A stretch of 64,000 nucleotides of DNA from a virus. Taxonomy: Duplodnaviria > Heunggongvirae > Uroviricota > Caudoviricetes. Positions 1-64,000 of the stretch are shown here, piece after piece. The notes under the pieces were generated by a model. The model searched no databases. It was given only the letters and a program-made list of their open reading frames with translations, and was not told the origin of the DNA. The position numbers were made by a program, and so were the translations under genes. Where the stretch lies: IMG/VR virus record IMGVR_UViG_3300008114_001632. One strand, given 5' to 3'. Within the stretch, counting starts at the first letter, position 1; each line of letters opens with the position of its first letter.

Positions 1-73
1 TGGTATTGTACGATACGCTACAACTATTTTTCTTTGGTTATTTTTTACTCTACCAACATGTTTTAGAGACATA

Positions 74-307
74 TTATTCTCCTTCTTTTTTAGGTTGTTG
101 TGAAGCTACAGCGGCTAGAAATGCTTCTAGTTTATTGTATGTCTGTCCTACTACAACCATTTCGCTGGGTTTAAAAGTACCCCTTTGACTTGCAACATCA
201 ATAATTTGCTTTAGGGCGTTTAGATCCTGCACAGTTAGTTCTGCGCTAGGTTGTGCAGGTGCAGTTGTTGCAGTAGTTTCAGGTTGTTTCTTTTGTTCAT
301 CGCTCAT
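74..307 (-). CDS. hypothetical phage protein (77 aa)
   Basis: ORF with GGAG SD; TAAATA late-promoter-like motif at 335-340. Confidence 0.75.
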   Translation of the reverse strand: MSDEQKKQPETTATTAPAQPSAELTVQDLNALKQIIDVASQRGTFKPSEMVVVGQTYNKLEAFLAAVASQQPKKEGE

Positions 308-340
308 AATATCTCCTTAATTAAATGCGCTTTTTATTTA

Positions 341-619
341 CTAGTATTTTAAATATGGACACGCCAAAGTGAAATAAGAAAGTTCTTTATGATCTTCAAA
401 ACCTATTTTTAACAAAGTTACTACTTGATTGGTAGAATCTACTTCTACAGTTTTTCCAACATAAAATCTGCCCTTTTGATGATCCATAATCCACTTTGCA
501 ATACTGTCTTGCAAGTTGTAATTCATGGGAACTGAGACATACTCAAAATGCTTTGGAGGCACTTTGAGTTGTCTCAGATCAAAAAAGTTTAAAGGATTTG
601 GATCTTTAAGACGTAACAT
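341..619 (-). CDS. hypothetical phage protein (92 aa)
   Basis: ORF coupled to the upstream VWA gene (TAATG overlap at 619). Confidence 0.75.
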   Translation of the reverse strand: MLRLKDPNPLNFFDLRQLKVPPKHFEYVSVPMNYNLQDSIAKWIMDHQKGRFYVGKTVEVDSTNQVVTLLKIGFEDHKELSYFTLACPYLKY

Positions 620-1902
620 TACTTGTCGTAGTGCGCAGTCAATCCAAACGGTGCTTGTAAATTTTTGTCATGATGTCCGTGAACAATAAAAATAGTATCA
701 CAGTAATCATCCTCGCCCCAACTGTCCCACGGATAACCGTCAGTAAACATAATAAACTTTTTAGGGTTAATATCATGGTCTCTCATGTATTTCCAGTTAG
801 CCATAAAGTCAGTACCGCCGCCGCCCATAATCTCGTAACTGAGCAAGTCATCGCCTGTGTCAGCAGTAAAGTCTTGTTCATTATACACTTTTGTATCAAA
901 GCACCAAAGTTTAATTTGATAATCTTTGTACTCGTCCATAATGCCTTTAATTTCACTTAAAAAGTCTTTAGCCTGATCATCACCGATACTTCCGCTCATA
1001 TCCAAACTAACAGCAATATCGATAGTTTCGTCGTATTGTTGTCCGGGTAATACGGCACCAGTATGCCAGCCTTTACGCGAAGGACGAGCAAAGGTAAAGT
1101 CATGCTTAATAGTGCTTTGGATTTGTTGACGCAGAAGTTCACGCCAATTCATTTTTGGCTCAGTAAGCTCTTTGATCATACGTACAATTTCGCCCGGAGT
1201 GTTACCAGCACCTGCTGCCTGTGCCGCTTGTAGCATGCCTTCTTTAATCTCGTCACGAATCTTTTGCATCTCATCTTTAGAATACTTTGGACGACCTTTG
1301 CCTTTACCGTCTTTGTCATCACCTTCTCCATCACCTTCACCGTCGAGGTCTAGGTGTTCGTCTAGCATAGAACCTAGACTTTCTAGAAATTCTTTACCAT
1401 TTTTTTGTGCTTGCTTAAATAGTTCTTCGTAAACTTCTTCGCTAGTCCAGCCAGCATATTTTGCATCTTTAAAGCAGTCTACTAGGGTAGGCTCTACACC
1501 AATTCGATCTCGAATTAACAAGTTGTTGACAATGTAGTCCTGTGCAATATTAGACAAAACTGGATCCATGTTACGATCTTGCCAAGTACGGCGACCAAGA
1601 TGGTCAAATACACAATGCAGGATCTCGTGTGCAATAACAAACTCAATCTCTTTATTAGACATTGCATTAAAGAATTGAGTATTGAAATAAAGATTTCGAC
1701 CGTCTACAGCGGCAGTAGGCAACCATTCATCTGCTGCCTGAATTCGCAAACGAGTTGCCATGTTACCAAAGAATGGGTGACGTAGAAGTAAGCCAACTCT
1801 TGCAACAATGATACGATCAAGAACTTCTGTACGCATCTCTGCAAGTTGTTCGGGTGTAATATTTGGATCAGGTGTCCATTGTTTTTTGCTTGCTACGCTC
1901 AT
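619..1902 (-). CDS. HEXXH metallopeptidase-like + C-terminal VWA domain protein (DUF2201-like), MoxR partner
   Basis: AHEILH zincin motif; acidic Gly-rich linker; MIDAS DMSGS ... FTDG; adjacent to MoxR ATPase. Confidence 0.85.
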   Translation of the reverse strand: MSVASKKQWTPDPNITPEQLAEMRTEVLDRIIVARVGLLLRHPFFGNMATRLRIQAADEWLPTAAVDGRNLYFNTQFFNAMSNKEIEFVIAHEILHCVFDHLGRRTWQDRNMDPVLSNIAQDYIVNNLLIRDRIGVEPTLVDCFKDAKYAGWTSEEVYEELFKQAQKNGKEFLESLGSMLDEHLDLDGEGDGEGDDKDGKGKGRPKYSKDEMQKIRDEIKEGMLQAAQAAGAGNTPGEIVRMIKELTEPKMNWRELLRQQIQSTIKHDFTFARPSRKGWHTGAVLPGQQYDETIDIAVSLDMSGSIGDDQAKDFLSEIKGIMDEYKDYQIKLWCFDTKVYNEQDFTADTGDDLLSYEIMGGGGTDFMANWKYMRDHDINPKKFIMFTDGYPWDSWGEDDYCDTIFIVHGHHDKNLQAPFGLTAHYDK

Positions 1903-1933
1903 ATGCTATACTCCTATGTAACTGTATATATGT

Positions 1934-1961
1934 ATTATACAGCATTTGCGGATAAAGTCAA
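1934..1961 (-). promoter_or_regulatory. sigma70-like promoter
   Basis: TTGACT-N16-TATAAT upstream of the VWA gene. Confidence 0.65.
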
Positions 1962-1995
1962 GAAAGAAAGTGGGCGTTTTTTGGAGAAACGCCCA
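1961..1995 (-). terminator. intrinsic terminator
   Basis: TGGGCGTTT/AAACGCCCA stem (1971-1995) followed by CTTTCTTTCT on the minus strand, just after the MoxR stop. Confidence 0.7.
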
Positions 1996-2006
1996 TAAAC
2001 TCTATA

Positions 2007-3098
2007 TTACGCCTTTTGAGCGGCAGTAATATACTTACCAAATCGACTGTGGAACTCGTCAAAACATTCGACTTCGTCCGGATCAATTGGCAAGCTGTAC
2101 TGAGTAAGAGCGAGTTTGATGCCCATAACAACCAATTCAGTTTCAAAATTATCCATTGCAAAGCGCAGGAAATTGTTAACTTTATTGTCAAACTTCTTAT
2201 CGCTCTTGTCAGACGCCTCTTTTAGCTCGTAGCAGAGCGAGACTGTCAAGGAATACATGGCACTGATTTCTTTAGTCTTCAGCTCCTTTACCTTGCCATC
2301 CAAAATATCTGTTGGATTAGGCATCTGACTGGCAACCTTGCGGTGCGCCATAAACTTAACAGCAAGACCTTCACCGACTGCGCCAGAGACTAGGTCAGTA
2401 AGTGTATTGCTATCAAGCTCGTCATCTAACAGTTCGCTAACAAAGGACCACGAACGTGGAGTAGCAAACGAACGGCTAGGGGACTTTGGATCAAAGTCGT
2501 AGAGGTCCTTCTTGCTAAAAGTCAAGAAGCCTACAACGTCTCTGTGGATACTATGATTTACAGCCCATTGGAACCAGTCATCAAAATTGACAGCCATTTC
2601 CAAGTGAACAAAACGGTTAGCTAACGGAGCAGGCATACGATAAGTAACACCTTTGTCAGCTTCTCGATTACCGGCTGCAACAATAAACACGTTATCGGGC
2701 AATTTGTATTGTCCAACTCGACGGTTCAAAACTAATTGATAAGCCGCTGCCTGTACGCTAGGAGCCGCACTATTCATTTCATCTAAGAACAAAATAATAT
2801 TTTCGTGCTTTGATGCCATGATCTCATCAGGCAATTCTGCCGGAGGAGCCCAAACCATTTTACCTTGATTAGAATCAAAGTAAGGAATACCTTTAATGTC
2901 TGTAGGTTCCCAAAGAGATAGACGAACGTCAATTACGTGAGCGTTCATATATTCACCAATTTGGTGAACAACATCAGATTTACCAATACCTGGGGGACCC
3001 CACAGGAAAATTGGTCGACGTTTGATGATTGCATGTTTAATGCTAGCTTTTGCCGAATTAGGCGAAAGTTGACGGGCCGATGAGCTTTCCGATGCCAT
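2007..3098 (-). CDS. MoxR-like AAA+ ATPase
   Basis: Walker A GPPGIGKS, Walker B LFLDE, AGNR sensor, PAPLANRF arginine finger. Confidence 0.9.
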   Translation of the reverse strand: MASESSSARQLSPNSAKASIKHAIIKRRPIFLWGPPGIGKSDVVHQIGEYMNAHVIDVRLSLWEPTDIKGIPYFDSNQGKMVWAPPAELPDEIMASKHENIILFLDEMNSAAPSVQAAAYQLVLNRRVGQYKLPDNVFIVAAGNREADKGVTYRMPAPLANRFVHLEMAVNFDDWFQWAVNHSIHRDVVGFLTFSKKDLYDFDPKSPSRSFATPRSWSFVSELLDDELDSNTLTDLVSGAVGEGLAVKFMAHRKVASQMPNPTDILDGKVKELKTKEISAMYSLTVSLCYELKEASDKSDKKFDNKVNNFLRFAMDNFETELVVMGIKLALTQYSLPIDPDEVECFDEFHSRFGKYITAAQKA

Positions 3099-3148
3099 TG
3101 TGTATTCCTTGTTAAGTTATAAAACAGTCAGTGCCTTACTGTTCTTAT

Positions 3149-3176
3149 ATTGTAACACCTACACAATATAAGTCAA
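3149..3176 (-). promoter_or_regulatory. sigma70-like promoter followed by a 5' leader hairpin
   Basis: TTGACT-N16-TACAAT; AACAGT...ACTGTT hairpin at about 3123-3143. Confidence 0.55.
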
Positions 3177-3192
3177 GATCTAGTTTACCAAA

Positions 3193-3579
3193 CTACTCCG
3201 CATCGTGTCGTTTCATTGCTTTGGTTAATCCGTATTTACGTATGTCTCCGGAAAAAAGATGAAGTTCGAGAGCTTTCTTTTCGTCCGTTACAATAATTGA
3301 ATCTCTGCCTAACCAATATGGACAAGTAATAAATCGATCTAACCAAATTATGGTTTGCGTAGTTAATTCAAAATCTTTTGGAAAAGGAACTTCGTATGTT
3401 TGGAGATCAAGTGTATCAGTGACAAAAAGATATCCTTGATCTGTAAGACGCAGGCCACCTTCGTCTTTGGATCTAGTGTTTTGCCACCATGTTGAATAAT
3501 ATTCTTTAAAAGATATTTCGTTAACACCTTTTCCGGCCTGTTTTAGAAATATCTTTGTATATGTTTCTTTCCAATTCAT
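3193..3579 (-). CDS. hypothetical protein
   Basis: 128-aa ORF, ATGA overlap with the upstream gene. Confidence 0.75.
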   Translation of the reverse strand: MNWKETYTKIFLKQAGKGVNEISFKEYYSTWWQNTRSKDEGGLRLTDQGYLFVTDTLDLQTYEVPFPKDFELTTQTIIWLDRFITCPYWLGRDSIIVTDEKKALELHLFSGDIRKYGLTKAMKRHDAE

Positions 3580-3872
3580 TGTATTTCTTCAAGTACGATT
3601 TCGCCTGAAGTTAATTTTACTACTTGGAAGTCTGCGCAGGAAAACATTTCGTTTAATTTTTTTGCCAAATTAAATGCATGGCCAGGATTACTAAACGAAA
3701 CTTTTTTATATTTTGGTCCCGGATAATTAGTGAGCATGTTAGAACTTTTAAGATTAAACGGATCGCCCTTGTAAAAGACAGCCCAAATAGCTTCAGCACG
3801 AAGCACTTGCTCACTCTTGTATGTTTTTTTATCTACGTGATCTAACAACACAGTGGGTTTTGGTCTACTCAT
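3576..3872 (-). CDS. hypothetical protein
   Basis: 98-aa ORF with SD. Confidence 0.75.
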   Translation of the reverse strand: MSRPKPTVLLDHVDKKTYKSEQVLRAEAIWAVFYKGDPFNLKSSNMLTNYPGPKYKKVSFSNPGHAFNLAKKLNEMFSCADFQVVKLTSGEIVLEEIQ

Positions 3873-3902
3873 ATACGCAATCCTTTAAATTAACTACGTA
3901 TA

Positions 3903-3910
3903 TATTTATA
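3903..3910 (-). promoter_or_regulatory. T4-type late promoter TATAAATA
   Basis: exact TATAAATA on the minus strand in the intergenic gap. Confidence 0.65.
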
Positions 3911-3937
3911 TCAAAAACACATTATATTACCTGTTTA

Positions 3938-4186
3938 TTACCATCCAGGATTACTTGAACCTATTTGAATTTGAATTACTTCGTTGTCGCCTGAGTTCTT
4001 TTTAGCTAATATTTGTTCTAAATCACCGTTTAAACGTGTCATAACAAGCCCTAAAGTAAATGCTAGAGCCTTAGCTTGCTGTATGTCTATGCGGATGTCT
4101 TTGGCTCGACTGGCATCTGCACTCTTAACTTGGTTAAGAAACTGCGTAATAGGTGTAGTGTTTAACGGCTCATTTTGTGTTGACAC
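3938..4186 (-). CDS. hypothetical protein
   Basis: 82-aa ORF, GTG start. Confidence 0.65.
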   Translation of the reverse strand: MSTQNEPLNTTPITQFLNQVKSADASRAKDIRIDIQQAKALAFTLGLVMTRLNGDLEQILAKKNSGDNEVIQIQIGSSNPGW

Positions 4187-4640
4187 GACTTAACTCCTGT
4201 CTCATTTCTATCTCAGTCCTAAACGGACCTTTAGTTTCGTAGCGTTCTACAGTGATCAGCTTTGGACAAAAACTTTTGACCCAACCTTTTTCAAAGTGAA
4301 TCACATAATATCCTGCACAATATAAACTTTTTGATTTAGCTGATTTTGTAAAAAGAGGAAGTTTTCGTTTTACATCAAATATAGGATTGTGTGGTTGACA
4401 CGATGTTGCATAGCCGTGAACTTCTTTGGTATAGTCTTTGGCTATTTTAAGAGCAGTCCATGTTACATCGTTACCTAAGGTTTTCTTAAGTTGTTTTTGA
4501 TTTTCAAAAAATCGTGTGCCAGCTTTGTCGCTTAGGATATACTTTTCATCGTTATAAGAAATGGTAGCTACATTTTCACCATCTTCCTCAACAATCCAAA
4601 ATTTACCACCTAATATTTCTTTCGCTATCATTTTATTCAT
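4170..4640 (-). CDS. hypothetical protein
   Basis: start re-assigned to MNKMIAKE at 4640 (ATGA overlap with RNase H stop). Confidence 0.75.
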   Translation of the reverse strand: MNKMIAKEILGGKFWIVEEDGENVATISYNDEKYILSDKAGTRFFENQKQLKKTLGNDVTWTALKIAKDYTKEVHGYATSCQPHNPIFDVKRKLPLFTKSAKSKSLYCAGYYVIHFEKGWVKSFCPKLITVERYETKGPFRTEIEMRQELSRVNTK

Positions 4641-5623
4641 CCCGGATACCTCGCATTTAATGGTACAGCATATAACTGTGCATTGTCGGCCACTCGTTGC
4701 ATGTCCCACTTAGCACAAAATTTAATCAGTCGCATTCCAACTTGTGTAATGTCTTTTGGAAAGCTAGCTTGTTTAATTGTATTATTAATTAGTTCTTTAA
4801 TTTCTAAAGGTTGTGCTGTTAAATCGCATAGAGTCACATTTCTATTATAGTCGTCTAACACACGATGTTCTACACCCTCGTGATCGGACCAACGTTGCAA
4901 CATGAGATTATTCCAAGCATAGCCTTTGGTATTCTTATCAGCATATGCTTCAGTAAGGCCTACTTTATTCTTAGTACCTTTAACTCTAACACCAGGATAT
5001 GCACTAAAGACATTATCACTAGTATCGCCACGCATACATTTTTCAAATAGCAACCAATCTGGATTAGGGGCAGGCTTAATTTCTTTCGTTTTCTTATCAA
5101 TTACAGACTTACCCTTGTCGTCAAAATAGCCTTCATGAGTAGTTGTAATATTACTGACACCATTATATTGTTTTACGTTTGGTGCAATGAGTTGTGCAAA
5201 GTCGCCGTCTGTAGAAATAATCACGTGATTGTCATGCGGGTGATTCTGCACCCAGCCTGCAATCAAGTCATCTGCTTCTAGTTGTGGGTGTTGCATTACA
5301 GTACAATTTGTTTTAGTTTGTACAAAATCTTTAAACTCGTCAAAGATTTCCCAAAACATTTTATCTTCCTCAGCTTCACGGGGAGTGAGCGCATCACGAG
5401 TTTCTTGTCGATTTCGCTTGTAAGGTTGATAAAAATCTTTACGCCAGCTACGTCCCTCAAGACAGAATACTACATGATCTGCATTAAAGTCAGTCCAAGC
5501 CTTTTTAATCGAATTGAATGTAATATGCAGGGCCATGCCCACTTTTGTGTCAAGGTCACCACGTACTACGTGTCGAGCTCTAAAAAAAGTGTTTGCAGTA
5601 TCTACTAGGATGTATGTGCTCAT
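4637..5623 (-). CDS. rnh: T4-like RNase H / 5'-3' flap exonuclease
   Basis: LVDTAN, EADD, STDGD and GDTSDN acidic motifs of the FEN/5'-3' exonuclease family. Confidence 0.9.
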   Translation of the reverse strand: MSTYILVDTANTFFRARHVVRGDLDTKVGMALHITFNSIKKAWTDFNADHVVFCLEGRSWRKDFYQPYKRNRQETRDALTPREAEEDKMFWEIFDEFKDFVQTKTNCTVMQHPQLEADDLIAGWVQNHPHDNHVIISTDGDFAQLIAPNVKQYNGVSNITTTHEGYFDDKGKSVIDKKTKEIKPAPNPDWLLFEKCMRGDTSDNVFSAYPGVRVKGTKNKVGLTEAYADKNTKGYAWNNLMLQRWSDHEGVEHRVLDDYNRNVTLCDLTAQPLEIKELINNTIKQASFPKDITQVGMRLIKFCAKWDMQRVADNAQLYAVPLNARYPG

Positions 5624-6069
5624 GAAACTTCGCTTTTGCCTTTTGCAATTGGTACTACATTAATATAACCAGCGCCGCGATTTGCATCCATGCCTTCTTC
5701 ACTTAGCATTTGTGATACAATGTCGCGGAACCAACGATCTACAACTTCTTCATCTGGATCACCTTCAAACCCGTATCCAGCTTGTCTTAATTGTACTATA
5801 AAAAGGTCATTCCAGTCAAGCTCAAAAAATCCATTCCTAATATTTTCTGGATTAACTTTAGTATCAAGCACCGCTACCCAAGGTTCTCCTTTAACTGTAG
5901 CACGTTCTTTTGGTGTCAATTTAGCTTGTTCTTCTGCTTTGGCAGCACGTTCAGCAGCCTCAGTGGCTGTTTTGGCTGCTTTGGCAGCGGCTGTAGCTAT
6001 TGCCATATTACGTTCAGCTTCTGCCTTGATCTTATCTATGCCAAATAATTTTTCTATAAATTTTTTCAT
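5620..6069 (-). CDS. hypothetical protein with Ala-rich coiled coil
   Basis: start at MKKFIEK 6069, overlapping the queE stop (TAATG). Confidence 0.75.
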   Translation of the reverse strand: MKKFIEKLFGIDKIKAEAERNMAIATAAAKAAKTATEAAERAAKAEEQAKLTPKERATVKGEPWVAVLDTKVNPENIRNGFFELDWNDLFIVQLRQAGYGFEGDPDEEVVDRWFRDIVSQMLSEEGMDANRGAGYINVVPIAKGKSEVS

Positions 6070-6926
6070 TAAGTACCCCATTCATTTTTAAATAGCGGCA
6101 CTTGCAAACGATCGCTATAGCGTAATCCGTTTTTCATTGCCAGTAATGCTACATTCTTATTGTTTAGTGCGTACACACTTTCTACACCGCCAACTGGCAT
6201 TAGATAAACATGCCCGTCAAAACCAGCCGCACGATATTCTTCAGTTGCACGTTTAGCATCTTCAAAATCTTGTTCTGTAGCAATAACAAACTTCAAATAT
6301 GCTGTACCAACTTTTTCGTATTCACAAACTATTTCAGGAAGAATTGCTTCTTCCCACTTCTCACCACTACATGGAAGTTTAGCACTTACACTGAATGTAA
6401 CTTCTCTCTCGTCACTACCAAGAAACCAATCTGTTAAGTATTCTTTAAATTCTGGAGTAAGTCTCTGGGTACCGTTTGTTTCAAATGTAATCTCTTTCAA
6501 ACCCGCCATCTTAGGATGACTTAGCAAGTCTGGATAAGCACGTTGCCAACCTAGTAAAGGTTCGCCGCCTGTAATTACAAGATGTTCGTCTTCCCACTCA
6601 TTGTATGGCAGTATCTCCATAATGCGATCAGCAATGGCATCACTAGTAAGCATTGGACTTAGATCTTTAAATGCTGGATGCCAACTTGCATAACTATCAC
6701 ATCCTGTACTTACTAACGGAAGTTCTTCATATTTTTGAAAAGACTCTATATTTGCATGTGTATACGCAATATCATCTGCTTCAATACTAATTTTATCACG
6801 CGGCATACCAAAGCCTGCACATTTAAAGTTGCAGCCGAATGTGCGTAAAAAGACACTAGGTACACCCATGTACCTACCTTCGCCTTGTATACTGTAAAAA
6901 AGTTCTGCTATTTTTATTTTGCTCAT
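6069..6926 (-). CDS. queE: 7-carboxy-7-deazaguanine synthase (radical SAM)
   Basis: ELFYSIQGEG N-terminus, GCNFKC...GCDS, ITGGEP, ETNG; close to folE and dpdA. Confidence 0.85.
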   Translation of the reverse strand: MSKIKIAELFYSIQGEGRYMGVPSVFLRTFGCNFKCAGFGMPRDKISIEADDIAYTHANIESFQKYEELPLVSTGCDSYASWHPAFKDLSPMLTSDAIADRIMEILPYNEWEDEHLVITGGEPLLGWQRAYPDLLSHPKMAGLKEITFETNGTQRLTPEFKEYLTDWFLGSDEREVTFSVSAKLPCSGEKWEEAILPEIVCEYEKVGTAYLKFVIATEQDFEDAKRATEEYRAAGFDGHVYLMPVGGVESVYALNNKNVALLAMKNGLRYSDRLQVPLFKNEWGT

Positions 6927-7198
6927 GCTTTTAATGATTCCATGGTTGCTATTTTTGCAATACGATCGCCAAAGTCTTGATCATTAGTGATAATATAAGT
7001 TTGGTTATGACTGCGATCCTTTATGCGATCATAGTAACGAAACTCTACAACTTTGCCGCCTATTGCATTGTATACTTTAAAGTTTAACACAGGTTCGCCT
7101 TCAATGCAATCACTTTCTCTACTAGATATGCATATATCTTTTCCAGGAGTATCTTCTTCAAACATCCAATTACGTAATTTACGTTTAATCCATTTCAT
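6923..7198 (-). CDS. hypothetical protein
   Basis: start re-assigned to MKWIKRK at 7198 (ATGA overlap). Confidence 0.7.
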   Translation of the reverse strand: MKWIKRKLRNWMFEEDTPGKDICISSRESDCIEGEPVLNFKVYNAIGGKVVEFRYYDRIKDRSHNQTYIITNDQDFGDRIAKIATMESLKA

Positions 7199-7410
7199 AC
7201 TTTGTCCTTTAACCACTCGTCTACTTTGGCTTCTGCTTCTTCCTGTGAAACAGCATAAGCATAAATCCAATAACATTCATCCTTGCCTTTAATATCAAAT
7301 GGCACAGGTCCGTTAAACAATATACCGTCTTCTAACATACGTTTAACTTCAAACTTTTTTAAATTTCTAGCACGATTAATTAAATCGTTAGTCATGTCTA
7401 TTGAGTTCAT
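7195..7410 (-). CDS. hypothetical protein
   Basis: start re-assigned to MNSID at 7410 (ATGA overlap, SD). Confidence 0.7.
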   Translation of the reverse strand: MNSIDMTNDLINRARNLKKFEVKRMLEDGILFNGPVPFDIKGKDECYWIYAYAVSQEEAEAKVDEWLKDKV

Positions 7411-8069
7411 TTTGTTTCCTTTATTAAACCACGCCACAGTACTACATGTTCGTTGGACCATTGATTGCCGTCCCATTGTGCATATGTAGGAAATGGCCAA
7501 TTAGGTGTTACACTTGAAGTAATTTGATAAGTACCGTTTCTTACAGGATTAATATTTACAGAAAACCAATCAGTTACTTCTGGCTCTTCAACTACTATTT
7601 CTTCAACAGATTTAATAGGAACTCCGCCTACAGAAATATTTTTATCAGGTTCGCCTTGAAATACTTCGCCAGTATCTTGATTAGTAAGTTCTAAAGGACC
7701 GTAGTAGTGATATTCTGTATCGTCTAGCATCCAACCTAACGCCTCAACAGCTTCGTATGTATCTTCGTCCCAAGCAGTATTAAACTCTTCAAGGTCTGTA
7801 TCAGTACAGTTACGACCTGCTTCAGTGTCTGCCCAACATCCGTCAATTAGGTCCCATAGTTCCCAACATTCGTCATTTTCAATACAGCTAAGTTCGTAAC
7901 CGTCTTCGTTTTTAAGTTCTTCGTCAGTAAGTGGTCGCTCATCTGATTCTACGCTAAAAGTACCCCAGCGATAACCTTCTTCGCGAATAATTACCTTGCT
8001 GTCTTTATACCAAAATTGTCGCTCAACAGCGGATTTTTTATATTGTGGTGAAAGTTTCCAAGTAGTCAT
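7407..8069 (-). CDS. acidic hypothetical protein with Trp-rich C-terminal domain
   Basis: start MTTWKL at 8069 with AAGGA SD. Confidence 0.75.
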   Translation of the reverse strand: MTTWKLSPQYKKSAVERQFWYKDSKVIIREEGYRWGTFSVESDERPLTDEELKNEDGYELSCIENDECWELWDLIDGCWADTEAGRNCTDTDLEEFNTAWDEDTYEAVEALGWMLDDTEYHYYGPLELTNQDTGEVFQGEPDKNISVGGVPIKSVEEIVVEEPEVTDWFSVNINPVRNGTYQITSSVTPNWPFPTYAQWDGNQWSNEHVVLWRGLIKETK

Positions 8070-8079
8070 ATTTTGTTCC

Positions 8080-8919
8080 TTATCTCGGTGCAAACTCTTG
8101 TTGTAATTTGATATTGTCAAAGAATTCTTTCTTTGTATGAGGATCATCTTTAAATGTTCCTTTAAGGACTGTAGTCTGTGTTAGTGAGCTATGCGCCATA
8201 ATGCCGCGATTCTCACAACATCCATGTGTTGCTTGAATGTATACTGCTACGTTTTCGGAGTCAGTAGCTTTACTAATCTCACGGGCAATGTCGTTGCAAA
8301 GCTCCTCCTGGAGTGTGCCTCGTCTAGCACACCACTGTGCAATACGTGTGTACTTGCTGAGCCCAATAAGTTTCTGAGCGGCAATAATACCAATATAAGC
8401 AACGCCACTAACGGGTTGATGATGATGACTGCACATACTGCGAAGCTCACTACGAACAACCAACATACCTTCGTAACGGTCCTGCGAGTCGTTTGGAAAT
8501 GCTGTTGCGTCTGGTCCTGGTTCATATCTGCCACTCATAATTTCGTTGAAGTACATTTTAGCAAGCCGTCTTGCTGTACCATGCGAGTTAGGATCGTTTT
8601 CACGATCAATCAACAAAGTATCTAATACTTGTTCAAATGCTTCTGTAGCTTCGTTGATTAAATGTTCTTTATCACTTTCGTGTAAGTAATCACTTATATT
8701 GTCTCCAGCCCAATATCTCTTTCCTTCTCTTTTCATTTTAGCACGTAGTACAGCAGATAGACTAGATTCCTTATATCCGCCGTCACCTGCCATTGCGTCA
8801 AGTGCTGTTTCTTTTTTAATATAAACCGGCTTACCCAATGGTTCATATTTCTCTTCAACAAACTCCCTGTTGTCAGGACCGTTCATTATCGGATCCGGTT
8901 TAAATTCTGCTTTTGTCAA
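8080..8919 (-). CDS. folE: GTP cyclohydrolase I
   Basis: SMCSHH, GLSKY.RI, LQEE, HGCCENRG; TTG start with GGAG SD. Confidence 0.95.
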   Translation of the reverse strand: MTKAEFKPDPIMNGPDNREFVEEKYEPLGKPVYIKKETALDAMAGDGGYKESSLSAVLRAKMKREGKRYWAGDNISDYLHESDKEHLINEATEAFEQVLDTLLIDRENDPNSHGTARRLAKMYFNEIMSGRYEPGPDATAFPNDSQDRYEGMLVVRSELRSMCSHHHQPVSGVAYIGIIAAQKLIGLSKYTRIAQWCARRGTLQEELCNDIAREISKATDSENVAVYIQATHGCCENRGIMAHSSLTQTTVLKGTFKDDPHTKKEFFDNIKLQQEFAPR

Positions 8920-8959
8920 TTTTATTCTCCGAGTTATAGACGTGGATGTCTATTGTTAA

Positions 8960-8988
8960 ATTATATACTTTATTTAGATCGTTGTCAA
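8960..8988 (-). promoter_or_regulatory. consensus sigma70 promoter with embedded CTAAATA late-like motif
   Basis: TTGACA-N17-TATAAT upstream of folE. Confidence 0.8.
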
Positions 8989-9195
8989 TCATTCTGAAAA
9001 ATATTTGTTAAGCATTTCTAGCTTATCATCATATTCTGCAATTTGAGCTATCTCTGCTTCAATAGCACTCATTATGTCTGTATGCTCTGGAATAGCAATT
9101 GGGTTCCGTAACATAGTTTCAACATTCATTCTATGTTTTAAAATATGTGATTCAAAATGTGCTTTACTGGCTTGTAGTAGTTCTTTACGCATCAT
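8989..9195 (-). CDS. hypothetical protein
   Basis: 68-aa helical ORF with GGAG SD. Confidence 0.7.
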   Translation of the reverse strand: MMRKELLQASKAHFESHILKHRMNVETMLRNPIAIPEHTDIMSAIEAEIAQIAEYDDKLEMLNKYFSE

Positions 9196-9364
9196 TGTCT
9201 CCTTGTTCTAATGCTTCTTTTAATTGCTTATCTTCATACTCAGCTAAACGTTGTCTAAATTCTTCTTCAGGCAGTCCGTGCCAACCAATACATTTACCTG
9301 TAGGACTGCGACCACATCCGCAGTTACCGATTTCGTTAACATCTTCTTTTACTCTTACTTGCAT
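9185..9364 (-). CDS. CDGSH-type iron-sulfur-binding-like small protein (59 aa, missing from the ORF track)
   Basis: manual translation MQVRVKEDVNEIGNCGCGRSPTGKCIGWHGLPEEEFRQRLAEYEDKQLKEALEQGDNDA; C-x-C-x2-S...C-x-G-x-H; overlaps both neighbours. Confidence 0.7.
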   Translation of the reverse strand: MQVRVKEDVNEIGNCGCGRSPTGKCIGWHGLPEEEFRQRLAEYEDKQLKEALEQGDNDA

Positions 9365-9708
9365 ATAGTTTCCTTTTTATAGTTGCCTTTTTCTGGTATA
9401 ACATGACGTACTCCGCCTCTAGGATCTTCCATGTCTCCCTTTCTACGGGGAATTAAGTGTATGTGCGGATACATAACAGTTTGGCCTGCTGCCTCGCCTA
9501 CATTTTGTCCAATATTAAATGCATCGCAGTATCCACGCTCAACCCAGTCATAACCCCACTTGTAGGCTGCTTCCCAACATTTTACCATGTGAGACCAATC
9601 TTCTACTTTAGGTACAAACAATAAATGTCCGTCAGTTACAGGAAATCCGTCCTTGTATACTGTAAAATCTTTAGAATCAATTAATACGTTAGTCCATGGT
9701 CCTGGCAT
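9355..9708 (-). CDS. HIT-family nucleotide hydrolase
   Basis: DGFPVTDGHLLFVP and NIGQ...AGQTVMYPHIHLIPR; first His of the triad replaced by Tyr. Confidence 0.85.
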   Translation of the reverse strand: MPGPWTNVLIDSKDFTVYKDGFPVTDGHLLFVPKVEDWSHMVKCWEAAYKWGYDWVERGYCDAFNIGQNVGEAAGQTVMYPHIHLIPRRKGDMEDPRGGVRHVIPEKGNYKKETICK

Positions 9709-9940
9709 TTTTCTGTTCCTCATAGGATTTAAATAAACGAGTTACTGCTTCCATTTGTTCTTGGAATACATCTGGTGCGCCGTCGGCTGCACGTTTCATA
9801 TCCCAGTCGCTAGGATAATGACGCAAACAATGTCTAGCGCCGTCTTTAATTGCTTTCGGGACTCGAGGAGTATTCAGAATCTCAACTAAAAATTTTTGAG
9901 TCTGTACCACTGCTCGATACCTTTCGTCAGGTAGTGTCAT
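9689..9940 (-). CDS. small conserved protein (resembles BPSL0761 family)
   Basis: MTLPDER...PRVPK...CLRHYP pattern recognised from memory. Confidence 0.55.
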   Translation of the reverse strand: MTLPDERYRAVVQTQKFLVEILNTPRVPKAIKDGARHCLRHYPSDWDMKRAADGAPDVFQEQMEAVTRLFKSYEEQKNARTMD

Positions 9941-10482
9941 TCTGATTGTTCCCATGGATATACTAACCAAACATCTTCTTCTGCCTTGTTTACTTCTGTA
10001 CTGTAGTAGCTAACTTCGTCAAACTTAGAACTTAGATTGTTAGTTAGCACTGCAAATCTAACGTTCTTACCCCACACACTATTCCATGCTGAATCTTCGT
10101 TTGGAAAACATCCACTAGACCAATCTTCTTTGATCCAATTAAACGTAGCACCGGTATCGTTGATATCATCGATAACAAGGATATTCTTTCTTTTTGAAAT
10201 ATCCCATCTACTCTTTAATGTCAATTGCTCTTCAGGTGATACAACCCCAAATGCATCTTCAGCTATACCTAAATCACTTACACATTGGCCACCATCACGC
10301 AGACTAACTTCTAGTGGGCGCATAGGAATATCAGTTAGATGACTTAGTATTACAGCAGGTATAGCACCGCCACGAGTAATACCAACAATGTAGTCTGGAC
10401 GCCAATTATCTTTGTACATCTGCATACTGATGCCTACACACATGTGTTGAATATCAGACCAAGTGTAGTAGAGTTTCTTCAT
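9937..10482 (-). CDS. type I phosphoribosyltransferase (purine PRT-like)
   Basis: IVGITRGG; PRPP-binding loop ILVIDDINDTGAT; C-terminal WLVYPWE. Confidence 0.85.
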   Translation of the reverse strand: MKKLYYTWSDIQHMCVGISMQMYKDNWRPDYIVGITRGGAIPAVILSHLTDIPMRPLEVSLRDGGQCVSDLGIAEDAFGVVSPEEQLTLKSRWDISKRKNILVIDDINDTGATFNWIKEDWSSGCFPNEDSAWNSVWGKNVRFAVLTNNLSSKFDEVSYYSTEVNKAEEDVWLVYPWEQSE

Positions 10483-10709
10483 TGCGTTAAACCGTAGGCC
10501 AATGCTTGAAGTTCTTCTTTAGTCATAAAAAAATTGTATGTTTGACTATCGGCAACTTCACCGTCTTTTAAACTTTCTTGAATAAGTTCAAGACTAAACA
10601 ATCCCTTAGGGTTTAGTACTTCGTGTTTTACCATGCGTACACGATAACCATCGTGTTCTTTAATTGTCATTTCTCTACGAGTGTGTGCAACTGATTCATG
10701 TAGTTTCAT
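10479..10709 (-). CDS. hypothetical protein
   Basis: 76-aa ORF, coupled overlaps. Confidence 0.7.
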   Translation of the reverse strand: MKLHESVAHTRREMTIKEHDGYRVRMVKHEVLNPKGLFSLELIQESLKDGEVADSQTYNFFMTKEELQALAYGLTQ

Positions 10710-11131
10710 TTTGAGTCCTTTATAGTTTCAAATATTTTATACTTTTCTTCGGCAAGTCGATACTCTTGTGCCGCCTCTTTAATTTTTATATTAACATCAC
10801 TTTGAAGTTTTTGCAAGAGTAATTGATATTGTTCTCCTGATTGTTTAAGTCCTTTAAACTTTGATTCTAAATCCCTGTTACGATTTACAACGCCAGTGAC
10901 TGCCATTAAATCTTTAAGTACTTGTTCAACATCAATGCCGTTAACGTCAAGCGGAACAGTAACAGTCATCCGACCTTGATTTATTATCAAACTAGCATCT
11001 ACAGACGAATTAGTAATTGCAGAGGTAGTATATCCACCATTGACTACTGTATTGTTATTAGGAGCAAGATTATTATACAATGAATTAACAGTCCATGCAA
11101 TCGGATTGGATTTAGTATTAACTGTTCCCAT
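10706..11131 (-). CDS. hypothetical protein with C-terminal coiled coil
   Basis: 141-aa ORF. Confidence 0.7.
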   Translation of the reverse strand: MGTVNTKSNPIAWTVNSLYNNLAPNNNTVVNGGYTTSAITNSSVDASLIINQGRMTVTVPLDVNGIDVEQVLKDLMAVTGVVNRNRDLESKFKGLKQSGEQYQLLLQKLQSDVNIKIKEAAQEYRLAEEKYKIFETIKDSK

Positions 11132-11570
11132 GCCGTTCCTTTAGATATTGTTCGTTTGGTATCCATTTATTGTTAACTAAAAATCCCCAATCACGTTTAT
11201 GTGGACCAGGCATAAAAAGTGTCCAAGCAGTGACACCTTCTTTTAGTTCAATGCGATGATAGCTATTAGGACTGCAAATACGGAAATGCCCAGGACCTCT
11301 CCATTTACGCACTTCACATGATTTAGTGCCGTCTGAATTAAATTGCGGAATCCATTCGTAGTAACCGCCTTTAAGAATTAATGTAGCATAAGGCCAAGGA
11401 TGATCATGTACATCATCTGGATCGCCTTTTAAAAACTTGTGTAAAAATATATTGAAAGGAAAACGTTCTCTTTCTTTTAAGAAAAGATAGTAACGCTCTA
11501 AATACGGCTCGTCATTAACACGATCCATAATAATTCTTTTTCTACCTAAACGTTCAAGAATTTTCAGCAT
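11118..11570 (-). CDS. cupin-fold protein
   Basis: HKF...HDHPW...GGYYE...YHRI cupin motifs; start re-assigned to 11570. Confidence 0.7.
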   Translation of the reverse strand: MLKILERLGRKRIIMDRVNDEPYLERYYLFLKERERFPFNIFLHKFLKGDPDDVHDHPWPYATLILKGGYYEWIPQFNSDGTKSCEVRKWRGPGHFRICSPNSYHRIELKEGVTAWTLFMPGPHKRDWGFLVNNKWIPNEQYLKERHGNS

Positions 11571-11952
11571 CTTTCTTACCTTTCCAATCTTGTAGTACAA
11601 GATCGTATACTGTTTTGAAGTTTTCGTATACCTTTGCTAGTGCAGGGTATTCTTTACACATAGATTCAACTTCAACTATTTCGATATGCGTGTTTTGTGT
11701 GGTTACCCACCATTGGGGGTCTACAGGGCTTATTGTAGTGTAAGTTCCACCAGCGCCGCTGGTTATCGTATTATATCCACCTGCACCACTGCCTATACTA
11801 ATAGTATCATCAAGAGTTATTGTATAACTGCTATCTATTGAACCTAGATCTTGTGCTAGGATGCCAACACCGCTACCGCCAAGATATGTAGTTGTTGAAC
11901 CGTATGTGTCGTTTAAATTTATAACAACAGTGTTGGAATCTTTATCATCCAT
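11554..11952 (-). CDS. hypothetical protein (Thr/Gly-rich N-terminus, YPAL motif)
   Basis: 132-aa ORF. Confidence 0.7.
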   Translation of the reverse strand: MDDKDSNTVVINLNDTYGSTTTYLGGSGVGILAQDLGSIDSSYTITLDDTISIGSGAGGYNTITSGAGGTYTTISPVDPQWWVTTQNTHIEIVEVESMCKEYPALAKVYENFKTVYDLVLQDWKGKKDAENS

Positions 11953-13036
11953 TTATTGCCTCATAAAGAGCTTTTCCTGAGAAGAATTCTTTTTTAAGTT
12001 TTGCTGTTTGTTTAAGTAAGCTAGGAAGAAAACTTTCGTAATTTTCCATATATTCAACTACTTGATTTACTATTTGTTTTCTATTTTGAATATAAGATCC
12101 AAAATCTTCTGTCCATGTACTAGGATACTTAAACTCTGCTAAAGCCATTTCAGAATAGCTTAAACGATCAGGAACCATTGGAATAGCATTTACTAGAGCG
12201 CCTTCGTACCAACTAATACCTAATGTTTCTTGCAAGTTAGCTGAAAACACTAATTTAGCACGACCAAGAATATTATGATATTCGTTCTTAGTTAATTGTT
12301 GCTCTTGACAAATTACAAATTCATACTGAGGTAGTTGTTCTTTAAGATCGCGAAAAATATCAACTTGTTTCTCGGGAGCAATACGATGAGGGAAAACAAT
12401 TAAATTTTCCTTATCCATGCATTTGTAACTGTCTAGGCTGTGTTCTAGATATTCCATAGGCCAGCCCACACGTTTGATTCTAGGATGTTCGCCAGCCAAT
12501 GCATCAGCTATATCATCTTCTATCCAAGGATTATCTAGACCAAACAATGTTCTTACAAACATGTCAATGTGAAAATCTGTAGCAAAGAAGTTATCGTCGT
12601 ATGTAAAAAACATACTCTGTTCAGCATGTCTTACCCAAGGCTTGTTTCCAATCAGTCGACCTAAGAAATCTTGAGGATCATAACTACCAGCATGCCATAA
12701 GCCACCAATTCTGATATTAATGTTTAGCAATTCAGCCATGTAACGAAGCTGTATAACTGTAGGGTTCCACGCATCAGTATAAAGGAAGTAGTCGCCATCT
12801 TTAACATCTCCCCTACAAAACATCTCCCCTATGGTTTCCAACTGTTTACTTTTATAAACATTAGTACCACCAAAATTAAGAAATGCTCCAGGAGTTGTAG
12901 CTTGTGGTGTATCACCGCCACTAATGACTACTACTTCTTTATTCGTAGCATGATGCAGTTGTTTAGGTAAGTATTCCTTCCACTGCTTAGTATAGCGAGT
13001 GTCAACTGCTTCAATATCTACGATATAGATTGTCAT
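11945..13036 (-). CDS. GT-B fold glycosyltransferase (GT4-like)
   Basis: FPHRIAPEKQ and SANLQETLGISWYEG (E-x7-E) donor-binding motifs. Confidence 0.75.
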   Translation of the reverse strand: MTIYIVDIEAVDTRYTKQWKEYLPKQLHHATNKEVVVISGGDTPQATTPGAFLNFGGTNVYKSKQLETIGEMFCRGDVKDGDYFLYTDAWNPTVIQLRYMAELLNINIRIGGLWHAGSYDPQDFLGRLIGNKPWVRHAEQSMFFTYDDNFFATDFHIDMFVRTLFGLDNPWIEDDIADALAGEHPRIKRVGWPMEYLEHSLDSYKCMDKENLIVFPHRIAPEKQVDIFRDLKEQLPQYEFVICQEQQLTKNEYHNILGRAKLVFSANLQETLGISWYEGALVNAIPMVPDRLSYSEMALAEFKYPSTWTEDFGSYIQNRKQIVNQVVEYMENYESFLPSLLKQTAKLKKEFFSGKALYEAING

Positions 13037-13290
13037 TAAGAACCTCTACGGTCGTAAAAACGTTTTGCACCATTGTTAGTATTGGTGTTATTGTTGTAAT
13101 TATTAAATCTACCACGACTCTTCGATTTGTAGATTAAGAATTTTTGGTAAGCCTGCCAAACAGGCGACTGGGTATCATAAAGATCCTTCTCATCGAAAGG
13201 ATACCCACCGTAACCTTCGAAGCGACAAAAGTCGCGGAACTTATCCAAGTCGTCGAAAATTTTATTGACTGGAGGAAAAGTTTGTGCCAT
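13036..13290 (-). CDS. hypothetical protein
   Basis: 84-aa ORF with AAGG SD. Confidence 0.7.
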   Translation of the reverse strand: MAQTFPPVNKIFDDLDKFRDFCRFEGYGGYPFDEKDLYDTQSPVWQAYQKFLIYKSKSRGRFNNYNNNTNTNNGAKRFYDRRGS

Positions 13291-13303
13291 TTTAATTTAC
13301 CTT

Positions 13304-13693
13304 TTAAAGATTGAATGGATAATAGATAAGTGAGCCGTTTTCTCCATCTTCGGAGACTTCTATTTCGACAAAGCGGCCTGGAAACTTTGAACGAATTTGC
13401 TGATACAAATCATCTGAAATCATCTCACATGATTTGTGATTCAGTTCTAGTGTGCCTTGATTATAAAGATTTTCTAACCAACGCTTAAATTGAATAAATT
13501 CGATGTCACGATCGTCGTGAAACACTTCGATACGAATTTTAAAGTGAAAAATGTGTCTATGGGGATAGCCTAGAAAACTTACGTCATACTGATCTCCAGT
13601 TTTTAGATTAGGGTCTGTAAGTGCTGCCGGGTAAAGATGAATGCCTTCTTTACGGAAGGTTACCCAGATGCTTTTTGTAATTGCTGTACTCAT
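13304..13693 (-). CDS. dpdL: QueD-paralogous T-fold protein, candidate CDG decarboxylase (DpdL-like)
   Basis: EGIH, LGYPHRHIF (LxxxHRHxF instead of QueD CxxxHGH), SCE; in the deazaguanine cluster. Confidence 0.6.
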   Translation of the reverse strand: MSTAITKSIWVTFRKEGIHLYPAALTDPNLKTGDQYDVSFLGYPHRHIFHFKIRIEVFHDDRDIEFIQFKRWLENLYNQGTLELNHKSCEMISDDLYQQIRSKFPGRFVEIEVSEDGENGSLIYYPFNL

Positions 13694-13699
13694 GTTCTT

Positions 13700-13728
13700 A
13701 TGATACTTTCAATGTAGGTAGTTGTCAA
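13700..13728 (-). promoter_or_regulatory. sigma70 promoter, probably giving a leaderless mRNA
   Basis: TTGACA-N17-TATCAT, 6 nt before the ATG at 13693, no SD. Confidence 0.7.
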
Positions 13729-13729
13729 C

Positions 13730-14254
13730 TTATTTGATAACTTCGTCTTCGGAATATTGAGACCATTCGGTAAACTTTGAACGATCCATTAGGTCGTGTA
13801 GGCTGTGACACCAAACACCGGGATTAGATGCTTTAAAATCTTTGTCGTCAATCTTAAGCATTGTGTTGTAATTCCATAAACGGATGTATGGAATAGGAAC
13901 TCGAATCTGTGGAATAAAATTGCTATACTCGTTAAATGCACTGTCGTTGAATGTTTCAACGTGGGATAATGGAATGTCTAAAGTACATAGAACACCTTGT
14001 TCCAAGAATGGAAGAATCATAGATTCCCACTCTAACCATGCGTCAAAGCTACCTATGTCAGGATGAAAGCTGTGATTAGCACCAAAGAAAATATGCTTTA
14101 CATCTTGTTCGATCATGTGCTTTTCTACAACGTCTGGACTATGAACCCCTGTAACAAACAGTGTGGGCATTCCATAAGCAGGAGTTTTTTCTATTTCATA
14201 TCCAAAGAAAAATACTGCGTCATCTGCTTCACCTGTGCTGTAATCTCTTTTCAT
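13730..14254 (-). CDS. hypothetical protein in the dpd cluster
   Basis: 174-aa ORF between dpdA and the QueD-like gene. Confidence 0.8.
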   Translation of the reverse strand: MKRDYSTGEADDAVFFFGYEIEKTPAYGMPTLFVTGVHSPDVVEKHMIEQDVKHIFFGANHSFHPDIGSFDAWLEWESMILPFLEQGVLCTLDIPLSHVETFNDSAFNEYSNFIPQIRVPIPYIRLWNYNTMLKIDDKDFKASNPGVWCHSLHDLMDRSKFTEWSQYSEDEVIK

Positions 14255-14460
14255 GTTAAAGTCATTCTTATTAATTGTTGGTTGATTCGATGTATCTCGT
14301 CTTTAAGCCATAGCTTCATAGTTTTCTTTTTTCGAACTTCGTCTGAGGCTGTTATATTATTATAGCGTACTTCAATTTCTGTGTCAAGCTCTTTATGTCG
14401 CCGTTCTAATTCTTCTAGATGTGCTTTGAGTTTATCATAGTCATTATTAAAGTTGCTCAT
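14251..14460 (-). CDS. DUF465/YdcH-like coiled-coil protein
   Basis: LEELERRHKELD...KKKTMKLWLKDEI. Confidence 0.7.
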   Translation of the reverse strand: MSNFNNDYDKLKAHLEELERRHKELDTEIEVRYNNITASDEVRKKKTMKLWLKDEIHRINQQLIRMTLT

Positions 14461-16006
14461 CCTCTAACGCCTCCAATTTATGTTCTTCATCTTCTGTAAA
14501 ACAACCATCTTCCAGTTCTTCTACTTCAGGTTCAACTACATCAAACAAAGCTCCAAAATATGTGCTAGAGTTTACAGTCTTTTTACCAATGGCGCCTCTA
14601 GTGCCTGGAATAGCCATCCAAAACTTTGAGTTTTGTTCTATCAACTTATTTGCAGCTTCTCTTGTAGTCTGTGAAAAGATTTCTTCTACAAGATCTCTAA
14701 AGAACACCCTGTCAAACTTTTCTTGTACAAGCATGTTTGGTACAACTCCAGCATCATACTGTCTGTTAGCTTCCTGTACTGCATTAATATGGCTCCAAAC
14801 ATTATGGCCCATTTGAATAGCGTAACTAAAACTATCCCAACTTGTGCGACCTTCTTTGCCAATTTTATTCAAGTCACCTGGTTTGTAAACGCATACATCA
14901 CTAACTTTCATTTCTGCTGTAATAGGACTATCTTCAAAGTTTTTAAAGATACCATCTTGCAATACTGCTTGTTTAAAAGTTCTAGTATCAGTTGCATACT
15001 TTTTATCGTCAATGCTTGGAACCATTCTATAGGTCCACTTGCCTCTATCAGGTGTTTCGTTCTGAATATAAATCTGTCCATTAGCAGTTGCTAAGAATGG
15101 ACTTGCACAGTCAAATGTCAACATCATAGTAGGATTGTAATACTTACGAATAGCACGTTGTAAGTCTGTAAGCAAACATGCCCACTCTAACTTACTAGTA
15201 CCCAAGAAGTGCATTACATCATGTACGCCACTTTGTAGTAAGCCATCAAAGTGTAGTGCTACTATACGTTTAAGTACTAGATGCACGTCACACATATTTT
15301 GCCCACCCATTGACCACCCATTAAAGTGATTGTCAGGATACTTAACTGGATCGCAATAATCTTTCATCTGCTGATACCAATCTTCTGCATCTGTATGATT
15401 CTCACCTTGTAGTACGTTTAAGAACTTACAAGCACCTGTACGATGCTTCATCCAATAATCGTTATTGATACGTGTTGCGGTTACAGCTTCGTCGTATGTA
15501 CTAATGCCTGTAGCTTTTGCACCTTCGGGTGAGCGAGCGACCCAGGCAGGAATATCAAGTACCATGCCATAGTCCATATACGCATCCATCCAACGTAATA
15601 CACCATCTCGTTTCTTTTGTGCCTTAGGACAATTAGGATCTTTCCAATCACCTTCCCAAACACCCTTACCAATCTGGAAACCACCTGAGTCGCCTAGTAA
15701 CCAAGTGTTTTGACGATCCCTGTTCCGTACCATATCTTCTTTAGGCACAATTTTGTTTGTATCTAAATCAGCGTGACCCGCAGAGTAAAGCGTCCACTTA
15801 TAGGTAAACGCTCCCTGTTGTGCATTTAGATAGTTAAGACTTTCTACACCATTTTGAAAGTTAGCCGGAATACGAGTGTCTTCGATGTAAGGACCTTTAA
15901 CAGGATCAGGAAAACGCTGCTTGCCCACGTAAGTTGCATAAAAGCCACTTAGTGCTGGTAAAAAGTGTGCGTAATCGTTTTGTGTTGCTGTTAAGTCTTT
16001 ATTCAT
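14447..16006 (-). CDS. dpdA: TGT-fold guanine transglycosylase, DpdA family (DNA 7-deazaguanine insertion)
   Basis: GDSGGFQ, LDIP, VLQG, SMGG, HFLG, FDCAS, GHN; no CxCxxC Zn site as in tRNA Tgt; clustered with folE/queE. Confidence 0.8.
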   Translation of the reverse strand: MNKDLTATQNDYAHFLPALSGFYATYVGKQRFPDPVKGPYIEDTRIPANFQNGVESLNYLNAQQGAFTYKWTLYSAGHADLDTNKIVPKEDMVRNRDRQNTWLLGDSGGFQIGKGVWEGDWKDPNCPKAQKKRDGVLRWMDAYMDYGMVLDIPAWVARSPEGAKATGISTYDEAVTATRINNDYWMKHRTGACKFLNVLQGENHTDAEDWYQQMKDYCDPVKYPDNHFNGWSMGGQNMCDVHLVLKRIVALHFDGLLQSGVHDVMHFLGTSKLEWACLLTDLQRAIRKYYNPTMMLTFDCASPFLATANGQIYIQNETPDRGKWTYRMVPSIDDKKYATDTRTFKQAVLQDGIFKNFEDSPITAEMKVSDVCVYKPGDLNKIGKEGRTSWDSFSYAIQMGHNVWSHINAVQEANRQYDAGVVPNMLVQEKFDRVFFRDLVEEIFSQTTREAANKLIEQNSKFWMAIPGTRGAIGKKTVNSSTYFGALFDVVEPEVEELEDGCFTEDEEHKLEALEDEQL

Positions 16007-16008
16007 TA

Positions 16009-16359
16009 TTATACCAAATGTTGTGCCAATACCATACAGCTAATCCAAGCCCATATAGTGTTGAACCCTACTAATGTTGGTAACAGTTTCTTCTCGCTAG
16101 CCCAAATCAATGTTAGACTTGTAAACAACGTGAAGAAATATAACCACCAAATTTGTATACCAAATATTAAGCCAGGAACAATAATAAAGGCCTTAGCCGC
16201 CCAACTGGCAAACTCTACTGTATTATAGTCAGTCCAATATTCCTTTGTAAACCACATGCCGTAACATTCTTTAATTTTTTTAAATCCTATGTGACCATAT
16301 ACAGCGCCACACAGAACTAAAAATGCTAAACATGCAGATAGTATTTGTACACTATTCAT
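16009..16359 (-). CDS. small multi-TM membrane protein
   Basis: about 3-4 hydrophobic segments. Confidence 0.75.
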   Translation of the reverse strand: MNSVQILSACLAFLVLCGAVYGHIGFKKIKECYGMWFTKEYWTDYNTVEFASWAAKAFIIVPGLIFGIQIWWLYFFTLFTSLTLIWASEKKLLPTLVGFNTIWAWISCMVLAQHLV

Positions 16360-17090
16360 TACTTGCTCTGCGCAGGAAGAATGTAATCGTATTTTGCTAA
16401 TCCGCTGTCAATACTGATCATCATAGCACCTTGATCAGAAATGCTCACAGTAGAGTCACCGTCTAGATTTAGAATACTTTGAATTTGTGCAACTGGCCAA
16501 CTCCATGCATGCTTTAGAGATCCAGATATATCGTGTTGAAATACAAATGAACCTGCGTGTGTACTTGCGTCACCAAAGTAAAAAACTAGATTATTGTTCT
16601 CTGTCTTGACAGTAAAGATTGGCTCTTCGCTGTGTGCGGCGCTCATTAGCTTCATACGTTGAATTGATGCAACACTAGGTTTAAATGTTACTTCCCATGA
16701 TGCGCCTTTGAATTTAACAGTCTTAAGTTTTTCTTCGATAATTGCTTTGTTCATAAAGCGATAATCGTTTTCAAAGTCACCTGCGGCATTTTCAAAGTGA
16801 ATGTGTGTTGGAATAACGTCACCGTTTCTTTCTGCACTTTTAACTTCAATCTTTGCCTTATCCTTATACTCAGGATTTTTTAAATGGAGAGAAAGTTTAT
16901 CTAAGTTTGGCATACCAAATGTGCCAATAAATTCAGCGACTGGTTTATGAGTGCTTGCAGTTAAAATAACAGAACGATCTTCTGCCATTGAATCAATAGT
17001 AGTTGATCCGTTTTCTGAATTAACTTTCACTAGTGCTAAAAATCCTAGTGCGTGTGTATGTGCTACGATATCTTGTAGTATGTCTTTCAT
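16359..17090 (-). CDS. sliding clamp / DNA polymerase processivity factor (gp45-like)
   Basis: 243 aa alternating beta/alpha pattern, FGMPNL, C-terminal YDYILPA; near polB; clamp loader elsewhere in the window. Confidence 0.65.
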   Translation of the reverse strand: MKDILQDIVAHTHALGFLALVKVNSENGSTTIDSMAEDRSVILTASTHKPVAEFIGTFGMPNLDKLSLHLKNPEYKDKAKIEVKSAERNGDVIPTHIHFENAAGDFENDYRFMNKAIIEEKLKTVKFKGASWEVTFKPSVASIQRMKLMSAAHSEEPIFTVKTENNNLVFYFGDASTHAGSFVFQHDISGSLKHAWSWPVAQIQSILNLDGDSTVSISDQGAMMISIDSGLAKYDYILPAQSK

Positions 17091-17112
17091 GCCTGTATAT
17101 CTCCTTATTAAA

Positions 17113-17838
17113 TTACAGTTTAATGTCTAAGCCTTTATTTGTCAAGAACTCTTTGACATTGTATTTAGGTTCAAAGCCTAATTCTTTTAAAATTTCTATG
17201 TTTGCCTGTGTACACTTTCTTTCGTGTAGTCTATTTAAACGAAGCGGTTTTCCTGGAGCTAGATCTTGAACGTTAGTACTTTCGCCAGTACCAACATCAA
17301 CTACTCCTTTAATATTTGGATTTTTTATCAATAGCTCAATAGCATCACATAGATCCTCTACGTGAATAAAATCTCTAGAATGATCAGTGATATATTCTAG
17401 TGAGTTTGATAACAGTTTATCCAATAACATGCCTTTTCTAGGATTGTCAGAATACACAGTATGGAATCTCATACCCACGCTATTATCCGGAGCCATCATG
17501 TCCATGATATATTTGGATGCGGCATACGGATTTAGTGTAGGCTCATATGCTGAACTTGAACTTGCATACAGTATGCGAGCTTCACTAAACTGATCAAAAA
17601 TTCTACGCGATCCTTCAACGTTGACATGCCAATAAGGTCCAGGAAGCCGCATACTTTCTCTTACACCACTTTTTCCTGCTAGATGTATTACTACATCAAC
17701 TTCGTAATCAAGTGTACATGTTAGAATGTCTTTTCCATCTTTTAAATCTATACCATACATAGTATAGCCTCTATCCCACAAATATGGATAAAGGTGACTA
17801 CCAATAAATCCTTTATGACCTGTCATTAAAATACGCAT
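17113..17838 (-). CDS. NAD-dependent epimerase/dehydratase (extended SDR)
   Basis: TGHKGFIG, HLAG, ASSS, YAASK, RDFIHV. Confidence 0.9.
   Translation of the reverse strand: MRILMTGHKGFIGSHLYPYLWDRGYTMYGIDLKDGKDILTCTLDYEVDVVIHLAGKSGVRESMRLPGPYWHVNVEGSRRIFDQFSEARILYASSSSAYEPTLNPYAASKYIMDMMAPDNSVGMRFHTVYSDNPRKGMLLDKLLSNSLEYITDHSRDFIHVEDLCDAIELLIKNPNIKGVVDVGTGESTNVQDLAPGKPLRLNRLHERKCTQANIEILKELGFEPKYNVKEFLTNKGLDIKL
17117..17145 (-). promoter_or_regulatory. sigma70-like promoter
   Basis: TTGACA-N17-TAAACT at the end of the epimerase gene. Confidence 0.6.
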
Positions 17839-17842
17839 TACT

Positions 17843-17953
17843 TTAATCCTGAAATCTTTCTTTTAATTCTTTTAACATCTGAATGAGTTCTTCGATTATT
17901 TGTAAATCGTGATCTCTTTCTGTATCTACTTCTACTTCAATTTTAATTTTCAT
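17843..17953 (-). CDS. 36-aa hypothetical protein (not in ORF track)
   Basis: MKIKIEVEVDTERDHDLQIIEELIQMLKELKERFQD fills the polB-epimerase gap; GGAG SD. Confidence 0.6.
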   Translation of the reverse strand: MKIKIEVEVDTERDHDLQIIEELIQMLKELKERFQD

Positions 17954-17954
17954 T

Positions 17955-20627
17955 TTAGTCTCCAAAGTCAAACAAACTGTTGAAGGTATTGTGTCGCTTA
18001 GTATCCTCTAATGGATAGTCCAGCACTCCAATCAAATTGTCTAACTTATTATCAATAATAGTTTCTGCCATTGCTGCATCATCAAATGGCAGTTCTTTGA
18101 ACCATTCAGGCATACGTAATTCATCTGTTGGATAAGCAACACTTGTATAGCCCAATGGGTTTTGTTTTAGTTTGCAAACAATAACTTTCATGCCGTCAAC
18201 AATCTCTTGCGAGTATTTGTCTCCGTTCATACGTTTAAGTGTATTCCAATTAATACTTGCTCTAACGTGGCCGGGCATGTTTGCTTTGCCCTGTTTTGCT
18301 TCGAGTCGTTGATAGTGTCCAATCTTGTTTGCACGTTTTGGACTACCTTTCTCCCAACCCGGACGTTCACTAAACTCTTGCCGGAATCTTGTAATACGTT
18401 CTAATACATCTTCTCTAGGTTTATCTGTAAGCACCATAAGCAATAGTTCGCTTAGAAATTCTTGCATAAACACAGGTGTATCACTTCTACGCAGGTCTAA
18501 GCCCATAGCCTTTACTTTGCCTGGCTTACCATCTACGTCACTGCGGAAACCTTCTGTGTCATATACCAGAGCCGCATAACGTTTTTTAGTAATAAACAAT
18601 CCGCTTTCAGCAACAATCTCACGACCTGCGGCAATAACTTCTGCTCGACTTTTTGGACAATGAAATGATTTTGCCATCATGTCAACAAACGTAGCATTGG
18701 CTGCTTCTGCTACTTGATCGTAAAGTGTAATAACATTTTCTTTAGACCACGGAATCTTACCTGCTTCTACTTCTTTACTGAGAGTAGGCCAAGCACTAAA
18801 ATACACAGAGTCAGTGTCACCGTAAATTACTGCCTCACCAACGTGATCATAAACACCAGTAATAACTTTGTTTACTTCTGCACTCATGTGTTTAACAATA
18901 GTACGACCAGTAAGAGTAGTACTTTGACCAATACGCTTGTCAAAGAATCTACAACCTGGATTAAGAATGGCACCGTATAAACTGTTAAGCAAAATCTTCT
19001 TAACCAACTGTCGTTTGTCCCAGTATTCAGTTTCTGCTTTGTTACCTGCTTCTTTTGCTTTTTTCAACATCTTTTGCAGGTCCTTACGTTCAGCATACCA
19101 ACGCTTTAGAATACCTGGAATAACACCTTCAAACTCTTGTGTAAAGATAGTGCCGTTACTACTGAGCATCCACGGATTGTTACTGTCAAAAATTAATTTA
19201 TAAATTTCAGCACCGCTCATTACTTCTGTTTGTCCGCTTTCAAAGTCTATTGTTAGAGCAACATCCTTGCGCTTGCTCATAACAGCTTCGTATTCTTCTG
19301 TTGCAAAACGACCTTCCCAACTTCCAGCAAATGTTTTTTTCTTAAGAGTTATGTCTTCGTGAACACGAGCATCACTGATGTCTAGTCGTATTTGTCCAAC
19401 GATAGTTTCTGGAGCCATATTCAAAGCACGAATCACTGACGGATACAGAGAGTTCAAGTCCATCGAACCAATCCATTTGTGCAAGCCTTTTTTAGGAAAC
19501 GCAACGTATGCACCTGCGGCTTGTATATTTTCTTCGTTATCTCTGTTTGTACGATTGGGAACCTGCAATCCACGATTGTGAGCTTCGTTGATAATACCTT
19601 GTTCAGTAACAGCAACAGCACCCATTGTAGTTTGGATAAGCACGGTGTTCTCATGTGCAATGGTATTACTCAAATCAATAAAGCGCAGTTTTTTATCTAA
19701 CTTATCAAGTAGTGCAGTATCTTGAATGTTGTATTGAATAAACTTTTTAAAGTCATTGTTGTAAAGCTGATCCAACGTACCTTCGTATGCTGTCTTGTTT
19801 TCGCCTACTTCAATTTCACCAATAGCATCTAGTCGATAACTGTGACGTTCTTCATAGGTATACTTACGATACAAGTTCAAACTGTCTACGTGTACACGAC
19901 CTACTAAATCGTATGTCTCGCTCATCTTGCCGTACTTTTCGTATTCACGCTTCTTAGGCAATTGACCCCATAAGCAAAAACGTCTTGTATCGTCTTTACT
20001 CATTATGCGGGCTACACGATTTACAATATAAGGGATATCATAGCCCTCGCTGTTCCAACCACTTAATATATCAGCTTCTTCGATAAGTGTTAAGAACGTG
20101 TCCAGCATGTCCTTTTCTTTTTCAAACAACATTACATTAGGAATATCTTTAACTAATTCTGTCGCTTGCTCCATAGTAAGTGTCTTAGGAGGGACTGCCA
20201 AACATATCATTGTTTCTAACCACTGCAAATAAACGGAGACAGACGTAATGCCCATAAATGGATCGCTAGGGTCAGCAAATCCACGTTCGGGATCAAAGTC
20301 TGTCTCAATATCGAAAAATGCAATGTTTAGTTTTGGAGCATCTTGGTTGAGATAGTTTTCACTTAGACATTGAAAGATTGGATTAATATCACTTTCAAAT
20401 AAAGTTTTATCTCGATTGATGGCAATTTCTTTGCGGAAATCTTTTGTGTTCTTACATACAATACGACTCAAAGGATCTCCGTACACACTCTTGTACTTGC
20501 CTTTTTGGTCTTTGTAGTAAAATGTATACTTTACAGGATATTCACGGAATGTTCTAACTCCGTCTTTGCGTTCAACTATTTTGATCGTATCATGATCACG
20601 GTCAAACAATGCGTCTACGTAACTCAA
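17955..20627 (-). CDS. polB: family B DNA polymerase (T4 gp43-like)
   Basis: Exo FFDIET, GWNSEGYDIPY, YNIQD; Pol DLNSLYPS, KILLNSLYG, YGDTDS; TTG start. Confidence 0.97.
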   Translation of the reverse strand: MSYVDALFDRDHDTIKIVERKDGVRTFREYPVKYTFYYKDQKGKYKSVYGDPLSRIVCKNTKDFRKEIAINRDKTLFESDINPIFQCLSENYLNQDAPKLNIAFFDIETDFDPERGFADPSDPFMGITSVSVYLQWLETMICLAVPPKTLTMEQATELVKDIPNVMLFEKEKDMLDTFLTLIEEADILSGWNSEGYDIPYIVNRVARIMSKDDTRRFCLWGQLPKKREYEKYGKMSETYDLVGRVHVDSLNLYRKYTYEERHSYRLDAIGEIEVGENKTAYEGTLDQLYNNDFKKFIQYNIQDTALLDKLDKKLRFIDLSNTIAHENTVLIQTTMGAVAVTEQGIINEAHNRGLQVPNRTNRDNEENIQAAGAYVAFPKKGLHKWIGSMDLNSLYPSVIRALNMAPETIVGQIRLDISDARVHEDITLKKKTFAGSWEGRFATEEYEAVMSKRKDVALTIDFESGQTEVMSGAEIYKLIFDSNNPWMLSSNGTIFTQEFEGVIPGILKRWYAERKDLQKMLKKAKEAGNKAETEYWDKRQLVKKILLNSLYGAILNPGCRFFDKRIGQSTTLTGRTIVKHMSAEVNKVITGVYDHVGEAVIYGDTDSVYFSAWPTLSKEVEAGKIPWSKENVITLYDQVAEAANATFVDMMAKSFHCPKSRAEVIAAGREIVAESGLFITKKRYAALVYDTEGFRSDVDGKPGKVKAMGLDLRRSDTPVFMQEFLSELLLMVLTDKPREDVLERITRFRQEFSERPGWEKGSPKRANKIGHYQRLEAKQGKANMPGHVRASINWNTLKRMNGDKYSQEIVDGMKVIVCKLKQNPLGYTSVAYPTDELRMPEWFKELPFDDAAMAETIIDNKLDNLIGVLDYPLEDTKRHNTFNSLFDFGD

Positions 20628-20640
20628 TTAAATGCCTCCC

Positions 20641-20702
20641 CGTTATTAATGGCTAACGTTGCCTCTACATGTTCGTAAGTGAACGACTCTATAAATATTT
20701 AT
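20641..20702 (-). promoter_or_regulatory. late-type promoter and structured polB leader
   Basis: ATAAATA at 20696-20702; hairpins GTTC/GAAC and CGTTA-N8-TAACG next to the GGAGG SD. Confidence 0.5.
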
Positions 20703-20986
20703 TACCACCAACTATTTGCAACGCCAAACCCGAATACGTTTATAACTGCAAAATAACCAGTCAGTAACATTGGCCAAGCCAAGCCTCTTCTATAATAAGC
20801 GTATGTGCCAGTGATACTTCCAATAAAGAAGCCAGGATAGATAACAGCCATGTTTGGACTTTGTGCAGTAAAGGCAAGAGTTAAACTTGCCGCTACTGTA
20901 AACACAAAACTAATTAACTCAAAAGTAAAAGCAGTTTTATCACTATGATAACTGTCCAGCCAAAAGTCTTTTATTTTTTTAATCAT
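20702..20986 (-). CDS. small 3-TM membrane protein
   Basis: three hydrophobic helices. Confidence 0.75.
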   Translation of the reverse strand: MIKKIKDFWLDSYHSDKTAFTFELISFVFTVAASLTLAFTAQSPNMAVIYPGFFIGSITGTYAYYRRGLAWPMLLTGYFAVINVFGFGVANSWW

Positions 20987-21243
20987 TTATCCTTGCCAAC
21001 GGTTACGACCAATGTTTCTAAGTCGTCAAACTCGCCAGCAACACGATCCCAGTCGCCTTTTCGTGCAATTTTAATTGCTTTGGTAATTAAGCCAGGCTTA
21101 ATGTCTAATTCTTCTGCTACTGATTTAATAGTATCTTTCAGACCTTCTTGTAGGTCTTCAATCTCTTGTAATACTGTAACGCCTTCGTTAACCAATTTTT
21201 CTAGTTTTGCCTTTTCTTCTGCGCCATAGGTGCGATCACTCAT
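20983..21243 (-). CDS. small dsDNA-binding protein (T4 DsbA / DUF2312-like)
   Basis: helical LQEIEDLQEGLKDTIKSVAEELDIKPGLITKAIKIA pattern. Confidence 0.6.
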   Translation of the reverse strand: MSDRTYGAEEKAKLEKLVNEGVTVLQEIEDLQEGLKDTIKSVAEELDIKPGLITKAIKIARKGDWDRVAGEFDDLETLVVTVGKDK

Positions 21244-21273
21244 GAGTGTTTTCTCCTTTAAAAGTTATATTGT

Positions 21274-21302
21274 ATTATACGGGATTAATTAAAAGAAGTC
21301 AA
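21274..21302 (-). promoter_or_regulatory. sigma70 promoter
   Basis: TTGACT-N17-TATAAT. Confidence 0.75.
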
Positions 21303-22007
21303 TTATTTTTTTCCTAAAAGATAGTTACTAATAATAGTATCCATCGTTCTAAGAGCTGAAAATAATCCAATATCTACGTCTTTTTTAAGAAGCTTGCCTT
21401 CTTTTTCAAATTGTTCACCAAGGCCTTGAACAATAGTATCTCTTGCTCGTTTCGCCTGATTAGTACTGCCTGTTTTATATGCATCGGCCCATTGCTTAGA
21501 TCGTTTTTGTTCAATAAGTACTGCAAGCCATTTTTTAATATAGTCATGTGCGCCACCTTCCCATTTAGTGAATTCAGTTACGCTCATGGGAACCCAAGTT
21601 GAAATGTCTTGTAAGGTTTCTTTTCTATCAGTTGCAAGCGGAGATGCCTGTGGAACAGTCTTTAGTTGAACCTTAGTATTAGCATGTGGTTTTATAAAAT
21701 CATATATTTCTTGCCAAGAACTAGGTGATTTAGGAAGCCTAATACCGTAGGTAATAGCTTTTGAATTCCACATAACAGGTGACATTGGATTGCTTTTAGC
21801 ACCAAACGCAGCGTTAGCCCTATCAATTTGATATTCTCTATCCTCTGTACTAGCAGCTCGATCAAGATCTAATTTTATAAAATGCATGATAATATTTCGC
21901 CACTGCTGGTCATCGAAGGCATTGCGCAGATCAGACATTGTCTCAATAGTTTTGCCTTGAGTTGCTGCCGCAGGATCTTGCTCTATTATAATATCAAAAA
22001 CATTCAT
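21303..22007 (-). CDS. hypothetical protein, putative internal head protein
   Basis: N-terminus MNVFDIIIEQ. Confidence 0.75.
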   Translation of the reverse strand: MNVFDIIIEQDPAAATQGKTIETMSDLRNAFDDQQWRNIIMHFIKLDLDRAASTEDREYQIDRANAAFGAKSNPMSPVMWNSKAITYGIRLPKSPSSWQEIYDFIKPHANTKVQLKTVPQASPLATDRKETLQDISTWVPMSVTEFTKWEGGAHDYIKKWLAVLIEQKRSKQWADAYKTGSTNQAKRARDTIVQGLGEQFEKEGKLLKKDVDIGLFSALRTMDTIISNYLLGKK

Positions 22008-22010
22008 AGG

Positions 22011-22454
22011 TTACTTTGGTGCAGTACCTTTAAATTTTCCAGCAGCGATTCCTGACAGGGTATCGCCTTTAACAACGGTATACGGCTCTGTCTTACCTGG
22101 TAATTTAATTGTCTGACCAACTCTAATAAGATTAGGATTTTTAATATTGTTGGCCTTAGCTAAAGCTGTAATTGCTCTTGAAAACTGTGCTGATGGATCT
22201 CTACCACCTCTAGTATTTGTTCCACTACCTGCGGCCGGATCGTTAGTGGCTGTACCAACTGATCCTACATAACTACTCCCGCCAGCGCGATCGAGGCCGC
22301 CACTAGTTGTAGTTGATCCGTCCGGTTTTACAGGGGTTACTTGTGCACCGCCACTAGTTGTAGTTGATCCGTCCGGTTTTACAGGGGTTACTTGTGCACC
22401 GCCACTAGTTGTAGTTGATCCGTCCGGTTTTACAGGGGTTACTTGTGCACCCAC
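22011..22454 (-). CDS. C-terminal part of a frameshifted protein: 17-aa repeats + permuted LysM
   Basis: LAKANNIKNPNLIRVGQTIKLP followed by YTVVKGDTLSGIA; continues 22405..23577 if 2 nt are restored. Confidence 0.7.
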   Translation of the reverse strand: MGAQVTPVKPDGSTTTSGGAQVTPVKPDGSTTTSGGAQVTPVKPDGSTTTSGGLDRAGGSSYVGSVGTATNDPAAGSGTNTRGGRDPSAQFSRAITALAKANNIKNPNLIRVGQTIKLPGKTEPYTVVKGDTLSGIAAGKFKGTAPK

Positions 22455-22482
22455 TAGTTGTAGTTGATCCGTCCGGTTTTAC
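22297..22482. repeat. 51-bp tandem repeat, 3 perfect copies + 1 partial
   Basis: unit ccgccactagttgtagttgatccgtccggttttacaggggttacttgtgca at 22297, 22348, 22399; the copy at 22450 lacks 2 nt. Confidence 0.95.
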
Positions 22483-23577
22483 TAGCGGATTTGTTTTAGC
22501 CCAACCAGCGGCTGGACCTGGATCGCCATACAGCGCACTAGATGGGTGTTTTGGATTTCTCAATGCAGTGTTTACATTATTATCTCGTAACTCTATAGCT
22601 TTCTTTCTAGTAATAAATCCAGATTTATAAATTATAACAGCATCTTCTATATTTGCATATCTTGCAGATTTATAATTTCCTGATTGGTCTTTATCAACAT
22701 ATACATAGCTGTCGCCATTTGGCATTGAATACAATCCAGGAAGATCTAATCGCTCTGCAACTCTTCCTAAGAATTGTCTTTTAATATAGTCTGGACTCAT
22801 TGCGAATCTTTTAAATCCGCGGCTAAAGCCTTGAAGGAAACTGTCGTCGTCTCGTGACTGTAAGAAATCGCGTATTCCTTTTACTGTGTCGTTCATGTCT
22901 TGTTCAACTTCTTCAATAGTTGTAGGAACACCACGCTTTGCTATTACACGATCAATATAGTCATTAACTTCGTTAGACTCAACCAGTCTGCTTTCGCCTA
23001 CGTGTTCGGGCTTGCCTTTGTGCTTTGTACTTGCATAGTCTTTAGCAGCTGATTTGCTCATGCCTTTAGCAGCCTTGGCTACTTCTGGACTTGCAGCTTT
23101 TTCGCCTTTCTTTGTAGCATAGACCATGCCCATAAATTTTTGTTGCGCTTTTGACTTAGCTTTTTCTTCTAGTTGTTGAGCTAGACGTAACTTGTATTCA
23201 TCTTCTTTAACACAATTATCTACAGTCTTGCCGCCTTTTTGCTTAGTACCCATGCGCTTGTAACCGTCCCAGCATGCTTTGCCGTCAACGCCTTTTTGTT
23301 TTTCACTTTCGGCCATTTGAGCGCCAAACTTCATTTCATACTCTAAGTTATGAAAAACTGAACCAATGTAGTCAGCTGCCTTGGTAATTTTGCTCTGCTG
23401 CCATGCTTCTAGGCCCTGTTCTTCAGAACGACCTTTAAGCATTTCGTGCAGTTTGATTGCATACTTGGCAATTTTGTACAGCTCAGAACGAGCCATTTGA
23501 ATTTCGTGATCCATTTCTGCTTGTGCAGCTAAATCACCTAGGCCTTCTTTGACAGATTTTAAATCTTTTTCGCGCAT
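22405..23577 (-). CDS. modular putative internal head protein (N-terminal part)
   Basis: short modules (KACWDGYKRMGTK...DNCVK; EKAKSKAQQKFMG) separated by [LIVM]xE sites; GATAAATA at 23605-23612. Confidence 0.75.
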   Translation of the reverse strand: MREKDLKSVKEGLGDLAAQAEMDHEIQMARSELYKIAKYAIKLHEMLKGRSEEQGLEAWQQSKITKAADYIGSVFHNLEYEMKFGAQMAESEKQKGVDGKACWDGYKRMGTKQKGGKTVDNCVKEDEYKLRLAQQLEEKAKSKAQQKFMGMVYATKKGEKAASPEVAKAAKGMSKSAAKDYASTKHKGKPEHVGESRLVESNEVNDYIDRVIAKRGVPTTIEEVEQDMNDTVKGIRDFLQSRDDDSFLQGFSRGFKRFAMSPDYIKRQFLGRVAERLDLPGLYSMPNGDSYVYVDKDQSGNYKSARYANIEDAVIIYKSGFITRKKAIELRDNNVNTALRNPKHPSSALYGDPGPAAGWAKTNPLVKPDGSTTTSGCTSNPCKTGRINYN

Positions 23578-23607
23578 AAAACACTCCGATATTCGTTATT
23601 ATAGTAT

Positions 23608-24072
23608 TTATCTTTTGACAGGTTTGCCACCAAGCAAATTATCATTGGTGTCTAATGCATTTTTAGCAACTTTATTTGTCTTTTTAGGCTTTGTGTTAGC
23701 ACCTGGATTAACTACAGCGGCTACAGCACCTGCTGTAGTAGTTTCTCCTATGCCTCGATTGATACCTCTGCTACCTGTTCCGCCCTTTTTACGCTTCTTG
23801 GCAAGTTCTCCTATACCGTGGCGTATTTGTTCAAAGTTTTGTTCTAGGCCCATAAACATGCCGCCTTTAGATAGCTTTGTAATTCTTTCCCATACTTCGA
23901 GTTCGTCGCTGTCTGCCATCTTTGCAAGTTCTTTTAACTGTGCTCTGGCCTGCATGATACGACCTTTAAGTGTCATAGGGTTAGCTTTTTCATGCCCGTA
24001 GATTCTTGGATTGTTTGGTTCACTAGGATCCATTTCAATAGGAGCTTCGTTTACTAGATCATGTACTTTCAT
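23608..24072 (-). CDS. modular putative internal head protein
   Basis: MKVHDLVNEA N-terminus; IGE-TTTAGAVA module. Confidence 0.75.
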   Translation of the reverse strand: MKVHDLVNEAPIEMDPSEPNNPRIYGHEKANPMTLKGRIMQARAQLKELAKMADSDELEVWERITKLSKGGMFMGLEQNFEQIRHGIGELAKKRKKGGTGSRGINRGIGETTTAGAVAAVVNPGANTKPKKTNKVAKNALDTNDNLLGGKPVKR

Positions 24073-25142
24073 TTCTTTTTTCCTGATTTCATATTAGCTA
24101 GCCAATGTGCCATGCGCTGTTTTTCACCTGAGCTATTCTTTGCTGTTTTTCTTAGACTGCTTACACTAGCCTTAGTATTCACACCACTGCGTTTAGCAAG
24201 TCCTTTGCGCCCTGGATTCTTTCCATCTGCAAAGTTTTCGTGCATGCCAAAGTTTCCAGTCATACGTACTTGTTTTATTCCAACATCATTGGCAAACTTA
24301 TCAATGACCATTGCTATTTGAAAGTCCAGTATAGTTAATCCCTTAACATCAAAGGTAGTTGTCTTTACAGCAACTTCTGCAACGTCCTGTGTTACTTCAC
24401 AGAAGTGATCCATCTTTTCACTTAGCTTATTAATTATTCTTACAAATGCTTCAGCTTCTCTATGATCTTGTGCTACATACTTTGCTTGAAGTGTTTTATG
24501 ATCCAACATCTCCCAGTCTGGAAGATACTTTGTTTTCATATCGTCTAAGGAATCATTATTAGGCTTAAATTCTTCAACATCGTTAGTTCTAAACTTGCCT
24601 TCAACTACACTTTCTACATTATAAGTAGGATCTGTTTTTTGACCTTTCTTTTTCTTATGTGCAGCAGGATCGAGATCAGTAGTTGTTAACCCTAACTTTT
24701 TTAAATTTTGAATATATTCGTGTTCCAAATCTTCACTTCCAAATGACAATATGGCGCTGGGAGGACCTTTACCAAAATCATGTTTGCCCATGCCTTCAAG
24801 ATCGCTGATGTGCATGCCTAGTTTGTACCAATCATATACATCGCTTACATCTACTTTAACAGTGCCAGCTGGCATAGTTGGTTTAGTTTCTGGACCATAT
24901 GGACGATCATTTGGATGTCGATCTTCCATACTTACTTTATTTTTGCCTTCACCTAGATTAGATAAAACATTAGTTGAAGAACCTTTAACACGTCTTTTGT
25001 GTGTAGGTGGGTAACCATCTTTGTCTACTGTATTGCCAAACTTTGCAGCTTGTATTTTAATTTCATCAGGACCAACATCAACTGTTGTATTGACGCCCTT
25101 TACAATGCGACCTCCGTTTTCAAAAATTTCTCGTAACTTCAT
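24069..25142 (-). CDS. modular putative internal head protein with pterin-4a-carbinolamine dehydratase-like domain
   Basis: MKLREIFE; LPDWEM...FVRIINKLSEKMDH...TTFDVKGLTILDFQIA matches the PCD/PhhB pattern. Confidence 0.65.
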   Translation of the reverse strand: MKLREIFENGGRIVKGVNTTVDVGPDEIKIQAAKFGNTVDKDGYPPTHKRRVKGSSTNVLSNLGEGKNKVSMEDRHPNDRPYGPETKPTMPAGTVKVDVSDVYDWYKLGMHISDLEGMGKHDFGKGPPSAILSFGSEDLEHEYIQNLKKLGLTTTDLDPAAHKKKKGQKTDPTYNVESVVEGKFRTNDVEEFKPNNDSLDDMKTKYLPDWEMLDHKTLQAKYVAQDHREAEAFVRIINKLSEKMDHFCEVTQDVAEVAVKTTTFDVKGLTILDFQIAMVIDKFANDVGIKQVRMTGNFGMHENFADGKNPGRKGLAKRSGVNTKASVSSLRKTAKNSSGEKQRMAHWLANMKSGKKK

Positions 25143-25366
25143 CGCTTGCGTCCTCTAAATCCTGGCTGTTGACTCAAGGGGCCAGTAAGCCCAGGAATAG
25201 TAAACCAAAGTTGAAACCATTCTTCTGTACCAGGTTGTATATTACGTTCACGCTCAATCCGTTTCTTTTCAGTACCTGTAACTGAAATGTTTGAGCCTTC
25301 GTATGCAGTGTATCCTTTAAATTCGTTGATACCCGCTAGGCGTTTGAGCTGTTGGATTTCGTCCAT
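25139..25366 (-). CDS. hypothetical protein (LKRLAGI motif)
   Basis: 75-aa ORF, coupled overlaps. Confidence 0.7.
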   Translation of the reverse strand: MDEIQQLKRLAGINEFKGYTAYEGSNISVTGTEKKRIERERNIQPGTEEWFQLWFTIPGLTGPLSQQPGFRGRKR

Positions 25367-26253
25367 TATTTTTTTAATCGTTGTCTTGCTTGATTAAGCA
25401 TATCGTCTAACTCTGGGTCGCTTGCATCAACATCACCTGTTTTACTAGAGTTCATAGTCGTGCCCTTGTATCTTAATTTTAAATTAGAATACATGGCGCC
25501 ACGTTGTCTTAAAAAATCTGACAACCATTTATCAGCTTGCTCGATAACTTGTCTTGGTGTTCCAACCCAATTATTTTTTTCCATAGTTGGTGTTAAATCA
25601 AATTCTTTATATTCACCACCCATTAACATAGATGCCATTAGTTTGTTAGGATCAACTGTTTGTTCTTCCATACTTTCTGCAGGCACAGCTTCTTTGTCTT
25701 TGATTCCCATACCCTTGCGTACAGCCGCAAACATTTCATGTGCTAGTTCTTGATTAGGCACACCTTGTGCAAATGCATCAAAGTCACCGCTGGCCGCAGC
25801 AGCTCGCATTTTACTTGCACTCATACCTTCAGCACCATCTGCATCTGGATCACGCTCGCCTGCACTAACTACTTGTATGTTGTTAAAATTGTATTCAACA
25901 CCGTTGTATTTGTTAATTAGTTCTTGAAATGATTCTACACGATCAGATCCTGCTACATAAATTAGCTCAGTATACCCAAGTTGATTAATCTTTTGTAATG
26001 CTTGAATGATTGTTTTTACTTCTGGATTACCAATGGTTAGCTCTGGAAAGAAAAACTTTGCGTAGCGCAATTTTGTTTGAAAGTCTAGTGGGTCAGTCTT
26101 AGGTTTCTGCGATTGACTTAAAAAGATATAAGGGTCACCGGGTAAACTTTTAATTTTGTCAACTAGTTTTTTGTGCCCTATAGTAGGGGGATTCATCCTA
26201 CCAAATGCTATTACGGCTGCACTTTTAGCTTCAACAATTTGATAGACTTTCAT
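25366..26253 (-). CDS. HIGH-superfamily nucleotidyltransferase (cytidylyltransferase/NMNAT-like)
   Basis: FGRMNPPTIGH, AGSDR, MSASKMR. Confidence 0.8.
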   Translation of the reverse strand: MKVYQIVEAKSAAVIAFGRMNPPTIGHKKLVDKIKSLPGDPYIFLSQSQKPKTDPLDFQTKLRYAKFFFPELTIGNPEVKTIIQALQKINQLGYTELIYVAGSDRVESFQELINKYNGVEYNFNNIQVVSAGERDPDADGAEGMSASKMRAAAASGDFDAFAQGVPNQELAHEMFAAVRKGMGIKDKEAVPAESMEEQTVDPNKLMASMLMGGEYKEFDLTPTMEKNNWVGTPRQVIEQADKWLSDFLRQRGAMYSNLKLRYKGTTMNSSKTGDVDASDPELDDMLNQARQRLKK

Positions 26254-26585
26254 TTGTAATCGCCCTTTTTAATAAGATCCATTTCTTCGGAAAATAGTTT
26301 ATCTATAATAGCAGAGCGATCGTCATTGTTAAAAATTTCATCAGCTTGATCGGCTAGCTTAAATTTTCGGCAGTATTGAGTAATACCTTCTTCAACCATA
26401 GAAGAAAACATTTCCATTTTGTTGCAAGATTTACCTGCGCGACTCATGTCTGCAAGTTTAGTTACAGTAGGATAGTATTGTTTGCGATAGAACATGGGAT
26501 CGTTACGCATGAATACTATTGCGTCTTCAACTACATCAAAAGGTAGTTCTTTATTATCTGGGTGTGTAAATTCAACTATTCTCAT
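26250..26585 (-). CDS. hypothetical protein
   Basis: start re-assigned to MRIVEF at 26585. Confidence 0.7.
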   Translation of the reverse strand: MRIVEFTHPDNKELPFDVVEDAIVFMRNDPMFYRKQYYPTVTKLADMSRAGKSCNKMEMFSSMVEEGITQYCRKFKLADQADEIFNNDDRSAIIDKLFSEEMDLIKKGDYK

Positions 26586-26589
26586 ATTA

Positions 26590-27156
26590 TTACCATTTTC
26601 TGCAAGACCAATAGCGTGCCTTAGTACGCGGTCCTGGATTATCACAATTATGTCTTGCTCTAAAGCTTCTACGTCTAGCTGGATTAGATTTCTTAATGGT
26701 CATGTTAGGATCACCAAAGTTAACTTTTTTAATGTTACCTGTGCCTGGATCTTTAACATATACCTTAAACTTTTTAACATCGCCCTGCATGGGCTTGCCC
26801 AACGAAACTTTACGACCTTGATATTCTGCTTCGTCTAGCTGATCTTCGTTGAACCACATTACACCGTACTCTATAAAGAAGTCGTCACCTTCGTAGGTTT
26901 CTTCAATAATGTTCTCATCTATATCTGAGCTTATTTCAATATCAAAATCGTCAAATCCTTGCTCAAACATGTAGTTGCTTAGGCGTTGTGCATATTCGTC
27001 TGATTCTTGTTCTGTAAGTGCTCTTGGTAGAGGTATTTGAAACACATGTGCGCCCTGCGCAGTTTCAAATAGTTCGTTACCTGGAAAGACAGATTCGTCT
27101 AAACTTTCAGTTAGACTATCGCTCTTTTCAAATATTACTCTTACAAAATGTTCCAT
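26590..27156 (-). CDS. acidic N-domain + basic C-terminal module, putative head protein
   Basis: LDE-AEYQGRKV...KKVNFG...RRRSFRARHNC...RYWSC; GTAAATA at 27181-27187. Confidence 0.75.
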   Translation of the reverse strand: MEHFVRVIFEKSDSLTESLDESVFPGNELFETAQGAHVFQIPLPRALTEQESDEYAQRLSNYMFEQGFDDFDIEISSDIDENIIEETYEGDDFFIEYGVMWFNEDQLDEAEYQGRKVSLGKPMQGDVKKFKVYVKDPGTGNIKKVNFGDPNMTIKKSNPARRRSFRARHNCDNPGPRTKARYWSCRKW

Positions 27157-27257
27157 ATATCAAACCTTAAATTTATCATGTATTTACTTTTTTACTTAAT
27201 CTCAAGTTCTTAGTGTAGACTAGCATAGATTATCTCTTTAGTACTATTTACCGTTCT

Positions 27258-30200
27258 TTAATCCCACGCTCCGCCCGTTTGTTGCCAAGCACCGTCTGTG
27301 AATATCAGTGTACAGAAAGCACTACTATCAACATATGAAGCGATGGCATCATTGAATATTCTAAATGGTAATAGCAGTCCGTTAGTTCCTGTACCACCAC
27401 CTATTCTGTAAGTAGCTACAGTAACACTTACGTTTGCGGGTGTTGCTCCGTTCTGTGGTACCAAGTACATGATCTGTCCTTCAACACCGTCTGCTAAAGA
27501 ATATATACCGTCTGTTAGTTTGTTGACAGTTTTAGTTAGATCCAGTGCTGTAACTGCTTGAATAACATCCGCAACTGATATATTTGCGGTGCTTCCTAAA
27601 GTTCCGCCTAGATCACCGGTATCTAATGTTCCAATAACGTCATTCACTGCGGTATTACCAGTTGTGTTAGTAACAGTATATGCGGCCGCGCCACCAGTGA
27701 CCACTACTGTAAATGTGACCGGTCCTCGAGTAAATGGTCCGTAGTTGCCATCTACAATAGCACCTATATATCCACTATCTGATAGAGAAGTTGCTGTTCC
27801 AGTGTTATAGGCAATCCCAGTCTTGGCCACTGTGCTGTTAACTACAGCACCTGGCAATGTTGTTTTACCATCTTGGCCAAATGTCCAATCGTGTGTAGAA
27901 GCGTTATCTCCAGTACTTCTAATTTTTACAGCCCCGCCATCTGTTCCTAATAATAAATTCCTAACTCCAGAACCTCTGTTGTCTGCCCAAACCATTGCTC
28001 CCGTCTCTCCGGATACAACATCATAAGTTTGAATAGTTAAAACTGGGCCGCCACTTTGTCCGCCTTCATAGAAATATATTCTAGGAGACCCTGTAGTTGC
28101 ATCTAAGTTTAAATCATTTCCGGTTATTGTTAAATCGTCATCAATAGTGATAGCATCGGAACCAGTACCAGTTGATGCTCCTATAGTTCTACCGCTAAAA
28201 GTAATATCGCCAGTATTTGCTCCGCCCAACACGCTTGTGCCATTACTATCAAGAATGTCGCCACCTGCCGGTAATGTTAACCCGCCTTCATTGTCAAAGG
28301 TCCAAACATTGTTGCCCGTGTTAGGAGTGGTAATTTGTATGTCACCGTTAACAGTTGTTCGCACATTGTGATCATCAGTGCCCAGGAAGATGCTGGTTTC
28401 AGCCAAGTCGCCTGTGGTCAAGTGTAGGTGATGCTCAAAATCAAATGTAGGTGCGTCAGGGTTAATCAATCCTGATTGAACACCTATAACTCCCGGACCG
28501 TAGTTGTCCTCTTCAGGTGACACACGAATAGTAAACTCATTGTCATCACTGTCTAGTGTAAAACTAAAATCGCCATTGCCAAACTCATTAACAGCCACTG
28601 TGCCTGATCCTGGATCTGATATGTTAGCATCCTCTGGGTAGATCCACCAGTAGAGCGTTTGATCAGCGTAGGTGTTTGAAGATATATAGAAAGTAAGAGT
28701 ATCACCAACTAGGGCGGTGTTATTACTGTAATTTATGCTTATACCGTTGTCGGTAAAATTATAGAGAGCACCGCCCTTGATCACCAACTTCTGGCTGGCC
28801 ACATCCGGGCTTGCTGGAGTAAGTTGGATTGTGGGATTGCTGGTAACATAGCCTTCAGTGATAGTACCACCTGCTGGCAATGTTAAAGTGCCAGTATTTT
28901 CCAAAGTAACTGTGTAGGCACCGTTGATTAAACTGTTGTCACCACCCACTGTGTACAGCGTGCCTATCAAGAAACCGCTGACCTCTGTTGTTAATTCTGC
29001 TGTTGTGACTGTGACTTCGCCTTCACCGTTGTCTGCGTCAAATTTTTGTGCGTCAACCACTGTGATGTCACTGGCTGAACTGTTGAGTACACCGCTGAAT
29101 GAAGCCGCTGTGAACGCCCAGTCGCCTACAGAGAACACATCTCCAGTGGCCGCGACCTGAACCACTGTGGCCCGAGGAGGCTCTTCTATTAGAAGACCAA
29201 ACCCGCCCGCAAGTACCACATAGTCCTGTTTGACTGCTATGTTACTGCCGCCGCCCTCGCCTGAAAAGATGTCGCCAGTAAATGACCAACCTGTGGTATT
29301 GTCTATGAGTCTTTGCCATTCCACGGTGCCATTAATGCCATATTTGGCTGCGACCCAGGTAAAAGCGTTGTTCACATCATTGTTGTTGCCAGTCATAGCT
29401 GACAAGTACAGTTTATCATCAGCGCCAACCACCACACTGACGCCAAATGTTTCACAGTTGCCTGTTACTCGTCTACTCCACTGTTTCACACCCGCGCTGT
29501 CCAGTTTCAGTATGCTGAGAGCACTGGTTGTTCCGCTTTCAAAACTATATTGATAACTGCCAGTAACATAGATGTTACCGTCGCTGTCAATGTCAGCATC
29601 TGCTCCACGGCAGTCAAAGCCCGCATCAAACTGTATGGCTTTTTGCCACTGTATTACTCCTGAACTGTTGTACTTGACCACAAGCATACGGTCGTCAGTG
29701 TCGTTAGCAGCCAAGGTGGCCACTTTGACGATCATATCATCTACACCAGTAACGCCGCCAAGGTCCTCACCCAACACAGTGACAATTACATCGTCCACTG
29801 ATCTGCCACCCGTAGTATCAACCACATTGGTAAATGTGGGAACACCGTCAGTGAAAGAGTAATTTGCTGTGATGCCATTCACAAAATTTATTGAACCGCC
29901 TACAGTCCATAGTGGATTGCTCGCTGGATCAACTGACAATGTCTCGGCCGCATACAGTACACCTAACTGAGTCATATAACCAACAGCCACTACTTCTCCT
30001 GTAGGACCCACTGCCATACCAAAGGCTTCTTCATTGCCTTGTCCATCCAGTGCTCTTGACCATATTATTGTGCCGTCTGCCGGATCAACTTTGGTAGTGG
30101 TGATATAATTGTCAGTGCCGTTGCTGGCATATCCCACCATGACTGGATTGCCGTCTGAGGCCACATCAACTACAGGACTGTCACTGACGAAGCCAAAGTC

Positions 30201-31796
30201 ATAGACCTTGCTCCACTCAAAGGTGCCATCAGCGGCGTCAAGTTTGGTCAGTGTGGATACATCATATCCCGATTCGTTTGATACCAGTGTTTTACCTGCC
30301 ACATATATTGAGTTGCTGTCATTGTCCACAGCCAAGCCCCAGCCGTCTGTTTGAAAACCATCCTCAAATCTTGCTGTCCATATCTTGGTACCTGTGGTGG
30401 TATACTTGCCCACTGAATAGTAACGACTGTTGTCATTGTCGTTAAAATGACTGAACAAGGCAATAACATTGCCCGCACTATCATATTCCACGCTGGATGC
30501 TATTGACACAATGTCTGTTGGGGCACCGTCCTCAGATTCAAATGTCTGTACCCAGATGTTGGCATCACCGCTTGACCCACCGCCTAATACTGACGCACCA
30601 GTGCTGTCTACAATGTCTCCACCCACAGGTAGTTGTAGTACACCGTCGCCCTTAAATAGCCAATCGTGATCTACTTCGTTGTTTGGATTGGATTGATCAA
30701 ATGTTCTAATAGTCAAACCACTCTTGTCTTCAGTTTGATCCCAGTTTAGTTTGATCTGTGCTCGTTCAACTTCTGTGTTTAGTTTAGGATCACCTGTGTA
30801 AGCACGGATAAGTTGTGTGTTACTGCTGCCTTGATTGACATTGATCCAACGCATACTAGTAGCTCCGTCAGCACAGTCTTGAATAAATCTACCACCAATA
30901 CCGTCGAGGCCTGTGGTAATATCTCCAGGAGCAGTTAGATCACCAGTCCGATCAAAGTTCCAAGTGTATGTACTACTGTCGTCATTGTCAATAGTGATGT
31001 TGATGTCGTTGTCGCCGGTAATACCACCTGGAATCTGTAAACTACCATCTTGGCCAAATGTCCAAGTCTTAGTTGTTACTACTGTACTAAATGTAACTGT
31101 GTCATAATAATCATGTCCCGCAGTAATATCTTGATCAACGTGGATTTGCCAATAGCCGTTATCTTGTTGGATATCTGTAATAGTGGCAGTTATGGGAGTT
31201 CCCCAGGATGTGGTTACAGTGTCGCCTATCTGAACAGTTGTACCTAAAGTAGGATATGCTTCATCACCAATAAACAATCTCCAAATGCCGCCTGGCGGCA
31301 CAAGTTCATCTACTGTAGCTACCTCGATGTTTCCTAATGAACCACCAACTACTTCAATCGATGCGTCGTTATTGTTTGCGATTGTATCTGCGTTGAACGT
31401 AAAGTTTCCAGTGTTAGCATTGCCACTAATGTCACTTGTAGCATCGCTGTCTTCTGGATCATCCTCTTCTTCTTCTGTGCCAGGATTAACGACTTTTGTA
31501 GCAACAAACTTACCGCCAACGTTAGTTAGTTTAATATCACCAATGTAGATAGAACCGTTAGAAACAAATAATTCTTTCCATTTAAAATCTGGACTACCTA
31601 GCGTATATCCTGTAGTACCGTCGCTGTCTACTGACGGTACAATATTTTGCGCAACAGCTGACAGATCGATATTTCCACCAATCCCGCCATTATATATTTC
31701 AGTAAAGTTTTCATTTACTTTTGAAAAAGCAGAGCGTATACTTTCGCCGTCTCCTGTTAATTCTCCTGAGCCCAAATTAATAGTTTTCTTAGCCAT
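27258..31796 (-). CDS. mosaic tail fibre / receptor-binding protein (1512 aa) with beta-propeller-like central region
   Basis: N-terminal INLG..GDGESIRSAF.KVNENF baseplate-attachment motif; recurring W-x-F-x2-[DG]G-x-L-x-LP-x-G linkers; G/T/D-rich. Confidence 0.75.
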   Translation of the reverse strand: MAKKTINLGSGELTGDGESIRSAFSKVNENFTEIYNGGIGGNIDLSAVAQNIVPSVDSDGTTGYTLGSPDFKWKELFVSNGSIYIGDIKLTNVGGKFVATKVVNPGTEEEEDDPEDSDATSDISGNANTGNFTFNADTIANNNDASIEVVGGSLGNIEVATVDELVPPGGIWRLFIGDEAYPTLGTTVQIGDTVTTSWGTPITATITDIQQDNGYWQIHVDQDITAGHDYYDTVTFSTVVTTKTWTFGQDGSLQIPGGITGDNDINITIDNDDSSTYTWNFDRTGDLTAPGDITTGLDGIGGRFIQDCADGATSMRWINVNQGSSNTQLIRAYTGDPKLNTEVERAQIKLNWDQTEDKSGLTIRTFDQSNPNNEVDHDWLFKGDGVLQLPVGGDIVDSTGASVLGGGSSGDANIWVQTFESEDGAPTDIVSIASSVEYDSAGNVIALFSHFNDNDNSRYYSVGKYTTTGTKIWTARFEDGFQTDGWGLAVDNDSNSIYVAGKTLVSNESGYDVSTLTKLDAADGTFEWSKVYDFGFVSDSPVVDVASDGNPVMVGYASNGTDNYITTTKVDPADGTIIWSRALDGQGNEEAFGMAVGPTGEVVAVGYMTQLGVLYAAETLSVDPASNPLWTVGGSINFVNGITANYSFTDGVPTFTNVVDTTGGRSVDDVIVTVLGEDLGGVTGVDDMIVKVATLAANDTDDRMLVVKYNSSGVIQWQKAIQFDAGFDCRGADADIDSDGNIYVTGSYQYSFESGTTSALSILKLDSAGVKQWSRRVTGNCETFGVSVVVGADDKLYLSAMTGNNNDVNNAFTWVAAKYGINGTVEWQRLIDNTTGWSFTGDIFSGEGGGSNIAVKQDYVVLAGGFGLLIEEPPRATVVQVAATGDVFSVGDWAFTAASFSGVLNSSASDITVVDAQKFDADNGEGEVTVTTAELTTEVSGFLIGTLYTVGGDNSLINGAYTVTLENTGTLTLPAGGTITEGYVTSNPTIQLTPASPDVASQKLVIKGGALYNFTDNGISINYSNNTALVGDTLTFYISSNTYADQTLYWWIYPEDANISDPGSGTVAVNEFGNGDFSFTLDSDDNEFTIRVSPEEDNYGPGVIGVQSGLINPDAPTFDFEHHLHLTTGDLAETSIFLGTDDHNVRTTVNGDIQITTPNTGNNVWTFDNEGGLTLPAGGDILDSNGTSVLGGANTGDITFSGRTIGASTGTGSDAITIDDDLTITGNDLNLDATTGSPRIYFYEGGQSGGPVLTIQTYDVVSGETGAMVWADNRGSGVRNLLLGTDGGAVKIRSTGDNASTHDWTFGQDGKTTLPGAVVNSTVAKTGIAYNTGTATSLSDSGYIGAIVDGNYGPFTRGPVTFTVVVTGGAAAYTVTNTTGNTAVNDVIGTLDTGDLGGTLGSTANISVADVIQAVTALDLTKTVNKLTDGIYSLADGVEGQIMYLVPQNGATPANVSVTVATYRIGGGTGTNGLLLPFRIFNDAIASYVDSSAFCTLIFTDGAWQQTGGAWD

Positions 31797-31805
31797 GCTC
31801 TACCC

Positions 31806-32213
31806 TTAATGATTTAATTTAATAGTATTAATTGTACCATCGGTCCAGTCAAATACTCGAGCACGTACCCAAACATAATTACCAATAAAATTGTAAGATT
31901 TTGAATTTGTTGTAGGACTTGTGTATTCTACAGATGTAATATTTTGTTCTGTAAGTAGTCCGGTAGTGTCAACACTCATAGCACCTGTGCCTAGTTCTAC
32001 AGTGAACCAATCTGATTCTACAGGATTTACTGCAAGAGTACCTTGAATAGATATCTTACCAATAAATCCTGCTATAGATACTTGGATAGTGTGCAAGCCG
32101 TCTGATCGGCTATAAAAGCCGTCGCCCTTGAACGGATTGCTGATAAGCGACTGTAACGAACTGTCGCCTATGTGTGTTTGTTGGGATAAAATGGTTTCTG
32201 AATTTGTGCTCAT
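31806..32213 (-). CDS. hypothetical virion-associated beta-rich protein
   Basis: start MSTNSET at 32213 preceded by GATAAATA at 32219-32226. Confidence 0.7.
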   Translation of the reverse strand: MSTNSETILSQQTHIGDSSLQSLISNPFKGDGFYSRSDGLHTIQVSIAGFIGKISIQGTLAVNPVESDWFTVELGTGAMSVDTTGLLTEQNITSVEYTSPTTNSKSYNFIGNYVWVRARVFDWTDGTINTIKLNH

Positions 32214-32217
32214 GTAA

Positions 32218-32886
32218 CTATTTATCAATATTACGCTTTGACACTATACGATCAACTCTGCGAATATTGTCCAGCATTAAGTTACATAGCTGGAGAGTAC
32301 GATCGTCTCGGGCATAAAAATACATGCCGTCAACGTACCCATTTTCTATCATTACTTCTTTAAGCACGGGGCCCAGTTTTATTTGCTTGGGATTTTTCTC
32401 AGCCCATAATGCAAAGTTTTCATTTCCACGCTTACGACCAAGGGTAACGCGGAACTGGAATGGTATTTCTTGTTCTACAATGATGGTGTTGGCATTAAGA
32501 ATATTAAGTGCTTCAGGACTTGGTTCCCAAAATTCTTCTAAGTTATATGCGCTTATATCTGCTTTTAGATTAGTTAACCATTTTCGATCGTTGCTGTAAA
32601 TGCATAGATTAGAACTTTCAACTCTAAGCATATAGTCATCAACATTGTTAAGATACTTATGTATCTTTTTTGCATCACGATAATGACTTTCTGTTATTAC
32701 ATCTTGACGTAGTGTTTTAGTAAGCATCAAAGGTCTACCAGCCTTATACTCTATGTCAAGTGAATCTAAGAATGATTTGGCCATTCTTAGATTCTTATTC
32801 CTAAATGCTCCTGCAAGTCGGTTGTTTATGACCAACTTGTAGAAGTATTTATTCCAAAAAAGTTTGTGTGTTTCACACTTTTTCAA
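32218..32886 (-). CDS. hypothetical protein
   Basis: 222-aa ORF directly downstream of clpA. Confidence 0.75.
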   Translation of the reverse strand: MKKCETHKLFWNKYFYKLVINNRLAGAFRNKNLRMAKSFLDSLDIEYKAGRPLMLTKTLRQDVITESHYRDAKKIHKYLNNVDDYMLRVESSNLCIYSNDRKWLTNLKADISAYNLEEFWEPSPEALNILNANTIIVEQEIPFQFRVTLGRKRGNENFALWAEKNPKQIKLGPVLKEVMIENGYVDGMYFYARDDRTLQLCNLMLDNIRRVDRIVSKRNIDK

Positions 32887-35110
32887 CTACTTGCTCCGTG
32901 ACACATTCGAGTACAAACTCGTTGTTTCTGAAGTCGATGTTTACTTTTCCACCATTCTTCAACTCGCCAAACAACAGCTTGCGAGCCAAAGGACGTTTAA
33001 TATCTTTGTCAATCACACGTTGTAGAGGACGAGCACCCATCTTTTTATCAAATCCACGATCTACTAGTGCATCAAGTGATTCGTTTGTGATTGAAATTTC
33101 AACATTTTTATCAGCTACTTGAGCCTTAAGTTCAACTAAGAACTTGCCAACAACCTTCATCATTACTTCTTTAGTCAGTTTACCAAATGTAATAATACCA
33201 TCTAATCGATTGCGGAACTCTGGACTAAAGAATTTCTTAAGCTCTTTGTCTTCGTATTCCTTGTCTTGACTGTCACCGAATCCTATATTATTCTTTTCAG
33301 CATCCTGTGCGCCCAAGTTAGTAGTTAAGATTAATACACAGTTACGTGCATCAGCTTCTTTACCATTTGATCCAGTTATACGACCGTTGTCCATAATCTG
33401 TAATAGGATTGTGGCTACATCAGGATGTGCTTTTTCAATCTCATCCAGCAACAGCACACAGTTAGGGTGTTCTTGTAATTTAGTAATTAGAATACCTGCG
33501 TTTTCTTCAAAGCCTACATAGCCTGGAGGTGAACCAATCAGTTTACTAACGCTGTGCTTTTCCTGATATTCACTCATGTCAAAGCGTACTAATTTTACAC
33601 CAAGCTGTCCAGCAAGTTGTTTAGCAGTTTCTGTTTTACCTGTACCAGTTGGACCCATGAATACAAAGCTACCAATTGGTTTGTTTTCTGGTTTTAGTCC
33701 AGCTTGTGCAACAAGAATCTTATCAACAATATTTTCAATCGCGTTATCTTGGCCGTATACTTCTGCTTTTAAATTCTTTTCTAGATTTTCTAGATTAGAA
33801 GTTTCTTTCTCCATAACCTGTTCTGGAGGAAGATTTACTACCTTAGCAAGTTCAAACTGTACTTCTTGTTCGCCTACGATTTTTTCTTTGACATCTTTTA
33901 GATTAAATCTAGAACACGCAAGATCGATCAAGTCAATAGCCTTATCTGGTAACTTCTTATCTGCTTGATACTTGACACTGAGCTTAACAGCAACTTCAAT
34001 CGCTTCGTCTGTGATAGTTACTTTGTGATGATCTTCGTAGTACTTCTTAATACCACGTAAGATGTCTTTGGTTACTTCTGGAGTAGGCTCGTCAACAGTA
34101 ACACGTTGGAATCTGCGCATCAACGCACGATCCTTTTCAAAGTACTTGCGATATTCTTCCCAAGTAGTACTTGCTACAACTTTGATGTTACCTTTGCTCA
34201 GTGCAGGCTTTAACATATTAGCAAGGTCATTAGCACTGTTGCCGCCACCTGCACCTGCACCGTTCATCATGTGAGCTTCGTCGATAAACATAATAGTTTT
34301 ACCTTTGCTCTTTAATCCTGACAGTACAAGTTTAAAACGTTCTTCAAAGTCACCGCGATACTTAGAACCTGCAAGCATACTACCAATGTCCAGCATGTAC
34401 ACAGAGTAATCTTTTAAAAACGCTGGCACAGTACCTTCAACGATATTGTATGCAAGACCTTCTGCAATAGCAGTCTTACCAACACCGGGCTCACCAACTA
34501 ACAGTACGTTGTTCTTACTGCGTCTACCCAAAGCAAGAGCAATACTTTCAAGTTCGTCTGCACGACCAATCAATGGATCAATGCGTTTCTTTTTAACTTC
34601 GTCGTTAAGGTTAGTCGTAAATTGTCTCAGTGCCTTTTGAGCAACACCTGACACTTCTTCATCTTGTGTTTCAACTTCTAATTCATTGTTGATATAATCA
34701 GCAAACTTTTCTTTTTCAATACCTGCTTTTTCTGCATAGTATGCGGCATGACTTTTCTTTTCAGACAGTATACTAAGCAATACATCGCTCAGTTGAATCT
34801 CAGATCGTCCAGCAAACAATACTTGTGTAAATGCTCTATTCAAACAGCGTTCAACTGACTGTGTTTTCTTTGGCTTATACTTTTCTGCTTCTGTTTTAAT
34901 TTCTTCTAGATTATTTTTAAGATAATATTCTAGATTAGTTTTGATATAATCAACATCAGCACTAGCACCTTTTACTAGATTGTAAAAGTTTTCAGAGCAC
35001 AACATTGCAAAAAGCAGATGCTCAAGGGTAACATATTCGTGCTTGAGTGCCTTAGCATCTTTAACAGCTTTATCAAAGACAAGTTGTAGTTCTTCTGATG
35101 GTTCAACCAT
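32873..35110 (-). CDS. clpA: ATP-dependent Clp protease ATP-binding subunit ClpA
   Basis: Clp N-domain (HEYVTLEHLL), Walker A GEPGVGKT and GPTGTGKT, GSKYRGDFEER, GSPPGYVG, IGF loop. Confidence 0.93.
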   Translation of the reverse strand: MVEPSEELQLVFDKAVKDAKALKHEYVTLEHLLFAMLCSENFYNLVKGASADVDYIKTNLEYYLKNNLEEIKTEAEKYKPKKTQSVERCLNRAFTQVLFAGRSEIQLSDVLLSILSEKKSHAAYYAEKAGIEKEKFADYINNELEVETQDEEVSGVAQKALRQFTTNLNDEVKKKRIDPLIGRADELESIALALGRRSKNNVLLVGEPGVGKTAIAEGLAYNIVEGTVPAFLKDYSVYMLDIGSMLAGSKYRGDFEERFKLVLSGLKSKGKTIMFIDEAHMMNGAGAGGGNSANDLANMLKPALSKGNIKVVASTTWEEYRKYFEKDRALMRRFQRVTVDEPTPEVTKDILRGIKKYYEDHHKVTITDEAIEVAVKLSVKYQADKKLPDKAIDLIDLACSRFNLKDVKEKIVGEQEVQFELAKVVNLPPEQVMEKETSNLENLEKNLKAEVYGQDNAIENIVDKILVAQAGLKPENKPIGSFVFMGPTGTGKTETAKQLAGQLGVKLVRFDMSEYQEKHSVSKLIGSPPGYVGFEENAGILITKLQEHPNCVLLLDEIEKAHPDVATILLQIMDNGRITGSNGKEADARNCVLILTTNLGAQDAEKNNIGFGDSQDKEYEDKELKKFFSPEFRNRLDGIITFGKLTKEVMMKVVGKFLVELKAQVADKNVEISITNESLDALVDRGFDKKMGARPLQRVIDKDIKRPLARKLLFGELKNGGKVNIDFRNNEFVLECVTEQVVEKV

Positions 35111-35612
35111 GTTGTGCAATCCTTTTTTCTATTTTAATTTGTTTTTTACGTGCTAAATCTAATTTTAGTTTCGATACTCTATCAACGAACTCAATCCCTT
35201 GAAGATGATCATATTCATGTAGGAAGCAACGAGCATCAATATCGTATAGTTCTATTGTACACTCTTTTGCGTCTGTGTCAAGGTACTTGGCCACCAACCC
35301 CCTAGGTCTTTTTACATTCAAGAACAGCAACGGATGACTCAGACATCCTTCTGGACTAGCATCTGTATCTTCTGTTACTCTAAGTATAACAGGATTAATA
35401 ACAGCGAACGGTTCTTTATTTTCTAGCAGATACGGTTTTATAACAAATATTTGAGCATCTAGTGCAACTTGATTAGCACTAAGGCCTATACCGCCTTCGG
35501 CAATCATTAGCTCAATCATTTCTTTTTCTATTTGTTTAGCATCCAGTGTTTCAAAATCAAAAGCAGATACTGCTTTATCTAGCCAAGGATCCGGTGATTT
35601 AACTAATTGCAT
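35103..35612 (-). CDS. def: peptide deformylase
   Basis: [22 protein letters not shown]. Confidence 0.95.
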
Positions 35613-36393
35613 TTCTTATCTCTCTAATTTTGTTTAGCATATCTTCGTCGTCTATTTTAGGAATTTCTGCTTCGACTGTTAGGAAAATTTTTCCACGTCT
35701 GCCTGTGTGTACATTTGGTGCGCCATAGTCGCTGATACTAAATGTTATTCCGTTTCTTGATGCTTTAGGAATTTTTAATTCTAATTGACGACCTTCTACA
35801 GTATTTACTATTATACTACATCCTAAGATTAAGTCAAGAGCGTTGACATTCTGTTTAGCATACAAGTCATCATCTTCTCTACGCCAAACAGGATGTGCTA
35901 GTATTTGTATTTTTACAAAAAGATTGCCGCGTTGTCCCGGCATAATATCATCGCCTAGCCCGCTGAATCGAATAGTGTCTCCGTGTCTAGCACCGGGTGG
36001 TATATCAATATTTACAGTTTCTTCCCTACCTGATCTTAATCTATAGGCTGCTATTAATTTTTTACCAACAATTGAATCTACTAGATCTATTTTTGCTGCA
36101 ATAGTAATGTCTGGGTTACGTCTTGTTCGACCACCAAACATCTGTGACATCATGTCAGAGAATGGATCGTTATTAAAGTCACCGGCTCTAAATCTAACCT
36201 GTGGTTGAGGATTGTCGTATTGCGCTCGTTGAGCTGGATCGCCTAATACAGAATAGGCTTCGTTAATCTCTTTAAACTTAGCTTCGTCACCGCCTTTGTC
36301 AGGGTGATGTTGCATTGCAAGTTTTCGATATGCTCGCTTAATGTCATCTTGATTAGCAGATTTGGCAATGCCTAGTACAGAGTAATAATCCAT
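35599..36393 (-). CDS. dnaJ: DnaJ class II (CbpA-like) co-chaperone
   Basis: J-domain with HPD, DnaJ C-terminal domain, no Zn-finger repeats. Confidence 0.9.
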
Positions 36394-36437
36394 ACTATTA
36401 TATATCGCAATAAATTATATTAAGAGCGTAGCTTGGA

Positions 36438-37013
36438 TTATACTGGGTCAGTAAATACCATTTGCTCGCCACGCATCATAATATTACTAACGCTTAAATC
36501 ATTTACTCCACTACCATTATTGATGATATTGGCAATAAGGGAGATAGCCGGGATCAACCCTTTGTTAGCCGCTGCATAGGCAGCTAGTCCAGGATAACTT
36601 TCTTTTATTATTCTTGAGATGGTTCTAGCACTACTAGTGGGCCGGTCAGCTTCAATAGTAACTTCATTTATTACATCCTCTAACTTATCCAAAATAGGTT
36701 TGACCGCGGCTGAGGCAGGCGTGAGTTTTTCCATACGTATTGCAAGTATGCCAGGAACAACTTTTACAGGCTTTGGGCTAATAAACTGTGGAATGAAAAG
36801 ATTCTGTTGATTAGATCGACAAGCAGCTAACCATTCCAAATAAGAAGTGTCGCTGGCTTTGAATGTTTTTAATACATAATCAAAGTCGGGGTGCCCCCAC
36901 ACAGTAGCGAAAGAACCACTGCCTAAAGCAGCAAAGCCTTTTTGTTGTAGAACATCTGTATAGGATGCTGTTGCCAAATCTTGCTTTACGCCGACTAATT
37001 CTGTTATTTTCAT
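36438..37013 (-). CDS. minimal protein-kinase-like fold protein
   Basis: GSGSFATVW Gly loop, VLK, IRMEKL hinge, DLSVSNIM catalytic loop, TDP. Confidence 0.7.
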   Translation of the reverse strand: MKITELVGVKQDLATASYTDVLQQKGFAALGSGSFATVWGHPDFDYVLKTFKASDTSYLEWLAACRSNQQNLFIPQFISPKPVKVVPGILAIRMEKLTPASAAVKPILDKLEDVINEVTIEADRPTSSARTISRIIKESYPGLAAYAAANKGLIPAISLIANIINNGSGVNDLSVSNIMMRGEQMVFTDPV

Positions 37014-37017
37014 TTAG

Positions 37018-37024
37018 TATTTAC
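37018..37024 (-). promoter_or_regulatory. late-type promoter GTAAATA
   Basis: 4 nt upstream of the kinase ATG. Confidence 0.55.
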
Positions 37025-37032
37025 TCAGGTTA

Positions 37033-37737
37033 TTAACTGTTTCTCAACTTGGCTAATCCAAATAATTCAAATAACTTAAACCACATCCAGCCAATATCAA
37101 ACTCAAACCAACGACGACTTAGTTTAGGGTTAGCAGGATCCAAGTGATGATTATTGTGTAGTTCTTCACCACCAATTAGTATGCCCCAAGGCCCAACATT
37201 ACGACTATGGTCTTTGGTTTCACCGTTACGATATCCCCACCAGTGACCAATGCCATTAATAAATCCTGCGGCCCAGAATGGAATCCAGATCATCTGTACG
37301 CCCCATACTAGAAAACCCCATAGCCCAAATAATAACAAGTCTATGACTAACATTAAGAGAATGCCATGGCGGTGATATCTAGTATAGAAAACTTCAATAC
37401 GATCTTTCGGAGTACCTGCACCATACTTAATAACCATTTGTGGATCTTTAGTAGCTTCGTGATATAAACTCCATCCACCTAGTAGTAATCGTTTAATACC
37501 AAAGATGTGAGGACTGTGTGGATCGCCTTCTACATCAGTTGATTGATGATGCTTGCGATGCACTGCTACCCATGCTTTAGTAGTCATTCCTGTGGTCATC
37601 CATAACCAAAATCTCATAAAATGACTTAGAATTGGATGAAACTCAATTCCTCTATGTGCCTGACTTCTATGCAAATACAGCGTAACACACACTATAGTAA
37701 TGTGCGTCATTATTAGGATTGCTAAGATAATTTCCAA
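37033..37737 (-). CDS. membrane fatty-acid (acyl-lipid/acyl-CoA delta-9-type) desaturase
   Basis: His boxes HRSQAH, HRKHH, HNNHH; start re-assigned to TTG 37737 after GGAG. Confidence 0.9.
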   Translation of the reverse strand: MEIILAILIMTHITIVCVTLYLHRSQAHRGIEFHPILSHFMRFWLWMTTGMTTKAWVAVHRKHHQSTDVEGDPHSPHIFGIKRLLLGGWSLYHEATKDPQMVIKYGAGTPKDRIEVFYTRYHRHGILLMLVIDLLLFGLWGFLVWGVQMIWIPFWAAGFINGIGHWWGYRNGETKDHSRNVGPWGILIGGEELHNNHHLDPANPKLSRRWFEFDIGWMWFKLFELFGLAKLRNS

Positions 37738-37784
37738 AATATTCTCCAAAAGATGTTGTGTCTGTGTAATAGTATATTTACCTG

Positions 37785-37813
37785 TTGACAGGTGAGCAAG
37801 AATATTGTATAAT
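37785..37813 (+). promoter_or_regulatory. consensus sigma70 promoter (leaderless), back-to-back with a minus-strand GTAAATA
   Basis: TTGACA-N17-TATAAT, 6 nt before ATG 37820; tattta at 37775-37780. Confidence 0.8.
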
Positions 37814-37819
37814 AGCATT

Positions 37820-38401
37820 ATGAAACGTAAACTTATACTCACAGACGCAGACGGAGTTCTACTAGATTGGGAATGGGCATTCTCAGTTTGGATGCAAGAA
37901 CGAGGTTATACACTAACAGCGGATAATAAGAAAAGCTATTATCTGCATCATCACTACAATGAATTAGAAGAAAAAGATGCTAAGAAAGTTGTTAAGACTT
38001 TTAATGAATCTGCAGCCATTGGCTTTCTTCCTGCACTTCGTGACAGTGCTTTCTATGTTAAACGACTGCACGAAGAACACGGATATCAATTCCGTGTTAT
38101 TACAAGTTTGAGTCTAGATAAAAATGCACAGAAACTGCGTGAAATGAATTTACGCAAGATCTTTGGCAATGCTATTGAATCAGTTATTTGCTTAGACACA
38201 GGCGCAGATAAAGACAGTGCATTGGCTCCGTACAAGGATAGTGGTATGTGGTGGATTGAAGACAAGCCGCAAAACGCAGATGTTGGACATGCGTTGGGAT
38301 TAAAAAGTATTCTTATTGAGCATGGACATAACATGCACCACGTTTGTGAATATAATATTGTTAAAAATTGGAAAGAGATTTACGAACTTGTTTTAGCTTA
38401 A
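37820..38401 (+). CDS. HAD-superfamily 5'(3')-deoxyribonucleotidase-like protein
   Basis: LTDADGVLLDW motif I, VITS motif II, K, WIEDK motif IV. Confidence 0.8.
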   Translation: MKRKLILTDADGVLLDWEWAFSVWMQERGYTLTADNKKSYYLHHHYNELEEKDAKKVVKTFNESAAIGFLPALRDSAFYVKRLHEEHGYQFRVITSLSLDKNAQKLREMNLRKIFGNAIESVICLDTGADKDSALAPYKDSGMWWIEDKPQNADVGHALGLKSILIEHGHNMHHVCEYNIVKNWKEIYELVLA

Positions 38402-39022
38402 TAGTCTATTAACAAAATTTAATAATAATTGGTGATGTCGATTCTCGTGCCAGTGAGGCTGTAGATATTTTTTGTCGTACCACCACTGTTCACTTTCTGG
38501 ATGGCATCCTATTACACCAATGCGTCCTTGTATAATAGCCATAGGATCACCGTTGCTATAGGTAGCCACAACATCCATATTATTACCAACAAATGCACAG
38601 CCGTCATAGAAATACATCCTTTCGTTAACACCTAACCAATTCACTGGCATAGCTTTAGGATGGGGGCGTCTTGTGTCAGTGTTAGGTTGTTTGATGTACT
38701 GTACTGCTCTAACACCATCTAAGACATTAAGGTAGTCTCGATCTGCCCAGTATGCTCCCATGCATATTCCAAGAAATTTGCCTCCACTCTTTACAAAGTT
38801 TCTAACAGCGTCACAGTTCCATTTCATTAGAGTATCATATCTATCGCTGTCACCGTAGCCTCCGGGAAAACATACGCAGTCTACATCATCAAAGAAGGTA
38901 GGTTCAACTTCGTCTCTAGAAAATAATTTAAAACTGTAGTGGGATGAAAGAGCTTTGATGATGCCGTTAGCAGAGTCCACGGCACAGATGGGTTGATGCA
39001 AAAATAATGCTATCTTTTTCAA
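38393..39022 (-). CDS. class I glutamine amidotransferase-like protein (BPL_N-type)
   Basis: FPGG oxyanion strand, LGICMGAY nucleophile elbow, HPE; TTG start. Confidence 0.8.
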   Translation of the reverse strand: MKKIALFLHQPICAVDSANGIIKALSSHYSFKLFSRDEVEPTFFDDVDCVCFPGGYGDSDRYDTLMKWNCDAVRNFVKSGGKFLGICMGAYWADRDYLNVLDGVRAVQYIKQPNTDTRRPHPKAMPVNWLGVNERMYFYDGCAFVGNNMDVVATYSNGDPMAIIQGRIGVIGCHPESEQWWYDKKYLQPHWHENRHHQLLLNFVNRLLS

Positions 39023-39034
39023 CTTTAATCTTTA

Positions 39035-39130
39035 TAAAGCTCACTTTCGAAGTCTACGGTAGCGAATCGCTTTCTCCGCGCCAGCAGCCGGCGCACACTT
39101 TCGGTAACTTAATACCGGTCCTAAGGTGTG
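39035..39130 (-). ncRNA. candidate structured RNA (unidentified)
   Basis: about 54% GC intergenic island with nested stems CACAC/GTGTG, CGGTA/TACCG, GCGCC/GGCGC, AGCG/CGCT. Confidence 0.55.
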
Positions 39131-39577
39131 TTAGTTACACCAACTTTGTTTAGCATCGCCGTAATACTCTCTAGCTAAACCGTTGGCAATTAATCCTTGT
39201 CGAATACTTTGTCCATTTACCAAGATGTCTCCCAATATACGGCCACCAAACTTATCCCATCCATAGATAATAACCTGGTGCTTTGGGTGGGATTGTATGG
39301 CTTGAGTTGTAAATTTACTCGCCAGTTGCGCTCGCTGGTCTTCTTGTGGACATTGAGCTCTGTGTCCTTTTTCTGGGGTGTCAACGCCGTAGATTCTAAC
39401 AGCAAGTTCAGGTTTGAGCGGGGCTGGTAGAAAGGGGGCGGCGATTACAATAGTATCGCCATCACTCACTCTAATAATTTGTGCATCATATGTTGCTGAC
39501 TTAGTAGGCATTTTGCCTTGTGCAAAAGCCGGAACAGATAATACTGTTGCTAATAAAAATACAAATAAACTTTTCAT
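39131..39577 (-). CDS. thermonuclease (SNase-like) with signal peptide
   Basis: SDGDT, VRIYGVDTPE, DKFGGRILG; hydrophobic N-terminus. Confidence 0.9.
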   Translation of the reverse strand: MKSLFVFLLATVLSVPAFAQGKMPTKSATYDAQIIRVSDGDTIVIAAPFLPAPLKPELAVRIYGVDTPEKGHRAQCPQEDQRAQLASKFTTQAIQSHPKHQVIIYGWDKFGGRILGDILVNGQSIRQGLIANGLAREYYGDAKQSWCN

Positions 39578-39589
39578 AATTTTCCTTTG

Positions 39590-39820
39590 TTAAACAACTT
39601 GAAGTAGACCATACACACCTGTAACCAGCATGGCTTTTACAGCCATATCGTCTGCTTCATTGTCTAGTATATCTGTTCTGACTAAGTCTTGTAGTAATTC
39701 TTTATATTCATCAGGACTAATTTGTCCAGCGGAATACGCTTCTGATAGTTGCAATGCCATTTGAGCTCTTTGTTCTGCCCATGGACGACCACAACCAATT
39801 AGTGCTCTTAGTTCTTGCAT
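39590..39820 (-). CDS. hypothetical protein
   Basis: 76-aa ORF. Confidence 0.7.
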   Translation of the reverse strand: MQELRALIGCGRPWAEQRAQMALQLSEAYSAGQISPDEYKELLQDLVRTDILDNEADDMAVKAMLVTGVYGLLQVV

Positions 39821-40210
39821 TTAGAATCTCCCTAATACTGCACTTGCAGACTTTTCAGACTGAAGTATCATTATTTTCTTTTTAATTTCACAGTAGGCTT
39901 TGGTGCCCTGTTTGTCAATACTGCGTTTATAAAAATCGTCAACAGTTTCTTTCATCGGTCCGATCAACTTACGAACATCCTGTTGACGTGATCCCTTGCT
40001 TTCACTATAAAGATCAAACCATTCTAGATGATCTTTAATGCGTTTTACTTGTGGAGCATGATCTATATTGCAATCTAACTGTGCTACTGATTGACGTACA
40101 TCAACGATTGCGCGGCTTTGATTATCATCCCAGAAGCTGGGTATCCAATTCTGTACAGTAGCACAGCCTGTTAATGATAAAGCAAGAACTGCGGCAGCTA
40201 AGATTCTCAT
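39821..40210 (-). CDS. putative lipoprotein
   Basis: lipobox LTGC after a hydrophobic signal. Confidence 0.7.
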   Translation of the reverse strand: MRILAAAVLALSLTGCATVQNWIPSFWDDNQSRAIVDVRQSVAQLDCNIDHAPQVKRIKDHLEWFDLYSESKGSRQQDVRKLIGPMKETVDDFYKRSIDKQGTKAYCEIKKKIMILQSEKSASAVLGRF

Positions 40211-40521
40211 TACTTGCTCTTCTTAGCGTCTTCGATCTTAGTTCCTTCGAACTTTTCACGAACTTTGACTGTAGTACAAGTTTGTTTTGGTTTATTAGTT
40301 TTAGGATCCATTACAGGTTTTCCGTCTTTACCTTGTACATCTAAGCAAACTTGTTTAGTTTTTGGAGCTTCTTTATTAGTATCCGCTGGAGCAGCCGGAG
40401 CAGTTGCGTTTGCTGTGGCTGCTGGTGTTGCTTGTGTTGCTTTTTTTGGTTCTTCTTTGGCGCAGGCTGCTGTACCAATAACCATCATACCTGCAAAAAT
40501 TGCTGTTGTTAATAATTTCAT
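40210..40521 (-). CDS. putative exported/lipoprotein, Ala/Pro-rich
   Basis: signal peptide ending TAAC; C-terminal Cys pair. Confidence 0.65.
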   Translation of the reverse strand: MKLLTTAIFAGMMVIGTAACAKEEPKKATQATPAATANATAPAAPADTNKEAPKTKQVCLDVQGKDGKPVMDPKTNKPKQTCTTVKVREKFEGTKIEDAKKSK

Positions 40522-40522
40522 T

Positions 40523-40645
40523 TTATTTTTCCTTTTTAGCTAACATGGCTTGAACTTTTTCTTGTACGGCTTTTGCCCAGAAAGGTTGTGGAAAATTCCA
40601 TCCTACAAATGCACCTACTGCTACCCATAATAATATATCTAACAT
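40523..40645 (-). CDS. 40-aa single-TM protein (not in ORF track)
   Basis: MLDILLWVAVGAFVGWNFPQPFWAKAVQEKVQAMLAKKEK; GGAG SD. Confidence 0.65.
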   Translation of the reverse strand: MLDILLWVAVGAFVGWNFPQPFWAKAVQEKVQAMLAKKEK

Positions 40646-40657
40646 GTAAAATCTCCT

Positions 40658-40996
40658 TTATAATTCTGGCTCAGTTGGTTGCACAGGCTTACGTAGCCCT
40701 GTTGGTGTTACTACAGTCTGAGCTGGTACTGTCGTAGCATTCATTATTTTTTCTTGTCCTCTACTCCAAGCAGCAATGCCTAGTATAGCACCCATGGCCA
40801 TGTGGAACAGGCCAGCGCCTTTAAGAGTAATAGGATCCCATTGTGTAGATACCGTGCCTGAATATGCTGCCTGCGTAATTGACCATAGTATAGGAAACAC
40901 AGCAAAGTCTAGAATACAAATAAACATGTAGGTCCAGCCCATAGCAGGACGCCATTTTCTATTCATCCAATCTTCGTGTACAGTTGATCCTGACAT
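40658..40996 (-). CDS. holin (GTA 3TM-holin-like)
   Basis: WMNRKWRPAMGW..M...DF plus TM segments; in the lysis cassette. Confidence 0.7.
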   Translation of the reverse strand: MSGSTVHEDWMNRKWRPAMGWTYMFICILDFAVFPILWSITQAAYSGTVSTQWDPITLKGAGLFHMAMGAILGIAAWSRGQEKIMNATTVPAQTVVTPTGLRKPVQPTEPEL

Positions 40997-40997
40997 T

Positions 40998-41264
40998 TTA
41001 TTTTACTGCCTTGTCGTAAATTTCTTTTTGACGTTTGTGCCATTCAACCATAGCTTCAATTTTTACACGGCATTCGTAATAAGTTCCGTAGTTTTGAACT
41101 ACACTGTCAAGAAGTTTACTTAATTCAGGCGACTTTTCTGCTTGTTTAAGTTCTGGGCAAGGATCTGCAATTTCTTGCGGTAGTTCAGGAAATGTTGGCG
41201 GCTTTGTTATGGACAAACATCCTGTTAATAAAACCGCAGGAAGCAACATTAGAAGTTTTTTCAT
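40998..41264 (-). CDS. o-spanin (Rz1-like lipoprotein)
   Basis: lipobox LLTGC, Pro-rich, downstream of the i-spanin. Confidence 0.7.
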   Translation of the reverse strand: MKKLLMLLPAVLLTGCLSITKPPTFPELPQEIADPCPELKQAEKSPELSKLLDSVVQNYGTYYECRVKIEAMVEWHKRQKEIYDKAVK

Positions 41265-41725
41265 TTCTTGCTCCCTGGTGGTTTCGCTGCTTCGTTAAGA
41301 ATATCAATAGCTTCGGGTGCTACTTTACACTCTTGATTGATTATTTTTTCTATTTCTTTAATCTTATCTTGATAGATAACTACATTTTCTTTTACAACTT
41401 TAACACGGTCTTTGTAAACAGTAACAATTTCTTTGTTTACTTGTTTTCCCTGTTCTTCAGCGATTCTAGCACGTTCTTCAGCAACACGAAGTTTTTCGCG
41501 CCATTCCATTTCAACACCTACACCACCTTTGAAATATACACCTACAATCAATAATACAATACTGACTATTTGTAAAATTAAATGATATGGAGCTATTGCT
41601 GGAAGCCAACGAACTACTCTGTGTAGTATAAAAAATGTAAAGAAAGTACCAATTGCGCCAGCGATAAGGATAGTGTTAACTACCCAAAGTAAAAAACTAT
41701 CTGGCACAAAGGATAGCATCCACAT
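41261..41725 (-). CDS. i-spanin (Rz-like)
   Basis: N-terminal TM segments, periplasmic coiled coil, C-terminal Cys. Confidence 0.65.
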   Translation of the reverse strand: MWMLSFVPDSFLLWVVNTILIAGAIGTFFTFFILHRVVRWLPAIAPYHLILQIVSIVLLIVGVYFKGGVGVEMEWREKLRVAEERARIAEEQGKQVNKEIVTVYKDRVKVVKENVVIYQDKIKEIEKIINQECKVAPEAIDILNEAAKPPGSKK

Positions 41726-41726
41726 A

Positions 41727-42356
41727 TTAATGTCCTACAAACAAGTGTAATGCGTGATTGTAATGCTTGATGCGGTCTTCTAAACCAATAGTACCACCGT
41801 TGATACGCTTAGTTAGTGTAAGGATGTCTTTCTTATCAGCCCATTGATTAAGATTGTTCTGCTCCCAGAACCAGCAAGCTGATTGTACAGCACCTTCAAA
41901 CGTTTGTAGGTACTCTGGAATTTCTTCTAATGGAGTATCAATAGCAGCCGCAAATAATGTGTAATTATTTTTACCTGTCAACTGAATAAGTCCTCGACCT
42001 AGATAACGGAAACCGTCACCACTAGCTTCGTCTCCGTTGCCCATACGATTCGCATATACTTTATTGGCAATCTTTTCTGGCTTTTTCTCGTAGGCCCTAG
42101 CTTCATCTAAAGTTTTAAAATACTTAGAAAAAGTCTTTGTCAAACTTTCTGCTTTATAGTTTAAATTTTCTTTAAGGAATTTAAAGCCACCTGATTCGTG
42201 AGCGCACTGTGCAACAAATGCTGCCACACGCTCAGGAGTATGTATTTCGTATACTGGAAGGATTTCGCATAATGCACTGTACCAGTAATCTGTATATGGG
42301 TTCTTGCCAATTATTTCTGACAAATATTCTTTTTTAAATTCAAATGTAAAACTCAT
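41727..42356 (-). CDS. glycoside hydrolase family 19 endolysin
   Basis: AQCAHESGGF, GRGLIQLTGKNNY, WFW, TKRINGG. Confidence 0.9.
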   Translation of the reverse strand: MSFTFEFKKEYLSEIIGKNPYTDYWYSALCEILPVYEIHTPERVAAFVAQCAHESGGFKFLKENLNYKAESLTKTFSKYFKTLDEARAYEKKPEKIANKVYANRMGNGDEASGDGFRYLGRGLIQLTGKNNYTLFAAAIDTPLEEIPEYLQTFEGAVQSACWFWEQNNLNQWADKKDILTLTKRINGGTIGLEDRIKHYNHALHLFVGH

Positions 42357-42370
42357 TGTAGTTCCTTATT

Positions 42371-43084
42371 TTATAAACGTTCGAGAACTAGTGTTCTGCC
42401 GTTATTTTCTAGTGTAAGTTTTTTACCATATTTTGTAATATTGTAATTACCTATATATTTACTGAGATATATCACTTCTCCGAAGTCGTTAAAATTCAAA
42501 CTTTCAGTAATGTTATTTAGTATAAGATGTTTTTCACCAATATCTACAAATCTAAAATGCAATGGATCTGCATACATTTTTTTAATAGTAAGAATATCAT
42601 CTAACATATCTATAGATTCAACAAAACTTTTACTAAAGAAATTTTTAAAATTATTCATGTTGCTTTCGTTAGCTACAATTCCATAGTTGTCAGGGTCGCT
42701 GGGTACAAATTGTTGTAAATTTTCTAACGTGGCTTCGTGGCTTCTAAAATCTTTATAATATCTAAATTTTAGTTTATCTTTATCTGCAAGTTTTTTGATA
42801 CCGTCTACTATTTCAGCGATCTGTTCATGTGCTTCAGAATTTCTTTCTAACTCTACAAAAACTTTAAAAGTACCATCGCTTTGTTCTCCTGCTGTTGTGT
42901 CTGCATCAAGAATAAAATCGTACCCTTTTTCTAAAAAACTCACTAGATCGTCTGCAGGTTCTTTTGTTTTTACGCTGAAGCTTAGTGTGATAATGTTTTG
43001 ATCATCGCCCATTTTAGAGGCAAATGAATCAATTTCAAATATCTCGTAGATCATATCTCGTAGGTCACCTATTCGTAGTCCCAT
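42371..43084 (-). CDS. hypothetical protein
   Basis: 237-aa ORF. Confidence 0.75.
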   Translation of the reverse strand: MGLRIGDLRDMIYEIFEIDSFASKMGDDQNIITLSFSVKTKEPADDLVSFLEKGYDFILDADTTAGEQSDGTFKVFVELERNSEAHEQIAEIVDGIKKLADKDKLKFRYYKDFRSHEATLENLQQFVPSDPDNYGIVANESNMNNFKNFFSKSFVESIDMLDDILTIKKMYADPLHFRFVDIGEKHLILNNITESLNFNDFGEVIYLSKYIGNYNITKYGKKLTLENNGRTLVLERL

Positions 43085-43653
43085 TATGCTACACCTCCGG
43101 TTGGTTCGCTGCCGCTGGGTGCAGCCACTGCTCCGCCCGGTGCAGCTACTGGTGGAGCCATTGATTGATCAGCAGGTTGTGATTCTGATCCTGGAGAATT
43201 AGCAGCCACAGCAGGTTCAGTTTCAAAACTCTCCATTTCGTTATATCCTGTATAGATATCAACGATTAATTTCTTAGGCATTTGAATTTCAACAATCCAT
43301 ACTGGGTTTCTATCCAGCTTTCCTTTTTTAGTTCCTGGTCGAATATCATCAGGGTCTTTAATTTTTCTAGGAACAATGACGTAGTCTTTTTTATAGCCTA
43401 TCTTACAATCATAGTCTACTAGACGCTTGCCTCCCATTGGATCCGGCATCTTGTTGCGTGGCCACATAAACGAGCATGTAACCCAATGGCGATCAATCAC
43501 AGGGCCGCTTAAAAGTTCAGCATCTTCCCAATTAGCATATACATAAAGATCTAGTTCGTCTAGAACTCGTTCGAAGTCTTTCAACACCTGAAAAGCAGTG
43601 TCGTTTTCGTATATTCCTTCGATGTTTTTAATAACGTCATAAATGTCGTGCAT
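43084..43653 (-). CDS. hypothetical protein
   Basis: 189-aa ORF; GATAAATA at 43681-43688. Confidence 0.75.
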   Translation of the reverse strand: MHDIYDVIKNIEGIYENDTAFQVLKDFERVLDELDLYVYANWEDAELLSGPVIDRHWVTCSFMWPRNKMPDPMGGKRLVDYDCKIGYKKDYVIVPRKIKDPDDIRPGTKKGKLDRNPVWIVEIQMPKKLIVDIYTGYNEMESFETEPAVAANSPGSESQPADQSMAPPVAAPGGAVAAPSGSEPTGGVA

Positions 43654-43804
43654 TGTGCTGTCCTATAAATCTACTATACTTATTTATCGCATCAAAAAGA
43701 TAACATTATGTTTTTACTTTTGGAGGTCTGAGCTAAATATCTTTGTAGGGTGTTCCAGCCCGGAACGCTGTACACAGTTACTCAATATCCGTAAGGAGGA
43801 CTTA

Positions 43805-44521
43805 ATGAGTGCAAAAAGAGCGTCTCGTACTAAAAAACAAAACTTTGAAAACGTTGTAGATATCAACAATTATAAACACAAGCGTCAAGTGCAAATTCTT
43901 CCACGCAATAAACACCAAGAAACTTACATGCTAAAATTACTAGATCCAAAGAAAGATATAGTCTTCGGAGTGGGTCCAGCAGGAACCGGCAAAACGCTTA
44001 TTGCGGTGCAGGTGGCTGTAAAATTGTTTAAAGAAGGCGAAATTGACAAAATTATTGTTACAAGACCAGCAGTATCAGTAGATGAGGATATAGGATTTTT
44101 ACCAGGCACACTAGAACAAAAGATGGCACCGTGGACAAGACCTATATTTGACGTCTTACGCGAATACTTTAATGCTAAGGAAATAGAAGGCATGATAGAA
44201 GAAGGCATCATTGAAATTGCACCCCTAGCCTATATGCGAGGCAGGACATTCAAAAATGCATTTATTCTAGCTGATGAAATGCAAAATGCAACTCAAAATC
44301 AAATGAAAATGCTCTTAACTAGATTAGGAGAAGGCTCAATGATGGCTGTAACAGGAGATTTAGCTCAAGCAGATCGTTTAAAAGATAACGGCTTGATAAG
44401 TTTTATCGAACAGCTTGAATCCAAACAATTAAAACATTTGGACATAGTCCGTTTCGAACAAGGAGACATCGAACGTCACGAGGCAGTTAAGGAAGTATTA
44501 CAACTTTACGGAGATGAATAA
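43805..44521 (+). CDS. phoH: PhoH-like ATPase
   Basis: GPAGTGKT, IGFLPG, AYMRGRT, DEMQN, TGDLAQ; start re-assigned to 43805 after AAGGAGG; CTAAATA at 43733-43739. Confidence 0.93.
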   Translation: MSAKRASRTKKQNFENVVDINNYKHKRQVQILPRNKHQETYMLKLLDPKKDIVFGVGPAGTGKTLIAVQVAVKLFKEGEIDKIIVTRPAVSVDEDIGFLPGTLEQKMAPWTRPIFDVLREYFNAKEIEGMIEEGIIEIAPLAYMRGRTFKNAFILADEMQNATQNQMKMLLTRLGEGSMMAVTGDLAQADRLKDNGLISFIEQLESKQLKHLDIVRFEQGDIERHEAVKEVLQLYGDE

Positions 44522-44538
44522 GTAATATAGACTAAAAG

Positions 44539-44562
44539 GAAAAGGGCTTACGAGCCCTTTTC
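44539..44562. terminator. bidirectional intrinsic terminator
   Basis: GAAAAGGGCT-TACG-AGCCCTTTTC between convergent phoH and dCMP deaminase. Confidence 0.8.
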
Positions 44563-45018
44563 TACTTTAATAACATTGATATTTGACTTTTGTAAAAAGT
44601 CTAGACCATCGTTGAGTCTGTATGGATGGGCATAATAAACAGCTTTTATGCCACTTTGATAGATCAATTTAGCACATTCCATGCAAGGTTGGTGCGTTAC
44701 AAATAACGTAGCACCATCTCCGCTCTCAGAACTGCGGGCTAATTTTGCTATGGCGTTTGACTCTGCGTGTAAAACCTCTGGTCTCGTTTTTAAACCTCTA
44801 TTAACTAGAGATTGTGACTCTCCAAACACTGCATCACTAAATCCAATATCTTCGTGTTCGCAATTATTGTCCCACCCACTAGGCATACCGTTATAGCCAA
44901 TACTGATAATCCTATCATCTTTAACAACAATAGCACCAACTTGCAGTCGTTTAGCAGAACTTAATTTGCTAAACCTGTCAGCAACATCCATGTATGCATC
45001 TACAAACTTTGCTTTCAT
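44548..45018 (-). CDS. cd: dCMP deaminase
   Basis: GYNGMP, HAESNAI, PCMEC. Confidence 0.92.
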   Translation of the reverse strand: MKAKFVDAYMDVADRFSKLSSAKRLQVGAIVVKDDRIISIGYNGMPSGWDNNCEHEDIGFSDAVFGESQSLVNRGLKTRPEVLHAESNAIAKLARSSESGDGATLFVTHQPCMECAKLIYQSGIKAVYYAHPYRLNDGLDFLQKSNINVIKVEKGS

Positions 45019-45716
45019 AATTCATTCATCAACGGAAAGATCTTTCCAATGATTTCTGCACAAGCAATCGCAATAGCCATGTGTTCTTTCTGTGTGCCAT
45101 TTGCACTGCGTAGTTCAATATAGTGTAACCAGCTACGCAAACTGCCTTGCATGTATAATCGTGTCTTGGTAATGCCTTCTGGCAAAACCTTACGTGCTTG
45201 TTCTTTAGCAATACCGTTTTTAATAGCCCAGTCGTATTCTTTCTTACAGTTATGTGCTACTCGCATCTGTGCATGCAACCAGTCTATGGCTAACTGACGG
45301 TCTTCAGTTTCAATACTGTTCTGACGATTCTTTTCATCTTGCAATCTTGCTTCTGAATATTCAAACATGTCGCCCATGTCTTCTGGGTTAGCATACCTCT
45401 GGCTAAACTCTTGAAAGGAAAAACTGCGATGACGCACAATTTGATGTGCAATATCACGAGTAGTATCAATTTCGAGAGTAGCATTAACCATCTCGAGTGG
45501 ACTCCAGTGACTGTGTTTGATCAAATATTTGATAAGTTTAGCACTAGTTTCTTCATTCATTTGGTTAGCTGGGTTACTAACTCTTGCGCAAAACGCAATT
45601 AGATCTTGAATGTCTGCAAATTCTGGTTCTGTTTTACCCTTGGCCAGAGCTTCTGCTTTACATTCTTCTACAAATTCTGGGTCTGCTACAGTATAGCCTA
45701 CAATACGAACTCTCAT
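45015..45716 (-). CDS. thyX: flavin-dependent thymidylate synthase
   Basis: HWSPLE, RHRSFSFQEFSQRY. Confidence 0.95.
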   Translation of the reverse strand: MRVRIVGYTVADPEFVEECKAEALAKGKTEPEFADIQDLIAFCARVSNPANQMNEETSAKLIKYLIKHSHWSPLEMVNATLEIDTTRDIAHQIVRHRSFSFQEFSQRYANPEDMGDMFEYSEARLQDEKNRQNSIETEDRQLAIDWLHAQMRVAHNCKKEYDWAIKNGIAKEQARKVLPEGITKTRLYMQGSLRSWLHYIELRSANGTQKEHMAIAIACAEIIGKIFPLMNEL

Positions 45717-45737
45717 TTAATTTCCTTTACTTAATTA

Positions 45738-46652
45738 TTACAGTCTTGCAAGTCTAATAAGAGTTGCGGCAAGATTTATTTCTGGATCTACTACAAGAGT
45801 ATGATCAACTAATCCTTGTTTGATAGTAAGCACCGCAGAGTTTTGTTTTTCTTCGTCACCAAACAGTTCAATATTGTCATAAAGCCAGCGGAAAATATCT
45901 TCCATTTCTTCAGGTCGAACACTTCCGCACAGTAGTTTTCGTGCTTCGCTGATCTTACCAGCTTTAAATAGTTCTACCATATGAATCTTCCAGTCTGCTT
46001 CACCAGTGTCTGCCTCATTGGGTTTTACTAATTTACCTTCTTGACTGTTCATTTGAACAGTATTAATGCACTTACGGAGGTCTGGATATGTTGCTTTAAC
46101 ATATGTGTCAAGAGTATCAATGTCAAATTCTACTTCTTCAGTGATAAGGATCTCAGCTACTCTAGCAGTAAACTCAGTTTGATCTACTTTTGCAACGTGG
46201 AAGCCTTGACAGCGACTGTGAATCGCAGGAATGATCCTGTTAGGATAGTTACAAGTTAGAATAAATCTTGCTGTGGTATGATACTCTTCCATAACACCGC
46301 GCAAGATAGCCTGTGCATTTGGAGTTAAGTAATCTGCCTCATCCAGCAGTACAACCTTGAACGGGCCAAACGGAATCATTTGTACAAAGTTTGTGATTTT
46401 GTCACGAATAGTATCTGCATTGTTTTCACGACTTGCGTTAATCTCCATAATGTCTAGATCGTTAATATCTAATTCATTAAACAAAATCCGAGCAAGAGTG
46501 GTTTTACCAATACCTGCATTGCCACTAAACAGTAAGTGAGGAATACTTTGGTCTTTAATCCATTGCTGTATTTGTTTTCGTTGTGCGTCATCTCGGAACA
46601 CATATCCGTTGACCTTTTTAGGACGATACTTTTCTACCCATAGTTCTTTCAT
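45738..46652 (-). CDS. clamp loader subunit (gp44/RFC-like)
   Basis: WVEKYRP, GNAGIGKTT, LDEAD, SRC. Confidence 0.93.
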   Translation of the reverse strand: MKELWVEKYRPKKVNGYVFRDDAQRKQIQQWIKDQSIPHLLFSGNAGIGKTTLARILFNELDINDLDIMEINASRENNADTIRDKITNFVQMIPFGPFKVVLLDEADYLTPNAQAILRGVMEEYHTTARFILTCNYPNRIIPAIHSRCQGFHVAKVDQTEFTARVAEILITEEVEFDIDTLDTYVKATYPDLRKCINTVQMNSQEGKLVKPNEADTGEADWKIHMVELFKAGKISEARKLLCGSVRPEEMEDIFRWLYDNIELFGDEEKQNSAVLTIKQGLVDHTLVVDPEINLAATLIRLARL

Positions 46653-46840
46653 TCTTCTGCCTTGTTAATAATATTTTGTGTTAGTATATTAATTGATGCA
46701 TCGGTTCTTAAATATTGATGCAATCGATCTGCACAGGATCTAATGTCGTCGCTTAATTGACCTCGACCAATTCTTTTTTCAACAGTTCTAGCTGTGTCAT
46801 GTAATGCTATTACAGCATCTTCTAATTCTAAGTTTCTCAA
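46649..46840 (-). CDS. hypothetical protein
   Basis: 63-aa ORF, TTG start. Confidence 0.6.
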   Translation of the reverse strand: MRNLELEDAVIALHDTARTVEKRIGRGQLSDDIRSCADRLHQYLRTDASINILTQNIINKAEE

Positions 46841-47007
46841 AATTTAAACCAGCCTTTAATAGTTTGTACTAAATTATAATATCGCATCTTGTAATTGTCA
46901 AGTACGATTTCGTTAAACATGGGATGGCGATGCGGGCAACGACCTTGTCGCCAGTCACATCCATAACCATTTTCTTTTAAATTTTCACCGCAAGTATCAC
47001 ATTTCAT
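46837..47007 (-). CDS. 56-aa Cys/His-rich hypothetical protein (not in ORF track)
   Basis: MKCDTCGENLKENGYGCDWRQGRCPHRHPMF...; 4-nt overlaps on both sides. Confidence 0.6.
   Translation of the reverse strand: MKCDTCGENLKENGYGCDWRQGRCPHRHPMFNEIVLDNYKMRYYNLVQTIKGWFKF
46873..46901 (-). promoter_or_regulatory. consensus sigma70 promoter
   Basis: TTGACA-N17-TATAAT upstream of the clamp loader/thyX operon. Confidence 0.8.
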
Positions 47008-47408
47008 TTTGTGGCCTCTATTACACGTTGTCTTAATTCTGAAGTTGAAAAACTGTGTCTACGTTTATTAAAGTAAAATTCCATAGGAATGTCGTGTCCC
47101 GTAAATTCTTTACTTTGATACTCTTCACCTAAAATTCTAATATTGATAGGAAACGATAAAAGAATATCGCGTAACTCTCGCTCAGTGGAGTAAGGTACGA
47201 TTTGATCTACAAATTTACAAGCCTTCAATTGTGCCCAACGTTCAAATACTCCTTGTACAGGTTTATTTTTAGTATCGGGCCTATCAAGTGTAGGGTCAGT
47301 CTGTAATCCTACAATTAAAAACTCACATTGTGTTTTTGCCTCTTCCAGCATCATTACATGCCCGGCATGAAACAAATCAAAAGTTGAACAAGTAAAACCT
47401 ATTTTCAT
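47004..47408 (-). CDS. TagD-like cytidylyltransferase
   Basis: STFDLFHAGH, RRHSFSTS. Confidence 0.88.
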   Translation of the reverse strand: MKIGFTCSTFDLFHAGHVMMLEEAKTQCEFLIVGLQTDPTLDRPDTKNKPVQGVFERWAQLKACKFVDQIVPYSTERELRDILLSFPINIRILGEEYQSKEFTGHDIPMEFYFNKRRHSFSTSELRQRVIEATK

Positions 47409-47749
47409 TGCTTAAAATCATCCTTAACTATATTGAGTAATATATCAAAGTTATCTTTGGCTTTTTTAAGTGCTGGATACTTCTCCATCATTTCCTGTAG
47501 TCGTTGTTCTTCCATACGTTTTTCTCTAGCCCAGTCTAACAAAGATTCAGTTTCACCTGTTAGTCCCACGCTGGCATAGCTCATACCTAAAGACTTCCAA
47601 CTATTACCGTCACATACTTCCATACAATTCATGTTTGGGTTCCAGCGCATCATGCCTGCTCCTACTGCTCCGGGACTAATATACGGATTAGTACCTGAAC
47701 CATCTGACACAGTAATATATCTACTGTTAGATGTAATGCCATTTATCAT
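47405..47749 (-). CDS. hypothetical protein (YPAL motif)
   Basis: 114-aa ORF. Confidence 0.7.
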   Translation of the reverse strand: MINGITSNSRYITVSDGSGTNPYISPGAVGAGMMRWNPNMNCMEVCDGNSWKSLGMSYASVGLTGETESLLDWAREKRMEEQRLQEMMEKYPALKKAKDNFDILLNIVKDDFKQ

Positions 47750-48285
47750 CTTGCTTTAACTCCAAAATGCTTGTAACTTTGTTGTACACACTTTGCTTGA
47801 TAATAACAGTCAGCAAGCGCATTGTGTAAACTTTCTTGAATTGCTTTTCGAGGATCTTGAGGCATCATAGAAAACAGTGTTCGACTATCGCGAATCTGCC
47901 AATAGTGCCACGGTGCAGGCTTTCCCAGTTGCTTGTAAAGATTTTGTAAAATAGCATAGTCAAACAACGGACCTTGACACCATAATACATCTAATCCTAC
48001 GCAAAACTTGTTGATTGCTCTTGTAACTTGATCCATTGACGCTCGTTTGTGTTCGCCAAATGCTTCTTCTTTGATAGCTTCGTCTTGTTTTGCCCACCAA
48101 GCTAGAGTATTGTCGTCAATAGTCCTGCCCATGGCCGTCTGTTCATCAACATCGCAACGCAAGTATAAACCGCTATGCGGTTCTGCATCAGTAAAAGGAT
48201 CAAACTTAATAGCACCTATTGTCATTACGACACAATCAGGTTCTACACCAAGTGTTTCTAAGTCAATCATTCCGTGTGTGGCCAA
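47746..48285 (-). CDS. DEDDh 3'-5' exonuclease
   Basis: IDLET, FD, RDSRT, HNALAD. Confidence 0.85.
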   Translation of the reverse strand: MATHGMIDLETLGVEPDCVVMTIGAIKFDPFTDAEPHSGLYLRCDVDEQTAMGRTIDDNTLAWWAKQDEAIKEEAFGEHKRASMDQVTRAINKFCVGLDVLWCQGPLFDYAILQNLYKQLGKPAPWHYWQIRDSRTLFSMMPQDPRKAIQESLHNALADCYYQAKCVQQSYKHFGVKAR

Positions 48286-48311
48286 AAGAAAACTCCTAAT
48301 AGTTTATATAC

Positions 48312-48340
48312 ATTATACTGCATAATCTATTAGGAGTCAA
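48312..48340 (-). promoter_or_regulatory. sigma70 promoter
   Basis: TTGACT-N17-TATAAT. Confidence 0.75.
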
Positions 48341-48350
48341 GTAATTTAGG

Positions 48351-48752
48351 TTAAACGCAGTCTGTTACAAATCCATTAGGTGGTATTTTGGTTACAAACG
48401 GTTTTAAATCCGGAGCAGTCCATCCCACAGGTTTCAATACTTTGCCGTCCTCACGCTTTCGAACCTTGCCAGTGTCCTTATCAATCTTAGCAAAGTTAGT
48501 ACGCATAACTTCTTTCCATGCACCTTCTGCATCAAATCCTGCACTGTGAATAGCTCCAATTGTTACAACTAAAATATCAATTAAAGCATCTAATGCTTCT
48601 ACATTATCATTCATATCACAGGCATGTTTAAATTCTTTATACTCTTCTTCTATCAATTTTGTATACAGACCAAATTGATTTAAGTTACTCTCACCAACTG
48701 TTTGGTCACAGGCTCGCATAAATTTTTCTTGATCTCTGAAGGGATTTGTCAT
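48351..48752 (-). CDS. MazG-like / PRA-PH nucleotide pyrophosphohydrolase
   Basis: EEEYKE...EALDALID acidic helical motif; KVLKP. Confidence 0.8.
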   Translation of the reverse strand: MTNPFRDQEKFMRACDQTVGESNLNQFGLYTKLIEEEYKEFKHACDMNDNVEALDALIDILVVTIGAIHSAGFDAEGAWKEVMRTNFAKIDKDTGKVRKREDGKVLKPVGWTAPDLKPFVTKIPPNGFVTDCV

Positions 48753-49150
48753 TTTATAAAATCTTCCGGTTTAATAGTAGTACTAGATCCGTTGGCATAT
48801 TCTTGACCAACATAAACATCATTTGGTTTTTCATCTGCATAGGCAAGAACACTTTCAGATTCAACCATACGTAGCTCTTTTTCGCCTTCTCCGTCATCAA
48901 CTTTGAACCCTCGAGTCCAGCGTCCGTGTTCAACTAGGATCCACTGTCCAATCTCATAAGGATCTTTATTATTTGGACCTTTACAGTAAACCTTTGCCCA
49001 GCGAGGATAAATTCCTCGAGTAGTTCCGTCGTCTGACGTTAGCACAATGCCGCTTGTAGTTTTTTGCTCACCAAAGTACATATCGGAGACTAGTACTCTA
49101 TTACTAACTGCTCTTGGTTTGCCTTTGGTAACGTTAAGCTGAATACTCAT
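48749..49150 (-). CDS. groES: co-chaperonin GroES-like
   Basis: NRVLV...TTSGIVL mobile loop...AKVYCKG...GQWIL. Confidence 0.75.
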   Translation of the reverse strand: MSIQLNVTKGKPRAVSNRVLVSDMYFGEQKTTSGIVLTSDDGTTRGIYPRWAKVYCKGPNNKDPYEIGQWILVEHGRWTRGFKVDDGEGEKELRMVESESVLAYADEKPNDVYVGQEYANGSSTTIKPEDFIK

Positions 49151-49488
49151 TAACGCCCTCTTTTTGTAACTTTAACTTCGTCTGCCGGAACAAAATTACC
49201 TTCGTCGTCCTCAACCCATTCTTCTTCACTTGCTGTTTCTGTAACAGTTTTAGCTTTTCTTACTGGCGTTTGATCTGCTACACCTTGTGCTGTGTCGTAA
49301 TATTCTTTAAGAACATCTTCCCGCTTACGAATAACTTTCCCGCCAGGACCTAATTCATCTCCTCTAGCATTTACGCGAGCATTACCTACAGCAGGTGTAA
49401 GTTCGTTGCGCTGCCTAAGCATGTCCATATCAACTATTTTGCCTTGGGCAGTTTTGTAAATCTTTTTTTGTGGTTGTTTCATTGGCAT
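49150..49488 (-). CDS. hypothetical protein
   Basis: 112-aa ORF; ATAAGTA late-like variant at 49514-49520. Confidence 0.75.
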   Translation of the reverse strand: MPMKQPQKKIYKTAQGKIVDMDMLRQRNELTPAVGNARVNARGDELGPGGKVIRKREDVLKEYYDTAQGVADQTPVRKAKTVTETASEEEWVEDDEGNFVPADEVKVTKRGR

Positions 49489-49516
49489 ATTAATTCTCCT
49501 AATATTATATATGTAC

Positions 49517-50074
49517 TTATCTCAAGAACTCTCGCCAGTCTAGGTTATACTGAATTGAATCAATTCTGTGTATACCAATTAGATATAAAATATAACTTGC
49601 TACACTAGAGCCTCTCCCAACTCCCCAAACTATGTTATTTTCTCTCATAAAGTCTACAAGATATACCATATATCGAAGCAAATCCTGCATATTATGCTCA
49701 CCAAATGCATCTAATTCTTCGCATACTCTTTTGTATTCTTCTCGTTCTTGTATTTCGTAGGGTTCAATTGTGCCTAGTTTTTGCATCAACTTATGCATGA
49801 TATAGGCACCTATATCTAGATTTTTATAATCTTCAGGCATGAACCATTCTGACTGTAAAGCGTTGTCAAAATCTTTCTGATCTACATCTAGTGCAATGTA
49901 TTTGGTTAATGTTGGGAGTCCTTGTTCTTCCATAGTAGCATTAAATTTATCAATGTCATCGGAAGGCTCGCATAGTACTACGTGACATTTATCTACATGT
50001 CCGCTATAGATCATAGATATTAAGTCTTGGTTAGAAAATCTAGGCACCCCTAACTTGTCAGTTTTAATAAGCAT
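49517..50074 (-). CDS. stand-alone DnaE (Pol III alpha)-like fragment
   Basis: RV.EEL...Y.V....R...IVWGVGRGSSVASYILYLIGIHRID..Y.L....FLR matches the DnaE GRGS region; ends before the catalytic DxD. Confidence 0.75.
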   Translation of the reverse strand: MLIKTDKLGVPRFSNQDLISMIYSGHVDKCHVVLCEPSDDIDKFNATMEEQGLPTLTKYIALDVDQKDFDNALQSEWFMPEDYKNLDIGAYIMHKLMQKLGTIEPYEIQEREEYKRVCEELDAFGEHNMQDLLRYMVYLVDFMRENNIVWGVGRGSSVASYILYLIGIHRIDSIQYNLDWREFLR

Positions 50075-50080
50075 CTAACT

Positions 50081-50109
50081 ATATTAGCTGATATTGATTA
50101 AATTGTCAA
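50081..50109 (-). promoter_or_regulatory. sigma70-like promoter (leaderless)
   Basis: TTGACA-N17-TAATAT, 6 nt before ATG 50074. Confidence 0.6.
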
Positions 50110-50323
50110 GATCAGAATTGCCGTTTTGTTGTGATTGTAATTGTGTGCGAGCACGCCTTGCTTGCATTTCTTCCTTGTACATTCCTAGCAGTGCTGCTAT
50201 CTGCATTTGTACTTCTGGATTTCTAGACATAAAATATTTTCGCCCTAGATCAGTAACCTTTGATTCTACTTCAAGGTCTGAAAGTTTTGAAAAATCGTCT
50301 ACTAGAGGATTAAATGATACCAT
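50084..50323 (-). CDS. hypothetical protein
   Basis: helical ORF; start probably MVSF at 50323. Confidence 0.65.
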   Translation of the reverse strand: MVSFNPLVDDFSKLSDLEVESKVTDLGRKYFMSRNPEVQMQIAALLGMYKEEMQARRARTQLQSQQNGNSDLDNLINIS

Positions 50324-50912
50324 CGTCTTGAGCAATCGTTACATAGTTTCCGTAATAATGGCCGTAGAATGTTATACCGTCAGTTGTCCAAATATCAACT
50401 AGAACGGGTTGATTTGTCGTAACAGTAAATGGATTAGTTGGGTTTACTCTCTTAGGCCAGGTAGAATTAACCCTAAAAACATTGCTTGGAGATCCAGTAA
50501 GCCACTCAACTGTTCCGTTTCCATTAAACAAAATTTGAATTTTAAACTGAACTTGAGCACCGTTTGGTGGTCTAAAATCTTCTAAATCTATAATAGCAAA
50601 ATTGTTGATATTTAATTGCTGGTAACTTCCGTCACTGAACAGTAAATTATGCGTATCGCCTTGGTTAATATTTTTATTAAAAAACACATATGGTGTGTTT
50701 CTAAGTTTAGCATTTGAAATTTCGTTTTGATTAAAGTTATTGTTAACGTTTAATTTTGCAGTATTATCTTGAAGATTTGTAATCTCAGTTTTAGCAGATG
50801 CTAAACTACTTTTAATTGTTGCAAAGTTATCTCGAAAACCCTGACTATCGTTGTCCTGTCCAGCTATTGGAAAACTTTCGTCGACATTTATATAATTTAT
50901 ATTACTAGCCAT
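50310..50912 (-). CDS. virion structural protein (baseplate/tail)
   Basis: FPIAGQDNDSQGFRDNF N-terminus; ATAAATA at 50933-50939. Confidence 0.7.
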   Translation of the reverse strand: MASNINYINVDESFPIAGQDNDSQGFRDNFATIKSSLASAKTEITNLQDNTAKLNVNNNFNQNEISNAKLRNTPYVFFNKNINQGDTHNLLFSDGSYQQLNINNFAIIDLEDFRPPNGAQVQFKIQILFNGNGTVEWLTGSPSNVFRVNSTWPKRVNPTNPFTVTTNQPVLVDIWTTDGITFYGHYYGNYVTIAQDDGII

Positions 50913-50944
50913 TTTAATTTATCTCCTAACAGTATTTATTTACT

Positions 50945-53626
50945 TTATATATTGTACTGATAATTTGCGAACAGTAAATACTGCGATTTACTGCTTATAA
51001 GAGTATTATCAATAATGTATCTGTCCATGTCTAAGTCAAATTGACTAAAGTCAAAATTGCTAGCTTTAATGGCACTTTGAATAATTTGACTAGTTCCTGG
51101 TTTACAATAGCACAACACCAACGATGGAGTATAACCTAGTTCGTCTACACTACTCTGTTGTGATGATCGCATCCAAAGCGGAACAAAAGATCTTTCAGTA
51201 CGACCTAACGGTCGTATATTATCACGCATGTTTGTGATATTACTGATATATTTTATTGAATCAATTGTCTGTCCAGCAGTGTATATATTAGAATCCGCTT
51301 TAACTGTATTAGCTTCAGGTTCGGGTCTTAACACCATGTTTGGAGATAGTCCCTCTAGTATTGATAGAATTCTAGTTTCTGTTCTAGAATCTATTTCCAA
51401 TCCATCTTCCCATTTTAACTTAAATTCTCCATCAGCTCTAGTTTCAACTACGAAATCTTCGCCTAGTGTAACAGTAATAGTTTTTCCTCTAGCCTGTACT
51501 GTAAAAGAAGGTTTTTCTTCGTAGTCGTAAAACATGTCTTTAGGCGTTGCACTAACAGAATTAACTTTAATCTTTTTAGAATTACGTACTGTAATACTTT
51601 TCTTAGTTCGACCTTCACTTGGATTATAAGGATCTATTACATCCAAATAAAGTACTTCATAAACTATATCATTAGTTCCAGGAACTTTTGCAATAGCACT
51701 CTTTAAATCGCCCACTCGATAGCGTTTTCTTCTATGATTTGTAGACATTGCTCTAACTACTTCTTGTAATTCTTTAGTTTCAATACCAGCATATGCAAGC
51801 ATTTTAATTTCACGTTGTATACCAAAATTAGGATCGCTTGGTCGATAAATGTATTCTGGAATAAAAATTTCTGGATTAGAAATGAAAGCATTAAAGTTTC
51901 TTCTAACTTGTTCTTTAAGAAAAGGCTTCATGTATAAATTACTATACTTTTTACTATCAGGGTCTGATATTCTAATTACAAATTCTTTACTCACTACGCT
52001 ATATTTGTAAAGATCTTGTGCAGTAACAGTGAAACGATATTCTCTATCTATTGTAGTCGAATTGGCATCAAGTCTAAATGTATCATTATCAAATACTGTC
52101 AGCCCGTTAGTTCTATATGCAAATCTTGCCCATAGCGCCTGATCAGTACTAAATGACCCAGTACTGGTACTCTGATGAGTACTCAGAGCTTGATAAAGCA
52201 ACCCTTGATAACGTACAACATCGTTTAATGTATATTGTCGTTCGTTTTTCCAAGTGCTTTTATAAACATTTTCACCAAATGCATTTACTTTACCTACAAC
52301 TTCACCATCAAAACTTAGTGCAAGTCCAGGCGGCAGTCTTCCTGATGATAAGTTATAAATTACGTTACTTCCGGGAACATTTGTAGTTGCTTCAACTTTT
52401 AGTACAGAAATAACATTTGATCCCAACAGTCCTAGATTACTATCAGTAATCCATTTTGTTTCAGAATTAATTTCCCCTAGTAATTTTACAGTAAATGTTT
52501 TACTACTTGCAACTAATTCTTGTGCTTGATCAGGGGTAAATCTTTGAGCCCGTATAGTAAATTTAAAAGTTTTTGTAACCTCTGCTTGATAGGGCACTTT
52601 ACCTGCAATTTCTCCGGTGCTACTATCTAGTGTTAGTCCTGGAGGTAGTCTGCTAAGAGAACTATCGGGATTAGTAGCCTGTAAGAAATATGTAACAATA
52701 CCTGTTAATGTATTTGAATCAATAACATCTAAGAACAAAGTAATATAATTGTTGGCTCGTCTAACACCTAAGTCGCTAGGTGTTAACCATATGGGAACTC
52801 TTATATTAGTGTTATCAGCAGTAAACGTACCTGTACCAACCTGCATAATAGTGTTGTCAGCACGTAAAAAGTCATCGCCTACTACATAAATTCTAAATGT
52901 TCGTCGAGATATAATATCTCCGTCAGATACACTTACAGTAAATTGATAATATCTATTTAATTTTTTAGGTGTTCGTTCTGGATAGTTAAAATCATAAATG
53001 TCAGTATCGTAGAAAAAACTATCAAAACCATTAGATGATCTTAAGCCAAAATCATATCCTGCAGAAGTAAAATCGTACGGCGCTGTATCATACGAGCCTG
53101 CATTATAAAGCAGTGTTCTTTCAATAGCAAGAATAGGATCAACTACTCCTACTAATCTGCCGTCTCTGGTTAATTGTATACCAGGCGGTAATTGTCCGTC
53201 TCCGGACGCTATATAAAAATCTAAACTTTCACCAATAGGTAAATCAACGTCAGTTGCCACTAATTGAAAATCAACTGGTGAATTGTCTAAAATATAAAAT
53301 GTATTGTTATTACCTACTGGTAATAATCCAGGAGTTGTTTGCCATACAGGTGCATCAGCATCACCTACAGTAATTACAAATGTTCTATCTCTAGTTACAT
53401 TGTTATAGCTAGCTCTTAGGACAAATCTGTAATCTGTAACACGCGGCACTTCGTAAGGAGTACCTACTATTTGAGAACCTTGGATTCGTATCCCACCAGG
53501 CAATTTTCCACTGATAAGAGAAACCGTAGATGAAGGATTAACCAACGGCAAATTTATGCTTGTTGTAACATTTTCTTCTAGCGTAGCTAATTTAGTATTA
53601 GACGGTTGCGTCCACAAGTCTGCCAT
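50945..53626 (-). CDS. baseplate wedge-like protein with Ig-like repeats
   Basis: repeated SG.LPPG..L..G...G.P Ig motifs; GATAAATA at 53647-53654. Confidence 0.7.
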   Translation of the reverse strand: MADLWTQPSNTKLATLEENVTTSINLPLVNPSSTVSLISGKLPGGIRIQGSQIVGTPYEVPRVTDYRFVLRASYNNVTRDRTFVITVGDADAPVWQTTPGLLPVGNNNTFYILDNSPVDFQLVATDVDLPIGESLDFYIASGDGQLPPGIQLTRDGRLVGVVDPILAIERTLLYNAGSYDTAPYDFTSAGYDFGLRSSNGFDSFFYDTDIYDFNYPERTPKKLNRYYQFTVSVSDGDIISRRTFRIYVVGDDFLRADNTIMQVGTGTFTADNTNIRVPIWLTPSDLGVRRANNYITLFLDVIDSNTLTGIVTYFLQATNPDSSLSRLPPGLTLDSSTGEIAGKVPYQAEVTKTFKFTIRAQRFTPDQAQELVASSKTFTVKLLGEINSETKWITDSNLGLLGSNVISVLKVEATTNVPGSNVIYNLSSGRLPPGLALSFDGEVVGKVNAFGENVYKSTWKNERQYTLNDVVRYQGLLYQALSTHQSTSTGSFSTDQALWARFAYRTNGLTVFDNDTFRLDANSTTIDREYRFTVTAQDLYKYSVVSKEFVIRISDPDSKKYSNLYMKPFLKEQVRRNFNAFISNPEIFIPEYIYRPSDPNFGIQREIKMLAYAGIETKELQEVVRAMSTNHRRKRYRVGDLKSAIAKVPGTNDIVYEVLYLDVIDPYNPSEGRTKKSITVRNSKKIKVNSVSATPKDMFYDYEEKPSFTVQARGKTITVTLGEDFVVETRADGEFKLKWEDGLEIDSRTETRILSILEGLSPNMVLRPEPEANTVKADSNIYTAGQTIDSIKYISNITNMRDNIRPLGRTERSFVPLWMRSSQQSSVDELGYTPSLVLCYCKPGTSQIIQSAIKASNFDFSQFDLDMDRYIIDNTLISSKSQYLLFANYQYNI

Positions 53627-53667
53627 ATTTTATATCCTATATAGCGTATTTATCGGAAACAACGGAT

Positions 53668-54363
53668 TCAAAAACCACCCAGGTCTACAGTATCTCCGCT
53701 AGGTGGGTCAAAAGGACCAAAGTCAACGTCTACTTTACGCATAATAAATTGAAGCGAATTAGTATAAACTGCTCTAAATTCACCAAAGTCAAAACCAGTT
53801 AAGTAAGGACCAAAATCTCGAACATCAAATCCGTATACGTTGCCTTGTAATTCTCCGCTGAATGTAGTTGCAGAAATTGTGTTGGCATTCTGTATGTTCT
53901 TGTTGTTAGCATTTAAGTTACCAGCTAGGGTAGGAGTTAAATCTTTAACTAGAATTCCATTATTGTCTAGGTCAACTATCAGCTGCTGACCATTAACTCT
54001 AGTGTTAATTCCTTGGCCACCTTGTATTGATAGTGTTTGTCCTCTTGAAATCGTAACAGTACCACTGTCTGATACAACAATTAATTGGTCTAAGCTGTCA
54101 TTAGCATTGATTGTAATAGTGTTAGCGTTTTGATTTAAGTTTATATTAGAGCCAGCCAGGAGACGTTTAAATATATTTTCTCCATCAATTTTTCCAGCAT
54201 ATATACCTACACCTAAAACTCCTGCATTGTCTATAACAGTTTCTTCAACAATTCTTAAATCTAGTTCTTGAAAGTTATCGTTAACTTTTATAAATGCCTC
54301 ACGGAGATCATCACCGGTGCCATCGTTAGCAACAATACCTACATCAATATAATTTATAGTCAT
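53668..54363 (-). CDS. virion structural protein (baseplate/fibre, gp9/gp10-like N-terminus)
   Basis: VGIVANDGTGDDLREAFIKVNDNF; start re-assigned to 54363. Confidence 0.7.
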   Translation of the reverse strand: MTINYIDVGIVANDGTGDDLREAFIKVNDNFQELDLRIVEETVIDNAGVLGVGIYAGKIDGENIFKRLLAGSNINLNQNANTITINANDSLDQLIVVSDSGTVTISRGQTLSIQGGQGINTRVNGQQLIVDLDNNGILVKDLTPTLAGNLNANNKNIQNANTISATTFSGELQGNVYGFDVRDFGPYLTGFDFGEFRAVYTNSLQFIMRKVDVDFGPFDPPSGDTVDLGGF

Positions 54364-54376
54364 TTTAAATTCCTTA

Positions 54377-55627
54377 TCATGGCCAGAAAGTATCCATAAT
54401 TGTTCTTGTCCAAATACCATCAATTCCATCAGTGTAATCTTTAACACAATAATAAATGTATGTAAATCCAGTACTACTGTCTATGCGAATTTCTCCTGCT
54501 GTGTCGCCAACCGCCCCAAACCTTGTTGTAGGCTTTGCTTTCAAAGGTTTAAAAATTATTGTATTACCTTCTAGCGTCAAATTAGTTTGCGCTTTTAATC
54601 GAACAAATGAACTAGTTGATGATATGTCAGTTTCAGTAAATGAAGTAACTTGAACTGGCCCAGCACTACTTTGAATACCAATTTCGGTAGAACCTGATAG
54701 TTGCATATCACCAGTACCACTCAATGAGATATCCGTAGCATTGGGTACGTTTAATACTCCCGCTGGGGATAATGTAATGCCTCCTACAGCAGTTACTAAT
54801 AATTCTGAACCTGCTCTATTAATATTACCATCTAACGGGCCGTTGAAACTACCAAAAATTCGTTTAGTAGTTCCGTCTATAATTAAACTAGAATCGTCAG
54901 CTGTTAAGTTTCCTTCTAGTTTAATATCTTCGAATGTTGCAAGTGCCACTGAAAGTCTTACTGCACTCATTTGATTAAATGCACTATTTCCAACACTGTT
55001 AATATCTATGCCGGCAGTCCCAGATAGCACACTAGCTGGAATGATAGAATTTATGTGATCCACTAATAAAACATTCGAATCTGAAAACACACTACCTGTC
55101 AAATTACCAGTGTTAGTAACATCAATAGTTAATGCACCGCTTGTAAATTCGCTTCTAAGAATTACATCTGGTAAGTTATCTAAATCATTATAATCATTTG
55201 TAACAGCTACATCAGCTAGTCCAACTACATTTGAAGCAGGAACGGTAGCTGTAACACTTGTAACATATCCTGCATCGTTAGTTAGTTGTGACACTGCGGT
55301 AGGTATTACAGGCTTGTTAGTTAAATCAATATAACTGCCAGAGAAAATTACTGGACGATTATTAAGATCGTTATAGTCACCACTAAAAATATTAGGTTTA
55401 TTAATTAGTGAATTATAATTTCCAGATAACGCTACACTAGCGAGATTGCTTCCACCTACGCTTATAGACTGCACTGACAAAGTATTTGCTTGCAAAGTGC
55501 CCGAAGCATTAACATTAACAACGTCAACAATACTACTGCCTTGAAGATTTAAATTATCACCGCTGGGTAACTCTTTAATCTTGTTGCCGTCAGTGGTGTC
55601 AAATATTAAGGGAAACTTATTAGCCAT
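54377..55627 (-). CDS. tail fibre-like structural protein
   Basis: repeated SG.YNDL.NKP fibre motif; GATAAATA at 55648-55655. Confidence 0.7.
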   Translation of the reverse strand: MANKFPLIFDTTDGNKIKELPSGDNLNLQGSSIVDVVNVNASGTLQANTLSVQSISVGGSNLASVALSGNYNSLINKPNIFSGDYNDLNNRPVIFSGSYIDLTNKPVIPTAVSQLTNDAGYVTSVTATVPASNVVGLADVAVTNDYNDLDNLPDVILRSEFTSGALTIDVTNTGNLTGSVFSDSNVLLVDHINSIIPASVLSGTAGIDINSVGNSAFNQMSAVRLSVALATFEDIKLEGNLTADDSSLIIDGTTKRIFGSFNGPLDGNINRAGSELLVTAVGGITLSPAGVLNVPNATDISLSGTGDMQLSGSTEIGIQSSAGPVQVTSFTETDISSTSSFVRLKAQTNLTLEGNTIIFKPLKAKPTTRFGAVGDTAGEIRIDSSTGFTYIYYCVKDYTDGIDGIWTRTIMDTFWP

Positions 55628-55660
55628 TTTTTTGTCCTGTTACATTATATTTATCGGTCA

Positions 55661-58600
55661 TTATACTCTTCCTACTACAGCTTCAATAATACCTTTACCT
55701 TCACTGTCTTTATTTTCAAGAGCCTTACCTATTACAGTACCAACTGCTGGTGTCTGTCCAACCATAGCATATCCAGGAATTGCACTAGAAACTAACAAGT
55801 CACCTTTTCTTACCTTACCTAACACTTTGCATGGTACTCGGCCTTGCAGTGCCACTGAAACAACATTGGCTCCTTGTAGATTGCTGTTCATTAGATATGC
55901 TGGATTTGTAGAAACAATACCTGCTACTCTATGATCGTCTTTAATGGTAGTTATAGTAACTTCAGCATCACCGCCAAATATCAGCACAGTGCCTGGTTCG
56001 TATGCAGCATCTGCTTGATAGTTTTCAGCTAAGTCAGCATAACGAGCAGTTAATGCAGTACCGTCAAATGTAGTAGCATATACAGTATTCCATTTTAATA
56101 AACCGCTTCCTAGATTGTTTGCATTATTAGTACTTGGTACAAGATCACTTGCAGCCCTAGCAGTAAAAGTCACAGTATCAGTATTAGCATCACCAATAAT
56201 AGTGTTACCATTAACAGTTAGATTTCCTGTTAATGTTGTGTTACTAGTTATACCCAAGGTGCCTGTAACACTTAGATTACCTGCAATTGCTGTATCACCA
56301 CTAGCACTTGCTACAGTAAATTTAGTAGTAGCTACTGCAAAGTTTCCACCAACACCTAGAGTGCCTCCAACAGCAGTGTTTCCACTAGATGCTGTAATAA
56401 CAAATCTATCTAGGCCTCCACTGGAAACTTTTACATTACCAAAGAACTGAGACTCTGTACTGTTAACTTTGATAGCTTCTGAACCGTTTGCAACCAATAC
56501 TAGTGTGCTGAGTGCAGAACTTGTAAATCCAGATGTAGCACCAAGAGAAATGCCTGTAGTGTTTGCTGTTCCTTTATTATCTAATGCTTGGATAAAGTTA
56601 CTGTACATCCACGGAGCACTTACAAAGCCTTTTCCAGTTAGTCCAGCAATGTTAGATTGTGCAGTTCCTTGTGTGGTGTTAACTAATCCACTAAACAGTT
56701 CAACTCCAACGTTTAATGAACCCGGCATTTGAACAACTGGATATGTAGGACTTCCACCGCCACTACCGCCTGCGGCTGTTAATATAACGCCTTGCACAGG
56801 AGTTTTAAATGATAATACACCGCCACTTTGACTTAGTATTTCTTGACTTGGCGTACCGCCAATAATAAATGCTTCAGCTTGTATTTTACCATCACCAGTT
56901 CTTCTTACAATACTATTGTTAGATGAACCTGTTGATATACTAGTAGTTCCATAAATGCCGTCGGCTATCTGTACCATTGCTTTACCAGCAAGACTTATTG
57001 ATGCCGGAGTAGGAATTCCTACTGCTACTCCGCCAACAGTTACAATGCCACTGTTGTTGAACGCACCAGTAATGTTTACAACAATAAATGATGTTTCACT
57101 AAATGTTTGTCCTTGTACAGTACCAGTTGCACCGCTACCTGCTTGTGTTACAGAAGCGCCATCTGCTACGCTTAGTTCACTAGTAAACACAAGTCGCTGA
57201 CCTGTTAGTTGAGTAATTTCACTGTTTGTAAAATCTTTATCCTGAACAGCGAAGCCTTGATCAACAATGGTATCAAATGGTACTAGTTCAACTGCTCCTG
57301 TTCCAGGAGTAAATCTTCCCAATACAGTATCAGTTGAAATTGGTTCGTGTTTATCAAGTCCAATACTTCTTTCTTTTAAACCTATATATGCACTACGATT
57401 AACGGCTGTTACATTGACCCCAGTTAATGTAGTAGGAGTTTGTTCTATACCGTTAGTGAATATTGCTTTGGTTAATACAGTTGGACTAGTAGCCCAAGTG
57501 TCCGAAGTTTTAATTATTACAGTAGTGTTATTAACAATCGTGTTTACTACTACACCTTTTGAAGTTCCTTGGTATAATATATCTCCAGCATTAGCAGAGA
57601 CAGAATTTGCCAATGTTACTTGCAGCTCTTCTGTAAAGTTTTTAGCATCGTATGCTGATAAACCTCTGTCAGTTTGTCCAACTGCATTGTTCACACCATA
57701 TAAACCAGTACTAGCTGATAATGGTCTTGCTCTTTCCATTAATAGTTTACTTTGCTGAATACTTGCATTAGCATTAATGTCAGCATTAACTATTGAATCA
57801 TTTTCTATTTGAAGATTAAGTTGTGCGATTGGAACAGTTAAACCGTCTTGATATACTGCCGCTGTTCTTGATACAGTTATATTAATAACGCTGTTGGTTG
57901 ATTCTCTTGCATTAGCAACTTCATCAATAGGACCGTCTACTATGTTAGCTGAAATAGCACCCTTAACAACGTCTTCACCTAGGTTAAAAGAATTAGTTAC
58001 TGGTAGGTATGTAATTATAGTTAGATCGTACCCTGGCGCAGAACCTAAAATTTCGTCTGTAACTTCTTGTACATCAACTACTGTTCCAGATTTACTTGCA
58101 GAAATATCTGTAATAGTATCACCAGCAACAAAAACACCACCGCTTGGAGGTGTTACAAATATCTTTTTCAAACCAGTACCAACTAAAATATCACCAGATT
58201 CAATTCTGTTGAAGCTAATGTTTCGTTGATCTTCTAAGGTATCAAAACTAGATACCGCATCGTCAACGTAGGCTTTATTAACAGCCGCGGTAGGATCAAC
58301 TCCTGGATCACCTAAGTTAGTAATTTTTTGGTTACCCATCAGCAAGTTTCCTTGCATTTCTGCGGTACCACTTAGCGGTAAGAATCCTGGACCAATTTTG
58401 TTAGATATGTTAGTGTCATTTCTATCTCTGCCTAATCGTCTGTTAATGTAACTAACGATAGCCTTTTCAACAGGTACTTTTGTATCTGACTCATCTGCCA
58501 TTGTATCGTCAATGGAGAATTCATCAATAGTAACACCTTTCTTAAATCCTAATGCTGTTGCACCAGTAATACCAATGTCACCTGAGAACTTAATACTACC

Positions 58601-61600
58601 CTGGCCTTGATCAACTTCAAAGAACTTACCAACTCGGAAGAATCCAAATTGGTCAGTACTCATCCAAAATACACGACCTTTTCGTTTTTCGTAAACTTGT
58701 CCTGATGTGGCATTAGGAGAATCTACATAAGCAGGTGCAAGAGAGCCTAATGGATCACCTAAAATTACATTAGGATAGTTAGATGTATTAAATCCACCAG
58801 TACCAATTTGTGTAAAATCGTGACCTGTAGCGCGGCACAATGAAATAGCAATAGTTATCTCAGCAGTACTGCCTACAGGCAAACCAGCACGTAATACTTT
58901 ATCGGTAGTAAACGCTTCAGCAATGCCTGTGCCTGCGCCTGCAAGATTATGTATGTTTGTACTGCTTATAGTAAGTATAGCTTCGTCTGTATCAACTGGG
59001 GTATAATTTATAATTTGATGTGTTCTACCTGCCCATGTAAACACCATACCACCACTATAGCCTGGAGCTCCAGGCAATCTACCAGCAACGTCTCTAGTAA
59101 TTCTTGCAAGTTCATCTGCAAGTAATCCGAATCCTTCTTTATCTGGATTAATTTTAATTTGTGTATTACCAATAGTTCCACCAGTTGTACTGGTAACGTT
59201 CGCTGCTTCAACGTACAACTCAATATGATCGTAACTAACTTCAAAAGTTGTCTGAATAGAATTACTGTCTAAAGGTAAACCTAGTGAATTAAATGCACTG
59301 AAACCAATACTTCTGTAAGTAACATTGTCACTCTCGTCAAAGTTAATAGCTGTACTTGGTCTAGTAACTAATCTTGAAGTATCCTTAACGCTGTCAAATA
59401 TATGAGTTCCGCCGTTACGATATTCAACTAGTACTCCGTTGGCTACATCAGCCTTAATTGCTGAGTAGAAATCTCCGTTAGTACCGTTAGGTTGTCCGCT
59501 TATTTGTAATCTATATACCTTATTATTATATACACTAGCAGGTAATGCTGTTACACCGTCGTTGCCGTAAATTGATGCAACCGTAAATGTAATTGCAGTT
59601 CCTGTACCTCCAAACTGTGTATTAGCAATAGTAATAGTATTACCAATAGCATATCCTTCACCACAGCCTTCAACGGTTACTGTAGTTGCTCCGCCAGGCA
59701 CTATTACTATAGTATATGTTGCTTGTACAGTAGGTGTACCACCAGTACCTACTTTGCCAGTATATGTTCCAGGAGTTCTAGAAGCATTACCAGCTACAGA
59801 ACTAACAGATTGTATACCTGTTAGAACTACGTCTCCAGATTGATTACCGTCTCCTAAATACCTAACAACAGAAACGTTATACTGTAAGGTTCCTACTGTA
59901 CCGCCGTGATTAATTGTAACCACAGAACCAGTTAGTGGAGCATATGGTACATCTGTTACTACTATGCTATTTGCTGCTTCTACGTTTGTAAAATTAGTAG
60001 GTGCACCGAGATTGTCAACTCCTTGAGGGAATCGAAGCGTTCTAGCTGGAGCAGTCATAGGAAATTCTAATGTAACCTGATCAGGAATTTCGTTAGGATC
60101 TGCGCCTTCTGACACAAGACCAAAGTTACCATAACCGTTAGAACCGTTTAGTGAACGAATTTCTGATCCGTTCTTAGCATAGTAGGCTGCTTGACAATAA
60201 TAGGTAAACATTGACACCATTTCAGAGAATGCGCCATTGTTAGTTACTAAGCCGTAACCAAGGTCATTAATCTGTGTAAAGTCATTGCCCAGCATCGAAC
60301 GATTACCAGCAGTTTGTAAATATAACGGACGTTCTACTTGTCCAGTGTCTTCTTCAAATTGACTTTCTAGATATCCAACACCTGCGTTAGATGTAGCATC
60401 TAGATAGATAGTTGCAGTACCTTGTGCTTGGTCATAATCAGAAATTGCATTAACTTGATAGCGTCTGCCTTCTATGTAGAATGGACATGGTAACTGGGGT
60501 GGTCGAATTCTTAGACCTTGAGTTTCTTCGCTGCGAATTGTAAGAGTAAACGCATTAATTTTTCCAGTTATCTCAGCTGGTAAGTTACCTACATATGCAT
60601 CAACAAACATACCGCCAGCAAAACGTTTGCGATTTAATGTTTGTGAGAATGAAGATCCTGTCTGTATGTAAGGTGACTTAGTTAATATTTGACCGTCTGG
60701 ATCAAGAGTACACATAAATCCGCCGTGCCCCTGAACTGTCATGTTACGTAAAATTGTAGCATCGTTCATTAAAAACACATCTACTTCGTCATTTCGTTTT
60801 GGAGGATTATATCTAGGATCAAAAACAAAAACAATCTTTTCAATTAAATTGCTTATTATATTATCTGTATCATTTTCTGCTACTCCATATTCAAAGTCAG
60901 GAGCAACATAATTAACAGCTAGAGGATTTTGTTGGATAGCGCCGGCATCGTATGCACCGTCAAATAGTCTAGCAGCAATTTCTGAAATATATCTAATAGC
61001 GCCTTTGGTAACATTTTCTTGTCCACCAAATCCGTCGTTATTATACTTTTGAATATAGCTTCTAAAATATTCTCCTTGTACTTCTGTAGAAAACTCATCA
61101 CCGCCTAGCTTTAAATCATCTGCTAGTGCATTAACGATTAATCCAACGTCTCGACGACACTTTGCCTGATTGTATGAGTATACAGCAATACCATCAAGTG
61201 TACTGATTACATCAGAAACAATAGTATTAGTACTGCCGTTGATTGCAGTTTTTACATCAAGTAAGGTTACGTTTGCACTTGTTAATGAAGGATACACGGC
61301 GCTAGGCAATGTTAGCAAATTATTATTATTAATTTGATTTTTAATAATATTAACTAAATTAGTTACTATTGTTGATTCTGTTGTACTAGCTGGGTTAGAT
61401 CCTACGCCAGTCTGTGACAATACATTTCCTGAAGTTGGTACTATAGCAATACCACGAACTATGTCTGCTACTACTCCTGACAAATGCTCGTACGCATCAA
61501 CAGTAAAAGATCTTTGATTTAATCCTAACTGACTTACTGCATTAACAAAGTAACTAATTGCAGATTGTCTAGTAGCAAAGTTACCTCCATACATCACATC

Positions 61601-64000
61601 ATAGCTTAATGCATCAACTATATACTTAACATCCCTTGCACACTTAGTTGAATTGTATTCTAACCTAGGAAAGTTTACAGCTATGTATGCAGTAATCTCA
61701 GCAGCAATGAAGTTTCTATTTGCCTGCAATTGATTCTTTGCATCAATTTGATCTTGTAAGGTACTGTCAATAGGACTAAATGTTAATGCATTTGCCGCAG
61801 TCTCAGTACTAACAACACCGTTTTGAATAATATCAATTATTTCATTAAACGCTGTGTTTGATCTAGTAGTTGCAGTTGCACTACTAATAACTGCTGGTAA
61901 TGCTGAAACAAGATTTCTAGCTCTAATTAATGCATCTACCCAAAGTTCTCTTAGATATGAATCTCTGTATATACTGCCTGCACGAGAAAATTTTAATCCT
62001 TCTAGTACTTGATTGTAATTTGTACCTAATACTATGTCATAGGTAATGCCGTCAAGTATTTCTCCAAAGTCGCTAGCAAACTGAATTTTGTCGTAGAGCA
62101 AATCTTGGAAGTTTTGATTGATATACGCAATTACTTCTTCTTGTATAAACTTTTTATTTTCTTGAAGAATGTTTGAGGCTGTTGAAAATTTTCCTGGGTT
62201 TACAACAGACGTGCCTGTGTTTTTAACTTTGGTTGGATTTTCTAAGTAATGATATCCAAATCTACCTTGTATTTCGCCTACTTGGTTATAGAATCTATTA
62301 CCTCCTGTAACCAGCGGTATACCATCAAATTCTAAATCTCTGTAGAAGTAAGTACTTGCCCAAGGTGATTGAGATACTCGACGATTTGGTCTTATAATTA
62401 CGCGACGAAATTCATCACCCACAACTGAAACGTTGGCAGCAACTTTAATAGGGTAGTCTTCTTCATAAATACCTGATTCAATAAAAATCGTAATCTGTTT
62501 GCGTTTAACAAAATTATCAAACTCTAGATCTTCACCTGGTATAAAATCAATAGGCTTTATTAAATGCACAAGAATTTTATCTTGGCCGCCTTCGGCTGGA
62601 TCATTAGTTGTTAAGCTAACAATACGTCCTTGTGCGCCTGATATTTTACCAACTAGTATTTTTCCTGGTAATAAGTCTACGTTATTGCCTACACCTTGGT
62701 CAATTGCACTAAGACCGCCGTTATTAACAACAACTTTGTATGTACTACCATATACTACTAATGCACCAGCATTAATACCGTTCTGGATAATGTTGGTAAC
62801 TAAATTAAACTTATCACTGATAGCAGTTCTTGATGTTGCGTCAGCATCATTACCAATATCAAAAAATTGACCTTCGTCGTCTTGATATCTAATACCAATT
62901 ATACCGCCCGAACTATATGCTGTAAAAGATAATGAATTTACTGCGGTTAATAGTGTTCGATCAGTGAATAACTCAAATTGATTTGGGCTTACTACTCTTA
63001 CATAATAAACGTTCTCGTTGACCTGTGTCATACCAGATACATTTTTAATAATCACCTGATTACCGCTTACTAGATTATGTGAAACGCTAGTAGTAACTCT
63101 TGCTATAGCTGCTTGTGTAATATTTGATATTGGTCTTTGTAAATATGGACGATTTAACAGAACTGCTGCAATCATATCTCTTGCAGTATTAATAGCATCA
63201 ACAGTTTCTGTTAATTGTCTTGTAATTGCTACAATAGCACTTGCATTAGCATAATATCTTTCAGCAGCCAATCTTGTTAGGTAGTTAGCTGTAGCATCAA
63301 CTGCGGGTCCTCTATTAATATCAAATGCAATAGAATCTAAAATCAAACCTAGATCACGTTCGCAAGTTTCAATATTATAATCAAAATTAGGATATTTAAA
63401 TTGTAAGTAACCTGTAACTTCACTAACAACAAACGCTCTATTTTGTTCGATCAAATACCTTGCTTGATTAAACACAGGAGTAACAATGGCAGCTTCAAGT
63501 ACTTCAGCTGGTGTTGTGCCGCCGTCTCGAGTAATAGTCTGCATGTACGGACCGGGTTCAGCTTCAGATGCTTGAATAATTTCTTCAGCTCGCCGAGCTG
63601 CTGCGTTAATAGTTCTATACGCATAACTCCAAGAAGTTCCTGCTTTACCAGCTGGCACTCCTGTCATTCTATCGTCGCCCTGCGTAGTTACATATAAGTT
63701 ACTGATACTAGCATAACTGGTATTGTCAACATAAAATTTAGTTGCTGCTTGTAAATCTTCATCGCTGCTGGCTAGCCCTGCAAGTTCGCCTGGGCTGTCA
63801 TGCAGTATCAACGGTCCAGTCATCTTATCACCCTGACGGCGAACTACTGATTTTCTAGGTATTGCTTGATTAGCTAGATAAAATCCTTGTAAGTTTGAGT
63901 CGTATGCAGCATCAACAAAAATATGCTCATCATCTACACCAATAGTACCCGTAATGAATATCTTATTTGTATTGGCATCGGACTGACTTAGAACAGTAGC
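55661..64000 (-). CDS. giant virion structural/tail protein (>2779 aa, 5' end outside the window) with C-terminal autocleaving chaperone-like domain
   Basis: frame stays open from 63823 to the window edge; beta-helix-like blocks, helical repeats, C-terminal ARYADLAENY...GTVLIFGG...GRVPCKV. Confidence 0.8.
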   Translation of the reverse strand, partial: ATVLSQSDANTNKIFITGTIGVDDEHIFVDAAYDSNLQGFYLANQAIPRKSVVRRQGDKMTGPLILHDSPGELAGLASSDEDLQAATKFYVDNTSYASISNLYVTTQGDDRMTGVPAGKAGTSWSYAYRTINAAARRAEEIIQASEAEPGPYMQTITRDGGTTPAEVLEAAIVTPVFNQARYLIEQNRAFVVSEVTGYLQFKYPNFDYNIETCERDLGLILDSIAFDINRGPAVDATANYLTRLAAERYYANASAIVAITRQLTETVDAINTARDMIAAVLLNRPYLQRPISNITQAAIARVTTSVSHNLVSGNQVIIKNVSGMTQVNENVYYVRVVSPNQFELFTDRTLLTAVNSLSFTAYSSGGIIGIRYQDDEGQFFDIGNDADATSRTAISDKFNLVTNIIQNGINAGALVVYGSTYKVVVNNGGLSAIDQGVGNNVDLLPGKILVGKISGAQGRIVSLTTNDPAEGGQDKILVHLIKPIDFIPGEDLEFDNFVKRKQITIFIESGIYEEDYPIKVAANVSVVGDEFRRVIIRPNRRVSQSPWASTYFYRDLEFDGIPLVTGGNRFYNQVGEIQGRFGYHYLENPTKVKNTGTSVVNPGKFSTASNILQENKKFIQEEVIAYINQNFQDLLYDKIQFASDFGEILDGITYDIVLGTNYNQVLEGLKFSRAGSIYRDSYLRELWVDALIRARNLVSALPAVISSATATTRSNTAFNEIIDIIQNGVVSTETAANALTFSPIDSTLQDQIDAKNQLQANRNFIAAEITAYIAVNFPRLEYNSTKCARDVKYIVDALSYDVMYGGNFATRQSAISYFVNAVSQLGLNQRSFTVDAYEHLSGVVADIVRGIAIVPTSGNVLSQTGVGSNPASTTESTIVTNLVNIIKNQINNNNLLTLPSAVYPSLTSANVTLLDVKTAINGSTNTIVSDVISTLDGIAVYSYNQAKCRRDVGLIVNALADDLKLGGDEFSTEVQGEYFRSYIQKYNNDGFGGQENVTKGAIRYISEIAARLFDGAYDAGAIQQNPLAVNYVAPDFEYGVAENDTDNIISNLIEKIVFVFDPRYNPPKRNDEVDVFLMNDATILRNMTVQGHGGFMCTLDPDGQILTKSPYIQTGSSFSQTLNRKRFAGGMFVDAYVGNLPAEITGKINAFTLTIRSEETQGLRIRPPQLPCPFYIEGRRYQVNAISDYDQAQGTATIYLDATSNAGVGYLESQFEEDTGQVERPLYLQTAGNRSMLGNDFTQINDLGYGLVTNNGAFSEMVSMFTYYCQAAYYAKNGSEIRSLNGSNGYGNFGLVSEGADPNEIPDQVTLEFPMTAPARTLRFPQGVDNLGAPTNFTNVEAANSIVVTDVPYAPLTGSVVTINHGGTVGTLQYNVSVVRYLGDGNQSGDVVLTGIQSVSSVAGNASRTPGTYTGKVGTGGTPTVQATYTIVIVPGGATTVTVEGCGEGYAIGNTITIANTQFGGTGTAITFTVASIYGNDGVTALPASVYNNKVYRLQISGQPNGTNGDFYSAIKADVANGVLVEYRNGGTHIFDSVKDTSRLVTRPSTAINFDESDNVTYRSIGFSAFNSLGLPLDSNSIQTTFEVSYDHIELYVEAANVTSTTGGTIGNTQIKINPDKEGFGLLADELARITRDVAGRLPGAPGYSGGMVFTWAGRTHQIINYTPVDTDEAILTISSTNIHNLAGAGTGIAEAFTTDKVLRAGLPVGSTAEITIAISLCRATGHDFTQIGTGGFNTSNYPNVILGDPLGSLAPAYVDSPNATSGQVYEKRKGRVFWMSTDQFGFFRVGKFFEVDQGQGSIKFSGDIGITGATALGFKKGVTIDEFSIDDTMADESDTKVPVEKAIVSYINRRLGRDRNDTNISNKIGPGFLPLSGTAEMQGNLLMGNQKITNLGDPGVDPTAAVNKAYVDDAVSSFDTLEDQRNISFNRIESGDILVGTGLKKIFVTPPSGGVFVAGDTITDISASKSGTVVDVQEVTDEILGSAPGYDLTIITYLPVTNSFNLGEDVVKGAISANIVDGPIDEVANARESTNSVINITVSRTAAVYQDGLTVPIAQLNLQIENDSIVNADINANASIQQSKLLMERARPLSASTGLYGVNNAVGQTDRGLSAYDAKNFTEELQVTLANSVSANAGDILYQGTSKGVVVNTIVNNTTVIIKTSDTWATSPTVLTKAIFTNGIEQTPTTLTGVNVTAVNRSAYIGLKERSIGLDKHEPISTDTVLGRFTPGTGAVELVPFDTIVDQGFAVQDKDFTNSEITQLTGQRLVFTSELSVADGASVTQAGSGATGTVQGQTFSETSFIVVNITGAFNNSGIVTVGGVAVGIPTPASISLAGKAMVQIADGIYGTTSISTGSSNNSIVRRTGDGKIQAEAFIIGGTPSQEILSQSGGVLSFKTPVQGVILTAAGGSGGGSPTYPVVQMPGSLNVGVELFSGLVNTTQGTAQSNIAGLTGKGFVSAPWMYSNFIQALDNKGTANTTGISLGATSGFTSSALSTLVLVANGSEAIKVNSTESQFFGNVKVSSGGLDRFVITASSGNTAVGGTLGVGGNFAVATTKFTVASASGDTAIAGNLSVTGTLGITSNTTLTGNLTVNGNTIIGDANTDTVTFTARAASDLVPSTNNANNLGSGLLKWNTVYATTFDGTALTARYADLAENYQADAAYEPGTVLIFGGDAEVTITTIKDDHRVAGIVSTNPAYLMNSNLQGANVVSVALQGRVPCKVLGKVRKGDLLVSSAIPGYAMVGQTPAVGTVIGKALENKDSEGKGIIEAVVGRV

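Follow-up and report, generated by a model that had tools for sequence, protein, structure and literature searches.

In an uncultured jumbo phage from freshwater (lake water) with a genome of about 320–360 kb, a deazaguanine gene set lies next to the DNA replication genes (sliding clamp and PolB). We interpret this locus, with a probability of roughly 60%, as a replication-linked, DpdL-type 7-deazaguanine DNA-modification system, probably with glycosylation added. What is new is the recurring set of a TGT-like enzyme, DpdL, a GT4 glycosyltransferase (GT), FolE and QueE, together with a clamp motif on the TGT-like enzyme and its modelled contact with the clamp. On this interpretation, the end product may be a purine base that bears a sugar. 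Neither a sugar-bearing deazaguanine base of this kind nor a link between a deazaguanine enzyme and a clamp was found described in the literature.

Gene content and conservation of the locus

Within the window (the whole 64,000-nucleotide stretch analysed), every gene assigned to positions 6069–17838 in the preliminary description was located, including the epimerase, phosphoribosyltransferase (PRTase), HIT protein, cupin, GT-B enzyme and Cys-rich open reading frame (ORF). All listed genes lie on the minus strand (Table 1).

Table 1. Genes of the locus and the evidence for their assignment.
Feature	Position	Strand	Evidence and occurrence
QueE-like radical-SAM enzyme (7-carboxy-7-deazaguanine synthase)	6069..6926	-	PHROG 2076, 4.7e-51
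FolE, GTP cyclohydrolase I	8080..8919	-	PF01227, 6.1e-40, 137 bits; PHROG 2197
59-aa Cys-rich ORF (CGCGRSPTGKCIGWH)	9185..9364	-	translation
HIT-family nucleotide hydrolase/transferase, accessory	9355..9723	-	PF01230, 3.5e-9; in 34 related loci
Purine-type PRTase	9937..10482	-	PF00156, 3.9e-8
Cupin (HxH...H)	11118..11600	-	PHROG 4786, 3.2e-39; in 32 close relatives
GT4-type GT-B glycosyltransferase	11945..13036	-	AF2 and Foldseek; E-x7-E motif QETLGISWYE
84-aa small protein between DpdL and GT	13036..13290	-	in 68/80 related loci
DpdL homologue, QueD-like T-fold paralogue	13304..13693	-	LGYPHRHIF motif; homology to known DpdL
174-aa protein	13730..14254	-	in 76/80 related loci
DUF465 small coiled-coil protein	14251..14460	-	PF04325, 3.3e-7; in 74/80 related loci
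Long TGT-fold transglycosylase, DpdA-like, 519 aa	14447..16006	-	AF2 model, Foldseek, VIA, hhalign
PCNA/gp45-like sliding clamp	16359..17090	-	homologues annotated PCNA or sliding clamp
Short NAD-dependent sugar epimerase/dehydratase, 241 aa	17113..17838	-	PF01370, 7.8e-24; PHROG 540
Family-B DNA polymerase PolB (context)	17955..20627	-	47–50% identity to PA5oct and Phosso PolB

A synteny comparison across related phages had been proposed in the preliminary description. The TGT-like enzyme, DpdL, GT4, FolE and QueE recur in phages PA5oct, Phosso and ACP17 and in metagenomic lineages, and are joined by the purine-type PRTase in PA5oct and two metagenomic lineages (L171 and L172). The set is retained in 65–80 of 80 IMG/VR relatives, with the TGT-fold enzyme as its most conserved gene.

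Proposed precursor synthesis

FolE has an N-terminal extension of ~80 residues and is 59% identical to FolE of Phosso. The QueE-like enzyme shares 42% identity with its L171 orthologue, and NCBIfam QueE models matched it partially, each under its cut-off. Judging from their gene families, FolE, a QueD-type enzyme and QueE would convert GTP to 7-carboxy-7-deazaguanine (CDG). A tblastn search of the window found no QueC, QueF, QueD or Tgt. The absence of QueD noted at first holds for the window only: searching beyond it, as had been proposed, revealed a QueD-type gene (motif CSLLHGY) ~4 kb past its end. This gene was assigned to the same genome because the locus containing it (L177) is 100% identical to positions 45661–64000 of the window. 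In an alignment, its CxxxHGY motif was of the type of the phiST and ACP17 QueDs. The QueC-less route held at the genome level, since a complete 357-kb relative contained no QueC, QueF or Pfam-type Tgt; neither QueC nor Pfam-type Tgt was found in PA5oct or Phosso.

The translated DpdL homologue contains FLGYPHRHIF and is 56% identical to DpdL of ACP17 and 33% to that of phiST. As the preliminary description had correctly stated, paralogues with LxxxHRHxF make up the DpdL family, a proposed CDG decarboxylase; E. coli carrying dpdL and dpdA of either phiST or ACP17 formed no dDG (PMC10516641). Following this published, unproven proposal, DpdL would convert CDG to the base to be inserted, presumably 7-deazaguanine. 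The presence of dDG or dCDG in the phage DNA is a prediction.

Transglycosylase and clamp-binding tail

The TGT-fold enzyme had no match in Pfam (PF01702 included) or PHROG. Its AF2 model (pLDDT 90.9) matched only tRNA-guanine transglycosylases, both with Foldseek (7e-7) and with VIA (Z 17–18.4 across ~300 residues). The motifs DSGGFQ, LD, QG, GG, HxLG and FDC are present, and hhalign against E. coli Tgt (91%) aligned DSGGFQ, LD, QG, GG, xLG and FDC; residues D106, S107, G109, D151 and D299 are invariant. Direct reading of the translation revealed no CxCxxC...H zinc site after D299. The initial characterization as a TGT-fold protein with the core catalytic motifs and without a zinc site was upheld. 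With Tgt, ArcTGT, DpdA1, DpdA2 and bDpdA the enzyme shares the TIM-barrel TGT fold (Z 17–18) and the aligned DSGGFQ aspartate, substrate aspartate, QG, GG and FDC nucleophile aspartate. It differs from this group in lacking the PF01702 match and the zinc site, in having additional segments at both termini and a clamp motif in a disordered tail, and in its predicted substrate, DNA. Another member of the TGT-like family is encoded beside QueC, linking this family more generally to deazaguanine. It is plausible that the enzyme is a DpdA, which would swap guanine in the phage DNA for a deazaguanine base.

At C-terminal residues 481–493 the enzyme carries a clamp-binding motif, STYFGALFDVVEP, which is the same motif as that in the C-terminus of the phage PolB (TFNSLFDFGD). 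F-x-x-L-F tails were found throughout the TGT-like family. Tails of T4/RB69-type polymerases are likewise disordered and bear a short hydrophobic L-F-D-type motif, whereas here such a motif is carried by a predicted DNA-modifying transglycosylase. A complex model placed the tail motif in the interdomain pocket of the clamp (clamp pLDDT 92 within the complex) with a score of 0.82, compared to 0.00 for the best control, and the modelled interface corresponded exactly to residues 481–493. This scoring mark was attained by 51 of 78 solved complexes, compared to two of 108 mismatched pairs. Contact agreement among the runs was at least 52% and partner pLDDT at least 47. Solved clamp–peptide complexes exist, so the score may stem from resemblance to these instead of from binding by the present copy. 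The model indicates that the enzyme probably rides on the replication clamp; such a PolB-like tail, present in the sequence and in modelled contact with the clamp, would keep it on newly made DNA.

Glycosyltransferase and nature of the final base

The AF2 model of the GT (pLDDT 86.7) structurally matched BshA, MshA and PimB'. Its best match among Swiss-Prot models was tRNA-queuosine mannosyltransferase (QTMAN), with other GT4 enzymes within one log; the N-terminal Pfam domain of QTMAN (PF12038) had no match in the GT. The GT-B fold and the GT4 E-x7-E signature are shared with QTMAN/GTDC1, BshA and MshA, and QTMAN, going by its Swiss-Prot name, glycosylates a 7-deazaguanine derivative in nucleic acid. 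In contrast, the GT is ~12–15% identical to QTMAN, BshA and MshA, and queuosine offers a diol acceptor, which dDG does not have. In PA5oct, Phosso, ACP17, BCSR5, X1/BUDD and L171, the GT gene either adjoins DpdL or is separated from it by no more than ~3 kb. The epimerase, a candidate NDP-sugar supplier, was found in 56 of 80 related loci; PA5oct has an epimerase-like gene in its cluster and L172 a full-length epimerase. This gene linkage suggests that the GT4 enzyme could put a sugar on the modified base, with the epimerase feeding it. Since plain 7-deazaguanine has no hydroxyl for GT4-type O-glycosylation, this would need a further step or an unusual linkage.

Among the closest known systems is that of Cellulophaga phage phiST, which encodes FolE, QueD, QueE, DpdL and a DpdA3-type enzyme but no GT, and whose DNA contains dDG (Cui, Hutinet et al., NAR 2023, PMC10516641). 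The two have in common FolE, a QueD of the FRQW...CxxxHGY type, QueE, DpdL with L-x3-HRH-x-F, a TGT-fold enzyme missed by Pfam, the absence of QueC and, as predicted here, guanine replacement after replication. The transglycosylase, however, has 519 residues and a clamp-binding tail here, compared to 259 residues for DpdA3 of phiST, and the two are barely alignable (hhalign 48% over 86 columns); the DpdLs are only distantly related, and phiST is without the GT4, PRTase, epimerase and 174-aa protein, all four of which are in the window. The new phage might contain plain dDG as phiST does, with the GT, epimerase, HIT protein and cupin having a different purpose, for instance glycosylation of another DNA base, of a protein or of the host's envelope. 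We consider this somewhat unlikely, but it is the strongest alternative: 7-deazaguanine has no obvious sugar acceptor group, and several phages with DpdL (RHph_I1_18, Bakedbeans, Ahp1, BUCT-ZZ01 and D479) are without a GT match. It is at odds with the proximity of GT and DpdL in at least six distantly related cultured lineages as well as L171, a pairing that persists though the surrounding gene order changes. Glycosylation of another base is not favoured by the window either, in which no hydroxymethyl-pyrimidine pathway was seen and ThyX and dCMP deaminase are ordinary. Because the GT is conserved, we favour a glycosylated product; its conservation suggests that the final base is other than plain dDG.

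A deazaguanine cluster was noted in PA5oct by Iyer et al. 2021 (PMC7824862), and its DNA has been shown to carry modified G: it resists five restriction enzymes with G in their sites, and modification-specific nucleases attack it (PMC12191111). Its cluster is syntenic for PolB, the clamp, the TGT-like enzyme (36%), GT (43%), DpdL (53%), an epimerase-like gene, PRTase, QueE and RNase H, and, in keeping with the new genome, QueD-type genes lie elsewhere and QueC is absent. PA5oct differs in that folE was not seen within its 19-kb locus, its DpdL has HFH instead of HRH, and it has two PTPS paralogues. Host and habitat also differ, PA5oct infecting Pseudomonas and the new phage coming from freshwater.

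In the window, the GGATCC (1562, 8891) and GAATTC (1740, 11984) sites listed in the preliminary description are present and GATC is not purged (261 occurrences, 220–235 expected), although such retained sites carry little weight as a sign of chemical restriction evasion.

Phosphoribosyltransferase and accessory genes

The family nearest to the PRTase is xanthine-guanine PRTase (NF006613, 4.6e-10, under the cut-off). Orthologues occur in the PA5oct, L171 and L172 clusters, and none was found in those of Phosso and ACP17. The PRTase would most likely convert the released guanine to GMP, and removal of guanine in this way would drive the reversible exchange forward and restore the GTP pool. Alternatively, it could act before replication, turning CDG or 7-deazaguanine into a ribonucleotide; the deazapurine would then get into DNA by way of the dNTP pool, or else be made as a free nucleotide or nucleoside that may be glycosylated. 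A comparable PRTase step is known from deazapurine antibiotic pathways (ToyH and TubC), and in L172 a GuaC-like IMPDH-family enzyme adjoins the PRTase, a pair resembling ToyH/ToyE. Conservation of the PRTase within the cluster and the presence of HIT and MazG-like nucleotide enzymes in the window also fit such a route. We nevertheless regard it as improbable: the most conserved gene encodes a TGT-fold enzyme with intact catalytic motifs and a clamp tail, which fits action on DNA after synthesis, the PRTase is closest to enzymes for xanthine and guanine, and all phage 7-deazaguanines are held to be inserted post-replication (PMC10516641).

A tRNA route, in which the TGT-like enzyme and the GT act on host or phage tRNAs instead of DNA and the product is a glycosylated wobble base resembling queuosine, is very improbable, for although the structural matches of the former are tRNA enzymes only and the top Swiss-Prot match of the latter is a tRNA-queuosine enzyme, the TGT-like gene is located between clamp and replication genes, its product lacks the TGT zinc site and has a PolB clamp motif that models into the clamp pocket, no tRNA genes were found in the window, and in PA5oct the virion DNA itself is restriction-resistant at G-containing sites (PMC12191111).

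The recurrence of GT and PRTase gives substantial support to the larger pathway suggested initially. The cupin, HIT protein and Cys-rich ORF are conserved among close relatives only, so there is no basis for counting them as core genes. The cupin, which has no counterpart in the loci of PA5oct, ACP17, Phosso and L171, is possibly an accessory oxygenase. Two other proteins are widespread among the relatives: the 84-aa protein, without a family match in Pfam or PHROG, and the 174-aa protein, without a match in Pfam, PHROG, NCBIfam or PDB. Among cultured phages, tblastn detected the latter in the PA5oct group and ACP17 only, all of which have DpdL and GT genes.

Gene content and setting of the locus

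Every gene between 4 and 21 kb of the window was encoded on the minus strand. The window DNA was present in freshwater and lake metagenomes, and the glycosyltransferase (GT) was letter-identical to a protein on a 320-kb contig. A megablast search of the locus against cultured phages yielded no near-identical record. Six genes, encoding the sliding clamp, the TGT-like protein, the DUF465 protein, the 174-aa protein, DpdL and the GT, were kept in 65–80 of 80 IMG/VR relatives, with drops only at contig ends.

Genes of the locus in order of transcription, with the DNA polymerase first and the RNase H-like protein last
Gene product	Position	Strand	Length	Remarks
Family-B DNA polymerase (PolB)	17955-20627	-	890 aa	47-50% identity to PA5oct and Phosso PolB
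Short NAD-dependent sugar epimerase	17113-17838	-	241 aa	PF01370
Sliding clamp	16359-17090	-	243 aa	Homologues annotated PCNA or sliding clamp
TGT-like protein	14447-16006	-	519 aa	
DUF465 protein	14251-14460	-	69 aa	
174-aa protein	13730-14254	-	174 aa	No family match
DpdL homologue	13304-13693	-	129 aa	
84-aa protein	13036-13290	-	84 aa	No family match
Glycosyltransferase (GT)	11945-13036	-	363 aa	
Cupin	11118-11600	-	160 aa	PHROG 4786
Purine-type phosphoribosyltransferase (PRTase)	9937-10482	-	181 aa	PF00156, 33.2 bits, above cut-off; nearest NCBIfam xanthine PRTase, below cut-off (NF006613, xanthine-guanine PRTase, 39 bits vs cut-off 138)
HIT protein	9355-9723	-	122 aa	
Cys-rich ORF	9185-9364	-	59 aa	
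FolE	8080-8919	-	279 aa	PF01227, 137 bits vs cut-off 27
QueE-like radical-SAM enzyme	6069-6926	-	285 aa	PHROG 2076, 4.7e-51
RNase H-like protein	4637-5623	-	328 aa	

A large family of TGT-fold enzymes

The TGT-like protein had no match in Pfam, PHROG or NCBIfam and none among PDB sequences (phmmer, profile hmmsearch); it was recognised solely through structure and profile–profile comparison. The top 50 among the Foldseek matches listed for its AF2 model (pLDDT 90.9) were all TGTs, at about 1e-6. Against tRNA-guanine transglycosylases, VIA gave Z 17–18.4 with ~300 residues aligned and an rmsd of ~4.3 Å. Profile comparison with E. coli Tgt (91% probability) paired DSGGFQ with DSGGFQ, LD with FD, LQG with IQG, GWSMGG with GYAVGG, HFLG with YLMG and FDCASP with FDCVMP. 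Residues S75, D106, S107, G109, D151, P153, H266, G269 and D299 were invariant among 51 diverse members. Read directly, the sequence after D299 contained no CxCxxC...H zinc site as in Tgt, so that the preliminary description of a TGT-fold protein with the core catalytic motifs and no zinc site was borne out. By its modelled fold, the protein belongs to a distinct and very large family of TGT-fold enzymes, with more than 7,000 close proteins and 939 clusters at 50% identity.

Its placement among DpdA and Tgt proteins had been proposed earlier as a check. The fold is that of Tgt, and neither the Pfam TGT domain PF01702 nor the DpdA4 domain PF20314 (DUF6610) matched the protein in scans at E up to 10. 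The relation to the 424-aa TGT-like protein of the cultured Acidovorax phage ACP17 was the clearer one (96% in profile comparison); hhalign gave 48% probability, over 86 columns only, with DpdA3 (CGPG_00065) of the Cellulophaga phage phiST, whose DNA carries dDG (the DNA form of 7-deazaguanine). On the contig of P0124, a family member (46% identical) adjoined QueC, not DpdL and a GT. Members of the family thus act in deazaguanine pathways whose end products differ.

Nucleases that recognise modified bases restrict PA5oct, a Pseudomonas jumbo phage; one of these nucleases acts solely on phages with modified G, and the authors of that study inferred modified G for PA5oct (PMC12191111). Earlier, Iyer et al. 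2021 had listed this phage with a system for making and incorporating deazaguanine (PMC7824862). From this modified G, the gene context and a clamp motif, we infer that the TGT-like protein exchanges guanine in DNA for a 7-deazaguanine base. In the window, GATC, GGATCC and GAATTC occurred near expectation. The GGATCC and GAATTC sites cited previously exist and GATC is indeed not purged, a pattern that fits chemical protection, if weakly.

A putative clamp tether

The last 50 residues of the TGT-like model were disordered. An F-x-x-L-F motif recurred in these tails across the family, frequently as the last residues of the protein. Among the soluble proteins of the window, only PolB (TFNSLFDFGD) and the TGT-like protein (TYFGALFDVV) ended in such a motif followed by acidic residues. 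A model of the clamp in complex with TGT-like residues 455–519 scored 0.82, against 0.00 for the best control; 51 of 78 solved complexes, but just 2 of 108 mismatched pairs, attained this mark. At least 52% of contacts were common to the runs, with a partner pLDDT of at least 47. The modelled interface consisted of TGT-like residues 481–493 (STYFGALFDVVEP), placed against the interdomain loop (116–130) and the C-terminus (237–242) of the clamp. The model supports clamp binding by the tail. Since clamp–peptide complexes have already been solved, the pass expresses likeness to those complexes, not binding by the TGT-like copy studied here. We found no paper linking a deazaguanine enzyme to a clamp. 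Clamp tethering, if true, would extend the range of clamp clients to DNA-modifying enzymes, and a tethered base-exchange enzyme would explain how base replacement can be complete and coupled to replication.

DpdL and a QueC-less route

The T-fold protein read FLGYPHRHIF, which conforms to LxxxHRHxF, in place of the CxxxHGH of QueD. In tblastn it was 56% identical to DpdL of ACP17 (6e-39) and 33% identical to CGPG_00067 of phiST (4e-9). The motif was present in the aligned relatives from phiST, ACP17, the cultured phage Phosso and the metagenomic locus L171; PA5oct had HFH at this position. Cui, Hutinet et al. named the ACP17 protein and CGPG_00067 DpdL, defined by LxxxHRHxF (PMC10516641). Because motif and homology match these published proteins, the earlier statement that QueD paralogues of this type were proposed as DpdL, a decarboxylase of 7-carboxy-7-deazaguanine (CDG), was right, and by sequence the protein is a DpdL. 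Decarboxylation of CDG is a published proposal and a putative activity. Expression of dpdL together with dpdA, from either phiST or ACP17, yielded no dDG in E. coli (PMC10516641); missing partner genes would explain this failure of the two genes alone.

No QueC, QueF, QueD or Tgt was detected in the window by tblastn. The earlier statement that queC, queF and QueD are missing thus held for the window but not for the genome with respect to QueD. On L177, a contig 100% identical to window 45661–64000 that extends past the window end, a PTPS-family gene of 175 aa (L177:6163-6687) lay ~4.1–4.6 kb beyond the window on the same strand. Its product read FRQW...CSLLHGY. Because the QueDs of phiST and ACP17 share this CxxxHGY form, the gene is of the QueD type of known DpdL phages. 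A relative of 357,559 bp (CheckV 100% complete; TGT-like protein 93% identical) encoded one QueD-type gene, ~56 kb from its TGT-like gene, and no QueC, QueF or Pfam-type Tgt. PA5oct and Phosso had PTPS genes far from the cluster, and no QueC or Pfam-type Tgt. A search for queC and queD elsewhere in the genome had been suggested beforehand; a QueD-type gene was recovered in L177, and QueC was absent from the complete relative. The route is QueC-less, not QueD-less. With FolE and a QueE-like enzyme in the window, a QueD-type gene beyond it, a DpdA-like enzyme and no QueC in the window or the complete relative, the genome has the gene set of a DpdL system.

The QueE-like protein scored far below the cut-offs of the NCBIfam QueE equivalogs (62.9 vs 206 bits). 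Its radical-SAM motif read C32-x3-C36 and lacked a third cysteine at +3; C76, which follows an insertion of ~40 residues, was the next candidate. The layout of cluster binding, as read from the sequence, is unusual. The QueD-type gene was located between genes for DUF115-like and DxD glycosyltransferase-like proteins (L177:5475-7520, ~3.2–5.3 kb past the window end), and in a relative (G001) a 2OG-oxygenase-like gene was also inserted at this place. A further sugar or oxygenase module tied to the pathway may lie here.

A glycosyltransferase linked to DpdL

The AF2 model of the GT (pLDDT 86.7) showed the two Rossmann domains of a GT-B fold, with Foldseek matches to BshA, MshA, PimB' and glycogen synthase at 1e-8 to 1e-6. 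An E-x7-E motif (QETLGISWYE) was conserved. PF00534 matched relatives at 5.7e-9 and the window copy only weakly. In two viral-contig scans for diverse GT relatives, all those recovered were at least 70% identical. A search of the GT sequence against PDB gave no match. On this modelled fold, the 363-aa protein is assigned as a GT4-type GT-B enzyme. Its best Swiss-Prot structural match was tRNA-queuosine alpha-mannosyltransferase (QTMAN/GTDC1; 1.1e-8), with six orthologues in the top 16; because other GT4 enzymes fell within one log of it, this likeness serves as a lead and does not place the GT in that family. The N-terminal Pfam domain of QTMAN had no match in the GT.

The GT also accompanied DpdL in distant phages. 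It adjoined DpdL in Phosso (48% identical) and ACP17 (36%), and lay at most ~3 kb from it in Burkholderia phage BCSR5 and Xanthomonas phages X1 and BUDD. In PA5oct (43%), the cluster also contained an epimerase-like gene and a PRTase. The PA5oct genes are EST35_0316 for the TGT-like protein, EST35_0317 for the GT, EST35_0318 for DpdL and EST35_0321 for the PRTase. The L171 locus was compact, with clamp, DpdL, TGT-like protein, GT, FolE, PRTase and QueE. A Tara marine contig (L172) combined the TGT-like protein, GT, a full-length epimerase, FolE, a GuaC-like enzyme and PRTase. Synteny across related phages had been named as a check, and the pairing of GT and DpdL was recovered in Phosso, PA5oct, ACP17, BCSR5, X1, BUDD and L171. 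Of the larger pathway of interleaved genes suggested in the preliminary description, GT, epimerase and PRTase were thus linked in distant phages, whereas the cupin, the HIT protein and the Cys-rich ORF were confined to close relatives. The extra genes of the cluster are not bystanders, and their linkage is more telling than the fold matches. On the marine contig, the GuaC-like member of the IMPDH family (L172:5469-6515), which we take to be of the GMP reductase type after E. coli GuaC, adjoined the cluster PRTase.

The PA5oct group and ACP17 were the only cultured phages with the 174-aa protein. It matched nothing in Pfam, PHROG or NCBIfam, nor any PDB sequence by profile, gave no hit among Atlas features, and was unrelated to the 'glycosylase' at the same position in Phosso. 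In loci whose TGT-like proteins were 92–93% identical, it was only ~55% identical; by this sequence comparison, it diverges far more rapidly than the genes around it.

Proposed pathway

Modifying DNA with 7-deazaguanines is one of the main ways in which phages evade restriction, and about ten derivatives are known. We know of no glycosylated derivative among them and, to our knowledge, all sugar-bearing DNA bases are pyrimidines. We found no paper on glycosylated deazaguanine, nor any on a link of deazaguanine to a GT or a PRTase.

A pterin-glycoside pathway (FolE, PTPS and GT4), prompted by a match of the GT to tetrahydrobiopterin glucosyltransferase, was set aside because the conserved partners are QueE, DpdL and the TGT-fold enzyme. 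We tentatively propose, with a probability of roughly one in three (0.35), that in the freshwater and marine jumbo phages, as well as in PA5oct, ACP17 and Phosso, a clamp-tethered transglycosylase replaces guanine in step with replication, that the 7-deazapurine is then glycosylated, and that the PRTase removes displaced guanine to drive full replacement. From the family and fold assignments, FolE, QueD and QueE would produce CDG, which DpdL, following the published proposal, would convert into the base to be inserted. The clamp-tethered transglycosylase, again judged by family and fold, would swap this base for G on fresh DNA. Gene linkage suggests two further steps. The PRTase may remove free guanine, pulling the reversible exchange to completion and returning GMP to the GTP pool, and the GT may decorate the base with an NDP-sugar supplied by the epimerase. 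The main weakness is chemical: because 7-deazaguanine has no hydroxyl, glycosylation would need an unseen step or an unusual linkage. Such an unseen step might be carried out by the 174-aa protein or the cupin. If co-replicative replacement and glycosylation are true, the product would be a purine carrying a sugar, the first one known from natural DNA. The freshwater and marine jumbo-phage group is very abundant, and PA5oct, ACP17 and Phosso are in culture.

Other features of the window

ThyX, dCMP deaminase, a clamp-loader AAA+ protein and a cytidylyltransferase-like protein lay in the replication and nucleotide block at 44548–47408 (minus strand), as identified with Pfam on an identical contig. 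The only match of a 185-aa ORF at 49517–50074 (minus strand) was a DnaE fragment (PF07733), in agreement with a separate early remark on a mini-DnaE. A giant gene of 3,028 aa (55661–64000, minus strand) ran past the window end to ~64.7 kb (L177:10001-19087), and its sole Pfam hint was a weak E1_FCCH match. Of the window's four GTGCAC sites, three (22343, 22394 and 22445) followed one another at exact intervals of 51 nt, suggestive of a tandem repeat of this length within a coding region.

Follow-up and report, generated by a model that had tools for sequence, protein, structure and literature searches.

The question raised by this locus is what occupies the short gap between two genes on the minus strand of the window, that is, of the whole 64,000-nt stretch of viral DNA analyzed here. 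The initial annotation, made from the letters alone, had described a GC-rich multi-stem element, candidate for a novel non-coding RNA or for a riboswitch of the downstream glutamine amidotransferase (GATase)-like gene. The sequence that it quoted is the one present in the window, and its figure of about 54% GC in AT-rich DNA was close, as positions 39035-39130 contain 53% GC (51/96) vs. 38.4% for the whole window. The element lies at 39038-39130 on the minus strand, which corresponds to an RNA of about 95 nt. As had been noted, it starts right at the stop of the nuclease gene (TAA at 39133-39131, element from 39130); the gap to the UUG start, given as about 12 nt, is 16 nt (end of AGUGAGC at 39039, TTG at 39022). 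The element, its parts and its neighbors are the following, in the direction of the RNA.

39131-39577, minus strand: upstream neighbor, staphylococcal-nuclease-like (SNase-like) ORF (Pfam SNase, E = 1.8e-9).
39038-39135, minus strand: 98-nt match of the family covariance model, the 5' end of which takes in the stop codon of the upstream gene.
39126-39130, minus strand: 5' strand of helix P1, CACAC, pairing with 39094-39098; compensatory changes in all P1 pairs.
39118-39125, minus strand: junction J1/1a, CUUAGGAC, family motif CCUUAGG, invariant and unpaired.
39102-39117, minus strand: hairpin P1a, CGGUA-UUAAGU-UACCG; 91% of cells paired, compensatory changes in 5/5 pairs.
39094-39098, minus strand: 3' strand of helix P1, GUGUG, supported by covariation.
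39079-39093, minus strand: hairpin P2, CGCC-GGCUGCU-GGCG, with an invariant 7-nt loop; stem 98.9% paired, with GC/CG swaps.
39048-39078, minus strand: helix P3 (CGGAG/CUUCG) enclosing P3a (GCG/CGU); P3 81% and P3a 95% paired.
39059-39067, minus strand: 9-nt loop of P3a, AUUCGCUAC, the type of the window.
39038-39047, minus strand: 3' tail, AAAGUGAGCU, within which AGUGAGC (39039-39045) is invariant.
38393-39022, minus strand: downstream neighbor, class-I glutamine-amidotransferase-like / BPL_N ORF with a TTG start (Pfam BPL_N, 5.3e-9).

The Pfam GATase match of the downstream ORF (6e-4) falls below the cut-off. The SNase-like gene is the upstream neighbor in a minority of the family loci among the matches listed, and is thus not a constant partner. 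Folded as a single sequence, the element has a minimum free energy (MFE) of -29 kcal/mol (z = -0.51), equaled or bettered by 56 of 200 shuffles, and the structure supported by covariation (-20.7) differs from the MFE structure (-26.4) on the window sequence. The fold being so ordinary next to shuffled sequences, the element exceeds chance only through comparison with other copies.

Such copies are numerous. In a first set of loci, fetched only through neighboring proteins, iterated nhmmer searches detected the element in 59 of 160 cases, and four motif scans of IMG/VR then returned at least 120 loci each, nhmmer confirming 119 of the 120 listed by the first of these scans. The family amounts to at least 198 distinct sequences from at least 259 loci of IMG/VR; a further, divergent copy lies in Pseudomonas phage PA5oct (MK797984, 115468-115561) and is also present in the cultured relatives of this phage (Paride, Callisto, MIJ3, and others). 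Members measure 73-109 nt from CCUUAGG to the tail, and their hosts are large T4-like and jumbo phages from freshwater (lake-water) metagenomes. The covariance model R1 finds the element by cmsearch with 99.1 bits (E = 1.2e-25), its sole match within the 64-kb window. Matches to R1 occurred exactly once in each of 100 sources; likewise, five phage genomes of 300-355 kb had one full-length copy each, with a truncated paralogue (L374) besides in one of them. A second R1 match in one genome (G007), at 18.6 bits, looks like noise.

A pattern scan of 596 Gb of bacterial genome contigs gave 11 matches, two of which (L288 and L291) were confirmed by nhmmer. By our own arithmetic, a pattern with 22 fixed bases should match about 65 times by chance in so much DNA; the family is therefore essentially absent from bacterial genomes. 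The two confirmed contigs belong to Bacteroidota MAGs to which family phages are linked, and PA5oct infects Pseudomonas, so a partner conserved across phyla is called for.

No Rfam 15 model matched anywhere in the window at the gathering score; between 38900 and 39300, three matches only appeared at E ≤ 10, all far under their cut-offs, and 14 other members (types A, B, and C) together with the PA5oct copy gave none at E ≤ 0.1. ARAGORN detected no tRNA or tmRNA gene in the window, in agreement with the initial exclusion of a tRNA. Searches of cultured phages with the locus, by megablast and tblastn, returned no match, and a "distant" blastn search with the element returned chance matches only (E = 4). 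Our literature search found no description of such an RNA, and the PA5oct paper gives four ncRNAs, none at the family locus. As judged from sequence, the element is therefore one member of a large RNA family outside all Rfam 15 models.

The fold was established by comparison. RNAalifold, applied to a plain MAFFT alignment of all types, recovered P2 alone because the variable helices were misaligned, and a covariance model was therefore built from a hand-drawn structure on type-B sequences. From 5' to 3', covariation supports P1 enclosing the P1a hairpin, the P2 hairpin, P3 enclosing the P3a hairpin, and a single-stranded tail. In the model alignment A3 (100 sequences), 89.1% of the paired cells can pair, vs. 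61.4% after shuffling and 30-42% with the partners slid. Compensatory changes, with both sides altered, were seen in 20 of 21 pairs of this alignment and define five covarying helices; those of P3 and P3a show them in every pair. Of the stems drawn initially, CACAC/GUGUG, CGGUA/UACCG, and CGCC-GGCUGCU-GGCG are retained as P1, P1a, and P2, whereas AGCG-AUU-CGCU and ACU-UCGAA-AGU find no such support and are both replaced by P3/P3a. Indeed, among the type-B members in the matches listed, all four pairs of AGCG-AUU-CGCU can form in only 19 of 117, vs. 99 of 117 for all three pairs of GCG/CGU around the 9-nt loop AUUCGCUAC. The Rfam comparison and the search for homologues and covariation proposed by the initial annotation thus uphold its candidate novel ncRNA, with no Rfam 15 model, no tRNA, strong covariation, and hundreds of homologues.

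While the helices vary, four unpaired segments are almost invariant: J1/1a (CCUUAGGAC), the P2 loop GGCUGCU, the P3a loop, and the tail AGUGAGC. Among the matches listed, and counting only members whose search pattern lacked the motif concerned, 148 of 157 retain CCUUAGG, 97 of 101 the P2 loop, and 108 of 108 complete members the tail. The most variable position of the P2 loop, G5, is replaced by U or A in 3 of the 101 (again among the matches listed). The P3a loop differs by type, with unrelated sequences, and the tail stays the same. The suggestion that the unpaired segments matter was therefore well founded, because they are precisely the invariant positions of the family.

The strand of the RNA can be read from the alignment and from the flanking genes. 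G-U outnumbers A-C by 20:0 in P1a (pairs 2-5), by 21:1 in the two best P3 pairs, and by 15:1 in the first P3a pair, and among the matches listed the ORFs are co-oriented with the RNA in 136 of 141 cases upstream and 113 of 139 downstream; the RNA is thus on the gene strand. Terminators, where present, follow the element in the same orientation: an intrinsic terminator was found after it in 6 of 187 members (among the matches listed), 9-28 nt downstream and outside the fold, and also in PA5oct. In most loci of the matches listed, 0-14 nt separate a co-oriented stop codon from the start of the element, and the next ORF begins a median of 19 nt past it. The base after AGUGAGC is usually an A followed by a U-rich run, and conservation ends about 8 nt downstream of the tail. 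On the upstream side, the family shows no conservation beyond -12 (at most 0.16 bit per position from -12 to -45). At the window locus, no promoter-like site was found on the minus strand and no intrinsic terminator on the minus strand of 38700-39700, which agrees with the initial view that the element is not a terminator; the remark that a U-tract is missing is right for the window and does not extend to the family, given its usual U-rich run. Since no conserved promoter of its own is present, the RNA is probably part of the transcript of the upstream gene.

What the invariant segments may recognize was examined by searching them for antisense to real E. coli rRNA (L292). Positions 39116-39127 (ACCUUAGGACCG) are exactly antisense over 12 nt to 23S 1920-1931, positions 39058-39066 (UUCGCUACC) over 9 nt to 23S 1929-1937, which abuts the J1/1a target, and positions 39080-39090 (CGGCUGCUGGC, the P2 loop with its closing pair) over 11 nt to 16S 517-527. 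J1/1a and the P3a loop thus jointly span 23S 1920-1937, which we take to be the 3' side of H69 plus the adjoining downstream stretch, at the subunit interface; 16S 517-527 is the 530 loop. In the mature ribosome, most of this 23S target is already engaged in base pairs, which speaks against docking. Out of 5000 dinucleotide shuffles, the observed antisense count was matched by 1 for 8-mers, 4 for 9-mers, 14 for 10-mers, 22 for 11-mers, and 61 for 12-mers, and in sense orientation the window element matches E. coli rRNA nowhere over 9 nt or more. Across 189 members (among the matches listed), the median is 8 antisense 9-mer matches vs. 1 sense match, an enrichment partly built in because most members were collected with patterns made from the very motifs in question. 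The antisense matches of the family cluster at 16S 517-528 and 23S 1917-1937. A Sphingomonadaceae genome, a Cytophagales genome, and Haliscomenobacter 16S carry the same target sites unchanged.

The other P3a loops were compared with rRNA in the same way. The type C loop ACGCCAUUC is perfectly antisense to 23S 1968-1976 and the subtype A2 loop GUAGGAGUC to 16S 337-345, and another type C loop, UUACGCCA, is exactly complementary to 23S 1971-1978, or over 9 nt if one G-U is counted. The main type-A loop AGUCGUGCC (53 members, among the matches listed) and the rare loop GGCCGGGAAUCC gave no clean antisense match, even with G-U pairs allowed and Cytophagales rRNA included as a target. The PA5oct copy keeps both 23S-antisense segments but not the 16S-antisense P2 loop. 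The variable G5 of the P2 loop falls in the middle of the proposed duplex with 16S. These three observations count against docking on rRNA. The tail has an 8-nt match to 23S 1098-1105, which we do not count because it is within chance expectation for a 7-8-mer.

Any explanation has to account for what is observed, namely the family with its fold and strand, one copy per genome among variable neighbors, and the complementarity with its statistics. Our tentative preference, held with some reserve, is for an RNA directed at ribosomal RNA. The RNA would probably be transcribed together with the upstream gene, and the conserved GC|AUUUU that follows its tail, where we place the putative transcript end, may be its point of release. 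The RNA would then dock through its exposed segments on host rRNA, either nascent or in free subunits, and such docking might modulate the assembly or use of ribosomes during infection. Docking on host rRNA appears the most likely mechanism since the invariant segments are exactly antisense to universally conserved rRNA. A narrower version, possible although we would lean against it, is that of a dedicated guide-like RNA which would pair with the rRNA of both subunits on the decoding/intersubunit face and take over, stall, or block the assembly of host ribosomes. Its targets would be 23S 1920-1937 and the 16S 530 loop, with 23S 1968-1978 or 16S 337-345 for the alternative loops. The spread of the family, its single copy, the turnover of its neighbors, and motifs 94-100% invariant in phages of different bacterial phyla mark, as we read them, strong selection for a host-independent function.

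To our knowledge, very few structured RNAs encoded by phages have a known role, and we know of none that addresses rRNA by base pairing. Should the guide-like RNA be real, bacterial viruses would have provided their first known rRNA-antisense RNA. Docking on rRNA, if true, would represent a new mode of phage control over translation, and a natural scaffold displaying antisense loops to conserved sites of the ribosome. The copies in PA5oct and its cultured relatives make the question accessible to direct bench tests. Even with an incidental link to rRNA, the family would still be a new and well-supported addition to Rfam.

The best placed of the alternatives, which we nevertheless judge unlikely, is that the invariant loops serve the tertiary fold of the element itself, the tail pairing with the P2 or P3a loop in a pseudoknot, or bind a protein or ligand of phage or host, the complementarity to rRNA being incidental. 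The GCU of the P2 loop can pair with the AGC of the tail, and one member (L110) combines a C-to-G change in the loop with a G-to-C change in the tail at exactly those positions, whereas another (L365) has the same loop change and no compensating change in the tail. The tail variant AAGCAGC of L136 and PA5oct can pair with 5-6 nt of the P2 loop, which suggests that this loop may serve an internal pseudoknot. Between the P3a loop UUCGCU and the tail AGUGAG, 6 pairs are possible, 2 of them G-U; however, that loop switches among unrelated sequences against a tail invariant throughout. A subtype (L253, L176, and L402) carries an internal CCUAAGG able to pair with CCUUAGG, and the A-to-G change of the motif in L402 still permits a G-U pair with it. 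The type-A P3a loop without a rRNA match also fits internal pairing, while other loop types add further perfect rRNA matches, and a chance origin is unlikely for antisense segments of 12, 11, and 9 nt, two of which abut on one rRNA site. Internal pairing and pairing in trans are compatible with each other. The candidate pseudoknots were weighed on motifs that hardly vary.

Compared with an RNA directed at rRNA in trans, a cis-acting intercistronic element, which would tether post-termination subunits through rRNA for reinitiation on the next ORF, in the manner of the calicivirus TURBS with 18S rRNA, or pause termination, seems improbable to us. The position of the element, shortly after a co-oriented stop and shortly before the next ORF, would suit such a role, as would the complementarity to rRNA and the neighbors of any kind, expected for a translational device independent of the genes. 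Compact phage genomes normally pack their genes tightly. If the element coupled cistrons in general, many junctions would be expected to carry it, yet there is one copy per 300-kb genome; moreover, its distances from the stop and from the next start codon vary, 26 of 139 loci have an oppositely oriented ORF as nearest downstream neighbor, and the few terminators described above follow the element (both counts among the matches listed).

We also consider it quite improbable that the family is a new class of self-cleaving ribozyme or another RNA-processing element separating cistrons. Many invariant nucleotides in junctions and loops, together with helices that covary freely, are typical of small ribozymes, and an intergenic place in phage operons without a constant neighbor would agree with it, but no Rfam ribozyme matched (hammerhead, twister, twister-sister, pistol, hatchet, HDV-like, hairpin, and others), the element is single-copy, no cleavage site can be inferred, and the complementarity to rRNA would be a coincidence.

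The riboswitch, or any other cis-regulator of the GATase-like gene, was the role first put forward, and we now regard it as very improbable. The window and 24 of 139 unique loci do have the element 15-25 nt upstream of such a gene, a share that is inflated because loci were fetched through neighboring proteins. In an unbiased sample (loci L161-L280, not fetched in this way), the nearest downstream ORF is GATase-like in 6 of 106, and falls in 51 clusters in all among the matches listed, so that the constant downstream gene expected of a gene-specific regulator is not found. Fatty-acid desaturase, ferritin, metallophosphatase, radical SAM, TerC, and unknown proteins are met as neighbors, with no shared functional theme, and the commonest ones received no function from PHROGs or Pfam. 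Neither an expression platform overlapping the aptamer, whether terminator/antiterminator or start-site sequestering, nor an Rfam riboswitch match is present, and conservation stops about 8 nt past the tail. Regulation specific to the GATase-like gene is thus refuted by the neighbor census.

Lastly, the opposite strand might be the functional one, as an rRNA mimic or decoy carrying sense copies of H69, the adjoining 23S, and the 16S 530 loop, given that hairpins fold on both strands and that the 5' domain, read on the plus strand, looks much like the H69 hairpin plus GUCCUAAGGUAG, but G-U pairs in well-supported helices would turn into A-C mismatches and nearly all flanking genes and terminators are in minus-sense orientation, so this is scarcely credible.

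Among known systems, the C/D box and H/ACA sRNAs/snoRNAs of archaea and eukaryotes come close in possible working. They present conserved single-stranded antisense of 9-14 nt to central rRNA sites, and like the element they are short and often have two rRNA targets per RNA. The element has the antisense of at least 9 nt to rRNA that characterizes these guides, a resemblance in possible working and not in membership: direct reading of the 98-nt element found no C/D (RUGAUGA/CUGA) or H/ACA (ANA, ACA) box at the required positions, the fold is another one without kink-turn or known partner enzyme, and its two 23S-antisense segments stand in permuted order relative to a continuous antisense. We know of no C/D or H/ACA guide in bacteria or their phages. 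The calicivirus TURBS is also a viral RNA at a stop/start junction with complementarity to rRNA; however, it lies upstream of the stop, is eukaryotic, and addresses 18S h26, whereas the element comes after the stop, in single copy, and is antisense to 23S too.

Closer to the phages concerned, the PeSL cassettes of T4-type phages are, like the element, conserved and non-coding, between variable genes in plastic genome regions. They occur in many copies per genome with an early promoter, unlike the element, which has a single copy and no conserved promoter; identity with PeSL was rejected on the one copy of the 64-kb window and the one full-length copy of each of the five 300-355 kb genomes. A survey of IMG/VR predicted 8,495 unnamed "DNAVirus_X" candidate structured RNA motifs (Fremin et al., 2023), and the main text of that paper (PMC10690425) mentions no rRNA-complementary motif. 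The present family may be one of these candidates.

The T4 RNAs rnaC and rnaD (species 1 and 2 RNAs) are, as is the family, small structured RNAs of a large T4-type phage with no assigned function. They are stable and made from a longer transcript, as the family RNA would be. They sit in a tRNA cluster, rnaC with a tRNA-like arm, whereas the window has no tRNA genes, and CCUUAGG, GGCUGCU, and AGUGAGC are missing from both. No significant homology to them emerged: with filters off, R1 on the T4 locus had its best match elsewhere (9.6 bits), and the rnaD hairpin gave a 20-nt local match of 6.6 bits (E = 1.2). The first hairpin loop of rnaD, GUCGCUAC, is the loop of the truncated paralogue L374, and has one base changed and one fewer compared with AUUCGCUAC.

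The GC-rich element lies in a spacer of a phage genome and belongs to an RNA family that is real, single-copy and uncatalogued. Since its products include a family-B DNA polymerase of T4 type, a Lon-like protease and a 2720-aa tail-fibre protein, the window comes from a large phage; nearly all its ORFs are carried by the minus strand. The locus is organized as follows:

39131-39577, minus strand: SNase-like ORF (Pfam SNase, E 1.8e-9)
39130 down to about 39038, minus strand: the element, between the SNase-like and GATase-like ORFs

The element begins directly after the SNase-like stop codon (TAA, 39133-39131, minus), and a TTG start at 39022, 16 bases past the element, opens a 209-aa ORF with BPL_N / class-I GATase-like matches. 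The G+C content is 53% in 39035-39130, vs 38.4% window-wide. As a single sequence, the element did not fold beyond chance when compared with dinucleotide shuffles (MFE z = -0.51). ARAGORN found no tRNA, and no second copy was found within the 64-kb window. The Rfam search proposed in the initial annotation, run against Rfam 15, gave no match at gathering score over the whole window, and only noise around the element at E<=10.

Iterated nhmmer, seeded with the window sequence alone, detected the element in 59 of 160 IMG/VR loci fetched via homologues of both flanking proteins (34 distinct sequences). Three words were invariant in these 34 sequences: CCUUAGG, GGCUGCUG and AGUGAGC, the last forming the 3' tail. 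The pattern of the three words matched at least 120 further IMG/VR contigs, nhmmer confirming 119/120 among the matches listed, and three more IMG/VR scans, each leaving one motif free, gave at least 120 matches apiece. Among the matches listed, where the search did not impose the motif concerned, the tail was retained in 108/108 cases, the P2 loop in 97/101 and CCUUAGG in 148/157. The three-word pattern gave 11 matches in 185,579 species genomes, only 2 of them real and the others due to chance; the real ones were in contigs of a Lishizhenia MAG (14.5 kb) and a Haliscomenobacter MAG (183 kb). The collected set comprises 198 distinct elements from 259 loci, the scans behind it having given at least 120 matches each. 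The loop of helix P3a was mostly of type B (AUUCGCUAC, n=128), which is the type of the window, followed by type A (AGUCGUGCC, n=53), the commonest among the GATase-like loci fetched, and type C (ACGCCAUU or UUACGCCAG, n=13), with few other types besides.

When RNAalifold was run on a plain MAFFT alignment, P2 was the only helix found. The family covariance model, R1, was built on five helices (P1, P1a, P2, P3, P3a) drawn from 30 window-type sequences, and cmsearch with R1 gave exactly one match in each of 100 sources (39038-39135, minus, 99.1 bits in the window). In the R1 alignment, which is fitted to the model, paired cells amounted to 89.1%, vs 61.4% with shuffled 3' partners and 30-42% with partners slid by 1-3 columns. 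As to the homologues and covariation asked for initially, homologues were found and 20 of the 21 pairs showed changes on both sides, the latter in this same fitted alignment. Helices P1, P1a and P2 of the initial annotation stand. Its hairpins AGCG/CGCU and ACU/AGU fail, the former being formable in just 19/117 type-B members, and a GCG/CGU-type P3a around a 9-nt loop is formable in 99/117. For the window copy, the MFE structure (-26.4 kcal/mol) differs from the supported fold (-20.7).

The family extends to a cultured virus. On the Pseudomonas phage PA5oct, R1 gave one match (MK797984, 115468-115561, +, 31.3 bits, E 1.7e-6), which starts at the EST35_0189 stop codon, with a clear intrinsic terminator after it. 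This copy retains CCUUAGGACCG and GAUUCGCUACC; its P2 loop differs and its tail is AAGCAGC. Identical copies were found in ten more records, namely nine other phages (Paride, Callisto, MIJ3 and others) and the RefSeq entry of PA5oct. Four ncRNAs are annotated in the PA5oct transcriptome, none of them at 115468-115561 (PMC7318152).

In well-defined pairs, G-U largely exceeded A-C (20:0 in P1a, 21:1 in the two best P3 pairs, 15:1 in the first P3a pair), A-C cases being concentrated in ill-defined terminal pairs. The nearest ORFs were co-oriented with the RNA in 136/141 cases upstream and 113/139 downstream, and terminators, where present, stand after the element in gene-strand orientation. Therefore, the RNA is a gene-strand transcript (minus strand of the window).

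The upstream ORF stops only a few bases from P1; taken to the point 9 nt before CCUUAGG, the distance has a median of 2 nt (interquartile range -2 to 11). Downstream, the median distance from the tail to the start of the next ORF is 19 nt, and the tail is usually followed by an A and then by a U-rich run. No position upstream of -12 was conserved in sequence, hence there is no fixed promoter. The initial annotation considered, among other readings, a riboswitch or cis-regulator of the GATase-like gene and proposed to check the constancy of the downstream gene. In the unbiased sample (L161-L280, loci found by pattern only, among the matches listed), the neighbours vary: the nearest ORFs fell into 51 clusters downstream and 45 upstream, and a GATase-like gene was downstream in 6/106. 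Most of the neighbours are unknown, those with an annotation including fatty-acid desaturase, ferritin-like, metallophosphatase, radical-SAM/SPASM and TerC proteins. The nuclease and the GATase-like gene are in many relatives set about 2.1 kb apart by other genes, and the element then adjoins the GATase-like gene or, in other lineages, the nuclease. Also, a canonical terminator was present within 80 nt downstream in only 6/187 members, and one full-length copy was present in each of five phage genomes (300-355 kb, with four of the five at least 92% complete), one of which has in addition a 71-nt paralogue without the 5' domain. Such variable neighbours, rare terminators and single copies rule out a GATase-specific riboswitch or regulator, and the riboswitch reading is hardly credible. 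The context fits a single-copy RNA gene in a plastic genome region. In the window, a fatty-acid-desaturase-like gene lies near the element (37033-37842, minus), and desaturase-like genes (cluster 7) adjoin the RNA again in other phages; a Lon-like ATP-dependent protease (32873-35119, minus) and an HNH endonuclease (619-1902, minus) lie farther away.

Compared with the annotated E. coli rrsH/rrlH genes, the window copy carries three segments of exact antisense:

ACCUUAGGACCG, 12 nt: antisense to 23S 1920-1931
UUCGCUACC, 9 nt: antisense to 23S 1929-1937
CGGCUGCUGGC, 11 nt: antisense to 16S 517-527

The two 23S-antisense segments abut and overlap and jointly cover 23S 1920-1937, and no sense match is longer than 8 nt. 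Among 5000 dinucleotide shuffles, the observed antisense counts were reached by 1 for 8-mers, 4 for 9-mers, 14 for 10-mers, 22 for 11-mers and 61 for 12-mers. Over 189 members, the median number of 9-mer matches was 8 in antisense vs 1 in sense, and the antisense matches pile up at 16S 517-528 and 23S 1917-1937. Over 14 nt, the family consensus CUACCUUAGGACCG is perfectly antisense to 23S 1920-1933 of E. coli and of a Cytophagales genome, and the target sites are identical in the rRNA genes of one Sphingomonadaceae genome and one Cytophagales genome and in a Haliscomenobacter 16S. Perfect antisense was also found for loop types ACGCCAUUC (23S 1968-1976), UUACGCCA (23S 1971-1978) and GUAGGAGUC (16S 337-345). 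No perfect rRNA antisense site was found for the main type-A loop or for one rare loop, and the 7-8-nt match of the tail to 23S 1098-1105 is within chance. The rRNA-matching nucleotides are mostly unpaired in the supported fold (P2 loop, P3a loop and J1/1a, the junction between P1 and P1a).

The reading that best joins these facts, a serious if still tentative one, is that the RNA may address ribosomal RNA, because a single-copy, strongly constrained, gene-strand RNA with irrelevant neighbours and invariant exposed segments spans host phyla and carries non-random antisense focused on particular sites of universally conserved rRNA. Nascent rRNA or free subunits would be the more plausible targets, as most of the 23S site lies in helices once the ribosome is mature; that the RNA gains access to them, and has an effect after reaching rRNA, we infer. 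It is less probable that the loops are there for tertiary contacts within the RNA or to bind a protein: a pseudoknot between the P2 loop and the tail finds some evidence in L110, L136 and PA5oct but is contradicted by L365, and the motifs show too little variation to judge it by. A device acting on post-termination ribosomes in the manner of TURBS appears unlikely, for the position fits but the single copy does not. A new ribozyme is more doubtful still, and an rRNA mimic read from the opposite strand is very improbable.

When compared with Rfam, tRNAs, intrinsic terminators, riboswitch criteria, PeSL, T4 rnaC/rnaD and guide-RNA boxes, the element was a member of none. Its sole likeness to guide RNAs is the rRNA-antisense segments. 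Apart from an 8-nt loop word in common with rnaD, it resembles T4 rnaC/rnaD only as a small phage RNA with no assigned role. The first hairpin of rnaD (L366:1554-1672, -; species 2 RNA) is CCGG-GUCGCUA-CCGG, with the loop word GUCGCUAC, which is the same as in the 71-nt paralogue and close to the family P3a loop; the family model gave no significant match on rnaD (E 1.2). A survey of IMG/VR holds 8,495 unnamed candidate structured RNAs (PMC10690425), and the present family may be among them.

Several variants were also observed. The 71-nt paralogue (L374:97-167, that is IMGVR_UViG_3300023184_000024, 76946-77016, in a 352-kb genome with a full-length copy) retains P2 with a GGCUGCU loop, the AGUGAGC tail and P3/P3a, the P3a loop being GUCGCUAC. 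It is without P1a, and CCUUAGGAC is replaced by ACCUUAAAC. Six members (L382, L394, L396, L400, L404, L406) present CCCUAGG instead of CCUUAGG, with the local hairpin rebuilt as CCC(U)...GGGG and a 10-nt antisense (UAGGACCGUU) to 23S 1918-1927 retained. In a rare subtype (L253, L176, L402), the rRNA-like word CCUAAGG occurs internally as an addition and is able to pair in cis with CCUUAGG; in L402 the motif is CCUUGGG and this pairing is kept via G-U. To explain the rRNA resemblance mostly by internal pairing suits this subtype alone, and is at odds with the unpaired loops in the main types. Elsewhere in the window, a 51-nt unit is repeated four times in tandem at 22297-22500 (three identical), within minus-strand ORFs 22011-22454 and 22405-23577, where it probably encodes a module of 17 residues that recurs in the protein. 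A consensus scan also picked out a plus-strand terminator-like hairpin (39125-39141) that overlaps the nuclease stop codon and the 5' strand of P1; the CACAC-rich sequence probably produces it incidentally.
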